NCBI RefSeq assembly: GCF_963921235.1
Contig: NC_086108.1
Location: 51,586,001-51,650,000, forward strand
Direction of reading: 5' to 3'
Source: Mobula hypostoma
Taxonomy: Eukaryota
Length of the DNA stretch: 64,000 nucleotides
Below the pieces are notes generated by a model. The model saw only the letters and a program-made list of their open reading frames with translations. It had not been told where the DNA came from and made no database searches. Made by a program: the position numbers and the translations under genes. This document shows, in pieces, positions 1 through 64,000 of this stretch. Each line of letters starts with the position of its first letter. Positions within the stretch are counted from its first letter, which is position 1.

Positions 1-3000
1 AAGGACTGAGGCACATGGGAACTCTACCACACAGAAGTTTTCCTCCAAGTCACATGGGAACTCTACCACACCCAGGTTTCCCTCCAAGAACGACAGGCAC
101 ATGGGAATTCTAACACACATAGGTTTCTCTCCCACTCACATGGGAACTCTACGACACACAGGTATCCCTCCGGGAGACGTGGGAACTCTACCACACACAG
201 GTTTCCCTCCGAGTCACATGGAACTCTACCACAAACAGGTTTCCCTCCGAGTCACGTGGCAACTCTACCACACACAGGTTTCCCTCCGAGTCACATGGGA
301 ACTCTACCACACACAGGTTTCCCTCCAAGGACTGCAGGCACATGGGAACTCTACCACACACAGGTTTCTCTCCTAGTCAGATGGGAACTCTACCACACAG
401 AGGTTTCCCTCCGAGTCACGTGGGATCTCTACCACACACAGGTTTCCCTCTGAGTCACATGGGAATTCTACTACACACAGTTTTCCCTCCGAGTCACATG
501 GGAACTCTACCACACACAGGTTTCCCTCCAAGGACTGCAGGCACATGGGAACTCTACCACACACAGGTTTCCCTCCGAGTCACATGGGAACTCTACCACA
601 CACAGGTTTCCCTCCGAGTCACGTGGGAACTCTACCACACACAGGTTTCCCTCCGAGTCACGTGGGAACTCTACCACACACAGGTTTCCCTCCGAGTCAC
701 GTGGGAACTCTACCACACACAGGTTTCCCTCCGAGTCACATGGGAACTCTACCACACACAGGTTTCCCTCCAAGGACTGCAGGCAAATGGGAACTCTACC
801 ACACACAGGTTTCCCTCCAAGGACTACAGGCACATGGGAATTCTAACACACATAGGTTTCTCTCCCACTCACATGGGAACTCTACCACACACAGGTTTCC
901 CTTCGAGTCACGTGGGAACTCTACCACACACAGGCTTCCCTCCAAGGACTGCAGGCACATGGGATCTCTACCACACACAGGTTCCCCTCCGAGTCACATG
1001 GGAACTCTACCACACCCAGGTTTCCCTCCAAGAACGACAGGCACATGGGAATTCTAACACACATAGGTTTCTCTCCCACTCACATGGGAACTCTACCACA
1101 CACAGGTTTCCCTCCGAGTCACATGGGAACTCTACCACACACAGGTTTCCCTTCGAGTCACGTTGGAACTCTACCACACACAGGTTTCCCTCCAAGGACT
1201 GCAGTCACATGGGAACTCTACCACACACAGGTTCCCCTCCGAGTCACATGGGAACTCTACCACACCCAGGTTTCCCTCCAAGAACGACAGGCACATGGGA
1301 ATTCTAACACACATAGGTTTCTCTCCCACTCACATGGGAACTCTACCACACACAGGTTTCCCTCCGAGTCACATGGGAACTCTACCACACACAGGTTTCC
1401 CTCCGAGTCACATGGGAACTCTACCACACACAGGTTTCCCTCCGAGTGACGTGGGAACTCTACCAAACACAGGTTTCCCTCCGAGTCACGTGGGAACTCT
1501 ACCACACACAGGTTTCCCTCCGAGTCACATGGGAACTCTACCACACACAGGTTTCCCTCCGAGTCACGTGGGAACTCTACCACACACAGGTTTCCCTCCG
1601 AGTCACGTGGGAACTCTACCACACACAGGTTTCCCTCCGAGTCACATGGGAACTCTACCACACACAGGTTTCCCTCCGAGTCACATGGGAACTCTACCAC
1701 ACACAGGTTTCCCTCCAAGGACTGCAGGCACATGGGAACTCTACCACACACAGGTTTCCCTCCGAGTCACATGGGAACTCTACCACACACAGGTTTCCCT
1801 CCGAGTCACATGGGAACTCTACCACACACAGGTTTCCCTCCGAGTCACGTGGGAACTCTACCACACACAGGTTTCCCTCCGAGTCACGTGGGAACTCTAC
1901 CACACACAGGTTTCCCTCCGAGTCACGTGGGAACTCTACCACACACAGGTTTCCCTCCAAGGACTGCAGGCACATGGCAACTCTACCACACCCAGGTTTC
2001 CCTCCAAGGACTGCAGGCATATGGGAAGTCTACCACCCACAGGTTTCCCTCCGAGTCACATGTGAACTCTACCACAAACAGGTTTCCCACGAAGGACTGA
2101 GGCACATGGGAACTCTACCACACAGAAGTTTTCCTCCAAGTCACATGGGAACTCTAAAACACCCAGGTTTCCCTCCAAGAACGACAGGCACATGGGAATT
2201 CTAACACACATAGGTTTCTCTCCCACTCACATGGGAACTCTACCACACACAGGTTTCCCTCCGAGTCACGTGGGAACTCTACCACACACAGGTTTCCCTC
2301 CGAGTCACATGGGAACTCTACCACACACAGGTTTCCCTCCGAGTCCACGTGGGAACTCTACCACACACAGGTTTCCCTCCGAGTCACGGGGGAACACTAC
2401 CACACACAGGTTTCCCTCCAAAGACTGCAGGCACATGGGAACTCTACCACACACAGGTTTCTCTCCTAGTCAGATGGGAACTCTACCACACAGAGGTTTC
2501 CCTCCGAGTCACGTGGGAACTCTACCACACACAGGTTTCCCTCCGAGTCACATGGGAACTCTACCACACACAGGTTTCCCTCCGAGTCACATGGGAACTC
2601 TACCACACACAGGTTTCCCTCCAAGGACTGCAGGCACATGGGAACTCTACCACACACAGGTTTCCCTCCGAGTCACATGGGAACTCTACCACACACAGGT
2701 TTCCCTCCGAGTCACATGGGAACTCTACCACACACAGGTTTCCCTCCGAGTCACGTGGGAACTCTACCACACACAGGTTTCCCTCCGAGTCACGTGGGAA
2801 CTCTACCACACACAGGTTTCCCTCCGAGTCACGTGGGAACTCTACCACACACAGGCTTCCCTCCAAGGACTGCAGGCACATGGCAACTCTACCACACCCA
2901 GGTTTCCCTCCAAGAACGACAGGCACATAGGAATTCTAACACACATAGGTTTCTCTCCCACTCACATGGGAACTCTACCACACACAGGTTTCCCTTCGAG

Positions 3001-6000
3001 TCACGTGGGAACTCTACCACACACAGGTTTCCCTCCAAGGACTGCAGGCACATGGGAACTCTACCACACACAGGTTTCCCTCCGAGTCACATGGGAACTC
3101 TACCACACCCAGGTTTCCCTCCAAGAACGACAGGCACATGGGAATTCTAACACACATAGGTTTCTCTCCCACTCACATGGGAACTCTACCACACACAGGT
3201 TTCCCTCCGAGTCACATGGGAACTCTACCACACACAGGTTTCCCTCCGAGTCACATGGGAACTCTACCACACACAGGTTTCCCTCCAAGGACTGCAGGCA
3301 CATGGGAACTCTACCACACACAGGTTTCCCTCCGAGTCACATGGGAACTCTACCACACACAGGTTTCCCTCCAAGGACTGCAGGCACATGGGAACTCTAC
3401 CACACACAGGTTTCCCTCCGAGTCACATGGGAACTCTACCACACACAGGTTTCCCTCCGAGTCACATGGGAACTCTACCACACACAGGTTTCCCTCCGAG
3501 TCACATGGGAACTCTACCACACACAGGTTTCCCTCCGAGTCACGTGGGAACTCTACCAAACACAGGTTTCCCTCCGAGTCACGTGGGAACTCTACCACAC
3601 ACAGGTTTCCCTCCGAGTCACATGGGAACTCTACCACACACAGGTTTCCCTCCGAGTCACGTGGGAACTCTACCACACACAGGTTTCCCTCCGAGTCACG
3701 TGGGAACTCTACCAAACACAGGTTTCCCTCCGAGTCACATGGGAACTCTACCACACACAGGTTTCCCTCCGAGTCACATGTGAACTCTACCACAAACAGG
3801 TTTCCCACGAAGGACTGAGGCACATGGGAACTCTACCACACAGAAGTTTTCCTCCAAGTCACATGGGAACACTACCACACACAGGTTTTCCTCCGAGTCA
3901 CATGGGAACTCGACCGCACACAGGTTTCCCTCCGAGTGACATGGGAACTCTACCACACACAGGTTTCCCTCCGAGTCACGTCGGAACTCTACCACACACA
4001 GGTTTCCCTCCGAGTCACATGTGAACTCTACCACAAACAGGTTTCCCACGAAGGACTGAGGCACATGGGAACTCTGCCACACAGAAGTTTTCCTCCAAGT
4101 CACATGGGAACACTACCACACACAGGTTTTCCTCCGAGTCACATGGGAACTTGACCGCACACAGGTTTCCCTCCGAGTGACGTGGGAACTCTACCACACA
4201 CAGGTTTCCCTCCGAGTCACATGGGAACTCTACCACACACAGGTTTCCCTCCAAGGACTGCAGGCACATGGGAACTCTACCACACACAGTTTTCCCTCCA
4301 AGGACTGCAGGCACATGGCAACTCTACCACACCCAGGTTTCCCTCCAAGGACTGCAGGCATATGGGAAGTCTACCACCCACAGGTTTCCCTACGAGTCAC
4401 GTGGGAACTCTACCAAACACATGTTTCCTTCCGAGTCACATGGGAACTCTACTACACACAGCTTTCCCTTCCGAGTCACGTGGGAACTCTACCACACACA
4501 GGTTTCCCTCCGAGTCACATGGGAACTCTACCACACACAGGTTTCCCTCCGAGTCACATGGGAACTCTACCACACACAGGTTTCCCTCCGAGTCACGTGG
4601 GAACTCTACCACACACAGGTTTCTCTCCAAGGACTGCAGGCATATGGCAACTCTACCACACACAGGTTTCCCTCCAAGGACTGCAGGCATATGGGAATTC
4701 TACCACACATAGGTTTCTCTCCCACTCACATGGGAAGTCTACCACACACAGGTTTCCCTCCGAGTCACGTGGGAACTCTACCACACACAGGTTTCCCTCC
4801 GAGTCACATGGGAACTCTACCACACACAGGTTTCCCTCCGAGTCACATGGGAACTCTACCACACACAGGTTTCCCTCCGAGTCACATGGGAACTCTACCA
4901 CACACAGGTTTCCCTCCGAGTCACATGGGAACTCTACCACACACAGGTTTCCCTCCGAGTCACGTGGGAACTCTACCACACACAGGTTTCCCTCCGAGTT
5001 ACGGGGGAACACTACGACACACAGGTTTCCCTCCGAGTCACATGGGAACTCTACCACACACAGGTTTCCCTCCGAGTCACATGGGAACTCTACCACACAC
5101 AGGTTTCCCTCCGAGTCACATGGGAACTCTACCACACACAGGTTTCCCTCCAAGGACTGCAGGCACATGGGAACTCTACCACACACAGGTTTTCCTCCGA
5201 GTCACATGGGAACTCTACCACACACAGGTTTCCCTCCGAGTCACGTGGGAACTCTACCACACACAGGTTTCCCTCCGAGTCACATGGGAACTCTACCACA
5301 CACAGGTTTCCCTCCGAGTCACGTGGGAACTCTACCACACACAGGTTTCCCTCCGAGTTACGGGGGAACACTACGACACACAGGTTTCCCTCCGAGGCAC
5401 ATGGGATCTCTACCACACACAGGTTTCCCTCCGTGTCATGTGGGAACTCTACCACACACAGGTTTCCCTCCGAGTCACGTGGGGACTCTACCACACACAG
5501 GTATCCCTCCAGGTGACATGGTAACTCTACTAAACACAGGTTTCCCTCCGAGTCACATGGGAACTCTACCAGACACAGTTTTCCCTCCGAGTCAAGTGGG
5601 AACTCTACCAAACACAGGTTTCCCTCCGAGTCACGTGGGAACTCTACCAAACACAGGTTTCCGTCCGAGTCACATGGGAACTCTACCACACACAGGTTTC
5701 CCTCCGAGTCACGTGGGAACTCTACCACACACAGGTTTCCCTCCGAGTTACGGGGGAACACTACGACACACAGGTTTCCCTCCGAGTCACATGGGAACTC
5801 TACCACACACAGGTTTCCCTCCAAGGACTGCAGGCACATGGGAACTCTACTACACACAGGTTTTCCTCCGAGTCACATGGGAACTCTACCACACACAGGT
5901 TTCCCTCCGAGTCACATGGGAACTCTACCACACACAGGTTTCCCTCCGAGTCACGTGGGAACTCTACCACACACAGGTTTCCCTCCGAGTCACATGGGAA

Positions 6001-9000
6001 CTCTACCACACACAGGTTTCCCTCCGAGTCACATGGGAACTCTACCACACACAGGTTTCCCTCCAAGATCTGCAGTCACATGGGAACTCTACCACTCACA
6101 GGTTTCCCTCCGAGTCACATGGGAACTCTATCAAACACAGGTTTCCCTCCGAGTCACGTGGGAACTCTACTACACACAGGTTTCCCTCCGAGTCACATGG
6201 GAACTCTACCACACACAGGTTTCCCTCCGAGTCACATGGGAACTCTACCACACACAGGTTTCCCTCCGAGTCACGTGGGAACTCTACCACACTCAGATTT
6301 CCCTCCGAGTCACATGGGAACTGTATCAGACACAGGTTTTCCTCCGAGTCACATGGGAACTCTACCTCACACAGGTTTCCCTAAAAGATCTGCAGTCACA
6401 TGGGAACTCTACCACTCACAGGTTTCCCTCCGAGTCACATGGGAACTCTACCACTCACAGGTTTCCCTCCGAGTCACATGGGAACTCTATCAAACACAGG
6501 TTTTCCTCCGACTCACGTGGCAACTCTACTACACACAGGTTTCCCTCCGAGTCACGTGGGAACTCTACCACACACAGGTTTCCCTCCGAGTCACATGGGA
6601 ACTCTACCACACACAGGTTTCCCTCCGAGTCACATGGAAACTCTACCACACACAGGTTTCCCTCCGAGTCACATGTGAACTCTACCACAAACAGGTTTCC
6701 CACGAAGGACTGAGGCACATGGGAACTCTACCACACACAAGTTTTCCTCCAAGTCACATGGGAACAATACCACACACAGGTTATCCTCCGAGTCACATGG
6801 GAACTCGACCGCACACAGGTTTCCCTCCGAGGGACGTGGGAACTCTACCACACACAGGTTTCCCTCCGAGTCACGTGGGAACTCTACCACACACAGGTTT
6901 CCCTCCGAGTCACATGGGAACTCTACCACACACAGGTTTCCCTCCAAGGACTGCAGGCATATGGGAATTCTACCACACATAGGTTTCTCTCCCACTCACA
7001 TGGGAAGTCTACCACACAAAGGTTTCCCTACGAGTCACGTGGGAAATCTACCACACACAGGTTTCCGTCCGAGTCACATGGCAACTCTACCACACACAGT
7101 TTTCCCTCCGAGTCACGTGGGAACTCTACCACACACAGGTTTCCCTCCGAGTCACGTGGGAACTCTACCACACACAGGTTTCCCTCCAAGGACTGCAGGC
7201 ACATGGGAACTCTACCACACACAGGTTTCCCTCCGAGTCACATGGGAACTCTACCACACACAGGTTTCCCTCCGAGTCACGTGGGAACTCTACCACACAC
7301 AGGTTTCCCTCCGAGTCACTGGGAACTCTACCACACACAGGTTTCCCTCCGAGGCACATGGGATCTACCACACACAGGTTTCCCTCCGGTCATGTGGGAA
7401 CTCTACCACACACAGGTTTCCCTCCGAGTCACGTGGGAACTCTACCACACACAGGTTTCCCTCCGAGTCACATGGGAACTCTACCACACACAGGTTTCCC
7501 TCCAAGGACTGCAGGCACATGGGAACTCTACCACACACAGGTTTCCCTCCGAGTCACATGGGAACTCTACCACACACAGGTTTCCCTCCGAGTCACGTGG
7601 GAACTCTACCACACACAGGTTTCCCTCCGAGTCACATGGGAACTCTACCACACACAGGTTTCCCTCCGAGTCACGTGGGAACTCTACCACACACAGGTTT
7701 CCCTCCGAGTCACTGGGAACTCTACCACACACAGGTTTCCCTCCGAGTCACATGGGAACTCTACCACACACAGGTTTCCCTCCGAGTCAGTGGGAACTCT
7801 ACCACACACAGGTTTCCCTCCGAGTCACGTGGGAACTCTACCACACACAGGTTTCCCTCCAGAGTCACATGGGAACTCTACCACACACAGGTTTCCCTCC
7901 GAGTCACATGGGAACTCTACCACACACAGGTTTCCCTCCGAGTCAAGTGGGAACTCTACCACACACAGGTTTCCCTCCGAGTCACGTGGGAACTCTACCA
8001 ACACACAGGTTTCCCTCCGAGTCACATGGGAACTCTACCACACACAGGTTTCCCTCCGAGTCACGTGGGAACTCTACCACACACAGGTTTCCCTCCGAGT
8101 CACGTGGGAACTCTACCACACACAGGTTTCCCTCCGAGTCACATGGGAACTCTACCACACACAGGTTTCCCTCCAAGGACTGCAGGCACATGGGAACTCT
8201 ACCACACACAGGTTTTCCTCCGAGTCACATGGGAACTCTACCACACACAGGTTTCCCTCCGAGTCACATGGGAACTCTACCACACACAGGTTTCCCTCCG
8301 AGTCACGTGGGAACTCTACCACACACAGGTTTCCCTCCGAGTCACATGGGAACTCTACCACACACAGGTTTCCCTCCGAGTCACGTGGGAACTCTACCAC
8401 ACACAGGTTTCCCTCCGAGGCACATGGGAACTCTACCACACACAGGTTTCCCTCCAAGGACTGCAGGCACATGGGAACTCTACCACACACAGGTTTCCCT
8501 CCGAGTCACATGGGAACTCTACCACACACAGGTTTCCCTCCGAGTCACGTGGGGACTCTACCACACACAGGTATCCCTCCAGGTGACATGGTAACTCTAC
8601 TACACACAGGTTTCCCTCCGAGTCACATGGGAACTCTACCACACACAGGTTTCCCTCCGAGTCACATGGGAACTCTACCACACACAGGTTTCCCTCCGAG
8701 TCACATGGGAACTCTACCACACACAGGTTTCCCTCCAAGGACTGCAGGCACATGGGAACTCTACCACACACAGGTTTCCCTCCGAGTCACATGGGAACTC
8801 TACCACACACAGGTTTCCCTCCGAGTCACGTGGGAACTCTACCACACACAGGTTTCCCTCCGAGTCACATGGGAACTCTACCACACACAGGTTTCCCTCC
8901 GAGTCACGTGGGAACTCTACCACACACAGGTTTCCCTCCGAGTCACATGGGAACTCTACCACACACAGGTTTCCCTCCGAGTCACATGGGAACTCTACCA

Positions 9001-12000
9001 CACACAGGTTTCCCTCCGAGTCAGTGGGAACTCTACCACACACAGGTTTCCCTCCGAGTCACGTGGGACTCTACCACACACAGGTTTCCCTCCGAGTCAC
9101 ATGGGAACTCTACCACACACAGGTTTCCCTCCGAGTCACATGGGAACTCTACCACACACAGGTTTCCCTCCGAGTCAAGTGGGAACTCTACCACACACAG
9201 GTTTCCCTCCGAGTCACGTGGGAACTCTACCACACACAGGTTTCCCTCCGAGTCACATGGGAACTCTACCACACACAGGTTTCCCTCCGAGTCACGTGGG
9301 AACTCTACCACACACAGGTTTCCCTCCGAGTCACGTGGGAACTCTACCACACACAGGTTTCCCTCCGAGTCACATGGGAACTCTACCACACACAGGTTTC
9401 CCTCCAAGGACTGCAGGCACATGGGAACTCTACCACACACAGGTTTCCCTCCGAGTCACATGGGAACTCTACCACACACAGGTTTCCCTCCGAGTCACAT
9501 GGGAACTCTACCACACACAGGTTTCCCTCCGAGTCACGTGGGAACTCTACCACACACAGGTTTCCCTCCGAGTCACATGGGAACTCTACCACACACAGGT
9601 TTCCCTCCGAGTCACATGGGAACTCTACCACACACAGGTTTCCCTCCAAGACTGCAGTCACATGGGAACTCTACCACCACAGGTTTCCCTCCGAGTCACA
9701 TGGGAACTCTACCACACACAGGTTTTCCTCCGACTCACGTGGGAACTCTACCACACACAGGTTTCCCTCCGAGTCACGTGGGAACTCTACCACACACAGG
9801 TTTCCCTCCGAGTCACGTGGGAACTCTACCACACACAGGTTTCCCTCCGAGTCACATGGGAACTCTACCACACACAGGTTTCCCTCCGAGTCACATGGGA
9901 ACTCTACCACACACAGGTTTCCCTCCGAGTAACGGCAGGCACATGGGAACTCTACCACACACAGGTTTCCCTCCGAGTCACATGGGAACTCTACCACACA
10001 CAGGTTTCCCTCCGAGTCACATGGGAACTCTACCACACACAGGTTTCCCTCCGAGTCACATGGGAACTCTACCACACACAGGTTTCCCTCCGAGTCACGT
10101 GGGAACTCTACCACACACAGGTTTCCCTCCGAGTCACATGGGAACTCTACCACACACAGGTTTCCCTCCAAGGACTGCAGGCACATGGGAATTCTACCAC
10201 ACATAGGTTTCTCTCCCACTCACATGGGAACTCTACCACACACAGGTTTCCCTCCGAGTCACGTGGGAACTCTACCACACACAGGTTTCCCTCCGAGTCA
10301 CGTGGGAACTCTACCAAACACAGGTTTCCCTCCGAGTCACATGGGAACTCTACCACACACAGGTTTCCCTCCGAGTCACGTGGGAACTCTACCACACACA
10401 GGTTTCCCTCCAAGGACTGCAGGCACATGGGAACTCTACCACACACAGGTTTTCCTCCGAGTCACATGGGAACTCTACCACACACAGGTTTCCCTCCGAG
10501 TCACATGGGAACTCTACCACACACAGGTTTCCCTCCGAGTCACGTGGGAACTCTACCACACACAGGTTTCCCTCCGAGTCACATGGGAACTCTACCACAC
10601 ACAGGTTTCCCTCCGAGTCACATGGGAACTCTACCACACACAGGTTTCCCTCCGAGTCACGTGGGAACTCTACCTCACACAGGTTTCCCTTCGAGTCACA
10701 TGGGAACTCTACCACACACTGGTTTCCCTCCAAGGACTGCAGGCACATGGGAACTCTACCACACACAGGTTTCCCTCCGAGTCACATGGGAACTCTACCA
10801 CACACAGGTTTCCCTCCGAGTCACGTGGGAACTCTACCACACACAGGTTTCCCTCCGAGTCACATGGGAACTCTACCACACACAGGTTTCCCTCCGAGTC
10901 ACGTGGGAACTCTACCACACACAGGTTTCCCTCCGAGTCACGTGGGAACTCTACCAAACACAGGTTTCCCTCCGAGTCACATGGGAACTCTACCACACAC
11001 AGGTTTCCCTCCGAGTCACGTGGGAACTCTACCACACACAGGTTTCCCTCCGAGTCACATGGGAACTCAACCACACACAGGTTTCCCTCCGAGTCACGTG
11101 GGAACTCTACCACACACAGGTTTCCCTCCGAGTCACATGGGAACTCTACCACACACAGGTTTCCCTCCGAGTCACATGGGAACTCTACCACACACAGGTT
11201 TCCCTCCGAGGCACATGGGAACTCTACCACACACAGGTTTCCCTCCAAGGACTGCAGGCACATGGGAACTCTACCACACACAGGTTTCCCTCCCAGTCAC
11301 ATGGGAACTCTACCACACACAGGTTTCCCTCCGAGTCACGTGGGAACTCTACCACACACAGGTTTCCCTCCGAGTCACATGGGAACTCTACCACACACAG
11401 GTTTCCCTCCGAGTCACGTGGGAACTCTACCACACACAGGTTTCCCTCCGAGTCACGTGGGAACTCTACCACACACAGGTTTCCCTCCGAGTCACATGGG
11501 AACTCTACCACACACAGGTTTCCCTCCGAGTCACATGGGAACTCTACCACACACAGGTTTCCCTCCGAGTCACATGGGAACTCTACCACACACAGGTTTC
11601 CCTCCAAGGACTGCAGGCACATGGGAACTCTACCACACACAGGTTTCCCTCCGAGTCACATGGGAACTCTACCACACACAGGTTTCCCTCCGAGTCACAT
11701 GGGAACTCTACCACACACAGGTTTCCCTCCGAGTCACATGGGAACTCTACCACACACAGGTTTCCCTCCGAGTCACGTGGGAACTCTACCACACACAGGT
11801 TTCCCTCCGAGTCACATGGGAACTCTACCACACACAGGTTTCCCTCCAAGGACTGCAGGCACATGGGAATTCTACCACACACAGGTTTCTCTCCCACTCA
11901 CATGGGAACTCTACCACACACAGGTTTCCCTCCGAGTCACGTGGGAACTCTACCACACACAGGTTTCCCTCCGAGTCACATGGGAACTCTACCACACACA

Positions 12001-15000
12001 GGTTTCCCTCCGAGTCACGTGGGAACTCTACCACACACAGGTTTCCCTCCGAGTCACGTGGGAACTCTACCACACACAGGTTTCCCTCCGAGTCACATGG
12101 GAACTCTACCACACACAGGTTTCCCTCCGAGTCACATGGGAACTCTACCACACACAGGTTTCCCTCCGAGTCACATGGGAACTCTACCACACACAGGTTT
12201 CCCTCCGAGTCACATGGGAACTCTACCACACACAGGTTTCCCTCCGAGTCACATGGGAACTCTACCACACACAGGTTTCCCTCCGAGTCAGTGGGAACTC
12301 TACCACACACAGGTTTCCCTCCGAGTCACATGGGAACTCTACCACACACAGGTTTCCCTCCGAGTCACATGGGAACTCTACCACACACAGGTTTCCCTCC
12401 AAGGACTGCAGGCACATGGGAACTCTACCACACACAGGTTTCTCTCCCAGTCACATGGGAACTCTACCACACACAGGTTTCCCTCCGAGTCACGTGGGAA
12501 CTCTACCACACACAGGTTTCCCTCCGAGTCACATGGGAACTCTACCACACACAGGTTTCCCTCCGAGTCACGTGGGAACTCTACCACACACAGGTTTCCC
12601 TCCGAGTACGGGAACCTACACACACAGGTTTCCCTCCGAGTCACATGGGAACTCTACCACACACAGGTTTCCCTCCGAGTCATGTGGGAACTCTACCACA
12701 CACAGGTTTCCCTCCGAGTCACGTGGGAACTCTACCACACACAGGTTTCCCTCCGAGTCACATGGGAACTCTACCACACACAGGTTTCCCTCCGAGTCAC
12801 ATGGGAACTCTACCACACACAGGTTTCCCTCCGAGTCACATGGGAACTCTACCACACACAGGTTTCCCTCCGAGTCACGTGGGAACTCTACCACACACAG
12901 GTTTCCCTCCGAGTCACATGGGAACTCTACCACACACAGGTTTCCCTCCGAGTCACGTGGGAACTCTACCACACACAGGTTTCCCTCCGAGTCACGTGGG
13001 AACTCTACCACACACAGGTTTCCCTCCGAGTCACATGGGAACTCTACCACACACAGGTTTCCCCAAGGACTGCAGGCACATGGGAACTCTACCACACACA
13101 GGTTTCCCTCCGAGTCACATGGGAACTCTACCACACACAGGTTTCCCTCCGAGTCACATGGGAACTCTACCACACACAGGTTTCCCTCCGAGTCACGTGG
13201 GAACTCTACCAAACACAGGTTTCCCTCCGAGTCACATGGGAACTCTACCACACACAGGTTTCCCTCCGAGTCACGTGGGAACTCTACCACACACAGGTTT
13301 CCCTCCAAGGACTGCAGGCACATGGGAACTCTACCACACACAGGTTTCCCTCCAAGGACTGCAGGCACATGGGAACTCTACCACACACAGGTTTCCCTCC
13401 GAGTCAGTGGGAACTCTACCACACACAGGTTTCCCTCCGAGTCACGTGGGAACTCTACCACACACAGGTTTCCCTCCGAGTCACATGGGAACTCTACCAC
13501 ACACAGGTTTCCCTCCGAGTCACATGGGAACTCTACCACACACAGGTTTCCCTCCGAGTCACATGGGAACTCTACCACACACAGGTTTCCCTCCGAGTCA
13601 CATGGGAACTCTACCACACACAGGTTTCCCTCCAAGGACTGCAGGCACATGGGAACTCTACCACACACAGGTTTCTCTCCGAGTCACATGGGAACTCTAC
13701 CACACACAGGTTTCCCTCCGAGTCACGTGGGAACTCTACCACACACAGGTTTCCCTCCGAGTCACATGGGAACTCTACCACACACAGGTTTCCCTCCGAG
13801 TCACGTGGGAACTCTACCACACACAGGTTTCCCTCCGAGTCACATGGGAACTCTACCACACACAGGTTTCCCTCCGAGTCACATGGGAACTCTACCACAC
13901 ACAGGTTTCCCTTCGAGTCACATGGGAACTCTACCACACACAGGTTTCCCTCCGAGTCACGTGGGAACTCTACCACACACAGGTTTCCCTCCGGTCACAT
14001 GGGAACTCTACAACACAGGTTTCCCTCCGAGTCACATGGGAACTCTACCACACACAGGTTTCCCTCCGAGTCACATGGGAACTCTACCACACACAGGTTT
14101 CCCTCCAAGTCACGTGGGAACTCTACCAAACACAGGTTTCCTTCCGAGTCACATGGGAACTCTACCACACACAGGTTTCCCTCCGAGTCACGTGGGAACT
14201 CTACCACACACATGTCTCCCTCCGAGTCACGTGGGAACTCTACCACACACAGGTTTCCCTCCGAGTCACATGGGAACTCTACCACACACAGGTTTCCCTC
14301 CAAGGACTGCAGGCACATGGGAACTCTACCACACACAGGTTTTCCTCCGAGTCACATGGGAACTCTACCACACACAGGTTTCCCTCCGAGTCACATGGGA
14401 ACTCTACCACACACAGGTTTCCCTCCGAGTCACGTGGGAACTCTACCACACACAGGTTTCCCTCCGAGTCACATGGGAACTCTACCACACACAGGTTTCC
14501 CTCCGAGTCACATGGGAACTCTACCACACACAGGTTTCCCTCCAAGGACTGCAGACACATGGGAACTCTACCACACACAGGTTTCCCTCCGAGTCACATG
14601 GGAACTCTACCACACACAGGTTTCCCTCCGAGTCACATGGGAACTCTACCACACACAGGTTTCCCTCCGAGTCACGTGGGAACTCTACCACACACAGGTT
14701 TCCCTCCGAGTCACGTGGGAACTCTACCACACACAGGTTTCCCTCCGAGTCACATGGGAACTCTACCACACACAGGTTTCCCTCCGAGTCACATGGGAAC
14801 TCTACCACACACAGGTTTCCCTCCGGCAGGCACATGGGAACTCTACCACACACAGGTTTCCCTCCGAGTCACATGGGAACTCTACCACACACAGGTTTCC
14901 CTCCGAGTCACATGGGAACTCTACCACACACAGGTTTCCCTCCGAGTCACATGGGAACTCTACCACACACAGGTTTCCCTCCGAGTCACGTGGGAACTCT

Positions 15001-18000
15001 ACCACACACAGGTTTCCCTCCAAGGACTGCAGGCACATGGCAACTCTACCACACACAGGTTTCCCTCCAAGGACTGCAGGCACATGGGAATTCTACCACA
15101 CATAGGTTTCTCTCCCACTCACATGGGAACTCTACCACACACAGGTTTCCCTCCGAGTCACGTGGGAACTCTACCACACACAGGTTTCCCTCCGAGTCAC
15201 ATGGGAACTCTACCACACACAGGTTTCCCTCCGAGTCACATGGGAACTCTACCACACACAGGTTTCCCTCCGAGTCACGTGGGAACTCTACCACACACAG
15301 GTTTCCCTCCGAGTCACATGGGAACTCTACCACACACAGGTTTCCCTCCGAGTCACATGGGAACTCTACCACACACAGGTTTCCCTCCGAGTCACGTGGG
15401 AACTCTACCACACACAGGTTTCCCTCCGAGTCACATGGGAACTCTACCACACACAGGTTTCCCTCCGAGTCACATGGGAACTCTACCACACACAGGTTTC
15501 CCTCCGAGTCACATGGGAACTCTACCACACACAGGTTTCCCTCCGAGTCACGTGGGAACTCTACCACACACAGGTTTCCCTCCGAGTCACATGGGAACTC
15601 TACCACACACAGGTTTCCCTCCAAGGACTGCAGGCACATGGGAACTCTACCACACACAGGTTTCCCTCCGAGTCACATGGGAACTCTACCACACACAGGT
15701 TTCCCTCCGAGTCACGTGGGAACTCTACCAAACACAGGTTTCCCTCCGAGTCACATGGGAACTCTACCACACACAGGTTTCCCTCCGAGTCACGTGGGAA
15801 CTCTACCACACACAGGTTTCCCTCCGAGTCACATGGGAACTCTACCACACACAGGTTTCCCTCCGAGTCACATGGGAACTCTACCACACACAGGTTTCCC
15901 TCCGAGTCACGTGGGAACTCTACCACACACAGGTTTCCCTCCGAGTCACGTGGGAACTCTACCACACACAGGTTTCCCTCCGAGTCACATGGGAACTCTA
16001 CCACACACAGGTTTCCCTCCAAGGACTGCAGGCACATGGGAACTCTACCACACACAGGTTTCCCTCCGAGTCACATGGGAACTCTACCACACACAGGTTT
16101 CCCTCCGAGTCACGTGGGAACTCTACCACACACAGGTTTCCCTCCGAGTCACGTGGGAACTCTACCACACACAGGTTTCCCTCCGAGTCACATGGGAACT
16201 CTACCACACACAGGTTTCCCTCCGAGTCACGTGGGAACTCTACCACACACAGGTTTCCCTCCGAGTCACATGGGAACTCTACCACACACAGGTTTCCCTC
16301 CAAGGACTGCAGGCACATGGGAACTCTACCACACACAGGTTTCTCTCCCAGTCACATGGGAACTCTACCACACACAGGTTTCCCTCCGAGTCACGTGGGA
16401 ACTCTACCACACACAAGTTTTCCTCCGAGTCACATGGGAACTCTACCACACACAGGTTTCCCTCCGAGTCACATGGGAACTCTACCACACACAGGTTTCC
16501 CTCCGAGTCACGTGGGAACTCTACCACACACAGGTTTCCCTCCGAGTCACATGGGAACTCTACCACACACAGGTTTCCCTCCGAGTCACATGGGAACTCT
16601 ACCACACACAGGTTTCCCTCCGAGTCACATGGGAACTCTACCACACACAGGTTTCCCTCCGAGTCACATGGGAACTCTACCACACACAGGTTTCCCTCCG
16701 AGTCACATGGGAACTCTACCACACACAGGTTTCCCTCCAAGGACTGCAGGCACATGGGAACTCTACCACACACAGGTTTCCCTCCGAGTCACATGGGAAC
16801 TCTACCACACACAGGTTTCCCTCCGAGTCACGTGGGAACTCTACCACACACAGGTTTCCCTCCGAGTCACATGGGAACTCTACCACACACAGGTTTCCCT
16901 CCGAGTCACGTGGGAACTCTACCACACACAGGTTTCCCTCCGAGTCACGTGGGAACTCTACCACACACAGGTTTCCCTCCGAGTCACATGGGAACTCTAC
17001 CACACACAGGTTTCCCTCCGAGTCACATGGGAACTCTACCACACACAGGTTTCCCTCCAAGATCTGCAGTCACATGGGAACTCTACCACTCACAGGTTTC
17101 CCTCCGAGTCACATGGGAACTCTATCAAACACAGGTTTTCCTCCGAGTCACGTGGGAACTCTACCACACACAGGTTTCCCTCCGAGTCACGTGGGAACTC
17201 TACCACACACAGGTTTCCCTCCGAGTCACGTGGGAACTCTACCACACACAGGTTTCCCTCCGAGTCACATGGGAACTCTACCACACACAGGTTTCCCTCC
17301 GAGTCACATGGGAACTCTACCACACACAGGTTTCCCTCCGAGTCACATGGGAACTCTACCACACACAGGTTTCCCTCCAAGGACTGCAGGCACATGGGAA
17401 CTCTACCACACACAGGTTTCCCTCCGAGTCACATGGGAACTCTACCACACACAGGTTTCCCTCCGAGTCACATGGGAACTCTACCACACACAGGTTTCCC
17501 TCCGAGTCACATGGGAACTCTACCACACACAGGTTTCCCTCCGAGTCACGTGGGAACTCTACCACACACAGGTTTCCCTCCAAGGACTGCAGGCACATGG
17601 GAACTCTACCACACACAGGTTTCCCTCCAAGGACTGCAGGCACATGGGAACTCTACCACACACAGGTTTCCCTCCGAGTCACATGGGAACTCTACCACAC
17701 ACAGGTTTCCCTCCGAGTCACGTGGGAACTCTACCACACACAGGTTTCCCTCCAAGGACTGCAGGCACATGGGAACTCTACCACACACAGGTTTCCCTCC
17801 AAGGACTGCAGGCACATGGGAACTCTACCACACACAGGTTTTCCTCCGAGTCACATGGGAACTCTACCACACACAGGTTTCCCTCCGAGTCACGTGGGAA
17901 CTCTACCAAACACAGGTTTCCCTCCGAGTCACATGGGAACTCTACCACACACAGGTTTCCCTCCGAGTCACGTGGGAACTCTACCACACACAGGTTTCCC

Positions 18001-21000
18001 TCCGAGTCACGTGGGAACTCTACCACACACAGGTTTCCCTCCGAGTCACATGGGAACTCTACCACACACAGGTTTCCCTCCGAGTCACATGGGAACTCTA
18101 CCACACACAGGTTTCCCTCCGAGTCACGTGGGAACTCTACCACACACAGGTTTCCCTCCGAGTCACGTGGGAACTCTACCACACACAGGTTTCCCTCCGA
18201 GTCACATGGGAACTCTACCACACACAGGTTTCCCTCCGAGTCACATGGGAACTCTACCACACACAGGTTTCCCTCCGAGTCACGTGGGAACTCTACCACA
18301 CACAGGTTTCCCTCCGAGTCACATGGGAACTCTACCACACACAGGTTTCCCTCCGAGTCACATGGGAACTCTACCACACACAGGTTTCCCTCCGAGTCAC
18401 ATGGGAACTCTACCACACACAGGTTTCCCTCCGAGTCACATGGGAACTCTACCACACACAGGTTTCCCTCCAAGGACTGCAGGCACATGGGAACTCTACC
18501 ACACACAGGTTTCCCTCCGAGTCACGTGGGAACTCTACCACACACAGGTTTCCCTCCGAGTCACATGGGAACTCTACCACACACAGGTTTCCCTCCGAGT
18601 CACGTGGGAACTCTACCACACACAGGTTTCCCTCCGAGTCACATGGGAACTCTACCGCACACAGGTTTCCCTCCGAGTCACATGGGAACTCTACCACACA
18701 CAGGTTTCCCTCCGAGTCACGTGGGAACTCTACCACACACAGGTTTCCCTCCGAGTCACGTGGGAACTCTACCACACACAGGTTTCCCTCCGAGTCACAT
18801 GGGAACTCTACCACACACAGGTTTCCCTCCGAGTCACATGGGAACTCTACCACACACAGGTTTCCCTCCAAGGACTGCAGGCACATGGGAACTCTACCAC
18901 ACACAGGTTTCCCTCCGAGTCACATGGGAACTCTACCACACACAGGTTTCCCTCCGAGTCACATGGGAACTCTACCACACACAGGTTTCCCTCCGAGTCA
19001 CATGGGAACTCTACCACACACAGGTTTCCCTCCGAGTCACGTGGGAACTCTACCAAACACAGGTTTCCCTCCATTTCACGTGGGAACTCTACCAAACACA
19101 GGATTCCCTCCGAGTCACATGGGAACTCTACCACACACAGGTTTCCCTCCGAGTCACATGGGAACTCTACCACACACAGGTTTCCCTCCGAGTTACATGG
19201 GAACTCTATCACACACAGGTTTCCCTCCGAGTCAAGTGGGAACTCTACCACACACAGGTTTCCCTCCGAGTCACATGGGAACTCTACCACACACAGGTTT
19301 CCCTCCGAGTCACATGGGAACTCTACCACACACAGGTTTCCCTCCAAGGACTGCAGGCACATGGGAACTCTACCACACACAGGTTTCCCTCCGAGTCACA
19401 TGGGAACTCTACCACACACAGGTTTCCCTCCGAGTCACATGGGAACTCTACCACACACAGGTTTCCCTCCGAGTCACATGGGAACTCTACCACACACAGG
19501 TTTCCCTCCGAGTCACGTGGGAACTCTACCACACACAGGTTTCCCTCCGAGTCACATGGGAACTCTACCACACACAGGTTTCCCTCCGAGTCACGTGGGA
19601 ACTCTACCACACACAGGTTTCCCTCCGAGTCACATGGGAACTCTACCACACACAGGTTTCCCTCCGAGTCACATGGGAACTCTACCACACACAGGTTTCC
19701 CTCCGAGTCACATGGGAACTCTACCACACACAGGTTTCCCTCCGAGTCACATGGGAACTCTACCACACACAGGTTTCCCTCCGAGTCACGTGGGAACTCT
19801 ACCACACACAGGTTTCCCTCCGAGTCACATGGGAACTCTACCACACACAGGTTTCCCTCCGAGTCACATGGGAACTCTACCACACACAGGTTTCCCTCCA
19901 AGGACTGCAGGCACATGGGAACTCTACCACACACAGGTTTCCCTCCGAGTCACGTGGGAACTCTACCACACACAGGTTTCCCTCCGAGTCACGTGGGAAC
20001 TCTACCACACACAGGTTTCCCTCCAAGGACTGCAGGCACATGGGAACTCTACCACACACAGGTTTCCCTCCGAGTCACGTGGGAACTCTACCACACACAG
20101 GTTTCCCTCCGAGTCACGTGGGAACTCTACCACACACAGGTTTCCCTCCGAGTCACGTGGGAACTCTACCACACACAGGTTTCCCTGCAAGGACTGCAGA
20201 CACATGGGAACTCTACCACACACAGGTTTCCCTCCGAGTCACGTGGGAACTCTACCACACACAGGTTTCCCTCCGAGTCACATGGGAACTCTACCACACA
20301 CAGGTTTCCCTCCAAGGACTGCAGGCACATGGGAACTCTACCACACACAGGTTTCCCTCCGAGTCACATGGGAACTCTACCACACACAGGTTTCCCTCCG
20401 AGTCACATGGGAACTCTACCACACACAGGTTTCCCTCCAAGGACTGCAGGCACATGGGAACTCTACCACACACAGGTTTCCCTCCGAGTCACATGGGAAC
20501 TCTACCACACACAGGTTTCCCTCCGAGTCACATGGGAACTCTACCACACACAGGTTTCCCTCCGAGTCACATGGGAACTCTACCACACACAGGTTTCCCT
20601 CCGAGTCACATGGGAACTCTACCACACACAGGTTTCCCTCCGAGTCACATGGGAACTCTACCACACACAGGTTTCCCTCCGAGTCACATGGGAACTCTAC
20701 CACACACAGGTTTCCCTCCGAGTCACATGGGAACTCTACCACACACAGGTTTCCCTCCAAGGACTGCAGGCACATGGGAACTCTACCACACACAGGTTTC
20801 CCTCCGAGTCACATGGGAACTCTACCACACACAGGTTTCCCTCCAAAGGCACATGGGAACTCTACCACACACAGGTTTCCCTCCGAGTCACATGGGAACT
20901 CTACCACACACAGGTTTCCCTCCAAGGACTGCAGGCACATGGGAACTCTACCACACACAGGTTTCCCTCCGAGTCACATGGGAACTCTACCACACACAGG

Positions 21001-21870
21001 TTTCCCTCCGAGTCACATGGGAACTCTACCACACACAGGTTTCCCTCCAAGGACTGCAGGCACATGGGAACTCTACCACACACAGGTTTCCCTCCGAGTC
21101 ACATGGGAACTCTACCACACACAGGTTTCCCTCCGAGTCACGTGGGAACTCTACCACACACAGGTTTCCCTCCAAGGACTGCAGGCACATGGGAACTCTA
21201 CCACACACAGGTTTCCCTCCGAGTCACGTGGGAACTCTACCACACACAGGTTTCCCTCCGAGTCACATGGGAACTCTACCACACACAGGTTTCCCTCCGA
21301 GTCACATGGGAACTCTACCACACACAGGTTTCCCTCCGAGTCACATGGGAACTCTACCACACACAGGTTTCCCTCCGAGTCACGTGGGAACTCTACCACA
21401 CACAGGTTTCCCTCCAAGGACTGCAGGCACATGGGAACTCTACCACACACAGGTTTCCCTCCGAGTCACATGGGAACTCTACCACACACAGGTTTCTCTC
21501 TCAGTCACATGGGAACTCTTCCACACACAGGTTTCCCTCCGAGTCACGTGGGAACTCTACCACGCACAGGTTTCCCTCCGAGTCACATGGGATCTCTACC
21601 GCACACAGGTTTCCCTCCGAGTCACATGGGAAGTCTACCGCACACAGGTTTCCCTCCAAGTCACGTGGGAACTCTACCACACACAGGTTTCCCTCCGAGT
21701 CACGTGGGAACTCTACCACACACAGGTTTCCCTCCGGGTCATGTGGGAACTCTACCACACACAGGTTTCCCTCTGAGTCACATGGGAACTCTACCACACA
21801 CAGGTTTCCCTCCAAGGACTGCAGGCACATGGGAACTCTACCACACACAGGTTTCTCTCCCTGTCACATG
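1..21870 (+). repeat. Large minisatellite/satellite array: 39-bp unit CAC(A/G)TGGGAACTCTACCACACACAGGTTTCCCTCCGAGT plus 47-bp variant ending ...CCTCCAAGGACTGCAGG; continues beyond the window's left edge
   Basis: Tandem periodicity is directly visible; about 540 units estimated from length; the ORF track shows 13-aa periodic peptides in three + frames and one - frame. Confidence 0.99.
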
Positions 21871-22539
21871 CCGTCCTCAGTTGGATTTACACTCGGTGCT
21901 GAGATTTCTCCTTGACTGCTCACTTTCTCCTGCATATATTCCCTCTCTTGGTCCTTGCCTCAGTCCACTTCCTTCAAGGTGACCTAGAATTGAAAAATTA
22001 ATGACAAGTTTAAGAACTGTTGAGGCTACAATGCCCCCACCTCCACTTTTTGATAAAAGTAACATATTTCCTATCGGGAAAGAAAAGATTGTATTGCAAG
22101 TTAAATATCATACTGTGACTAAATTTGGTATTATGTTTATTTATGTTTTAGTTGAACTCCACAAGATATTTATTTTATTCAATATATTTCTGAGAACTCC
22201 CCATCTTCTATCAAATCTCTCCATACCTCTGACATACAACTTGCTCTGACCTCCACTTCTCTAAGTATGACTATGTCCCTCAAATTACCTCACTTGGGTG
22301 TGTTAAAACAAGATAAAGACTTGAAGAAAAAGGAGATTGTAAACTGGAGTGACTAAAGTAAGGAATTCCAAATTATTTATGTAATGGTAGTGAATGGGGG
22401 TGTCTGTAACTCATAAAGGTATGCTCAAGGGTTTTAGCCATGGATGTGTCAGGGTAGGGTAGGGCAAATCATCAACAAAGTCAATTTATGTTACAACTTC
22501 AGGATATTTCACAAACTCATCAGATAAAAATTGACATTA

Positions 22540-22970
22540 TCATGAAAGGTAACTTAGGATATCTAACCAAAAGCTCAGACAAAGAATTAGATTCTAAAGT
22601 GCATTGAAAGAAAGAATGGCTTTGGATCCAATTTCAGAGCTTGAGGAATAGATAGCCTATGATATACTCACTAGTAATAGTACAAAAGACATGAGTGATG
22701 GACAATTGGGAGAATACTGAACTGTTGGAAGATTGTAGGGATAAAGGAAGTCACAGAGATATAGAAGAGCAATATCATAGATTTAAACATAAGAAAATCA
22801 ATATTAAAATTGAGGATTTATTGAAACATTAACCAATACAAGTTAAAAGAAGGGATAATGGGAGAACAGTATAACTACCATCTGTCTGGGTGAGTTTTGG
22901 ACATGCTGATATTGTCGCAGTTAGACTGCAGAAGATGGTCAAGTTAGCATTGAAATAATCAACTCAAGGG
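22540..22970 (-). mobile_element. Highly degenerate L2-like LINE 3' remnant
   Basis: Resembles recalled antisense L2 3' sequence (GTCACAGAGATA..., GATTTAAACATAAGAA..., GAGTTTTGGA); very decayed, boundaries approximate. Confidence 0.3.
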
Positions 22971-23349
22971 ACAAAGCAATTAAATTCATCTTCAACAATC
23001 TGTGATAGAGGCACCTGTCCATAATAGTATTTGAAGAAATGATTACTGCACTTCAGGAGAAGGAACAGCAGAGGGGAGAGAAACAGAGTCAATGTTTATT
23101 GCCAGGGGCCTTTTGTTAGAACCGGACAGAGAGGAAGCAAGCACATTTTAAGTTGCAGAAAGTGGGAGTAGAGAACTATTGGAATGTTTGTGATTGGGAG
23201 CAGAACAAAGATGGAAAGATAACAATTATGTTAAGAACAAATAGTCAGAAATGGAAGAAAAAGGAAAACAAATTTAAAGGAAAAGGCATAGCCATATCAT
23301 GACCGGTGCATAGTAGCTTAACCTAATTGTGTTCTGCCTATAAAATGTG

Positions 23350-23620
23350 CTGCAGTTCTTTCCTGAGGTGCTTTGACAAAGCCTCCCAAACCCATGGCTT
23401 CTCCTACCAACAAGGACAAGGTAACACTACTACCATGTTTCTCTCCATTTCACACACCATCCTCACTTAAAAGTATATTGTTATTCTTTCATCGCTACTG
23501 GTCTGAATTCTGGAACTTAACCCACAACATTGTAGTAGGGGTACATTCAGTTAAAGGAGACAACTTCTCAGGAACAATTAGAGATGGGAATAAATGTTGG
23601 TTTTATCAATGATGCATAGA
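23350..23620 (+). mobile_element. Degenerate 3' end of a CR1/L2-group LINE (same family as the satellite's progenitor)
   Basis: CCTCCCAAACCC...CACACACCATCCT...TCTTTCATCG...CTGGAACT...CAATTAGAGATGGGAATAAATG matches a recalled elasmobranch LINE ORF2 C-terminus (SF...WNSLP) and tail; 26/32 ungapped identity with the array's 3' junction (23437-23468 vs 21851-21882). Confidence 0.6.
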
Positions 23621-24269
23621 GTTTTTGCAATTTTTTAGAAATAGTTACTTTTTAAATTGTATTATCCTTAAAATTGTTAATGTTCTGCTGGAATAGATTT
23701 TTTGAATTTTCCCATTTTTCTAATTTTATCACCATGCATTCTCAGCTTCAAGAAACACTTGCTCATGGTGCTGAGGACATGCTAGCATGTGACTGGCAAT
23801 ACCCCACTGCATAAATCAAGGCTACACAAGGCTCTAACAGCAATTATTAATCAAGATGTCAAGTTTCTCCCTGCATCAAGCCAAGAAATATAGTCTCTGT
23901 ATTCTCCCAAAATAGAGTAGTTCATACTCCTGGGTTAAATTTCATTTTGCTATCTGTTCATCCATTTTACCAGCCTGTCAATCAATGCTTTCTATTCCTC
24001 AGTATTGTGAATCACAATAAGTTTTCTCATCTTCATGTTCCTTCTCAAGCTTTCCTCACCGTGAAACACAACTCAAACATGTGAAAGGCATAATGTTTGT
24101 AGGCTGCCACAACAGATTCACATTAAAAATGCCAGAAAAAGTTGAAACATCTCCATTCAATTGTGAGTTTTACATTTCACAGCAAGTTTTAATAAATAAT
24201 CTTGCCGACTGGAGATGTACATTTTTCAGATTTCAACAAACATTAAAATAAAAAATTCCTTACTTCTTT

Positions 24270-24398
24270 CACAAACGAGAGAAAATCTGCAGATGCTAGA
24301 AATCCAAGCAACACACACAAAATGCTGAAGGAATTCAGCAGACCAGGCAGCATCTATGGAACAGAGTACAGCTAACGTTTCAGGCCAAGACCCTTCAG
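24270..24398 (-). mobile_element. Short Penelope-like (PLE) terminal fragment
   Basis: Similar to 28515-28612, 29083-29136 and 42761-42860 (CTGCAGATGCT...CAGGCAGCATCT...ACGTTTCAGG..AGACCCTTC). Confidence 0.7.
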
Positions 24399-24659
24399 TG
24401 TTTTTCAGTCTGTTTTATTTCATTTTATTTCTATCTTTTTTTCTTTTCATTTCATAGAGACAATTTTATTCAGAATTAAACATCTGAACTTCCACTTCTT
24501 GGTTTAGATTTTGTGTGCCTCAATAAGGGTTCTTCAGTCTTAATGATTTGGGAAGCTAGCCCATGTTGGCTTTGTTCTGGATTCCCTGTAGAGGGCGCGA
24601 CGGCACTTCGATTTTCTAATAATTGCAAATTGCAATGTTAAAGCTACTTTAAAGAAAGG

Positions 24660-25183
24660 CAGAAAGGGCTGGAATTATGGTATTGAGATGGAGGACTGCC
24701 TATGATCGCACTGAATAGCAGAGCAGGCTCAAGGTGCTGATGGCTTTGCCCTGCTCTTCGACGGTATACCTGTCTCCTTAAGTCAAAGAATATAAAAGTT
24801 GGGATATTACATTACAACATTACAAAAGACTGGTTACATCACACTTGCAGTATTATGTGCAGTTCCAGTTGCCACACTCTCAGAAGGGGTATCAAAAGCA
24901 AGAGGGCATAGGTTTAAAATAAGAGGAAGGAGATTTAAAGGGGATCTTGGAGGCGGGGTGGGGGAAGGAATTTTTTTAAACACAGAGTGTGATCGATATG
25001 TGGAACTTGCTGCCAGAAGAGGTGGTAGAATCATATACAATCACCACATTGAAGAGACATTTAGACATGCGCTCAAATAGGCAAGGGATAGAAAGATACA
25101 GAAATAATGCTGGCCAATGGGATTAGAGTAGACAGATTAAAAAGCTCAGCATGGCGTAATGGGCCAAAAGACCTATTTCTGTG
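24660..25183 (+). mobile_element. CR1 LINE 3' fragments
   Basis: ORF 24799-25080 contains SKARGHRFKIRGRRFKGD (CR1 ORF2 C-terminal TRGH motif); CR1-type tail GGGCCAAAAGACCTATTTCTGTG. Confidence 0.7.
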
Positions 25184-25784
25184 TTAAGTGGCAGAGCAGT
25201 TCGATTCGGATTGGATTTTCTGCCAGAGATAACATGGAATGATTTCCAGCTGTGTTGTAAATGCCAATAGTTCAGTTAAATCTTTCAGCAGTTGCAATGC
25301 TAACTCTGAATCTAACTCATTCAAGGCAAGTAACTTGAGAATCTTCGAACCACTTAGAGAATTCTTCCACTGATAAATAGCCACTTTCTTTAAATTGTAT
25401 GACTTTTATATTAATGGAATTGTTATTTCTTTCATTAACATTAGGGTGCAGGTCATCAAACAAGCACCATAACAGCAGGGATTCTTTTGTGCTTTTTAAT
25501 TGCTTCAGCCATATGACTGGACTTTATCAAGAATCCAGATAATGCAATGGTAATTATTGCACACTGACAAATGAATGTAATTTGACATCCTCTGCAATCT
25601 CAAAAAGAAGTCAATAAAGTTTCTGAAAAGCTTTAAGTTCTGAGAGATTCATGCACCAGGCTGTCATAATAAACCAGGAAAGTCACAATAATTGTTAATT
25701 GTCTTGTCAAATTAGAGTCCTCTGCTGCTTTGAAGAAACTTCTTTTTCCTTCAGGTTAAGAGAAATGAAAAACTGAAAATGATC

Positions 25785-25811
25785 TCAGCACCTTTCCCTG
25801 CAGTTGACGTA
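25785..25811 (-). CDS. Terminal coding exon of an unidentified host gene (YVNCRERC*)
   Basis: Strong acceptor TTTAATGTCTTTCCAATTTTCCTTCCAG at 25812; phase 0 matches the upstream exon 27457-27530; TGA stop at 25787-25785. Confidence 0.7.
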   Translation of the reverse strand, partial: YVNCRERC

Positions 25812-25992
25812 CTGGAAGGAAAATTGGAAAGACATTAAATATTATTAACATGAGATACCGAAAAATATCAATGCTGGAAATACAATGATCAAAGCAGATT
25901 ATCAAAAGTATGAGATTCACCATAGCATGTAATAAACAGTAGCCAGCAGTTTATATACTTTACAAGTCAACCCCTAGCTTCCTGGAGGCATA

Positions 25993-27307
25993 ACAGACTG
26001 CAGATGCTGGAATCTGAAGTAAAAACAAACTGCTGCAGGAACTCAGTGGGTCGGGCAGCATCTGTGGAGGTAAAGGGATAGTTAATATTCCTCATCCTGC
26101 TGCAGGTTTTCAATCCGAACCATCAATCTGCTGCCTTTGACACAATTGACTACAATATTCTCCTAGATCACCTTAAGAACTAGGTTGGCCTCTCTGGCAG
26201 TGCCCTTAAATATTTCTTTCCCATGTATCTTAAAGAGAATTTATTTTGTCTGTCTTGGAGACCAATTTTATAAGCAATATGATGTACCGTTTGGTGTTAC
26301 TCAGGGAAGCTGTCTTGGTCCCTTACTCTTCTCCTTATACGTGTTCCCCTTAGGAGACATTATCAGAGAGCATAAACTTGATTTCCGTAGTTAAGCAGAT
26401 GACACACAATTGGATATCTCAATGGAACCTGATGATGATAACACCCAATCTTCTCTGAATTCTAGTGTGTTTGCAATAAACAAATGGATGAGCAATAATT
26501 TCCTGAAACTATATGAAGAAAAAACTGAAATACTTCTGGTTGATCCCAAAGACAAAAGAGATAATCTGGATAAATTTGGGAATTTGTCTGTCCTTGTAAA
26601 ATCTGAAGTAACAAACCTAGGTGTTATCCTAAATTCAGATTTGAATTTTAAATCCCACATAAAGAAAGTGACCAGAGCAGCATTTCTACTCTTAAGAAGC
26701 ATTACAAAGGCACATCTTTTTTTCTGTCATGTAAAGATGCTGTAAAACTAATTCATGCCTTTATATTGAATAGATTAGATTACTGCAATGCACTTTTTAC
26801 TGGCCTTCCAAAGCAATCTATTGACAAACTACAACTCATTCAGAACTCTGCTGCTAGACTTTGAATTAACACCAGAATGATGGAGCATATCACTCCCATC
26901 CGAGCTACTCTGCATTGACTTCCTGTATCTTTTACTTGTTTTTAAAGCTCTCAGTGGTCTGGGACCAGAGTAAATCACAGAATCGTTTTTGATTTATAAT
27001 TCTGCTCGAGCTCTCAGGTCTTCTTTCACTGGTCTCTTAAATTTAAACACCTCCCTCAAAAGAAAATAGGCAGGTCAGCTTTTATGAACTATGCTCCTAA
27101 AATGTGGAGATCAATACCTAAAACTATAAGGGATACAGACTCCATTGACACTTTTAAACATCAGCTCAAAACCGATTTACTTAACCTTCCTTTTATCTAA
27201 CATCTTTTTTGCCTTTTACTTTCAGGTTTGCACTTTATCCTATCATAAAGCACTTGGAACTAAAAGTGGTCGATAAATAAGTTATTATTATTAACTATCC
27301 CTTTGCT
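25993..27307. mobile_element. Degenerate inverted PLE-derived element split by an L2 insertion
   Basis: CTGCAGATGCTGGAATCT...GGCAGCATCTGTGGAG head; perfect 14-bp inverted pair AAAGGGATAGTTAA (26072-26085) / TTAACTATCCCTTT (27291-27304) flanking the L2. Confidence 0.55.
26127..27293 (+). mobile_element. 5'-truncated L2-clade LINE (RT pseudogene)
   Basis: Translates SAAFDTIDY...[16 protein letters not shown]...*ADDTQL...NFLKL...KTEIL...NLGVILNSDLNF...RLDYCNA; ends in AATAA + (TTA)n tail; stops and frameshifts present. Confidence 0.9.
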
Positions 27308-27456
27308 GATGCAAGAATAGTCAGATAGCTTAAGGATTCTAATAACATTAATCAAAGTACATAGCTAATGGCACTGAATACATACTGAGAGCAAAGCAGT
27401 AGAGGAAATCAAAGCTGTTATTTAGAAGAGCGAATATTTTACCAGTTGTCTTGTAC

Positions 27457-27530
27457 CTGATCCTGTGGCTGCATCTCTGGTTGCCAGGACCCAATATCTG
27501 GCCGCACAGTATAAGCAATTCCCTGATACC
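27457..27530 (-). CDS. Penultimate coding exon of the unidentified host gene ((W)YQGIAYTVRPDIGSWQPEMQPQDQ)
   Basis: Acceptor GGCTGTCCCTTTCAG at 27531, donor CAG|GTACAA at 27456; 74 nt, phase 1 in and phase 0 out, compatible with both neighbouring exons; non-repetitive context. Confidence 0.75.
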
Positions 27531-28514
27531 CTGAAAGGGACAGCCATTTAAAGAGTGCAGAAGAAATCTGGCCTTATCAAGAAAGATGTGAAGGTAAATG
27601 ACATCACTGGAAACTATATTCTGTATATTATGCTATCAGAGCTATCACTTAATAAAATTCAAGAATAAAAATGAGCGAAGTTGCATTCAATTAAAAAAAT
27701 AATATCTGTAGAAGCATTAATACACCATTAAATTGCAGACAGAGCGTAATATTTGATAAGAGAATTTGATATGGAGTTCAACCAACTCTAGTAAAATAGT
27801 TAACAACGTGTTTTCTAAGATCAGAATATGTGTATAAATTTTCTCAGCACCAGAAAAATTTTCATTTTGTTTTTGAATATATTGTATTTATTGTATTTCC
27901 TCACAACATAGGGTTGGAAATAATGGTGGAAAGAATGAGCAGCTCCAAATTTCTAGGTGTCAGCATCGCAGAGGATCTGTCTTGAGCCTAACACATTGGT
28001 GCAATCATGAAGAAAGCATACTTAGTGGCTCTACTTCATTAAGATATTGCATGTCACCAAAGGCTCTTGCAAATGTCTGCAGGAGTACGCTGGAGAGCAT
28101 TCTGACTGGTTGCATCACAGCCTGGTATGGAGCTTCCAAAGCAAGAGGCTGCAGAGGGTTGTAGACTTAGCCAGTTCCATCATTGACACAACCCTGCCTG
28201 CCATCAAGAACATCTTCAAGAGCCAGATCCTCAAGAAGGTAATATCCATCACTGAAGACTCTCATCATCCAATACATTACCACCATCGGAGAGGAGGTAC
28301 AGGAGACTGAAGACCCACACTCAATATTTTATGAACAGCTTTTTCTCCTCCACCATCAGATTTATGAACAGTTCATGAACCTGTAAAAACTATTTTTCAC
28401 TTTGCCTTCTGCATTATTAATTACAGCAGTAACAATAGTTATTACTGTAACTCATATTAATCTTTTTTCTCTTGTACTGTGCTGCCGCGCAAAACAGAAA
28501 TTTCACAATATATG

Positions 28515-29136
28515 CAACACACAACAAAGTTGTTGGTGAATGCAGCAGGCCAGGCAGCATCTCTAGGAAGAGATACAGTCGACGTTTCAGGTCGAGACCC
28601 TTCGTCAGGACTAACTGAAAAAAGAGCTAGTAAAAGATTTGAAAAGGGGAGGGGGAGGGGGAGATCCAAAATGATAGGAGAAGACAGGAGGGGGAGGGAT
28701 GGAGCCAAGAGCTGGACAGGTGATTGGCAAAAGGGATATGAGTGGATCATGGGACAGGAGGCCTAGGGAGAAGGAAAAGGGGGAGGAGGGGATAAACCAG
28801 AGGATGGGCAAGGGGTATAGTGAGAGGGACAGAGGGAGAAAAAGGAGAGAGAGAGAAAAAGAATGTGTGTATATAAATAAATAATGGATGGGGTATAAGG
28901 GGGAGGTGGGGCATTAGCGGAAGTTAGAGAAGTCAATGTTCATGCCATCAGGTTGGAGGCTACCCAGACGGAATATAAGGTGTTGTTCTTCCAACCTGAG
29001 TGTGGCTTCATCTTTACAGTAGAGGAGGCCGTGGACAGACATATCAGAATGGGAATGGGACATGGAATTAAAACGTGTGGCCACTTTGATGTGTGTTGCT
29101 TGAATTTCCAGAATCTGCAGATTTCCTCGTGTTTGC
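28515..29136 (-). mobile_element. Non-autonomous Penelope-like element with GIY-YIG C-terminal remnant
   Basis: ORF 28914-29138: VATRFNSMSHSHSDMSVHGL...RLEEQHLIFRLGSLQPDGMN (PLE GIY-YIG C-terminus); TSD ATTTCACAATATATG at 28500-28514 and 29137-29151; short inverted segment 29083-29136. Confidence 0.9.
28577..28612 (-). ncRNA. Minimal type I hammerhead ribozyme motif in PLE
   Basis: Minus strand AGTC-CTGACGA-AGGGTCTCGACCT-GAAAC-GTC-GACT: intact CUGANGA/GAAA core, stem I AGTC:GACT, stem II AGG:CCT, palindromic ACGT in place of stem III. Confidence 0.75.
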
Positions 29137-29199
29137 ATTTCACAATATATGTCAGTGAGAATAAACCCGATTCTGGTTTATTCAGCTCACTGAATCAGT

Positions 29200-29400
29200 A
29201 GTAAATCTCAGAGAAATCCCATTCCCTCACTTATATCCAGTAACCTATTCTTTCTCACTATGCCTTTCAACTATTCATCTACCACCCAACTACATCGTCA
29301 GAGCGAGAATGTGCAGATTCCACAAAGACAGCACCAGAGGTCAGGATCGCGCCTCATTTGCTGGAGCTGTAAGGCAGCAGCACTACCTGCTACACAACTA
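29200..29400 (-). mobile_element. Degenerate tRNA-derived V-SINE-like element
   Basis: ACAGCACCAGAGGTCAGGATC...GCTGGAGCTGTAAGGCAGCAGCACTACC resembles an antisense SINE head (A/B boxes). Confidence 0.45.
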
Positions 29401-30229
29401 GATCGCCAACTTGAAGCAATTTCTGAAAATGTAAATATTAGGTTGCACATTACTGGCCACACTAACAATACTTCAATTCAAAATCATGTACTCTCCACCT
29501 ACGTACCCTTAATTTAGCAACATTACCTTTTTGCAAGCAAAGGGTCAACTTCATCTCAGGTAGTACAATGCTAAATACTGAGATTCCACTGTTCCCCTTG
29601 TTTTCTTCTTGTAGCACTTGTTCCAGGTAATGCATGAAAATTTTTTAAATGATTATGGTCAGATAAAGTAAGTAGATAGTTCTTATTACATGGACTTGTA
29701 ATGCTACTTATATCTCAACTTTATGCATTGAGAGAATGGCATTAACTAAAATGTTGGATTCTCTGTAAATTCAAAATTAATGTGTAGGAGTCAAGAATCT
29801 CAAATGTCAGTCTACAGCATTCTGATTGCACTGGGATCACCAATAAATTTCAATATTAATTCTACTGGAATCTACAGAGTCAAGCACTCAGTTGCTTGGG
29901 ATTGGAGGTGACCTTCACACAACAGGCTCATCACGTACATGTGTCCATTCCAGCAACTTGGCATTAAAAATTGAAGGGGCTGGAGTCATGATGGAAAATC
30001 TGTTATTGTATACTGCTAAGGATGCAATCCATGGAACTTTGGTAGAAAACGCTAATTAACACAAACGTGGGCCGCAACAGTTAATTGGGAGAGCAACTAG
30101 AAAAATTCCTGTTTGTTAAAGAAAACTACAATTCTATCAGTTTTTTTGTACATAATACTTCTAGAGTTCCCTCTAAAAGCTACAACTTAAATATATCATG
30201 AGCATCTGTTAACACACATGTATTTTTTG

Positions 30230-30860
30230 TTCAGGAACAGTTATTACCCTACGAACTCCTGAATCAGCACAGATAACTTCACTCACTTCAATACGGAACT
30301 GAGTTCACAGCCCATCATTTGTAAGGATACTACAACTCATGCTCTCAGTATTATTTATTTATTTTTTATTGCTTATTGGCACGATTTGTCCTCTTTTACA
30401 CATTGCATGTTTGTCAGTCCTGTATTTTCCTGTAAATGCCTGCAACAAAATGAATTTCAAGGTGTGTGTGTTTGTGTGGGGCCAGCCTCCGGCGGTCGTG
30501 GTCAACCATGGGTACTGCGCCTCTGGTAGTCGCTGGTTTGTCGAGCAGCGTCGACTGTGGCTATTGAGGCCGATCCTGGAACGGCAGGCTCTGCCACAGT
30601 TGCTGCATGTGTAGGGCGTCGTGGAATTGTTGTCTGCTGTCCGCTGTGCCCTCCATTTAGCTCGCTGCTCCTCAAACTGACTCAGGATCACTCGTTCACC
30701 TTGCTCTAGGTGCTGCTGAAGAGTACCTCGCCATTAGTTGCGGTCATCTGCTGTATCCGCTCAGCACTCTGTGTTGATTTTTAAGGCTGTTGATCTGCTG
30801 TATCTCAAGGTAGTATATGGTGATATATACTATTTTGATAATGAATTTACTTTGAACTGT
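30230..30860 (+). mobile_element. Rex1/Babar-like 3' tail, split by an RTE
   Basis: TTCAGGAACAGTTATTACCC...GATAATGAATTTACTTTGAACT tail; contiguous across the 7-bp TSD TCAAGGT (30457-30463 / 30805-30811). Confidence 0.55.
30464..30804 (-). mobile_element. 5'-truncated RTE (BovB-like) LINE
   Basis: ORF 30359-30691 ends YTCSNCGRACRSRIGLNSHSRRCS (RTE C-terminal zinc finger); (CA)n tail; TSD TCAAGGT. Confidence 0.85.
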
Positions 30861-31299
30861 ACCAGCAATTAGTAAAGGAAACATTATATTCCATCAGCCA
30901 ATTCACTGTTATTGTGTCAATCTCATTTATTTCCAGTGTTGATGTCCAGCATCCTGCTCAATAGCAATAGTGTGGAACAAATGATGCTGGAAATACTTGG
31001 CAAGTTATGCAACATCAGAACTGCCAAAGTGAGAATACATTTTCGCGGGAAATTGAGAAAACAAACTAAATTATTTAGGTTTATTTCTCTTTTACACATA
31101 TGCTGTCTGAGCTATTGAGTGTTTCCAGCTTTTTCTGCTTTCATTTCTAAGTTTCAGTTTTGTTTTGATGTTCACAGAATTCTATAAATGAGAATTTAAT
31201 GATAAATTGCAAATATTAATTAATGTTTTAGTGATTTAAAAAAACTTACCAGACAGCCCAAAAAAATAGTCACCATTTTCTTCCAAAAACATAAAAGCT

Positions 31300-31710
31300 A
31301 CTATACATTACAAAAACAAATAGTGCAAAACACAAATAATGAGGTGGTATTCATGGGTTCATGGACCATTCAGAAATTTGATGGCAGAGGGAAAGAAGCT
31401 GTTCCTAAAAGGTTCAGTGCGGGTCTTCAGACTCCTGTACCTTTGCCCCAATGGCAGTAATGAGAAGAGTGCATGTACCAAATGGTGACGTCTCTTAATA
31501 TGGATGAAGCACCGCCCTTAGAAGATATCCTCGGTGGTGGGGAGACTTGCAGTCATGATGGAACTGGTTGAATCTACAACTCTTTGCAGCTTCTTCTGAT
31601 CCTGTGCATTGGAGCTTCCATATATAATCAGTCAGAACGCTCTCCACCATACATCTGTAAAACTTTGCAAAAGCCTTTGGTAACAGACCAAATCTCAGCA
31701 CATGTGACAA
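31300..31710 (-). mobile_element. Rex1/Babar LINE fragment
   Basis: ORF 31495-31755: LRFGLLPKAFAKFYRCMVESVLT. Confidence 0.75.
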
Positions 31711-32547
31711 TAATAAATCAATAAAACAAGATAAGGTATTAATTATGGAGACCAAAACACTTTCAATTTTGTGTATTCAGCATTATCATCATCTGTACAG
31801 TTAGGGCAAATATAAAATTTTTACTTATGACATTCTCTTACCTTTCCTAGTTTGGTGCCAATTTTAGCTTCAGGTTTTAAACTACTCGAACTAAATTAGA
31901 GTTGCCAAACCCATTGACCCATGAGTTAAAATACGAAGAGGATTATGAACCAAGATTAAACACTATTGTGAAACAAACTGCACCTTCCAATCTTTCCACT
32001 GAACACAGTTCTACTCCATAGGTTACTTCAAATGAGCTCTGTGCCTGTGAGCGGGGTAGGTAGCATGATCCAAGAGGCAGTGCTGAAGGACCCTCAGTTT
32101 TCCCAACAGGTCTGAAATAGTTGCTGTCTGTGATGTTGAGAGTGGAGCTGTAGGAAGGATAAGCAACCAAACCATGGTACTGTGGTTCAGGGAATCATCC
32201 AAGAGAGTGGAGAGAAAAGAAATATAGTTGTAACTAGCATAGCAGGGGAGTAGACACAATTCTCTGTTGCAAGGGTTAAGGCTCCCGAAGGAAATGCTGT
32301 GTGCCTGGTGCATGGGTTCAGGGCATCTCATCTGACCTGAAGAGGAATTTGGAGTGGGAGGGGAAAGAGCCAGTTGTGGTGGTCCATATGGGTACCAACA
32401 ATGTGAGAAGAACCAAGAAAGAGGCTCTGCTAAGTGAACTCGAGCAGCAAGGGACTAAATTTAAAGATAAAACCAAAAAGGTCACAATTTCTGGATTGTT
32501 GCTTGAGCCACATGCAAATTGATACAGGGTTATTTAGATCAAGGAGC

Positions 32548-33033
32548 TCAAAATCAGAATCAGGTTTAATATCACTGACATACGCCAGAAAATTTGTTGG
32601 TTTGCAGCAGTATTACAGTGCAATAGATAAAAATATCATACAATAAGAAATATATTCAGTATATGTAAAATTAAACTAAATTAGTAGTGTGAAATGAGAG
32701 AAAAAATAGTGAGCTAGTGTTCATGAATTAGTTCATTGTCCATTCGGAAATCTGATGTTGGAGAGGAAAAAGCTGTTCATAAAATGTTGAGTGTGTGTCT
32801 TCAGGCTTCTGTACTCCATCTTTGATGGGAGTAATAAGATGAGAGTATGTCTTGAGTGATGGGGTCTTTAATTGTGGATTCTGTCTTTTTAAGGCATTGA
32901 TTTTTGAAGATATTATCTATGCTGGGGAGGCTAGTGCCCATGATAGAGCTGGATAAGTTGGCAACACTCTGCATCTTTTTCCAATCCTGTGCAGTTGCCC
33001 CTCCATACCAGACAGTGATGCAACCAGTCAGAA
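32548..33033 (-). mobile_element. Rex1/Babar LINE 3' fragment inserted in CR1 ORF1
   Basis: ORF 32801-33052: LTGCITVWYGGATAQDWKKMQSV; tail reads AATCAGAATCAGGTTTAAT on +; CR1 ORF1 resumes at about 33037. Confidence 0.8.
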
Positions 33034-33225
33034 AATTAAATGTGTGGTTCAAAGATTGACATGAGAGACGTGGGTTTGATTTTGTGCGACATTGGCACTA
33101 TTGGGAAGGAGGGAGCGGTTCTGATGGGATGGGCTCTCCCTGTACCATGCTGGGACCAGGATCCTGGTGAACTGCATAACCAAGGTTGTGGATAGTAGTG
33201 GGGGTGGACTCAACAGCTTGGAAAA

Positions 33226-33618
33226 GTAGTAGTAGGCAGCTGTCAATCCCAGGGGATCACGGGTTTGCACCTCTGGTGGACTGTGTCCTCTCCAGGGCGC
33301 AAGCCTGGGCAGGAAGATTTGAAGGACCGGCGGTTGCCCATGCAGCTGGTTCCCTCTCTCCACGTCACTGATGTAGTCCAAGGGAAGGGCAAGCACTGAT
33401 ACAGCTTGGCACCAGTGAATTCGCAGAGATTGCCAGAGTGAAGCTGTAAACAAAATCAAACTGCCTTAGGGACCCCGGCTTCAGATTTCTTCCTCGAGGT
33501 TTACTCCCAAGGCCTTCCCATGGGCAGGTATGGCCGCAAGGCAGCAGAGGTTTAAGATCAGAGTTTTCCTTCTCCGAGGTGGCCTGCCATCCAAGGCTGA
33601 CGAGCCCCACCTGCCCGA
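33226..33618 (-). mobile_element. Short non-autonomous RTE-derived element (5'UTR joined to 3' end)
   Basis: Minus strand begins TCGGGCAGGTGGGGCTCGTCAGCC...GGAGAAGGAAAACTC (recalled RTE 5'UTR motif) and ends CCAGAGGTGCAAACCCGTG...(CTA)n, similar to the RTE 3' end at 30464-30530. Confidence 0.6.
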
Positions 33619-36099
33619 ATTGGAGACGTATAAATAAAGTAAAAGGGAAGAAGAGTGCAGGAGAGGTCACTGAACTAGAATAAAGAATGAGACAAAAAGT
33701 TTAGAAAGCGATAGGAATTTAACTTCAGGCAACATGGAGACAAAATTGAAAAGAAAAATGGTGAAATAATGTGAATGAGCTTGTATTGCACTTAGAAATT
33801 ATCAGATTGACATTGTGGACATTAGAGTCATAGTTGACAGAAGATCACAGTTGGGAACTACACATCCAAGGAAACGCATCATATCATATATGGTGGGCAA
33901 AGGGGATTGGGTGGTGTTTTTGGTTAAAAAACCAAATCCTAAGTCAAGAAGATGTAGAAACCTTGTGGGTAAAGTTAAGAAACAGCAAGTGGAAAAAAGA
34001 CCCTGATGGGAGTTATATACAGGCCTCCAAACAGCAGCTAGAATGTGGGGGACAAATTACAAATTAAGAAAATCAGGCTGGTGCTGCATCCCAAGACAAG
34101 GGATTTGTAGAATGACTACAAGATGGCTCTTTAGAGCAGCTTGTAGTTGAGCCAACTAGGGAAAAGTCACTTCTGGTTTGAACTAGATGTAATGTAAAGG
34201 AACCCTTAGGAGACAAGGATCATAATAGATCATAATATGATATAATCACCCTACAGTGTGAGAGGGAGAAGCTAAAATCAGATAAATAGAATCAGTATTT
34301 TGTGTCGGTCTTTGCTGTAAAAGACAACAACAGCGGGCGAGTAAGTGTCAGGAAACTAAGTGAGCATAGTCACTATTATTAAGGAGAAGGTGTTTGGTAA
34401 ACTGAAAGGGTTGAAGGCTGAGAAGTCACTTGGACCAGATGGACTACACCCCAGGGTTCTGAAAGAGATAGCTGAAGAGATTGTGGAGGCATTAGTAGAG
34501 ATCTTCAAGAATCAGGTGATTCAGAATGGCTCTGGAAGATGGGAATATATCAAATGTCACTCCACTCTTTAACAAGGGAGGTAGGCAAAAGGAAATTATA
34601 GGCCAGTTAGCCCCTGAAGTCAGAGATTGGCAAGATATCACAGGATGTTAAAGGTGAGGTTTTGGCATACTTGGAGACACATGATAAAATAAATTGAAGT
34701 CAGCATAGTTTCCTTAAGGAGAAATCTTGCCTGATAATCTTTTGGAATTCTTTGAGGAAGTAACAGGCAGGATAGACAAAAAGGAAAACAGCAGATGTTA
34801 ACTTGGATTTTCAGAAGACCTTTCACGAAGTGCCACACATGAGGCTGCTAAACACAATGAGAGGCCATGGTATTATAGGAAAGATACTAGCAAGGACAAA
34901 AGATTGACTGACTAGCAGAAGGCAGAGAGTAGGAGTAATGGGGACCTTTTCTGGTTGGTTGTCAGTAAATAGTGGTGTTCTGCAGGGGTCGCTGTTGCAT
35001 CTGCTACTTTTCATATTATATGTTAATTATCTAGATGATGCCACTGATGTTAATGATTAGAACTGATAGAATTTTGGAATAGTTTGAAAATGATACAAAG
35101 ATAGGTGGAGAGGCAGGTGGTGCTGATAAAGCCAGGAGTCTGAAGAAGGTTAGGAGAATGGGGAAAGAAGTGACAGATAGAATACAGTGTAAGGAAGTAC
35201 ATGGTCATGCACTTTGGTAGACGCAATCATGGCATAGACTATTTATTCTAAGCAGAGAGCAAATTCAGAAATCGGAGATGCAAAGAGACTTCGGGAATCT
35301 TGTGCAAGGTTCCCTAAAAGTTAACTTGGAGGTTGAGTTGTTAGTAAGGAGGACAAATGCAATGTTAGCATTCATTTCAAGAGGACTGGAATATAAAAGC
35401 AAGGATGTAATGCTGTGGCTTTAGAAGGCATTGGTCGGACCATATTTAGAGTATTGTGAGCAGCTTTGGGCTCAATATCTAAGAAAGGATGTGTTAACAT
35501 TGAAGACGATCCAGCAGAGGTTTACGAGAATGATCCTGGGAATTAAAGGGTTAACATGTGATGGGCTTTTGAAGCCTCTGGGCCTGTACTTACTGGAGTT
35601 AAGAAGGAGGAGGTGGCATATTATTGAAACCTGCCAAATATAGAAAAGGCCTAAACAGAGTGGACGTTGAGAGGACATTCCCAAGAGAGTCTATGACTAG
35701 AGGTAACTGCCTCAAAATACAACTATGTCCCTTTTGAACAGAGATGAAGAGCAATTTCTTCAGACAGAGGGTGGTGTATCTGTAGAATTCATTGCCACAG
35801 ACAGCTTGGAGATGAAGTCATTGGCTATATTTAATGCAAGGTTGATAGGATCTTGATTAGTAAGGGTGTCAAAGATTATGGGGAGAAGGTAGGAGAATAG
35901 GTTTGAAAGGGAAAATAAATCAGCAGTGATCAAATGGGGGAGCAAACTAGATCGGTTGAACGACCTAAATCTGCTCCTATATATTATGGTCGTACGTCAC
36001 CATTCAAAGGAATTAGTTTACATTGGACTGAAGCGATAGGATTGTGGTTACATACTTTCCTTACTGTATTGTTATAACTCATATTATTTTGTCTGATAA

Positions 36100-36745
36100 C
36101 ACACAGTCAAGAAAGGTCACCCATGCCTCTACTTTCAGAGAAGGCTGAAGAGAGCTGGGCTTTACACATCCATCCTCCTGTCATTCAGCTGATGCGCAGT
36201 AGAGAGTATCCTGACAGGCTGCATCACTGCATGGTGCAGCCACTGCACTGTGGCAGACAGAAAAACTCTACGACAGGTAGTCAAAGCTGCCCAAACCATC
36301 ACTGGCACCAACCTACCCACCATCAAGGATATAAATACAGAAAAATGCCGGAAAAGGGCCAGTAACATCATGAAAGATCCCACACTTCCTGCTGTTTGTC
36401 CCACTCCCGTCAGTGAGGAGGCTATGTAACATCCATGCCAGGACCACCATTCTCAAAAACAACTTCGCAAAGAGCAGTAAGTCTGATCAACACCTCCACT
36501 CACTAACTCCACCACTACTTTATTATTTCCCATCAATCTCCTTATGTTCAGGTCAGCGTCACTTTACAGACATGCAATTAATCTATGTATATACACTATC
36601 TTATGTATTTATATATGTTCAGCAATTATTGTGCTCTTTATCTTTTGTGGGGTTTTTTTGTGCTGCATTGGATCCGGAGTAACATTTGTTTCATTCTCCT
36701 TACACTTGTGTGCAGGGAATGACATTAAACTATCTTCAATCTTGA
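36100..36745 (+). mobile_element. Rex1/Babar LINE 3' fragment
   Basis: ESILTGCITAWC...DRKTLRQVVKAAQTITGTNLP motif and tail ending GACATTAAACTATCTTCAATCTTGAA. Confidence 0.8.
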
Positions 36746-37194
36746 ATGCAGTTACTTCCATTGTTGTTTACTCAGATCACCTTCAATTACAAGACTTAGC
36801 ACAATCACAAAGTCACATTATTAATTCTTAAATGCATTATAATTTGCAAAAATGTTGACAAATTTGGAGAGGGCAGTGCAATATTCATCATGAAAAGAGC
36901 TGGAAAATTTGTGAAATAGATAAACACACACAAATATTCCACATGTTGCCCTCAAGCCTTCAACTACTGAGGAAACTATCTTGGAAAAAACATTTCATTA
37001 TCTTTTTCTGGGAATCCAACAACAAATTGAATAAACCACTTAACCTTTTCTTTAAAATATTTAAAATTTTAGAATTAGAAATCAACCCCTTTCTTAAGAA
37101 AATAAACCTTGCACCATTCTAACATGGTATATGCAATCCTGTGGGAATAACAAAAAACGATAACAGTTATTACATTGCTACCAGGTTTAACACC

Positions 37195-37207
37195 TGACCT
37201 TTGACCT
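37195..37207 (-). promoter_or_regulatory. Perfect DR1 nuclear-receptor element (AGGTCA-A-AGGTCA) in non-repetitive intronic DNA
   Basis: TGACCTTTGACCT on +; function not demonstrated. Confidence 0.35.
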
Positions 37208-38408
37208 TAAGGCTGCACAGATCAGGGGTTAATGTAAGACGAAGGCTGGAGCCAGAAAGAACAGTTATCCCTGAGGGAGTCTGAGAATGTGATAAAAATG
37301 GGCTATTTTGATTGATTGCTTGAAACAAGAAGTATTAAAAATAAAGAAAAGCAAAGGATATCAAACCTGTACTTAATGGCAATAGAACAATGCACGCACG
37401 TCTTTCATTAGTTTATTTGTACTAAAATATTGTCTAGACAAGCTGTGCCAGTTTTCCTTACTAGGAGGCATGAGATTCAGTGAAAAGAAAAGTTGCTTAT
37501 GAATTTAAAGCTTTCAACTTCATCTTGAGCAATATTTTTGATTTTACTCCATGTACGACCTTCCAAAAACAGGAGTTTATCTCCACAGACAACAGGCTAG
37601 AAATTTCACCATGTCACAAAGGACAAGTTACAGTTGGGGCCACAGGAGAGTACACATTGTGTACAACACTGCATGAGCAAGAAGCGAGATTCCTAGCCCT
37701 TTGATGTTATTATGCACAATAATTCTCAATAATTTAAGAGTTCCCAGTGCCAGAAAAGATGGGACAGTCGTCAGCATGAGCATCTTTCTTCTCTGATACT
37801 CAGGTGGATGTCATGCAAGCCGGGACAAGGATCTGAGCTTTCGGCACAATCCCCAATATTCCCCACACTCTCAAGTAAAGTAGAAGACTTATTTAAAGAA
37901 ATCTGAGAAGCTAATGCATTGAAAATGCTACTGTCGCCTTTGTGGTAGACTCCAGAAGAAAAGTTCAGATGTCCTGTTCCTTTAAGCAGTGGCCTTCCTG
38001 TGTGTCAAATGCCTAGCAACTTCACAGTTTTATATTAATCTCTGATGTTATAAATGCAATGTAAAACATGCCATGTTTTCTATGGAGACATTATTACTTT
38101 TTCTCCAGGCCTTCAGTATGAAGGCCTATCAATTGCTGGGAAAGGATAAATTCAATTTCTTATACAGTACAAAAATGAACTGCCGGGTCACCTAGTCCTA
38201 ATATTTTCAATGCAAATTGCAATATAATTTTCACTTTACAAATGAGATCATTTTTCAATTATTCAAAACTTTATACAATTATCAGAATTATTTAATTCTT
38301 AATTCATATTCAGAAAATTGATGATTGATTTATTCCCTCAGAAGAACTGGCCATAGTTAAACTGGCAGTACTCTTGCCATCGAACCTTAAGCAACATTCT
38401 CATGATTA

Positions 38409-39917
38409 CAGGTGTCCCCTGCTTTTCAAACGTTCGCTTTACGAAACCTCACTGTTACGAAAGACCTACATTAGTACCCTATTTTCACTTTCAGAAGGTG
38501 TTTTCACTGTTACGAAAAAGCTGCCGTTTGCAAGATGAGTTCTATGGTATCAGAAAAGCCTGAAAGAGCTCGTAAGGGTGTTACACTTACGGTAAAACTG
38601 GACATAATTAAGTGTTTTGATCGTGGTGAACGAAGTAAGGAGAACGTGAGTTTGGCTTGCGGAAGCTGACAAACATGATGTTGAAGAGGTTTTGGCATCC
38701 ATCACCAAGAACTGACAGATGAAGAGCTGATGCAATTGGAAGAAAAAAGGATAGCAATCGAAACCGAATGAGTAATGATAAAGTACGACTTTAATTTTGA
38801 AAGGGTACGTCGGTTTAGGGGATATTTGCAGGATGGTTTGAGTCCTTATTAAAGAACGATGTGATAGAAAAATGCGCGAGGCTCAGCAGTCAAGCAAGCC
38901 TTCCACATCAGCTACAGCAGACGACGAACCTCGACCTTCGACATCGAGGCAGGCAGTCATAGGAGAAGATGAGCTGCCTGCTCTAATGGAAACAGGCGAC
39001 GAGATGACACCCCAGTGTCCCACCACCCCAACTCCCAGGCCACAGACAGATACCGATTCGCGGAGAATGCAAAGGTAGCTGGGAGGCACACAGCACATCT
39101 TTAAGAAAAAAGCCGAAATAAACATGCTGATTAATTAGGTGCCACCGACATGTAATTGTCGGCCCAGATCAGAGACGTCGCAATCGGAAATCGGCACTGA
39201 CGGGCGGCACCTAATTAATTAGCATGTTTGTTTCGGCTTTTTTCTTAAAGATGTGCTGTGTACCTCCCGGCTACTGCTGGACTCTTGCGTTCTTCGCAGC
39301 AATGTATCGCTCAGCGGCCTGCAGGGTGGGGGCCACTGCACCACCCAAACTCCGACGACTCAGTGTGCTCGGCACTGTCCCGATTCCTGTAAGTGATACT
39401 ACACTGTACATACATTATTTCTGCTTTATATAGGCTGTGTATTTTTACGTGTTATTTGGTGTAATTTGGCAGCTTCATAGCTTAAAGGTTACTGAGAGCG
39501 CTTGCGCCGTGTTTTTGCCAACAGCGCCTGAGTGAGATTTTTTGCCGACGGCGCTTGCATGAGATTTTCGCTACGGAGAACAGTTCAGTAATGATTGTGA
39601 AAAAGTATTTCTACTTTATATAGGCTGTGTATTTATCATATAATTCCTGCTTTTACTATATGTTACTGTTATTTTAGGTTTTATGTGTTGGTCTCAGCCT
39701 GAAACGTCGACTGCGCCTCTTCCTATAGATGCTGCTTGGCCTGCTGCGTTCACCAGCAACTTTTATGTGTGTTGCTTGGTAGGTTATTTTTGGGTCTGCG
39801 AACGCTCACAAAATTTTCCCATATAAATAAATGGTAATTACTTCTTCGCTTTACGACATTTCGGCTTACAAACCGTTTCATAGGAACGCTCTACCTTCGG
39901 ATGGCGAGGGAAACTCG
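38409..39917 (+). mobile_element. Internally deleted Tigger/pogo (Tc1-mariner superfamily) DNA transposon
   Basis: TA at both flanks; imperfect TIRs CAGGTGTCCCCTGCTTTTCAAA / TTCGGATGGCGAGGGAAACTCG; N-terminal HTH remnant KPERARKGVTLTVKLDIIKCFDRGE and acidic C-terminal remnant ELTDEELMQLEE. Confidence 0.85.
39690..39777 (+). mobile_element. Short PLE terminal fragment inserted in Tigger
   Basis: Near-identical to 42774-42860; truncated inside hammerhead stem II. Confidence 0.75.
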
Positions 39918-39969
39918 TATCACATTCCAATTTGTCCGATCTAGCTATGTGCAACGAGATGATAATATT

Positions 39970-40290
39970 AATTCAAAGTTCAAAATCAATTTATTATCAA
40001 AGTACTTATACGTTGCCAGATGTTACCATAAGTTTCACTTTCTTGTGGGCATTTACAGGAAAAAAAGAAATACAATAGAATTTTATGAAAAACAGACAAA
40101 GTCTGTGAAACAACAAATGTGCAAAAGAAGACAAACTATAAATCAGAATAATACTGAGAACATGAGTTGCAAAGAACCCTTCAGTGAGTCTGCAAGTCAT
40201 CGAATTATTTCAAAGCAGTAGGTTCAGGAGCCTGATAGTTGTAGGGTAATAACTATTTCAGAGCATGGTGGTGAGGGACCTAAGGCCTAG
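39970..40290 (-). mobile_element. Rex1/Babar-like 3' tail fragment
   Basis: TTCAAAGTTCAAAATCAATTTATTATCAAAGTAC is the antisense of the tail type at 30820-30860; GTTCAGGAGCCTGAT...GGGTAATAACT matches the 30230 copy. Confidence 0.55.
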
Positions 40291-40368
40291 TCATTGGGCA
40301 CTATGTTGAAGTCATAGTTGTTGCTGATAATAAAATAACTAAAATAACTGGGCCGAGAACACATACAC

Positions 40369-41545
40369 CAGTGGTCCCCAACCACCGGGCTGCGAGGAAA
40401 CGATATGAGTCAGCTGCACCTTTCCTCATTCCCTGTCATGCGCACTGTTGAGCTTGAACACACGAGGTCATTACGCACACGTTATCCATGTCAGCGCGGG
40501 AAGGAGATCAACTCCTTAAGCTTGCAAATGACAGCGGGCTGAAAAGTATGTTCGACATAACATTTCTGCTGGCATTCTGGATCAAAATCAAAGCTAAATA
40601 TCCTGAGATAGCCACGAAAGCACTGAAAACATTGATTCCATATCCAATATCATATCTCTGCGAAGCGGAGTTTTCTGCAATGAATGCAATGAAAACTAAA
40701 TTGCAGAATAGACTAGACATAAGGAACCCCCTTCGAGTATCACTGTCTCCCATCATCCCTCGATAGGATCGTGTTGTTGCAGGGAAACAAGCCCAGGGCT
40801 CCCACTGATTCAGTGATATTGGTGTGTTGCAATGATTTTATATGTTCATAGGGGGAAAATATGTGCTGTGTGTTTACTATCCAAACGTTACTTAAAATGT
40901 TATGATGCTATTGATTTATATAACCATATAACAATTACAGCACGGAAACAGGCCATCTCGGCCCTTCTAGTCCATGCCGAACGCTACTCTCACCTAGTCC
41001 CACCGACCTGCACTCAGCCCATAACCCTCTATTCCTTTCCTGTCCATAAACCTATCCAATTTTTCTTTAAATGATAATATCGAACCTGCTTCTGCCACTT
41101 CTACTGGAAGTTCGTTCAACACTTACTTCAAGCTCCCCGTCCTCCCCTGATAATTGACTTATCACTATATTCATGCAAGGAAAATATGCGCTGTGTTTAA
41201 TATTAAATTCGTTAGATAAACCCTTTTAGAAACGAAATTGAGTGTGTTAGCCACTTATCACCTATATTCCGATCGTGATTAACACCATCCCCCCCGAACA
41301 GAATTGCCAAAAACGATTTGTAGAAAAAAATCGGCAGGTAAACGCATGCACAGGTCACGTATGCGCAACGGTGCCAGCGCAAGGCTTCATGGTCATTGTA
41401 GTCTTTCTCTGGATAAACACGACGTATTTGATTGCTACTCTTGTCCGTTGGCAACCCTCCCCCCCCAACCCCCCAGGTCAGCCGGTCCGCAAGAATATTG
41501 TCAATATTAAACTGGTCCGCAGTGCAAAAAGGTTGGGGACCCCTG
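40369..41545 (+). mobile_element. Non-autonomous hAT (Charlie/Buster-type) DNA transposon
   Basis: TIRs CAGTGGTCCCCAACC / GGTTGGGGACCCCTG; 8-bp TSD ACATACAC (40361-40368, 41546-41553); ORF 40488-40766 is the hAT dimerization domain (FWIKIKAKYPEIATKALKTLIPYPISYLCEAEFS). Confidence 0.92.
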
Positions 41546-42269
41546 ACATACACTCTTATGGCTCAAACAATCCTTTTATCTTACTGGTGCACAAGGAGAC
41601 AACATGGGGCCATGTCACCCAAATTGTTCTGAAGTCATAGATTCATAGAGTCATGGAACACTACAGCAAAGAAATGGGTCCTTCGGCCCATCTAGTCAAT
41701 GCTGAACCATTAGTCCCATTGATCTGCACCTAGATGAGAACCCTCCATATCCCTCCCATCTATCTACCTATCCAAGTTTCTCTTAAATGTTGAAATGGGC
41801 CCACATTCACCACTTGTGCTGGCAGCTCATTACATACTCTTACCACCCTCTGAGTGAAAAGGTTTCCTCTCATGCTTCCCTTAAACATTTCACCTTTCAC
41901 CTTTAACCCATGACCTCTTGTAGTTTCACCCAACCCCAGTGGAAAAAGCCTGCATTTACCCTACCTATACTCCTCATAATTTAGTATAGCTCAGTCAAAT
42001 CTCCCCTCAATCTTCTTAATTCTTGGGAATAAAGTTCTAACCTGTTCAACCTTTCCCTAGAACTCAGGCCCTCAAGTCCCAGCAACATCTTTGTAAATTC
42101 CAAATACTTATATAACCGGTCCGTTAGGTACTTTCCAATAACTTTCCCACTGCTGATATCAGGTTCAGTGGCCTACGATTTCCTGGCTTATTTTTGGAGC
42201 CTTTCATAAACAACAGAGCAACATTAGCGATCCTTCAGTCCTCTAACACCTTACCCGAGGCTAAAGACA

Positions 42270-42860
42270 TCCGCCAGAGAAAGCAGGATCTCCCAGTGGC
42301 CACACATTTTAATTCCACATCCCATTCCCATTCTGACATGTCTATCCACAGCCTCCTCTACTGTAAAGATGAAGCCACACTCAGGTTGGAGGAACAACAC
42401 CTTATATTCCATCTGGGTAGCCTCCAACCTGATGGCATGAACATCGACTTCTCTAACTTCCGCTAGGCCCCACCTCCCCCTCGTACCCCATCTGTTACTT
42501 ATTTTTATGCACACATTCTTTCTCTCACTCTCCTTTTTCTCCCTCTGTCCCTCTGAATATACCTCTTGCCCATCCTCTGGGTCCCCCCCCCCGTTGTCTT
42601 TCTTCCTGGACCTCCTGTCCCATGATCCTCTCGTATCCCCTTTTGCCTATCACCTGTCCAGCTCTTGGCTCTATCCCTCCCCCTCCTGTCTTCTCCTATC
42701 ATTTTGGATCTCCCCCTCCCCCTCCAACTTTCAAATCCCTTACTCACTCTTCCTTCAGTTAGTCCTGACGAAGGGTCTCGGCCTGAAACGTCGACTGCAC
42801 CTCTTCCTACAGATGCTGCCTGGCCTGCTGCGTTCACCAGCAACTTTGATGTGTGTTGCT
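42270..42860 (+). mobile_element. Non-autonomous Penelope-like element
   Basis: ORF 42194-42466 ends RQRKQDLPVATHFNSTSHSHSDMS...RLEEQHLIFHLGSLQPDGMNIDFSNFR; highly similar to 28515-29082 in the opposite orientation. Confidence 0.9.
42761..42796 (+). ncRNA. Minimal type I hammerhead ribozyme motif in PLE
   Basis: AGTC-CTGACGA-AGGGTCTCGGCCT-GAAAC-GTC^GACT; predicted cleavage after C42792. Confidence 0.8.
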
Positions 42861-43227
42861 TACTATTCTCCTTCACTTTGTCCGCTACAGCAACCTCATG
42901 TCTTCTTTCAGCCCTCCTGATTTTCTTATCTTCTTGCATTTCTTATACTCCTCAAGTATTTCAGTTGTCCCTACCCGCCTGTATCTGCTGTACACCTCCT
43001 TCTTTTTCTTAACAAGGGCCTCAATATCTCTCAAAAACCAAGGTGCCATAAACCTGTTCTCCTTGCCTTTTATTCTGAAATGAACATACAACCACTGTGC
43101 TCCTAACTTTCACTTTTGAAGGCCTCTCACATACCAAATACACCTTTGCCAGGAAACAACCTGCCCCAATCCACACTTGCCAAATCTGATACATCAAAAT
43201 AATTTAGTTTCTCAACCTGAGGACCTT

Positions 43228-43622
43228 AGAAACCATAGAAAAACTACAGCACAGAAACAGGCCTTTTGGCCCTTCTTGGCTGTGCCGAACCATTTTCTGC
43301 CTAGCCCCACAGACCTGCACACGGACCATATCCCTCCATACACCTCCCATCCATGTATCTGTCCAATTTATTCTTAAATGTTAAAAAAGAACCCGCATTT
43401 ACCACCTCGTCTGGCAGCTCATTCCACACTCCCACCACTCTCTGCGTGAAGAAGCCCCCCCAATGTTCCCTTTAAACTTTTCCCCCCTCACCCCTAACCC
43501 ATGTCCTCTGGTTTTTTTCTCCCCTTGCCTCAGTGGAAAAAGCCTGCTTGCATTCACTCTATCTATACCCATCATAATTTTATATACCTCTATCAAATCT
43601 CCCCTCAGTCTTCTACGCTCCA
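43228..43622 (-). mobile_element. Relatively young CR1 3' end
   Basis: ORF 43399-43596: IEVYKIMMGIDRVNASRLFP...KTRGHGL...FKGN; tail reads TAGAAACCATAGAAA on +. Confidence 0.85.
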
Positions 43623-43769
43623 GATCTATCCTTTTCCATAATTACTTTGAAACTAAAGGCATTGTGATTCCAAGGTGTTCCCCTACACAAACCTCTCTTA
43701 CCTGTCCTGACACCTTCCCTCATATGAGATCTAATATTTCTGATCACCTTGTCATCAGAAAGTTGTTAT

Positions 43770-44130
43770 TAAACTGGAAAAAGAGCACAGAAAAGGTTTA
43801 CAAGGATCTTGCCAGAAATCATGAGTTATAGGAAGACGTTGGACAAGCTAGGACTATTTCCTTGGAGTGTTTTAAACTGAGAGGTGATCTTACAGAGGTA
43901 TATAAAATCATGAAGGCACTCAATCATTTTTCCATATTGAGGAATGAAGAACTAGAGGGGATAGGTTTAATGTGAGAAGGTAAAGACTTAATAAGCACCT
44001 GAGGTGTAGCTTTTCTTTTTACACAGGGAGTGGTGTGTATGTATGTGGAATGAGCTGTCAGAGGAGGTATTGAGGTAAGTACAATAGCAACTTTTAAAAG
44101 ACAACTGGTCAGATACATGGAAAACGTAAA
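43770..44130 (+). mobile_element. Degenerate CR1 3' fragment
   Basis: LRGDLTEVYKIMK-like and WNEL motifs. Confidence 0.7.
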
Positions 44131-44154
44131 GATTCTGAGCTAAATCCTAGAAAA

Positions 44155-46820
44155 TGAGAGGTAGTGGGAGAGGTTCCGGAGGATTGGATGATTGCAAATG
44201 TTGTTCTCTTATTCAAGAAATGGAGTAGAGACAGCCCAGGAAATTATAGACCAGTAAGTCTTACTTCAATGGTTGGTAAGTTGATGGAGAAGATCCTGAG
44301 AGACAGGATTTATGAACATTTGGAGAGACATAATATGATTAGGAATAGTCAACATGGCTTTGTCTAAGGTAGGTCATGCCTTACGAGCCTGATTGAATTT
44401 TTTGAGGTTGTGACTAAACACATTGATGAAGGTAGAGCAGTAGATGTAGTGTATATGGATTTCAGCAAGGCATTTGATCATGTACCGCATGGTTTATTCA
44501 GAAAGTAAGGAGGCATGGGATCCAAGGAGACTTTGATTTCTAGATCTAGTATTGGCTTGCCCACAGAAGGCAAAGAGTGGTTGTAGACAGATCATATTCT
44601 GCATGGAGGTCGGTGATCAGTGGTGTGTTTCAGGGATCTGTTAAGGGACTCAGGGATGAGTTAATAAATTTGCTGATGACACAAAGGTTGGGGGTGTTGT
44701 GGATAGTGTGGGCTGTCAGAGGTTACAGTGGGACATCGATGGAATGCAAAACTGGGCTGAGAAGTGGCAGATGGAGTTCAACCAAAATAAGTGTGAGGTG
44801 GTTCATTTTGGTAGATCAAATATGATGGCAGAATATAGTATTAATGGTAAGACTCTTGGCAGTGTGGTGATATAAGTGGGGGGGGGGGCGCTGGGAGCGG
44901 ACCCAAATGCAAGACACAGACACTGAAGTACTAGGAACAGGACTTGACTAGAGAGCGGGGACAAGAACTCAGACTTGGGCTAGGATATCGGCTAGGCAAG
45001 CAGGACCAGGACAAGGAACTGGGAACTAGGAGCCTGGGTTTGAACTCTGAGCTGAAGACTGGACAAGGACCCAGAGTCTTGACTTGGACTCGGACCCGGA
45101 ACTAGGTGAGGACAGGGCTCGAGTACTTCGAAGCCTTGACTTGGACAGGACGAGGTTCTTGGACGTGGCTAGGACAGCACAAGGTTATAGGTCAGAATGA
45201 GAGACTCCTGGGCAGGATGAGGGAACTCCAGTACAGGACGAAGCACATGGACAGGGCAAGGCACATGGTGAGGACGAGAACATGAAGCCTTGAATTGGTA
45301 CTCAGGAACAGCTGAGACTTGGACTTGGGACAGCAGAAACCTTGGAACCTTGGACTCGGGACGACAGGAACACAGAACACAGAGCCTTGGTCTTGGGGAG
45401 GACAGGAACACAGAGCCTTGGTCTAGAGCACGGGAACATGGAGTCTTGGACTTGAGAGACAGGAACACAGGGATATGGAACACAGAGCCAGGACCCCTCC
45501 TTGGGAACAGGACTTAGGGCCGGGACTTGTACACGGAACACAGAGCCAGGACCCCTCCTTGGGAACAGGACTTGGGACCGGGGCCCTACACAGAAAGCTG
45601 AACATGACGGGACGGTTCCCAACACTAGGTAGCGGCAAACGCCCAGACCTACCTAGCGAAGGCATGAACACAGAGACAGTTCCAACTCAACGATATACAG
45701 TTCCTTATCTTGACACAGCAAGGCTCCGGTCTCGCTCCTGTGGTAGAACTTAACAAGGTTGCAGGGCAAGGCTCCAGAAGGAAGAGGAAGGGAAGGGAAC
45801 AGTCCAGCCTCAGGGTAACAGCAAAGACAGCCTGGCTTACCCAACGGAGGCAAGGACAGGAAGGGACAGATCCAACCGCAGGGTAATGGCAAAGACAGCC
45901 TGACTTACCTCACAAAGACAAGGACAGAATACTGACAAGACGAATCAGCCACCACACTCAAACCCAGGGCCACTCAGATTCCCAGCCCCAAGACGAGCAT
46001 CAGGTGCCTATGATTAAACCCAACTGAAACAAGGGACAGCCGGAAGATCCGGAGTCCGGAATCCATGGACCGGACCACGAACTGGAACGTGGACTTTGTG
46101 GACTGGACCATGACATGTGGAGAATCAGAAGGATTTTGGGGTCCAAGTCCATAGGACACTCAAAGCTGCTGCGCAGGTTGACTGTGTGGCTAAGAAGGCG
46201 TATGGTATATTGGCCTTCATCAACCATGGGATTTAGGTCAAGAGCTGAGAGGTAATGTTACAGCTATATCAGACCCTGAGTACTGTGCTCAGTTCTTCTC
46301 ACTTCACCACAGGAAAGATGTGGAAGCTATAAAAAGGATGCAGAGGAGATTTACAAGGATGTTGCCTGGATTGGGGAGCATGCCTTATGAGAATAGGTTG
46401 AGTGAACTTGGCCTTTTCTCCTTGGAGTGACGGAGGATGAGAGGTGACCTGGTAGAAGTGTATAAGATGATGAGAGTTGATCATGTGGATAGTCAGAGGC
46501 TTTTTCCCAGGGCTGAAATGGCTAACACAAGAAGGCACAGTTTTAAGGTGCTTGGAAGTAGGTACAGAGGAGATGTCAGGGGTAAGTTTTTTATGCGGAA
46601 GGTGGTGAGTGTGTGGAATGGGCAGCCGGCAACGGTGGTAGAGGTGGATACAATAGGGTCTTTTATGAGAAACTTGGATAGATAGCTACATGGAGCTGAG
46701 AAAAATAGAGGGTTATGGGTAACCCTAGGTCATTTCTAAAGTAAGTACATGTTCGGCACAGTATTGTAGGCTGAAGGGCCCGTATTGTGCTGTAGGTTTT
46801 CTATGTTTTAAGTTTCTGTG
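44155..46820 (+). mobile_element. CR1 LINE RT-to-3' end, split by a solo LTR
   Basis: GEVPEDWMIANVVLLFKK...PGNYRPVSLTS...QHGF; MRGDLVEVYKMM...TRRHSFKV; CR1 tail at 46770-46820; contiguous across TSD TGTGG. Confidence 0.88.
44868..46115 (-). mobile_element. Solo LTR (probably Gypsy-type) with internal tandem repeats
   Basis: TG...CA termini; 5-bp TSD TGTGG (44863-44867, 46116-46120); shares TGTCATGGTCC start, AGGAGGGGTCC repeats and TTGCATTTGGGTCC 3' motif with 49201-50644. Confidence 0.8.
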
Positions 46821-47010
46821 TTTCAAATGAAACTAGGTTGGTCAGCATGGACAAGTTGGGCTGAAGAGCTTGTTTCTTCGCTGTTTGACTCTATGTACCA
46901 AAAATGGTCCATGAAATTTGCAGCCTTATATCCAATGCAGAAATAATTGTTTGGAAGGAAAAGAGAACATTTCAATTTATTAGTATACGTATTTAGTATA
47001 TAGGGTGGAT

Positions 47011-47196
47011 AGGGTGTCAGAGCGGGGTAGCACCTCTGGTGGGGGAACATGTCACATCCTTTTCAAGGCAGTTTGTCCACCTTTGGTCCCCACTCAGCTC
47101 TCAGCTCTCACCTGTGGCTCCTCATAGCTGTTTGCATGCGACAGCGGCCACACCCCGGGCAACGGCTTCGACAAGCCAACTAAACCAGGTGAGGGT
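47011..47196 (+). ncRNA. HDV-like self-cleaving ribozyme candidate
   Basis: P1 GGGTGT(47012-17):ACACCC(47150-55); P2 CTCACCTGT(47107-15) with AC(C)AGGTGAG(47184-93); P3 GGC(47116-18):GCC(47147-49); L3 starts TCCTC; GGGCAAC follows P1; P4 GGCTT-CGAC-AAGCC; J4/2 CTAA with C47180 at the catalytic position. Confidence 0.65.
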
Positions 47197-47518
47197 AGCC
47201 GACGGGTCTCAAACCCTCGGTGAGATAGGGAGTTGTCTATCCCAGCATGTGAAGACAGACTCCGGCGGATTGAGCGGATGAGACCAATGGAAGGTCCAAC
47301 GGTCAAGAAGGCGGTCTCTGCAAGCATCGTGGAACGTGTAGAGCACAACAAGACACAGAAGACCTCCTGGTCATCCACTGCGCCTAGTCCCATCTCCAGC
47401 CATCTAGACTCTGTCTTGCCACTGGATCCAGATGGGAATTGGGAAGAGAGAGTGAGGCCGACGCTGCGCAACTCTCCCTCACTTAAATCCAAATTACGTG
47501 CTAGTCTCAACACTATCA
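47011..47518 (+). mobile_element. Short non-autonomous RTE-like element (structured 5'UTR plus 3' tail)
   Basis: GC-rich block with an abrupt 5' boundary; HDV-like fold at its 5' end, as known for RTE 5'UTRs; 3' end CCCTCACTTAAATCC...GCTAGTC resembles recalled RTE tails. Family assignment is inference. Confidence 0.55.
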
Positions 47519-47520
47519 AA

Positions 47521-47659
47521 AGCTGGCTGGCGGCATAGTGGCATCAGCACTGGACTTTGGGGCAAGAGGTCCCCAGTTCGAATCCGGCCAGCTCCCTTTC
47601 ACGCTCTCCATCCGTGCTGGGTTGAGCGTCGAGCTAGCAACCCGATCTCGTAAAAAAAA
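47521..47659 (+). mobile_element. tRNA-derived SINE
   Basis: Acceptor-like stem AGCTGGC:GCCAGCT, A-box-like TGGCGGCATAGTGG, B box GTTCGAATCC (47576-47585), short body and A-tail. Confidence 0.65.
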
Positions 47660-48291
47660 GTACTAATGGTGTTGAGGTCTTCACTGGATGAACTGTATCT
47701 GCATTTACATAAAAGTCTAGTGTAACTGTGGTAACATCTTTTAGAAGTTACAATATCAATCCAATGAATGCAATTGCATTCAGGAAATACGCATTTCTTG
47801 AGTTTTCTTTGGATTGAGTTAATAGAAAAAGTATTAAGGAAACAAATTCTACAACAATGTCTTTAGGCACTGCCAATGTTCTAGGGACGGCCTTGGAAAG
47901 AATGAATTGTTGGAACTTGGTGATCTGTCATTTTTTATATAAAAAGGGAAAATGTTATTTTAAATGTTGTCCCTTCTTTAAACTATATATACATATCCAA
48001 TAATAGAACCATGTTTTCCTTATTGCCTGGGAATATACGGTACATGCATTTATAACATGCATTTGTTCATACATCCTTTGGAATCGAAGAAAATTGAAGC
48101 GATTCCTCTGGGTCTATTCACTGAAATGAGTTCTATTCATGGCTATAGATAAAATTCTACAAATTCAGTGTAAATAGCCTCAAAGGTGTCAATTGTTGAA
48201 GTTGGATGAGCACATCATGTTTATCAGAAATACACTCTTTGTCACTTTGAAGATGGGAGATTGAAGAAATTAATATAGTGGCATTAGTTAC

Positions 48292-48841
48292 TGTTAGAGT
48301 AGATTTCTTTTTGGGTAGATGATTTGGTTACGCTTAAATGACTTTGGCCACCAGACTTCTATTTTAACTGTTTGACAAAGGACTGTGGATTGAGTCCACC
48401 ACAATGGGCTTCCTAAAAGGTATACCAGATGCTTCTGGTGCCTGATGCTGTAGTTTCGAAGACAGTATTATCTATACATTTTAAATATTAATTATCTTCT
48501 ATGTTAGCACGTAAAATGCCCAATAGATGTATTGTGGATTGAACTAAAGGCTGTGGATACCAACCCAGACATGTTGGCGTCAGAAGGAAAGGATGAAATC
48601 TGAAGGTGTGATGTTTGTATGTAACTTCAAAAGGAAGCATTGTCTATGCATTGACTGTAACTTTTTAAGTAGCGACTGCCTTTGTGTTTAGCATATAAAT
48701 ATCGAGCCCACATTGAGCTAACAGACCTTTCTGTGGAAAGCGTCTCCGTCGGTAGATGCCTGCTTGTTGTGTCGAATAAAGAAGCTGCTTTGTATCTACC
48801 AGTGACTCTATCTCTCCGGTAATTTCATCCACGCTACAACA
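48292..48841 (+). repeat. 5' LTR
   Basis: About 95% identical to 59800-60354; TATAAA near 48695 and AATAAA at 48775. Confidence 0.95.
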
Positions 48842-48843
48842 TT

Positions 48844-48861
48844 TGGTATCAGGAGTGGGAT
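48844..48861 (+). promoter_or_regulatory. Primer-binding site, tRNA-Leu(CAG)
   Basis: TGGTATCAGGAGTGGGAT, 2 nt after the LTR; 17/18 match to the complement of the vertebrate tRNA-Leu(CAG) 3' end (TGGTGTCAGGAGTGGGAT, recalled). Confidence 0.85.
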
Positions 48862-49200
48862 ACTTTCCTGACCCGTCGTGTGGCCAGCGTTCCTAGCAGT
48901 TTTAAGTTGGTGAGTATTTTTCTAAAATAACACTCACACTTGAATCTGTTCGGTCGGTGATGCACGGATCACGAGGTACACGAATGTGGAGAGCCGAACT
49001 GGTAGATATTAGTGTGTGCATGTGTGTTCATGTAAGTGAGGAATCTTTGCATGTTAACTTGGTGAGAGTTGGACCACCTGTTGCGAAAGGTGGTAACCCA
49101 CGGTACGGTTCGAGACGCCAGCTTAGGGGCGTGTATACTCGTTCGGGGAGTTGCATTTTAGTGTATGCGTGTGCAGGTGTGATGCAAGAGAATACAGTAG

Positions 49201-50644
49201 TGTCATGGTCCGGATCGGGGTCCCTTTAAATTTAGCTTGTTTATGTTACGATCTGGATCGTTGATTCCCTGTTTTCCCATGTCCCTCGACTTTGGTGATT
49301 AGAGGCAATTAACACTCGGCTGAACCGGTAGTTTATAGTCTCCAGCTTTCAGACGTTCGGTGCGGGAGCATCTGTAAAGTCATCAAATGTACGGTGTGCC
49401 GATGTCATCTGGCTGGAGCAAGCCTAGTCCCTGCCGAAGCGAGTGCCGGTAATTCGCCTTTCCTCACCGGAGCAACCTTGTTAAGTTACCTCACCAGAGC
49501 GAGCCTGCAAAGTTTCCTCACCGAGGTGGGTCTGTCAGTTAACCCGCCGGAGGGAATCAAGAACCACTGTCTACTGTTCCTGGGCCGAGTCGAGAGCTCA
49601 CCACTACCTGGAGGCTCCAAGGCAAGTCCTGGCCCTGGTGGCATTCTAGAACCAAGTCAAGTCCTGGGCCTGGCGGCATTCTAGCACCAAGTCAATTCCT
49701 GGGCCTGGCGGCATTCTAGCACCAAGTCAAGTCCTGGGCCTGGTGGCTTCCCAGTTCTGAGTCAAGTCCTGGCCCTGGTGGTCTGTGATTCCTGTTCTAC
49801 CCCCTTGTCTGAATCCGTTCTCTGCCCCCTTGCCTCTAGCCCTTGTCTGCAGCCCCTGCCTGCACTTTGGTCTAGTTCCATCACTGGAGCTAGATAGGTA
49901 CTGTCTGGTGTTCATTTGTTTTGGTCTTGTCTTGTTTTGTCCTCGCCTCTGTGGGGTAAGTCAGGCCGTCTTGCTGTTGTTCCGCGGGGGTCATGTCTTG
50001 TCTGGTCCTTGCCTCTGTGGGGGTAAGTCTGGCTGTCTTGCTGTTGCCCTGTGGGGAGTCATGTCTTGTCTTGTCCTGTCCTCTGTGGGGTAAGTCAGGC
50101 TGTCTTGCTGTTGCCCTGTGGAGGGTCATGAGTCCTGGCCCTATGTCCTGTACCCAAGGAGGGGTCCCAGCTCTCTGTTCTGTGTGTGAGTCCCAACCCT
50201 ATGTCCTGTACCCAAGGAGGGGTCCCAACTCTGTGCTCTGTGTATGTGTCTATGGTTCCATGTCCCTGCTCTCCTGAGACCGAGGCTCTGTTTTCCATGT
50301 TCCTCCTCTCCCTAGCCCATGTCATGTCCATGCCTGGTTCTGGGGTCTGAGCCCGAGGCAAGACCCAGGTACTGGGTCCTTGCCCAGTCTCGGCTGGGAG
50401 TCCATACCCTAGCCTCTTCATGTCTCCTCTAGTTCTGGGAGCCGATTCCAATTCCAAGTCCAAGCCCAGACCCTTGATACCAGCCTAGTCGTAGTCCTCA
50501 GACCTGAAGTAGACCTTCAGTTCGCTATTCCTACTCCTGCCTCGCTCTCCTGGTTTCGAACAATAAACTAAATTTAAGTAACCTCACTAGATGTGCCTTG
50601 CATTTGGGTCCACCCTTGCTCCCTATGCCCCTGCCATTGTGATA
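49201..50644 (+). mobile_element. Solo LTR nested in the provirus leader
   Basis: TGTCATGG...TTGTGATA termini; 5-bp TSD AGTAG (49196-49200, 50645-50649); AATAAA near 50562; internal tandem repeats; related to 44868-46115. Confidence 0.85.
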
Positions 50645-50815
50645 AGTAGGCATCATGAGTTCAGGTACCCAAAGGTGGCAGACTGTTGAATACATGCTCT
50701 GTGGTTTTAAGTATGTACTGTTTAACTGCTACCTGTCTATGATATTTTGCGTAGTTTAGGAATTAGTGTGGGGATATCTCAGGGAGAGGTTTCACCCGGA
50801 GAGATCAAACAGAAT

Positions 50816-53130
50816 GGCACCTACTGAGGTCAGGGAACGTCAGGTTGAGAACCCTGATGATCTGAGCTAGCCCTTGACATTAATTATGACTATTCATAAG
50901 CCCTTCACCCCCGGGGAGAAACAAAGCATCTTGTCTGCGTTGCCCTCACTTAAAGTCGCCTGTGGGAATTCAGAATTCTGGTGCAAACTCGAGGAAATAG
51001 CTGAAGTTCACCAGATGCACCCTAAAGATATACATGTGTTAGTGAAAGCAAAGTGCCCGAGGAATATGTGGGATAGAATGGCCCGGGGGGTGCGGGATGG
51101 TACATGGGCAACTACTGGGAGCACCAGTAATGAAGAAAGATATCGCTCTTTTAAAGGGGAAGTGAGGCAGCGGCTGGGGGGAGGAGAGTAGCTCGGGAAT
51201 GATAATGGCAGTGATTCAAAAAGCTAACGAGACAGACATGGATTACGCAGAACGTAAATACCGAGTGTATGAGGAGTATTCAGGGTTGGATAATCCAGGG
51301 AGGGACGACCCAGTCTTCCTAAAAATGCTGAAGGAAGGCCTGAGCTCAGCCCACCAAGAAGTTTTAGATTTAGGCATAACGGTAGGGTCCAACTACTCTG
51401 AGATAGTTTCATGGGTCAGTGAGATAGACCAAAGAGAAGGCAAGAGAAATCGTAAAGTGGGTATAGTGGATGCAGCTGCTGTGATGTCTCGGAGGGCTTG
51501 CTTTGCTTGCCAACAGCCAGGGCACTTTGCAAAGGCCTGCCGGACCAGGTATAAGGCAGTGAAGGAGCTGATATGCTACAGCTGTGGCCTATCGGGACAT
51601 GGCTGGAGACAGTGTCCAAACGAGAGGGGGAAAACCCAGGTGAAGGTCACGACAAACACCCAGCCACTCACCCCATTAGCAACCAGTCTGACTGTCGATC
51701 AGATGAAAGAGTTAGTGACAGCGCCTCTTACGGCAGAAAAGGATGTGGCAGCGGGCTGCACGGGCTGCTCTGATGACTCACGGATGTACATTACGGCATG
51801 GTTAGGGGGACGGCAATGCAATATGTTAGTGGACACAGGGACATTGGTATCGATAACAGACTCACCCTTACCAACAACAGGACAAGCCAGTTACATCGGG
51901 GTGTAGGAGGGAAAACAGTAAAAGCAGAAAGAAGCGAGAAGCAAATACTAGAAATCGGGGGAGTACAGCTTCCAGTGTATTTCTGGGTATGTCCAAATAA
52001 TGAGGGCACGATCCTTGGAATAGACATCCTCAGGGAAGCAGGAGCTGTTATAGATTCGGGAAAGGGAGAAATAATATGGACGAGTCAGGGGCAGCGAACG
52101 CGCACAACCAACAGAATACACGGCCTGGCTAGCATAGGCGCAGCTGCCCCAATCATTAGAGACTGGAGCCAGGATGGTGTCTATGGGTCACCTTGTCAGC
52201 AGTTCCCAGCTGTGTGGACTAGAGACAAGCAAGATTGTGGGCAGGTGAAGATAAACCCAGTTAAAATAGAGGAGGGTCAGTATAAATCCCCTAAGCAGGA
52301 CCCTATAGAAACTGACACACTGACCGCTGTTCAGGGTATAGCGAAGGAACAAAAACACCAGGGGATACTCAGAGACTGCGGCCACTCCAGAACATAAAGT
52401 TTTCCCAGTTCCTCCGAGGGCAGACATTACTGCAAATAAGGAAGCAGGGGAACAAGAGGCAATTGAGATTGCAAGTGTGCAGGAGGAAACGACAGAAGCC
52501 AGCTTAGTAATATTATATGCAGAGGTAGCGACAGAAGAGAAGGAAAAATAGAGGAGAAAAGGAGGGACCAGATGGGTGCTGGACACATGGGGAGGAAGGG
52601 GTCACGGTGGCTCCACCCTGTATTAGACAGATACTACTAAAGTTTTATCATGGGGCAATGCATCAGGGAAGACAGAGCATGATCACAACCCTCCGGCAGG
52701 ACTGGTGGTGGCCTGAGATGGGCAGGGATGTTGAGAAATTCTGCTGCCGTTTATATCATTTGTGCCCAGCACAACCCTGGTAAGGGCAGAAAGCTACAGC
52801 TGGCAAATCAGCCTGGGTGGAGGGGACCCTGGGAAAACATCCAGATAGACTTCACAGGGCCCCTGCCATAAAGCAGGGGGGAAAGTTACTATTAAAGGAC
52901 CAAGTGAAACAACTGCAAATCGCTGATCAGAAAGAGCCAGAGGGAAAGGGGATAGTTCTTCCACAGCCCGGCAACCAAGTTATGGTGAGGGTGCTGCCAG
53001 AAAGGCCTGGGTTTGCCCCCAGGTGGATAGGACCACAGACGGTACTCTTAACCAATGATACGTATGTTTTTGACAGACTCGGCAAGGCAGCCAGTGGAAA
53101 CACTGGACCCAGATTAAAGAATATGACTCA
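50816..53130 (+). pseudogene. Disrupted gag-pro-pol
   Basis: Two CCHC knuckles (CFACQQPGHFAKAC, CYSCGLSGHGWRQC); protease LVDTG...ILGIDIL; pre-RT VWTRDKQDCG; integrase pieces WWPEMGRDV, PWENIQIDFTGPLP and PGNQVMV...PRWIGP; RT core and most of the integrase core are absent. Confidence 0.9.
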
Positions 53131-54216
53131 CCCTCTTGTTGCTCCCACAGAGTGGGGAACCAAGGGTACCCAGTAACCATGTAGTTACAGAGAATCTAAG
53201 AGAGGAACACCAGCCGGCCATGGCAGACCCGACCACAGCTGATGAAAACATACCTGGAGAAAACGCAAAGGCAGAAAACACCAAGAGCGTGGCAGAAGAC
53301 ACTGAGAGCATGTTGGAAAACCATGAATAGCCTGCTAAAGTGTGATGATGATGGTACTCTGTAAAGAAGGCTGGTTGCTGAAGGTAGATGGCTGATTTTA
53401 TAGTATAGAAATTTATTGGGAAATAGATGGGGAGGAATTTTTGAGTTGAAGCAGAGACGGCAAGCTCCACCACTTCAATGGCATTTCAGACTGCACACGG
53501 CATCTGAAAGCAGTCACCCCGAGTCTGAGGAGCTGGGCCCTTTTCAGCAGTTGAGCGGGTGATCGACCAGACAGTTCGGAAGTGGGTGCCACCGGGGAGA
53601 GGTCCTTGCAGACATTTACATAGAGGCCACCCCAACCCCTTCCTGTACATTGATGAGAGAGCCTTTGGGTGCTCCTGGAAGGAGAGTTTCAGCAACCAGA
53701 GGATAAAGGGCTGAAGACAAAGGAATGTGATTAAGACGTAGTCAGCCTGCAGGCACACAAAAGGAGCTGCATTCCTAATGACTTGGAAGAGCCTCTCTGC
53801 TTCACATTAGGTAATGCTAGGATAGATATCAAGGTACATAAAATTGGGGGGGAATTTTGAGACAGGGCATTTTTGCTGCCCTATTTCAGCAGATCCTCCT
53901 TTCTTTTGAAATCTTTTTATTAATTTTCAAAATTATAAACTCAACCAATTTGGTACAAAGAAATTGGAATAATGTTAATCAACATACATAAAAAGAATTT
54001 TAAGTAACATAGATATAGAAGACTTCCAAACTCATAATGAAATTAGTCTTTAAAAAAGAAATAAAAAGAAAAAAATATATAAACAAAAAAAACCCCAAAA
54101 AAAGGCAAAACAGGGCTAGACCAATAGCTTGTATCAGACGCATTCAGTAATGTCGTTAACTCCGCTCCTCTAATCAAATAATTTAAGTTTTAAAACAAAG
54201 TTTCAGAAAGGTCAGA

Positions 54217-57200
54217 TTACTTCATATGAAAATGTTGCATAAAAAGTTTCCAAGTTTCTTCAAATTTAACCGAAGGGTCAAAAATATCACTTCTAATTTT
54301 TTCTAAATTTAAACTTAATATAGTTTGAGAAAACCATTGGAATGTAGTTGGAGGATTAGTTTCCTTCCAGTTCAACAAAATAGATCTTCTCGCCATTAAA
54401 GTAACAAATGCTATCATCCGACAGGCTGAAGAAGACAAAGGTCTATGTTCTACCATTGGCAATACCAAAATTGTTGTAATAGGATGGGGTTTTAAGTCAA
54501 AACATAGAACTGTTGAAATAATATCAAAAATATCTTTCCAATATTTTTCCAAAAGAGGACAAGACCGAAACATATGAGTTAAAGAGACCACTTCAGAGTG
54601 ACATCTATCACAAACAGGATTTATACGGGAATAAAAATGAGTTAATTTATCTTTGGACATATGGGCTCTATGTACTACTTTAAATTGTAATAGCGTGTGT
54701 TTAGCACATATAGAAGAAGTACTAACTAATTGAGAAATTTTTTTCCCATTTCTCTCTAGGTAAACAAAGTTGAAGTTCCCTTTCCCATTCATTTTTAATT
54801 TTATCAGATATACCTGGCTGTCATTTCATAATTATATCATAAATAATTGCTATTAATCCCTTCTGCGAAGGATTTAAGCCTAAAATTTTATCAATAATGC
54901 TAGTAGGATTTGAAGTCAGAAAGATAGGCAATGTAGTATTTATAAAAAAATAAAAAATAAAAATAAAAAATTATTTCTAAGTATCTTTTTTTTTAAAAAA
55001 AAAAGTGGGATCTGGGCAAATCAAATTTCTCAGATAACTGCTCAAAAGACATAAAACAGTTATCCAAAAATAAATCACAAACATATACCTTTCGTTTTCC
55101 ATATCAAAATGGCTTGGTCCATTACAGAAGGTTGAAAAAGAAATTAGATATAATAGGACTTGATAACATGAATTCGTTCAAACCAAAAAAATTACGAAAC
55201 TGAAACCATATTCGCAATGCATGTTTAACTATAGGGTTAAACATTTGTTTATTCAATTTAGATAGAACAAAAGGCAGTGAAGTTCCTAAAATGGAAGCTA
55301 AAGAGAACCCCTGTACAGAGTGGCCTTCAAGGTTTACCCGATATGGGCTTGGAGTTATATTCCAATCTTGCGTCCAAAATATTAAATATCGAATGTTAAT
55401 TGCCCAGTAATAAAATCTTGGGTTAGGCAATGCCAAACCACCCTCTTTCTTAGATTTCTAAGTATTTTTTACTTAATCTGTGATTTTTATTTTGCCATAT
55501 ACAAGAGGAGATTTTGGAATCAATAGTATCAAAAAAAGATTTAGGAATAAAAATTGGTATCGTTTGAAATAAGTATAAAAATTTAGGTAAAATAATCATT
55601 TTAATAGCATTAATTTGGCCAATCAATGATAGAGACAATGGGGACCACTTAGTAATCAGTTGTTTAACCTGATTAATTAATGGTAAAAAGTTAAAATTGG
55701 ATAGATTCTTATGTCTCTTAGTAATTTTAACTCCTAAGTAAGTAAAATAGTCAGTAGTCACTCTAAATGGAGAATTTCTATAAGTGGGAACCTGCATATT
55801 TAATGAAAAGAGTTCACTCTTACCTAGGTTCAGTTTATAACCAGAAAAACTACTAAACTGGGCAAGCAAAGTTAATACTGCCAGAATAGATTTCCCTGGG
55901 TTAGAAATATATAATAGTAGATCATCTGCATATAGTGATAATTTATGAGTCTCATTTCCACGGGTAATGCCAAATATATTAGGGGAGTCACGAATGGCAA
56001 TAGCTAGCGGTTCCAAAGCAATATCAAATAGTAGTGGACTGAGAGGACAGCCCTGCCTAGTACCACGGAATACATGAAAAAGAGGTGATCTATGATTCTT
56101 AATAAATACCGAAGCCAAAGGGGCAAGATATATCAGTTTAATCCAAGATATAAATATTGAACTAAAATTAAATTTCTCAAAGGTGTTAAATAAATATGTC
56201 CATTCAACTCTGTCAAAAGCTTTCTAGACATCCAATGAAATAACACATTCTGGAATTTTAGGTGAAGGTGTATAAATAATATTCATTAATCTCCTAATAT
56301 TGAAAAAAGAGTAACGATTTTTAATAAATCCAGTCTGATCAGCAGAAATAATTTGAGGTAATACATTCTCTAATCTCATTGCCAATATTTTAGAAAAAAA
56401 TCTTAGAATCCACATTCAACCAACTTATAGGCCTATAAGATGCACATTCAGTAGGATCCTTATCTTTTTTAAGAATTAGGGAAATAGAAGCTCGATAAAA
56501 AGATTGTGGTAATTTACCTATAGATACTGCATCCCTAAAAATTCTATATAGCCAAGGAGTCAGTGTAGTAGAGAAACATTAAGAAAAATTCTACTGTAAA
56601 TCCATCTGGGCCAGGTGCTTTACCTGAGTTCATTGAAAAAATAGCATTCTTTATTTCCTCTGCTGTAATAGGTACATCTAGTTTTGAACGATCATTAGAT
56701 GATAATTTTGGAATATTCAATTTCTTTAAAAATTCATGCATTATAGTTGAGTCGTCAGGAAATTCTGTTTGATATAAGGAGGTATAAAATTCTTGAAAGG
56801 ATTTATTAATCTCGTCATGGTCAACTGTCAAAGTGCCATCTTGTTTACCAATCGTAACAATCTGTCGTTTAACCGAGGCCGATTTCAATTGATTAGCTAA
56901 AAGTTTTCCAGTTTTATCATCATGTATATAAAATTGACTCTTAGTTTTGATTAATTGACTTTCAATCAAAGATGATAATAAGAGATTATGTTCCGTTTGA
57001 AGTTCAACGCTGTTTATAAAGTTCCTGATTAGGAGCTATAAAATATTTCTTATCAACTTTTTTAATCTTGTCAACCAGTTTAAGTATTTCCTTATTAGTT
57101 CGCTTTTTTTAGTCCAGCAGTATATGAAATAATTTGTCCACGAATATATGCTTTAAAAGTATCTCAGAGTCCCACTGGAAATATTGTCTGTAGAATTCAT

Positions 57201-58033
57201 TGTAAAGAAAAACTTAATCTGTTCCTCAATAAACCTAACAAAATCTGGATCTTGAAGCAAAGTGGTATTAAATCGCCATTGTCTAGAATTAGTAAATGTA
57301 TCCCTTGGGTTAATAAATAATTTCAATGGTGCATGGTCAGAAACAGCAACAGAATCATATTTGCAACCAGTAACAAGAGGAATTAATCGAGAGTCAATTA
57401 AAAAAATGGTGAATTCTTGAATAGTGCTGATATACATGTGAGGGGGGGGGGCGGGAAGAGAACTTTCTTATTCGGATGTAAGAATCCCCAAATTTCAGAG
57501 ATTCCTGAGTCGGTCATAAAAGAGTTAATAAGGGTAGCCGATTTATTGGGAAGTACGTGATTAAACTTGGATCTATCCATCGAAGGATTTAAACAACAAT
57601 TGAAATCTCCACCCATAATCAGCATATAGTCATTTAAGTGAGGAAGAGAAGTAAAGAGATTCTTAAAAAAAAATCAGGACAGTCAACATTTGGGGCATAA
57701 ACATTGAGCATAGTAACGTTTTTGTTGAATAACAAGCCAGTAATCAACAAAAATCTGCCATTAGAATCTGAAATCGTCTCATAGTGCCAAAATGAAATTG
57801 ATGGATCTATAAAAATAGAAACGCCTTTTACTTTAGCCTGTGAATTTGAGTGGTACTGTTGTTCCTTCCAGAATCTAAACAAGTGCTGATTATCCTCTTT
57901 CCAGACAGGGTTTCTTGTACAAAAATAATATGAGCATTCATCCTATGGAATACTTTTAAAAAATTTTCTTCCGTTTAATTGGGTGGTTTAAGCCATTTGT
58001 ATTCCAAGGAACCAAATTGATAGTCTTATCCAT
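54217..58033 (-). pseudogene. L1 ORF2 (APE endonuclease, RT, C-terminal Cys-rich domain), frameshifted
   Basis: MDKTINLVPWNTNGLN start; GGDFN, SDHAP, GKAPGPDGF, GTRQGCPLSPLLF, LYADD, CDRC...HMFRSC motifs. Confidence 0.92.
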
Positions 58034-58726
58034 CGTAATGAGCTTGAGTATAAGGTATGTAAAGGGTTAACCAGAGTACAGACTCATGACCCCGAAAGAG
58101 GGAAAAAGGTCCAAGGAGGAACCGGAAGTTACGACATTTCAGACATTTTGTACTTTCAGGTCAGCCCGTTTAAGAAGTAAAATAAAAATAGGAACAAAAA
58201 TACCATCCACCTCCCACAAAAACCCCGAAAAAAGTGGCCAATGCTAAATCTAAAGCTAATCCTACCCCCATCTTTCCAGAAGGTGACCCAAAAGAAATAT
58301 GTTTATCAAAAAAGATACCACTCAAGTTTTTAAAAAAAGTAAAAAAAAACTAGCTATATCAGTAGAAAACATCTTACAGCGATTATAAGCATCGAATAGT
58401 TCCTTCCTACTCATATTTTGGAGAACATCAAATGTAAAATAATATTACTATATTAATTTTTCATATATAAATGATCGGAAGAGTTGTTAGAGACAGAGGA
58501 TTCCGGGGAGAAGAAGAAAACAATCCACCATTTTAAAATGTAATATTCCAGTAACATTTCAGAAAAAACACGTGCATTAAAATTGTAACTAAATAACTTT
58601 CAAAAGGTATTTAGAGTGAGATATACAAGATCACTAACAGAAAAGCATAATATCATTTAGCAGTATAAAGCGAACCCTTGAACTATACAAATCAAAGATG
58701 AGAAAGAAAACAAAACGATACATTAA

Positions 58727-59568
58727 TTAATCCTCTGCAGAGGGAGGCAGATTATCAAGAAAATTTTGGGCGTCCATCGGGTTTTTAAACAGGTTACGTA
58801 AGTTGTCCAGCATAACAACTCTCAGATGGACTGGAAACAGTAATGTAATTTTATAGCCCTCGCGATAAAGTTCTGCCATCTGTGGTTTAAAAGCCATGCT
58901 TTTTTTCAGTACATCCTGGCTGTAGTCTTCAATAATTCTGAACTTGAATTCTCGAAATTGGATCATACCTTTCTTCCGAGCAACTCGAATCACTCATTCC
59001 TTATCATGGACATAATGAAACCGAATAATGATCAGTCTCGGTCTGGCCAAATTCTCCAGATTAAAACGAAATGAACGATGAGCACCATGTGGGGGCTCCT
59101 CAAATAAATCGGAGCCAAACACACCCATCAGCAATTTAGAAAAATACTTGGTAGGATCTCCTGTCTCAGCATCTTCAGAAAATCTGATTATTTGCAAATT
59201 CTGTCATCGGGAGCGATTTTCGAGATCGATAGTCTTAGCTTGATAATGTTCCAATTGCTGAGTTACCGAAGTTAAACTTTTTTTCAAGAGCTTCAATTTT
59301 TTTTATCTCTTTTGCGGCCATCTTCATCCAGTTCCGAGATTCTGACTTGATGTTGATTGATTTCACGTCTGAATATTCTTGATTCTTCTTTCATCGACTT
59401 CAACACTTCTTCAATTGCAGTAAGTCTTCGATTAACTGTATCTTCTGGAAGTTTCTTCATTAGTTCCATAGTTATTGGAACTTCCCTCAATGTTCCAGGA
59501 TCACCGTTTTTTTTCCCGTTCCTGCCGGAACCTTTGCTTCTTTAACTTCTCGTGCTCTGGTATTCATT
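58727..59568 (-). pseudogene. L1 ORF1 (coiled coil + RRM/CTD), disrupted
   Basis: IDLENRSR, AHRS...RPRLIIIRF, RIIEDYS and LLFPVHLRV motifs across ORFs 58727-59490. Confidence 0.85.
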
Positions 59569-59787
59569 TTCAGTAAGTAAAGGTCGTAGTTCAATAATAT
59601 AAATGTGATATAAATCATTTAGTGTAGGTTTAGGTAAAGTGAATAAGAGTGGTTACATGTAAGAGAGTAAAGGGTACGGAGCGACGCCAAAATACAGCAC
59701 ACTCCATGAGCCCCTGCCGGAAAGTCCCTCAGCAGATCTGCCTAGGTTGGCCTTTCCTGATACAAATTTAATTTGTCCAGGAGGGCC

Positions 59788-59798
59788 AAGAGGAGGGA
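59788..59798 (+). promoter_or_regulatory. Polypurine tract
   Basis: AAGAGGAGGGA immediately before the 3' LTR. Confidence 0.85.
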
Positions 59799-59799
59799 C

Positions 59800-60354
59800 T
59801 GTTAGAGTGGATTTCTTTTTGAGTAGATGATTTGTTTACACTTAAATGACTTTGGTCACTAGACTTCTATTTTAACTGTTTGACAAAGGACTGTGGATTG
59901 AGTCCACCACAATGAGCTTCCTAAAAGGTGTAAATACCAGATGCTTCTGGTGTCTGATGCTGTAGTTTTGAAGACAGTATTATCTATACATTATAAATAT
60001 TAATTTTCTTCTAAGTTAGCACGTAAAATGCCCAATAAATGTATTGTGGAGTGAACTAAAGGCTGTGGATACCAACCCAGACATGTTGGTGTCAGAAGGA
60101 AAGGATGAAATCTGAAGGTGTGATGTTTGTATGTAGCTTCAATAGGAAGCATTGTCTATGCATTGTCTGTAACTTTTTAAGTAGCGATTGCCTTTGTGTT
60201 TAGCATATAAATATCGAGCCCACATTGAGCTAACAGACCTCTCTGTGGAAAGCGTCTCCGTTGGTATGATGCCTGCTTGTTGGGTCGAATAAAGAAGCTG
60301 CTTTGTATCTACCAGTGACTCTGTCTCTCCGGTAATTTCATACACGCTGCAACA
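59800..60354 (+). repeat. 3' LTR
   Basis: Direct repeat of 48292-48841, followed by TSD GTTAC. Confidence 0.95.
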
Positions 60355-61364
60355 GTTACTACTTCAAAACGTTGCATTATTTTATCATTTCTTATGATTG
60401 CTACATACATATACAATGACATTAATCTATTAACATTGAAGATTTTATCACTAAGTTCTGTGACTAAAATAATAACAAACCATTGCTTGAGAAAATTGTA
60501 GTAAGCAGAGGGCAAAAGAGAAAACAGGAAAAGGCCATACTGCTTTTGTTGGTTGTGCTATTCAGTAACGTTGTGAAGTAGCAAGATCCTGCTGTTTCAT
60601 CGTTGGTTAGAATTAATTAACTCTAACCAGCATGGAACTCCACCACTTCAGGACCTGAAGGTAGATTAATGGGTATCACCTCTTTCCTGTTAACACCTGG
60701 TATGTTGCCCAGTGAGAGATGAGTACTAAAGAATTTACATATCTGAGTGGAACACAAAAAAGCATATGCAGGATTAGGCTACCAGGCCCCTCCATCCTGC
60801 CTCATCATTCAATACATGACTGATCTACATTGACCTTAATTCCTCATCTGTGAAAATAGCCTATAACCCTCTTTGTCTGGTATGATATACCCATTACACT
60901 ATTATAGGCTCCTATAATGGAATTATACCTCAGATGTCCTGAGGTGAACTCAGAGAAGACAGAAACCTGGTGTATAACCGTGGGACATACACTCACTTGA
61001 TTTTTGGAATAAAATTGAAAATGTTCATTCAAAGTCCAACCTTTAAGTAGAAGGTAGATGGAAACCATGACCTCTGTGTCAACATTGATCAAAGTACATG
61101 CATGATTATTCAACACATGTATTGACCTAACAGCAGGATTTGAACAAATCAGTACTTCCAACTTACATTATGTCATAACACTTTCAATCCAGTTAATTTG
61201 TTATTTTCAGAAAAAAATCTAAGAAGTTTAATAGTTTCCCTTTTAGTCCAGGTTTCCCAACATTTGTTGTGTTTTTTCAAAATAAGGTTGACCATTAGTC
61301 AATGCTTAATAAACATTTCCTTCATTTTAAAAGGCATGGAAGTGGAACTAATTGTAAATGCCTC

Positions 61365-61645
61365 AGTTTAGTGTAGTGATTAGTGCACGCTCAGGACATC
61401 AAAGTTCAGAGTTCAATTCCGACATCCTCTGTAAGGAGTTTGTACATCCTCACTGTGGAATGCATGATGTTTTTCTGGGTCCCCAGGTTTCCTCCCACAC
61501 TCCGGAGCCGTAGCAGGTAGGTTAACTGGTCATTGTAAATGATCCTATGATTAGGAAAGAGTTAGATCAGGGTTATGGGGGGTTGCTGGGCAGTGTGGCT
61601 CAAAGGGCCAGAAGGGCCTATTCCATGCTGTATTTTTGAATAAAC
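61365..61645 (+). mobile_element. V-SINE/HE1-like SINE
   Basis: B box GAGTTCAATTCC, V-domain-like GGTTTCCTCCCACAC...GGTTAACTGG, CR1-like tail GGGCCAGAAGGGCCTATTCC...AATAAA. Confidence 0.75.
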
Positions 61646-61854
61646 AAAGAGATTTAGCATTTATTTTTAAATATAGAGACTAGATCAGCCTATTTTGAAG
61701 AATAGTCTCTCTCACACACATTATTATTGCCAGTGCCTCAGAAATTTCCTCCTTTGTTTATTTTACACACTGATATTAAAGACCATCAATTTCGTGGTAA
61801 TTTGTTGAGGTCAAACCAATTTTTTGTTTGCTTCAGACGTCCACCTCACTGAAA

Positions 61855-62540
61855 ACAAAGAACATGTAAAAGAGGAGAAGCCATTGGTCATTTGCACCTA
61901 ATCCACTACTCAACAGATTTGCAGCTGAACTTCACATTTTCCTGCAAGGTCCCAATACCCCTTAATTCTAATACTGTATCCTGTTCTGCTTTGAATGAAG
62001 TTAATGACTGAGCCTTCACTGTGGTTCAGAATACACAATCTTCATCAAACTGAATGAAAAAAATTAATTTCAACCCTAAATCACCTATCCCTTATTTTAA
62101 GATCAAGGTTCCTTCACCAGAAAAAACATTTGCACCGATGAGCCCACTTGGCCTTCTAAACACTAAAGCAGAGTCTGGCCTAATCAATCTCTGCTCAACA
62201 AAGATCATCTAGCCCAGAAACCAGTCTGGTGAATCTTTACAGCACTACCTCAATAGGAAATATATCCTTCCTTTGACAAAGAAATCAAAATAATGCAGAT
62301 GTGGTCTCCGGAGTACATCCACTTGCAATAAATTCAAACATATCATTTGCTTTCCTAATGGCCTGATGCACTTATATACAGTATTAACTTTTATTGACAT
62401 GTACAAGGTCATTCAGGTCCTACTGAACATCAGCTTTTCTCAATTTCTGCTTTTTTTTCTACTGAGGTGGATGACACATGTGTCTACATTGTACCTTATC
62501 ATCTCTGTTATGGTTCAATCATTCAGTCATTGCCTATCCT
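61855..62540 (-). mobile_element. Highly degenerate CR1 3' fragment
   Basis: Antisense CR1-like blocks (AGAACATGTAAAAGAGGAGAAGCCATT, CAGTCTGGTGAATCT, CATTTGCTTTCCTAAT). Confidence 0.5.
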
Positions 62541-62744
62541 ATTGAAGTCTTTTCATATTTTCATTTGCTCGTCACAGTGTACTTCAAAAGCTAGAAAACC
62601 TTCCTTCATCAGCCTAACACTCCAGAGTGAGAAGAGAATGCAGCCCTGGTATACTCTTCAAAAATTTGTAGCCACTAAAACAAAAACATTAATGCTGATC
62701 AGGACCTGCAGGGGGTTTCAGCAGTTAGGTGGGACTCCAGATTT

Positions 62745-62853
62745 TTTCTGGTCAGATTTATTTAATTAACTAAATTTAAATTCCCATGCTGCGGTGGTGG
62801 GATTTGAACTCTCATCTCTGGATCACTAGTTAGTAAAAACCACTGTGTTACCA
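62745..62853 (-). mobile_element. SacSINE/Deu-SINE-like tRNA-derived head
   Basis: Minus strand GGTAACACAGTGGTT...GATCCAGAGATGAGAGTTCAAATCCCACCACCGCAGCATGGGAATTTAAATTTAGTTAATT matches a recalled shark SINE head. Confidence 0.6.
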
Positions 62854-62956
62854 TACTCCTAATTATCCACATCTGTAATATAATGCAAAAAAACTTTTCT
62901 CATGACTCATGGCAGAGAGCCAGGTTCCTGAAGACATCTCTGAAACTCCCACCCAC

Positions 62957-63059
62957 AATGGCACACATGAGGAAGCTTCAAACGTAGCTTGAAAATCCCT
63001 CCTCCTGCTGCGCCAGTCTGCCTGAAGATTATGATCTCTGCTAACCAGGGATGAGTGTT
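62957..63059 (-). CDS. Internal coding exon of the unidentified host gene (NTHPWLAEIIIFRQTGAAGGGIFKLRLKLPHVCH-W)
   Basis: Acceptor TTGACTTGACAG (in-frame TGA just upstream; alternative acceptor at 63022), donor CATT|GTGGGT; 103 nt ending in phase 1, completing a TGG (Trp) codon with the exon at 27530. Confidence 0.65.
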
Positions 63060-63179
63060 CTGTCAAGTCAATTTCATATCATTCTGTATGTTTTGTAAGA
63101 AAGAATAAATTGAGAATTAATCGGGTTACATGGCATGGAAGGATGATGTAGTGAAATTGTGAACATAGGAATATGGTTT

Positions 63180-63870
63180 TTTTAGTGACAAAGAGACTGC
63201 AGAAGCTGGAATCCCTTATCCCTCATCCTCTCCTCTCTCCTTCAAGTCCTCCTCTTCCCACTACCTCACCTCCCCTGAGCCCTCCAACACCCTTCTCTAA
63301 CCACATGTTTGACTTCGGCTCCAACCCATGCCATATCTTCACCATCGCCTCTGACGTCCCCCTCTACGTCCTCTCTACCAACCCACCAGTCCACAAAGCC
63401 AATACATCATTTTTCCATTCCCATCTACAATGGGATCCCACCACTAGGTACATTACTCCGCCTCCCTCTCTCTGTGTCTCCCTTAGCTGTTCATCCCTTC
63501 CCAACCAAGCACTCTCCATTTAACCACAAAAAAATGTTATATCTGCCTCACCACTATCCAAGGCCTTAGAAGTCCTTTCAGGTGAGACAAACCTTCATAT
63601 GCGAATCCCAAGGTGTTATTTATTGCATCTGGCGTTCCCACTGCAGCCTCTCAACCAGAAGCAGATTGGGGAGGGGGGGGGAGGGGACGATCGCCTCATC
63701 GAGCACATTTGATCTACCTGTCATGGTAAGCAGGATCTTCCGGTGGCTCGCCATTTTAATTCCACTCCCCAGTTCCACTTTGGCATGTCTGTGCTTGGCC
63801 TCCTCCCCTATAAAGTCAAGATTAAACGTGATTCAGGGGAACAGCACTTCATTTTCAGAATGTCTTTGAC
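63180..63870 (+). mobile_element. Degenerate PLE fragment with GIY-YIG N-terminal half
   Basis: ORF 63582-63869: RQTFICESQGVIYCIWRSHCSL; downstream CCGGTGGCTCGCCATTTTAATTCC (PVARHFNS) matches the PLEs at 28515 and 42270. Confidence 0.75.
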
Positions 63871-64000
63871 AAGGTGCCACTTGTGAGGCTATAAACATGA
63901 TATGGTTTACAGGCAGAAGAGATTTGCTTTCAGTTGGTGTCATTTTCTGAGCCGATGTCATGGGCCAAAGGACCTGTTCCTGTTCTGTACAGCTCCATAT

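Follow-up and report, generated by a model that had tools for sequence, protein, structure and literature searches.

A mixed 39- and 47-bp satellite array of Mobula hypostoma: colinearity with a dispersed repeat family and a likely origin in place

Introduction

Satellites that consist of pieces of retroelements, with an extended end unit and with units that vary in length, have been described (PMC10702118, PMC9659126). The closest described systems include the SINE-derived satellites (sSats) of squamates, which can occupy thousands of loci in one genome and whose long loci contain 320 to over 1200 units, with less variation than in the family from which they derive (Vassetzky, Kosushkin and Ryskov 2023, PMC10702118). 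LINEs have also given rise to satellites, viz. chicken HinfI (SCR1) from CR1, PROsat of Phodopus and Pvc20 of Phoca from L1 ORF2, and the common cetacean satellite from the 3' end of L1 (PMC9659126, PMC6947457). In humans, at least 7,276 tandem repeats (23%) are of transposon origin (PMC6947457, PMC3389668), and the Haber-Louis model for minisatellites envisages a first duplication between direct repeats of 5-10 bp followed by local amplification (PMC6947457). Since the parent has as a rule disappeared, loci that record the birth of a satellite directly are of value.

Here we analyze a window of 64,000 nucleotides from Mobula hypostoma (contig NC_086108.1, positions 51,586,001 to 51,650,000; all features below lie on the + strand), in which a first-pass annotation made from the letters alone had proposed a satellite of more than 22 kb born in situ from the 3' end of a LINE ORF2. 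The tandem units of the array are colinear with part of a dispersed repeat family, which is probably a CR1/L2-group LINE represented by its 3' end. The array probably arose in place by the duplication of a short stretch of one decayed family copy between short direct repeats, followed by unequal exchange. No published description of the repeat was found in the literature covered; Repbase, Dfam and most subscription papers lay outside this scope, hence the result is not proof that the repeat is undescribed.

Results

The window begins within a tandem array in which units of 39 bp and 47 bp, with a 30-bp body in common, are mixed. The array extends over positions 1..21869 and is open at the left end of the window. 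TRF locates the array at 8-21870 (period 39, 544 copies, 90% matches), and cutting at a 14-base anchor produces 541 intervals, of which 440 are 39 bp long, 75 are 47 bp long and 26 have other lengths. One of three majority forms is matched exactly by 373 of the 515 units of the two main lengths, and the mean is 0.66 differences per unit. The part at 1..7000 is more diverged (0.9-2.0 differences per unit, by kb) and contains block duplications of 0.25-3 kb, in which rare variants are common to blocks at offsets of 250, 749, 944, 1194, 1718, 1843, 2093 and 3037 bp. The part at 7001..21000 is highly homogeneous (0.04-0.44 differences per unit, by kb), and the 39- and 47-mers follow one another in irregular order. 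No regular higher-order period of the two lengths was seen across the whole array, where the spacing between 47-type units ranges from 1 to 17 units without a fixed period. The units are about 98% alike among themselves, whereas they are about 60-65% alike to the dispersed family when 30-base pieces are compared.

An open reading frame of 4999 codons (6983-21982) is present within the array. It was rejected as a gene on the grounds that the majority 39- and 47-mers are both stop-free on the + strand, that the frame is pieced together from three phases, and that an equally long run appeared in 34% of 10,000 frame randomisations. The array DNA presumably has no function of its own.

In run X1, words from the unit exceed the depth of single-copy sequence by a factor of thousands, and even the largest possible overcount leaves about 40 kb of repeat; for the source run, rough depth-based bounds are 40 kb and 1.3 Mb, with a best guess of about 70 kb. 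These X1 data are a test of the assembly and not an independent estimate, since X1 may be the source sample. A satellite of more than 22 kb, as first proposed, has to be inferred because the window itself covers 21.9 kb of it, and the rough depth estimates favor the larger extent.

At its right end the array terminates in a parent-like segment (21814..21891) that consists of a 47-mer head, a unit body and a family-like tail, as indicated by the occurrence of CACATG at 21826 and 21865, a spacing of 39 bp, and by gapless colinearity with dispersed copies (counted by eye). The evidence noted in the first-pass annotation, viz. an ungapped match of 21851-21882 to a decayed sequence at 23437-23468 (hereafter the remnant), is reproduced by our analyses: 26 of the 32 positions are identical, and this is the top ungapped match on both strands of 21901-64000, the runner-up having 20 identities and the best of 1000 shuffles 23. 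In blastn the match grows to 61 columns (73.8% identity, E 2.5e-6), and the local alignment of junction and remnant scores 102.5, compared with a shuffle maximum of 81.5 (0/1000 as good). Within the 32 positions, 16/19 are identical inside the repeat unit and 10/13 outside it, so that just 13 positions are non-unit. The tail beyond the repeat unit (21870..21891) is in register with the dispersed family, agreeing with the remnant at 14/22 positions (P ~1e-4) and with each of two loose-end consensuses at 13/22 (among the loose ends listed). About 22 bp of family-like sequence thus follow the right junction without a change of register, a result that supports the earlier proposal of a preserved parental junction.

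Beyond this point the resemblance ends. The 44 bases that follow the tail agree with the remnant at 9/44 positions, which is the chance level, and 424 of 1000 shuffles aligned equally well when 21887-22100 was compared with it. Because the family similarity stops at about 21891, the parent would be a copy without the 3' tail expected of a retrotransposed element. The adjoining sequence (21892..22734) is a single-copy right flank, common to two related organisms and covered at flat, single-contig depth in runs X1, X5 and X7. The source flank contig ends at 21832, where the first 31-mer found at the junction alone is located.

The remnant is a second, decayed copy of the dispersed family (23340..23620, limits approximate), recognized by piles of extra contigs and by a gapped alignment to the last unit. 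Extra contigs (>=80%) stack on 23385-23514 in all four runs, as is expected of a dispersed family of many copies, and on 23580-23644 in three. The motif CAAGGAC (23411-23417) and the second motif noticed earlier are both present upstream of the junction match, and the satellite reads in its frame as had been reported. Contigs that lie on the unit up to 21816 continue with letters that fit the remnant at 23/30 and 23/30 positions in the same register (7 contigs in X1 and 4 in X7), and contigs that lie on the remnant have upstream letters that fit the unit without gaps at 19/30 (4 contigs in X5 and 5 in X7) or, for one X9 contig, 18/30; these counts were made by eye among the loose ends listed, and their binomial P values are 2e-7 to 6e-4 at a match rate of 0.30. 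Unit and remnant are therefore joined gaplessly and in one register by contigs of dispersed copies, which identifies the unit as a colinear part of a dispersed family of repeats. The remnant itself is a homologue and not the parent because it has deletions in its counterpart of the amplified stretch; it was also ruled out as the displaced tail of the parent, since it has its own copy of that stretch.

The dispersed family is likely the 3' end of a CR1/L2-group LINE ORF2, a label for which none of the searches below gave a match, and the remnant is presumably a 5'-truncated LINE 3' end. When read across frames, the remnant has YK...RTR...SF...WN...VV in the order, and with a spacing similar to that, of the CR1 and L2 ends elsewhere in the window, a resemblance seen by eye that is not significant in a frameshift-aware test. 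In this test, with six CR1/L2 end peptides of the window, 0, 8, 11, 14, 30 and 100 of 100 shuffles scored as well, and the alignment of the peptide with 0/100 ended outside the expected place. No Pfam domain was found in three translations. A protein word search for an ORF2 link brought up one candidate among longer proteins, which did not score, and no candidate among proteins of near length. Four phmmer hits among 1.84 billion proteins were all spurious, being summed weak matches in long repeat proteins; a profile of 7 window translations gave a single unrelated protein at E 7.5 among 1590 candidates, and the ESM Atlas held no usable match to the junction frame. The likely ORF2 frame of the remnant (P0002) was compared with Pfam and, as DNA, in the frameshift-aware test, and the large searches used another frame. 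The protein-search misses carry little weight because the queries were at most 55-59 residues long and decayed. DNA pattern scans for the family yielded 0 and 0 in metagenomes, 0 in prokaryote genomes and, in viral sequences, 3 loci and then 0, the match in all three loci being confined to the pattern itself, as expected by chance; none of these scans recovered a full-length family member. Hence, the part of the original proposal that derives the unit from a dispersed element stands, and its identification with ORF2 found no match in any search.

The flank contig of a related organism (B) differs from the source at 48 positions over ~1870 bases (2.6%), and a second organism (C) covers parts of the flank. 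Both in the source and in organism B, the sequence that adjoins the tail is single-copy. In organism B the flank adjoins satellite-type sequence at the junction, and its contig ends at 21826, the satellite branch point where the junction path departs from the majority unit; the unexpanded LINE fragment that was anticipated at the orthologous site of a relative was not found in this contig. By a rough estimate, the relative at 2.6% divergence seems to have far less of the repeat. The low repeat depth of organism C is not counted as evidence because its run is small (71 million letters; 10/30 bins covered).

Discussion

The array is probably explained by the following series of events. Short direct repeats would have mediated the duplication of a short stretch that lay between them in one already decayed family copy, and unequal exchange would then have amplified it. 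The block duplications with their shared rare variants speak for this explanation, and the mechanism has been described for minisatellites (Haber-Louis model, PMC6947457). There may have been two starting duplications over one 30-bp body, of 39 bp between CACA-type repeats and of 47 bp between AAG-type repeats, which would have become intermixed through unequal crossing-over or gene conversion. A short array would predate the split from organisms B and C, with strong growth in the source lineage. For the 39-bp register the short flanking repeat is shown in part: CACATG recurs in the terminal segment, although it may have been homogenised there by the array itself, and the remnant has the CACA of this motif and no more. 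The 47-bp register is weakly shown, and the two slippage registers of the first-pass annotation are thus upheld in part for the shorter unit and weakly for the longer one. Hairpin-assisted slippage was rejected (z -1.2 to +0.6 in six of six folds).

The 47-mer could instead be a later variant of the 39-mer, produced by an 8-bp insertion and substitutions, and not a second register of parental duplication. We consider this rather unlikely, even though the 47-bp spacing in the terminal segment is flanked by 2 matching bases only and the 47-mer head, for which a single dispersed copy is informative, fits that copy at 6/12 positions (counted by eye, among the loose ends listed), a comparison that does not discriminate since the 39-mer alternative fits at 5/12. 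The AAGGAC of the head occurs in the remnant upstream of the matching stretch, the dispersed-copy contigs fit the array as far as CCAAG at 21816, which is the 47-mer form of the site, and the last unit beside the tail has a 47-mer head, for which the prior chance is ~15% (82/541).

Less probable still is an origin of the repeat from this family at another site, in which case the array came here later, either together with its short tail or by recombination into a resident family copy. An extended end unit is not in itself proof of birth in place because SINE-derived satellites usually have this form, those of squamates at many loci (PMC10702118). The family-like tail is also limited to ~22 bp, the remaining 3' end is missing, and the left junction of the array falls outside the window. 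However, the flank beside the tail is single-copy in both the source and organism B, and the loose ends behind 21867-21870 are all repeat units with no second type of flank (3 rows, among the loose ends listed). Birth in place is preferred.

It is improbable that the dispersed parent was non-autonomous (either a SINE or an element derived from a LINE and sharing its 3' end) or belonged to another class of repeat. The family copies seen are short pieces only, and no protein or profile search tied them to ORF2; but the order of residues in the remnant resembles the CR1/L2 ends of the window, with the limits on this comparison given above, and an elasmobranch LINE end agrees with it. Further, L2/CR1/Rex is the main LINE class of batoids (10.64898/2026.10.27.761883). 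It is very improbable that an assembly artefact accounts for how long or how homogeneous the array is: long runs of identical units are hard to assemble and the odd lengths of 26/541 units could be read errors, but the ~40 kb implied by the X1 depth (X1 may be the source sample) and the return of rare variants in ordered blocks argue against it.

The locus still displays one junction and two lengths of unit, together with what may be a recent expansion specific to the lineage; the array is therefore a possible test case for satellite birth mediated by short repeats, and it could also serve as a case for the transition from minisatellite to satellite. A more specific reading, in which one decayed LINE copy seeded two competing registers at one site and the repeat, small in two relatives, grew ten- to twenty-fold here within the 2.6% flank divergence, is tentative and, in our view, doubtful. 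If the two registers and the recent growth were true, satellite birth, register competition and sudden expansion could be timed across close species.

With respect to known systems, and as far as the parts of the cited sources drawn upon here describe them, the array may be set beside the sSats. As in these satellites, the unit comes from the interior of a retroelement and is colinear with a dispersed element, one end unit extends past the repeat into parent sequence (here at the right end, the left end being outside the window), the units are closer to each other than to the family (60-63% to dispersed pieces), and they exist in length variants, the subvariants of sSats alternating within loci (PMC10702118). 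Unlike sSats, whose parent is a tRNA-derived SINE, whose units are 67-215 bp long and which occupy up to thousands of loci, the present array likely has a LINE end as its parent, has units of 39 and 47 bp irregularly mixed in one array, and has one known flank, which is single-copy. With the LINE-derived satellites it likely has in common that ORF2 or the 3' part of a LINE gave rise to a tandem repeat, and it differs from them in that the whole unit is very short and colinear and that a junction tail is attached, a comparison that does not extend to the unit sizes and junctions of those satellites. Its unit falls in the size range of transposon-derived minisatellites, but it has more than 540 units where minisatellites usually have up to ~100, and the flanking repeats, partly shown, are shorter (3-6 bp) than those of the Haber-Louis model. 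That retroelements can give rise to tandem repeats is already published; this array adds a case and leaves the model unchanged.

Relationship of the Repeat Unit to a Dispersed Family

A first-pass annotation proposed that the tandem array of 39-bp and 47-bp units, which is open at the left end of the window, was born in situ from the 3' end of a LINE ORF2. The sequence match on which it drew, between the array's right end and a decayed copy of a dispersed family 1.6 kb downstream (the remnant, ~23340-23620), is real: 21851-21882 and 23437-23468 agree at 26/32 positions, the top ungapped match over 21901-64000 when both strands are considered (runner-up 20), and none of 1000 shuffled queries scored >23. 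Of these positions, 16/19 lie within the repeat unit and 10/13 outside it, and blastn of the junction against the remnant aligns 61 columns at 73.8% (E 2.5e-6).

Twelve public sequencing runs were considered, viz. four from organism A (the possible source), four from organism B (0.51 of words), one from organism C (0.06) and three without words; four of the twelve (X1, X5, X7, and X9, with X5 and X7 representing one sample) were compared with 21760-23700 at 80% likeness. Contigs that fit the array to 21816 and then diverge (7 in X1, 4 in X7) continue with sequence matching the remnant from 23450 at 23/30 positions each. In the other direction, contigs lining up with the remnant from 23443 onward (4 in X5, 5 in X7) agree with the last unit at 19/30 positions in their upstream letters; for a single X9 contig the figure is 18/30. 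All of these matches are ungapped, and where the contigs of this second set align, the remnant shows a 3-bp gap relative to the last unit. The counts were made by eye among the loose ends listed, with 157 further loose ends outside that set; assuming a match rate of 0.30, the counts have binomial P values between 2e-7 and 6e-4. The scored set leaves aside one more listed loose end, which lies before 23450 and has 3 contigs in each of X5 and X7, and extra contigs pile up over 23385-23514 in all four runs. This pile, together with the loose ends linking unit and remnant, shows that the repeat unit belongs to a dispersed family, of which it is a colinear piece. The remnant is a second copy that decayed independently, and not the parent of the array.

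Like the first-pass annotation, we read this family as the 3' end of a CR1/L2-group LINE that is abundant in elasmobranchs, and the LINE label is very likely correct. The unit's membership in a dispersed family upholds one part of the proposed LINE ORF2-end origin; the LINE identity drew no support from protein and profile searches, since word searches, phmmer (1.84 billion proteins), Pfam, and Atlas gave no usable LINE match, misses that weigh little for queries so short and decayed. Pattern scans for outside copies of the family found none. Read across frames, the remnant contains YK, RTR, SF, WN, and VV, by eye in the order and rough spacing of the window's other CR1 and L2 ends. When it was aligned, allowing frameshifts, with six CR1/L2 end peptides, 0, 8, 11, 14, 30, and 100 of 100 shuffles were as good, and the best-scoring peptide ended in the wrong place, the query being short and decayed. 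Published passages describe L2/CR1/Rex as the main LINE class of batoids (bioRxiv 10.64898/2026.10.27.761883) and CR1-like elements as common in sharks (PMC1513397).

Structure and Homogeneity of the Array

The array ends at 21870 and the window starts within it (TRF: 8-21870, period 39, 544 copies). Cut at a 14-base anchor, it falls into 541 intervals, of which 440 measure 39 bp and 75 measure 47 bp, the remaining 26 having other lengths; the 39-mer and 47-mer have a common 30-bp body and different linkers. Three majority forms account exactly for 373/515 standard-length units, with a mean of 0.66 differences per unit. The first 7 kb are more divergent (0.9-2.0 differences per unit) and contain block duplications of 0.25-3 kb, recognised by shared rare variants; 7-21 kb is near-uniform (0.04-0.44), and divergence rises again in the last kb (0.65). 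The 47-type units are irregularly spaced, with gaps of 1-17 units. Unequal exchange with local homogenisation would yield this pattern of divergence and spacing. The repeat unit folded no better than shuffles in 6/6 folds (z -1.2 to +0.6).

The most frequent 39-mer variant is a single A/G site (278 vs 162 of 440 units) that toggles CACATG and CACGTG, both E-box-like hexamers; CpG transition accounts for the switch without any function. Because the units are stop-free and the array is highly homogeneous, a stop-free frame of 4999 codons spans 6983-21982, and only 6 stop triplets occur beyond 6983, all frames counted. As a gene this frame was rejected as a chance product, an equally long run being found in 34% of frame randomisations, and it could mislead gene callers.

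The two unit lengths had been read as two slippage registers of one segment. For the 39-mer this agrees with the terminal segment (21814-21891), where CACATG is repeated at exactly 39 bp (21826 and 21865), as a short-direct-repeat model predicts; the remnant has only CACA in common at this site, and the last copy may be array-homogenised. In favour of the 47-mer register, the dispersed copies fit the array as far as AAG at 21814-21816, AAGGAC is located upstream in the remnant, and the tail-adjoining unit bears the 47-mer head, as do 82/541 units; against it, a spacing of 47 bp in the terminal segment brings just 2 bases into agreement, and the X9 contig matches the 47-mer head at 6/12 and the 39-mer alternative at 5/12. 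Reading the two lengths as two registers is plausible and has been demonstrated in part only.

Right Junction and Flank

The junction tail (21870-21891) that follows the last unit agrees in register with the remnant at 14/22 positions (P about 1e-4), and 13/22 positions agree with each of two loose-end consensuses (P 4e-3, taking a rate of 0.30). Over the 44 bases after it, agreement with the remnant drops to 9/44, and when 21887-22100 was aligned with the tail of the remnant, 424/1000 shuffles did as well. Family similarity stops at about 21891, and the parent fragment therefore stops about 22 bp past the unit, without the remaining family 3' end, which would require a later deletion or insertion. 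Across the flank (21890-22734), depth stays flat at a single contig in X1, X5, and X7. For the right junction, the family tail and single-copy flank favour birth of the array at this site.

Presence in Related Organisms

The orthologous contig of organism B has 48 differences in about 1870 bases (2.6%) and ends in both runs at 21826, the 31-mer where the junction path departs from the majority unit; within the window's array, the first 30 bases of this 31-mer are present 285 times. The source's contig ends at 21832, the first junction-unique 31-mer. B's stop at a satellite branch point indicates that satellite-type sequence, either one unit or many, adjoins the same flank in B. Organism B also has repeat-unit contigs, some of which show the 8-bp length difference and some of which do not, and organism C has a contig holding several units in tandem. 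At 9 listed places within 21909-22337 where B departs from the window, contigs of C have the same letter as B, so B and C are nearer to one another than either is to the source.

Repeat amount was computed as summed word depth over single-copy depth, and the tool warns that depths are no copy number; on this footing the bounds are 40 kb-1.3 Mb in X1, 1.6-50 kb in X5, and 3-92 kb in X7. A simulation on the array of the window gave an overcount of 17.6; corrected for this, the amounts are about 70 kb in X1 vs 3-5 kb in X5/X7, again no copy number. They hint at a recent expansion in organism A and are not a measurement of it.

Other Elements in the Window

A direct-repeat pair of ~550 bp (48290-48844 and 59798-60357, 94-96% identity) frames a broken LTR retroelement with a zinc knuckle (frame 51166-51903; PF00098, E 4.9e-7) and a weak aspartyl protease match (51777-52394). 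Nested within it are a LINE on the reverse strand, with a reverse transcriptase hit (PF00078, E 2.4e-22) at 55450-56220, and a repeat-rich insertion (about 49200-50650). The latter is related to another in opposite orientation (44860-46110), which interrupts a CR1-like fragment; their arms (45478-45582 vs 50134-50238) are 81% alike, and both contain short internal tandem repeats (27-68 bp). At 39064-39285 there is an 83-nt inverted repeat, 88% complementary, its arms 56 nt apart.

Proposed Origin and Comparison with Known Systems

The observations at this locus comprise family colinearity, a right-junction tail, a single-copy flank, homogeneity with block duplications, and presence in relatives. 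A family copy may have inserted here and then decayed, after which 39-bp and 47-bp duplications over one body would have arisen where repeats of 3-6 bp allowed slippage or unequal exchange. Both unit types would have been mixed and amplified through unequal crossing-over or conversion, and growth may have continued in organism A. The mechanism implies no function for the array.

With a single junction and a probable LINE label, the array is a real and fairly clean case of a known process. Passages in reviews record satellites from CR1 and L1 ORF2 or 3' ends (PMC9659126, PMC6947457), and one covers the Haber-Louis model of minisatellite birth (PMC6947457). In humans, transposons are the source of 23% or more of minisatellites and satellites (PMC3389668), and shark satellites are reported in passages that are silent on their origin (PMC11406177). 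SINE-derived satellites of squamates have a unit from the element interior and an extended end unit, and their loci contain 320 to over 1200 units with length variants and alternating subvariants (PMC10702118).

Follow-up and report, generated by a model that had tools for sequence, protein, structure and literature searches.

HDV-like ribozymes are found at the 5' ends of non-LTR retroelements of the RTE, R2, R4, baggins and L1Tc/Ingi groups (PMC5786205, PMC3774820, PMC6765202), and their role in processing RTE RNA at its 5' end is known. The RTE clade also has bipartite derivatives and, in several families, predicted 5' ribozymes (PMC5786205). In the published descriptor L3, which is part of the HDV active site, is held at the seven nucleotides TYYHCGY, and J1/2 spans about 50 nt (PMC4870747). 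Precedent for active ribozymes that break the descriptor comes from the fungal HDV variants, which differ from the fold described here by the E-loop of their P4, by one more base between P2 and P3 and by a first pair that is C-G, and for which the sections of the report used here mention no L3 hairpin (PMC5640933).

The first 195 nucleotides of the RTE lineage analysed here are a predicted HDV-like self-cleaving ribozyme, a decayed copy of which lies in the window (the whole 64,000-nt stretch of Mobula hypostoma DNA under study). As the retroelement ribozymes are described, it shares with them the position of the first base, the helix order, U20 and G25, the CC:GG pairing of P1.1, a CNRA-type J4/2 and a long J1/2, but differs from them in an L3 of 26-29 nt with a hairpin as compared to 7 nt, in the A often found at position 24, and in a P1 strand that is tandemly doubled in all families. 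[quoted passage not shown] Different from drz-Agam-2-1 however, for which the consulted parts of that account report no L3 insertion, the present fold has one, and its P1.2 has a 5' strand that duplicates the P1 strand. On the level of single letters, J1.1/4, the base of P4 and J4/2 of family A are nearly the same as in HDV-F-prausnitzii (RF02682), which by contrast is bacterial and compact. This was the sole Rfam match of the clean copy L008, and a weak one that skips the L3 region and scores 13.2 bits (E 5.7), where the gathering score is 44. No Rfam HDV-family model matched L008 or the window copy at its gathering score, and a search of window positions 45000-50000 returned six chance matches, none of them a ribozyme, and no HDV model.

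The RTE-type element and its families

Judged by its sequence, the element in the window (47002-47693, forward strand, as are all parts of the element given below) is a copy of a short, non-coding and decayed RTE-type retroelement, whose extent follows from family alignments and from the ends of a coding copy, L043. A search of the 3.48-Gb genome with an exact core pattern gave 2,543 sites as compared to 0 for the reversed control, and the best 30 copies of these 2,543 define an element of about 570 nt, with 520 nt in the 5' part and 50 nt in the tail; two copies (L008 and L021) are 100% identical to the family A consensus. L043 carries the same 5' part, followed by broken APE and RT frames (PF03372 at 21.2 bits, below the cut-off of 24.5, and PF00078) and by the same 3' tail. 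As it thus shares both ends of the short element, the short form arose by internal deletion. In L043 APE and then RT follow directly after the 5' UTR with no separate ORF1, as is expected of the RTE clade. APE lies about 620-650 nt past the core in L099 and L101, and tblastn detected APE similarity downstream of the 5' UTR in three of 16 metagenome homologues. The top named relatives of the RT region carry the label craniofacial development protein 2, which we take to be typical of RTE/BovB-derived proteins; they are entries for lizard, turtle, snake, ray, catfish, tapeworm, shrimp, snail and lancelet.

The build is that of a bipartite non-autonomous element, in which the 5' UTR and the extreme 3' end of an autonomous element are joined and the ORF is deleted. 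Its 5' part (47002-47517), common to the decayed coding copy L043, is the 5' UTR of an APE- and RT-encoding non-LTR element, and its 3' tail (47665-47693) matches the 3' end of L043. RTESINE1/2, Bov-A and RTE-N2_Lch likewise join a 5' UTR to a short 3' end without an ORF, as described in PMC5786205, whereas in the subgroup that includes the window copy an inserted SINE-like module of about 145 nt lies between the two parts (47518-47664). The module occupies the same site in the window copy, L030 and L049, whose flanks differ, which suggests that the copies form a composite subfamily or that the site is a target hot spot. ARAGORN called no tRNA gene within it (47518-47664), and stretches related to it occur elsewhere in L018, L024 and L075. 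The two parts of the short element join at an inverted repeat (window 47502-47517 and 47665-47680), and in L043 too the 5' UTR ends in a sequence complementary to that of the 3' tail (~925-941 and 3830-3850, duplex of -17.8 kcal/mol). The internal deletion may have been templated by such long-range pairing, which may alternatively make a closed loop of the RNA.

Two older families were defined besides family A, namely B from 30 loci and C from 14 short regions and eight seeds. Seven family-C 5' ends are spaced at about 20-40 kb (G000:C5:123956665-124157159), which suggests segmental tandem duplication. Three other family-C copies (L036, L040 and L041) have upstream sequence in common beyond the element boundary and therefore either lie within a larger repeat or form a composite.

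Helix order, core bases and covariation

Position numbers G1, U20, G25 and C75 follow the HDV convention. The initial annotation, made from the window copy alone, had named P2, P3, a 28-nt L3 with a hairpin, P1', the GG of P1.1, P4 and C47180-U-A-A, and each of these was located where it had been placed. J1/2 (47009-47103) is a peripheral domain, the long irregular stem-loop P1.2, whose closing 3' strand (47093-47102) is damaged in this copy. The 5' strand of P2 (47104-47115) is part of a lengthened helix, of about 12 bp in the family, in which 47107-47115 pairs with 47184-47193, and the invariant 5' strand of P3 (47116-47118), which was part of the search patterns, pairs with 47147-47149. L3 as a whole (47119-47146, 28 nt) comprises the core positions 20-27 (47119-47126), with U20, C21, C22 and G25 assigned from a table of 11 lineages and G25 replaced by A at 47124, then the extra hairpin (47127-47145) and a conserved G at 47146. 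The segment 47147-47158 holds the 3' strands of P3 (47147-47149) and P1 (47150-47156) and the GG of P1.1 (47157-47158). It is followed by the P4 stem-loop (47163-47178), the part to which the weak RF02682 alignment of L008 extends, and by the segment 47179-47196, which contains J4/2 with the C75-equivalent C47180 and the 3' strand of P2 (47184-47196) with one bulged C that is absent from the L104/L120 lineage. Directly after P2 a further conserved stem-loop is seen in families A and B (47197-47225, and in the L052 family), with a loop that differs by family.

A pattern scan of metagenomes gave 27 matches, of which 16 were homologous by BLAST. The remaining 11, GC-rich loci without BLAST similarity to the consensuses, were dropped as chance matches, and the single match in a scan of viral contigs, which lies in a coding-looking stretch, was rejected likewise. 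Eleven lineages were compared, these being the three family consensuses and eight metagenome loci, and alignment A2 comprised 30 rows (29 of them distinct), 16 from genome copies and 14 from the homologues, of which L108, cut off at a contig end, and L121, with a deletion over J4/2, were left out.

The proposal that an HDV-like fold lies at the 5' end of an RTE-type element is borne out by these comparisons. The HDV-type helix order, U20, C21, C22 and G25, a C75-type J4/2 and the L3 hairpin are kept in the three families and the 16 metagenome homologues, and both the descriptor scan of the consensuses and the pair counts recover the nested double-pseudoknot order P1, P2, P3, P1.1 and P4. In the families U20 and G25 are placed for the reverse wobble and C21/C22 for pairing with G39/G38. 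P1 of the consensuses (6-7 bp) opens with G1-C, and the first base of the fold matches the element boundary. J4/2 fits the CNRA form with a catalytic-type C, which is present in all 30 rows of A2; the A at its fourth position is invariant too, and none of the genome or metagenome patterns had included either base. Similarly, G25 is kept in families A-C, where the genome core pattern left it unconstrained, although the metagenome pattern fixed it. P2 and P4 covary: six of 21 pairs in A2 change on both sides, two of the five inner pairs counted in P2 and four of six in P4, a number that 29 of 500 shuffles also reach and that comes from related sequences. Overall, 94.7% of the cells in A2 pair, as compared to 89.5 +/- 0.6 in shuffles and 14-43% when the alignment is slid. 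P3, P1.1 and the L3 hairpin are invariant or change on one side only, and P1 shows one two-sided case (L099). Since P3 and the outer hairpin pairs were fixed by the search patterns, their invariance comes partly from selection. In the L096/L119 lineage P4 is much shortened, and the L3 hairpin and the J4/2 C are kept.

Could the fold be a chance pattern in the GC-rich end of a repeat? The relaxed descriptor that matches the window copy (G25 optional, one mismatch in P1) was written after the sequence had been seen, and the 11 discarded metagenome matches and the viral match were chance matches. However, none of 5,000 dinucleotide shuffles of the copy passes, nor does any of 3,000 shuffles of the consensuses, all three of which pass the HDV-type descriptor provided that the L3 hairpin is allowed, and two-sided changes in P2 and P4 recur across lineages. 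Coincidence therefore has next to no credence with us. The relaxed descriptor matched nowhere else on either strand of window positions 22001-64000.

Variants of a second ribozyme class, twister, are reported at the 5' ends of RTE elements such as Perere-3 (PMC8501958, PMC7761336), and the 3' strand of the present fold does resemble the P4-L2-P2-L1 string in Table 1 of PMC8501958. Compared by eye with that table, however, the loop closed by P4 has four nucleotides and is devoid of the twister L4 motif, the 5' strand of P2 pairs straight through with no L1 loop, and the elements begin with the G-rich P1 rather than with the A residues of the twister cleavage site. In addition, no twister model of Rfam matched L008 or the window at E values up to 10. 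We thus rejected a twister variant as very improbable.

The hairpin in L3 and the proposed mechanism

The hairpin had been noticed as an insertion in a single copy, and it proves to be a feature of the family rather than a quirk of that copy. In all 11 lineages L3 measures 26-29 nt and has the same layout, in which a fixed first part of 8 nt (U20, C21, C22, G25 and A27) is followed, after position 27, by a hairpin of 17-20 nt with a stem of 5-7 bp and then by a G. Families B and C keep the hairpin with other loops, and in A2 its variation is limited to wobble and loop-length changes. The 7-nt TYYHCGY form of L3 occurs in none of the 11 lineages, and in six of them position 24 is A where the published descriptor requires C. 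As that descriptor fixes L3 at seven nucleotides, it would miss the hairpin-bearing build, in line with the expectation voiced in the initial annotation. A literature search found no report of an L3 hairpin in HDV-like ribozymes; it did not cover the primary RTE-ribozyme paper, where a prior description is possible.

The hairpin also bears on the main structural rival. RNAalifold recovers P2, the L3 hairpin and P4 unprompted but predicts an extension of P3 to 6 bp that uses two bases of P1' and U20, while the nested minimum-energy fold of consensus A is devoid of the L3 hairpin. The 6-bp P3 is, in these predictions, the main rival fold. A ribozyme-derived but non-cleaving RNA might result, in which the core, remodelled by hairpin and 6-bp P3, becomes an element that binds protein, initiates translation or acts as a promoter, and the start of transcription defines the 5' end. 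The extended P3 draws on invariant bases, in the hairpin stem the sequence is conserved along with the pairing whereas P2 and P4 vary, and position 24 departs from the descriptor in more than half of the lineages; moreover, translation-initiation and protein-binding roles have been proposed for retroelement HDV-like folds (PMC6765202). Such a structure would not readily explain why the J4/2 C and the fourth-position A, absent from all search patterns, are invariant in A2, why G25 is kept in families A-C outside the genome core pattern, and why complementarity of P1 to the exact 5' end is maintained, with one two-sided change. We therefore hold a non-cleaving element to be unlikely, though it is the rival that we take most seriously.

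This leads us to suggest that the intact RNA likely takes up an HDV-like ribozyme fold and cleaves itself 5' of its first G, freeing the element from read-through transcripts; release from read-through host transcripts would fix the element's 5' end. In the proposed mechanism unit 1 of a doubled P1 strand (47002-47008) would form P1, with cleavage 5' of 47002, while unit 2 would be held in P1.2, which together with the short linkers and the 12-bp P2 would pinch P1 and P2 together, an effect that has been measured in drz-Agam-2-1. U20-G25, P1.1 and the C75-type cytosine would then form the usual active site, and the extra hairpin, which follows position 27, would point away from the core. Positions 26-27 face outward in HDV ribozyme structures, and a hairpin inserted behind them would presumably be tolerated, an orientation for which our literature search found no support.

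More tentatively, the fold may represent an overlooked HDV-like subclass, disseminated by one RTE lineage among vertebrates and other animals. Its sequence-conserved L3 hairpin could be a working domain, either for tertiary contacts or docking of an ORF protein or as a switch between an extended-P3 resting fold and the cleaving fold, and the doubled P1 could guard the cut site against 5' fraying. We regard this extension as possible but doubtful. If the RNA cleaves, L3 can carry a whole helix and current descriptors under-count the family; thousands of copies in one vertebrate, together with homologues elsewhere, would be potential transcript cutters; structure work would gain a natural insertion point beside the active site; and it would become possible to test cleanly how the doubling of the P1 strand defines a retroelement's 5' end.

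The P1 register and the state of the window copy

Which of the two units forms P1? Two P1-like units, in tandem and 9 nt apart, open the sequence in all three families and in several distant homologues; here these are unit 1 (47002-47008), at which the family alignments start, and unit 2 with its following bases (47011-47021), of which 47012-47021 is the 5' strand of P1.2 in the family. The initial annotation took unit 2 for P1, put the element boundary at 47011 and predicted cleavage 5' of it. The boundary of the family however is 47002, and 47011 merely opens the second tandem unit; family evidence likewise favours P1 at 47002-47008. Unit 2 is intact at 1,865 family-A sites, and of these 1,735 keep two nucleotides upstream of it, 1,537 keep five and 946 keep all nine, leaving at most 130 sites (7%, ordinary decay included) that lack the first two. 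In families B and C five upstream nucleotides are kept at 238 of 397 sites. If the inner of two duplicated P1 strands were the one cut, the outer would be expected to be lost over subsequent rounds (PMC3774820), and the retention of the upstream bases thus indicates that the template RNA starts at unit 1. Candidate target-site duplications were present at 17 of 30 loci; as only -4 to +6 nt around 47002 were scanned, they are no test of 47011, which the pattern counts do test.

Pairing energies are equal for the two units in the consensuses (-11.8 kcal/mol each with P1') and so leave room for unit 2 as P1, with unit 1 as a spare or decoy. For individual copies the unit-2 register indeed gives more passes (19 of 35 in A, 5 of 30 in B and 2 of 18 in C, versus 9, 5 and 0 in the unit-1 register), which we attribute to fraying of 5' ends; in L106 and L122 only unit 2 is able to pair with P1', and in the window copy it pairs better, with one mismatch versus two. 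Then again, RNAfold of J1/2 from the three consensuses and the metagenome loci predicts unit 2 to be a strand of P1.2, paired in all three consensuses, where opening it would cost 8.0-12.4 kcal/mol (3.2 in the window copy). In addition, the two-sided P1 change of L099 fits unit 1 only (-9.5 versus -3.1 kcal/mol), and L101 and L115 favour unit 1 likewise. We infer that unit 1 forms P1 and that the predicted cut lies just 5' of 47002; the cut site at 47011 is probably wrong, and a ribozyme working in the unit-2 register appears improbable to us.

The window copy itself was suspected to be inactive, and we concur. It differs from its family at 16 of 195 positions, among them the G1, G25 and G73/G74 positions and the partner strand of P1.2, which is weakened by four changes at 47094-47099. 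Unit 1 is decayed at 47002 and 47008, and P1 does not open with a purine-pyrimidine pair. The A residues at the G1 and G25 positions had been recognized before, but that list was incomplete, as A47178/A47179 (G73/G74) and G47008 have to be added. The TCCTC match to genomic HDV is present, as had been pointed out, but is partly accidental, since T47122 is a private change for which the family has C. In a wasp R2 ribozyme cleavage was lost when the conserved G of L3 was changed to A (PMC3774820), and for this reason the window copy is probably dead. It is best described as a decayed, internally deleted derivative that probably does not cleave.

Elsewhere in the window, positions 8-21870 hold an array in which a 39-bp unit is repeated in tandem about 544 times, with 90% matches. 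One of its frames is stop-free for 4,999 codons (6983-21982), and the unit reads as a Ser/Thr/His/Pro-rich 13-mer; the array may be a mucin-like exon or a satellite. By eye, what we take to be an LTR-like stretch followed by a primer-binding-site-like motif lies at about 48620-48860, and broken, presumably gag-like frames lie at about 50870-52400.
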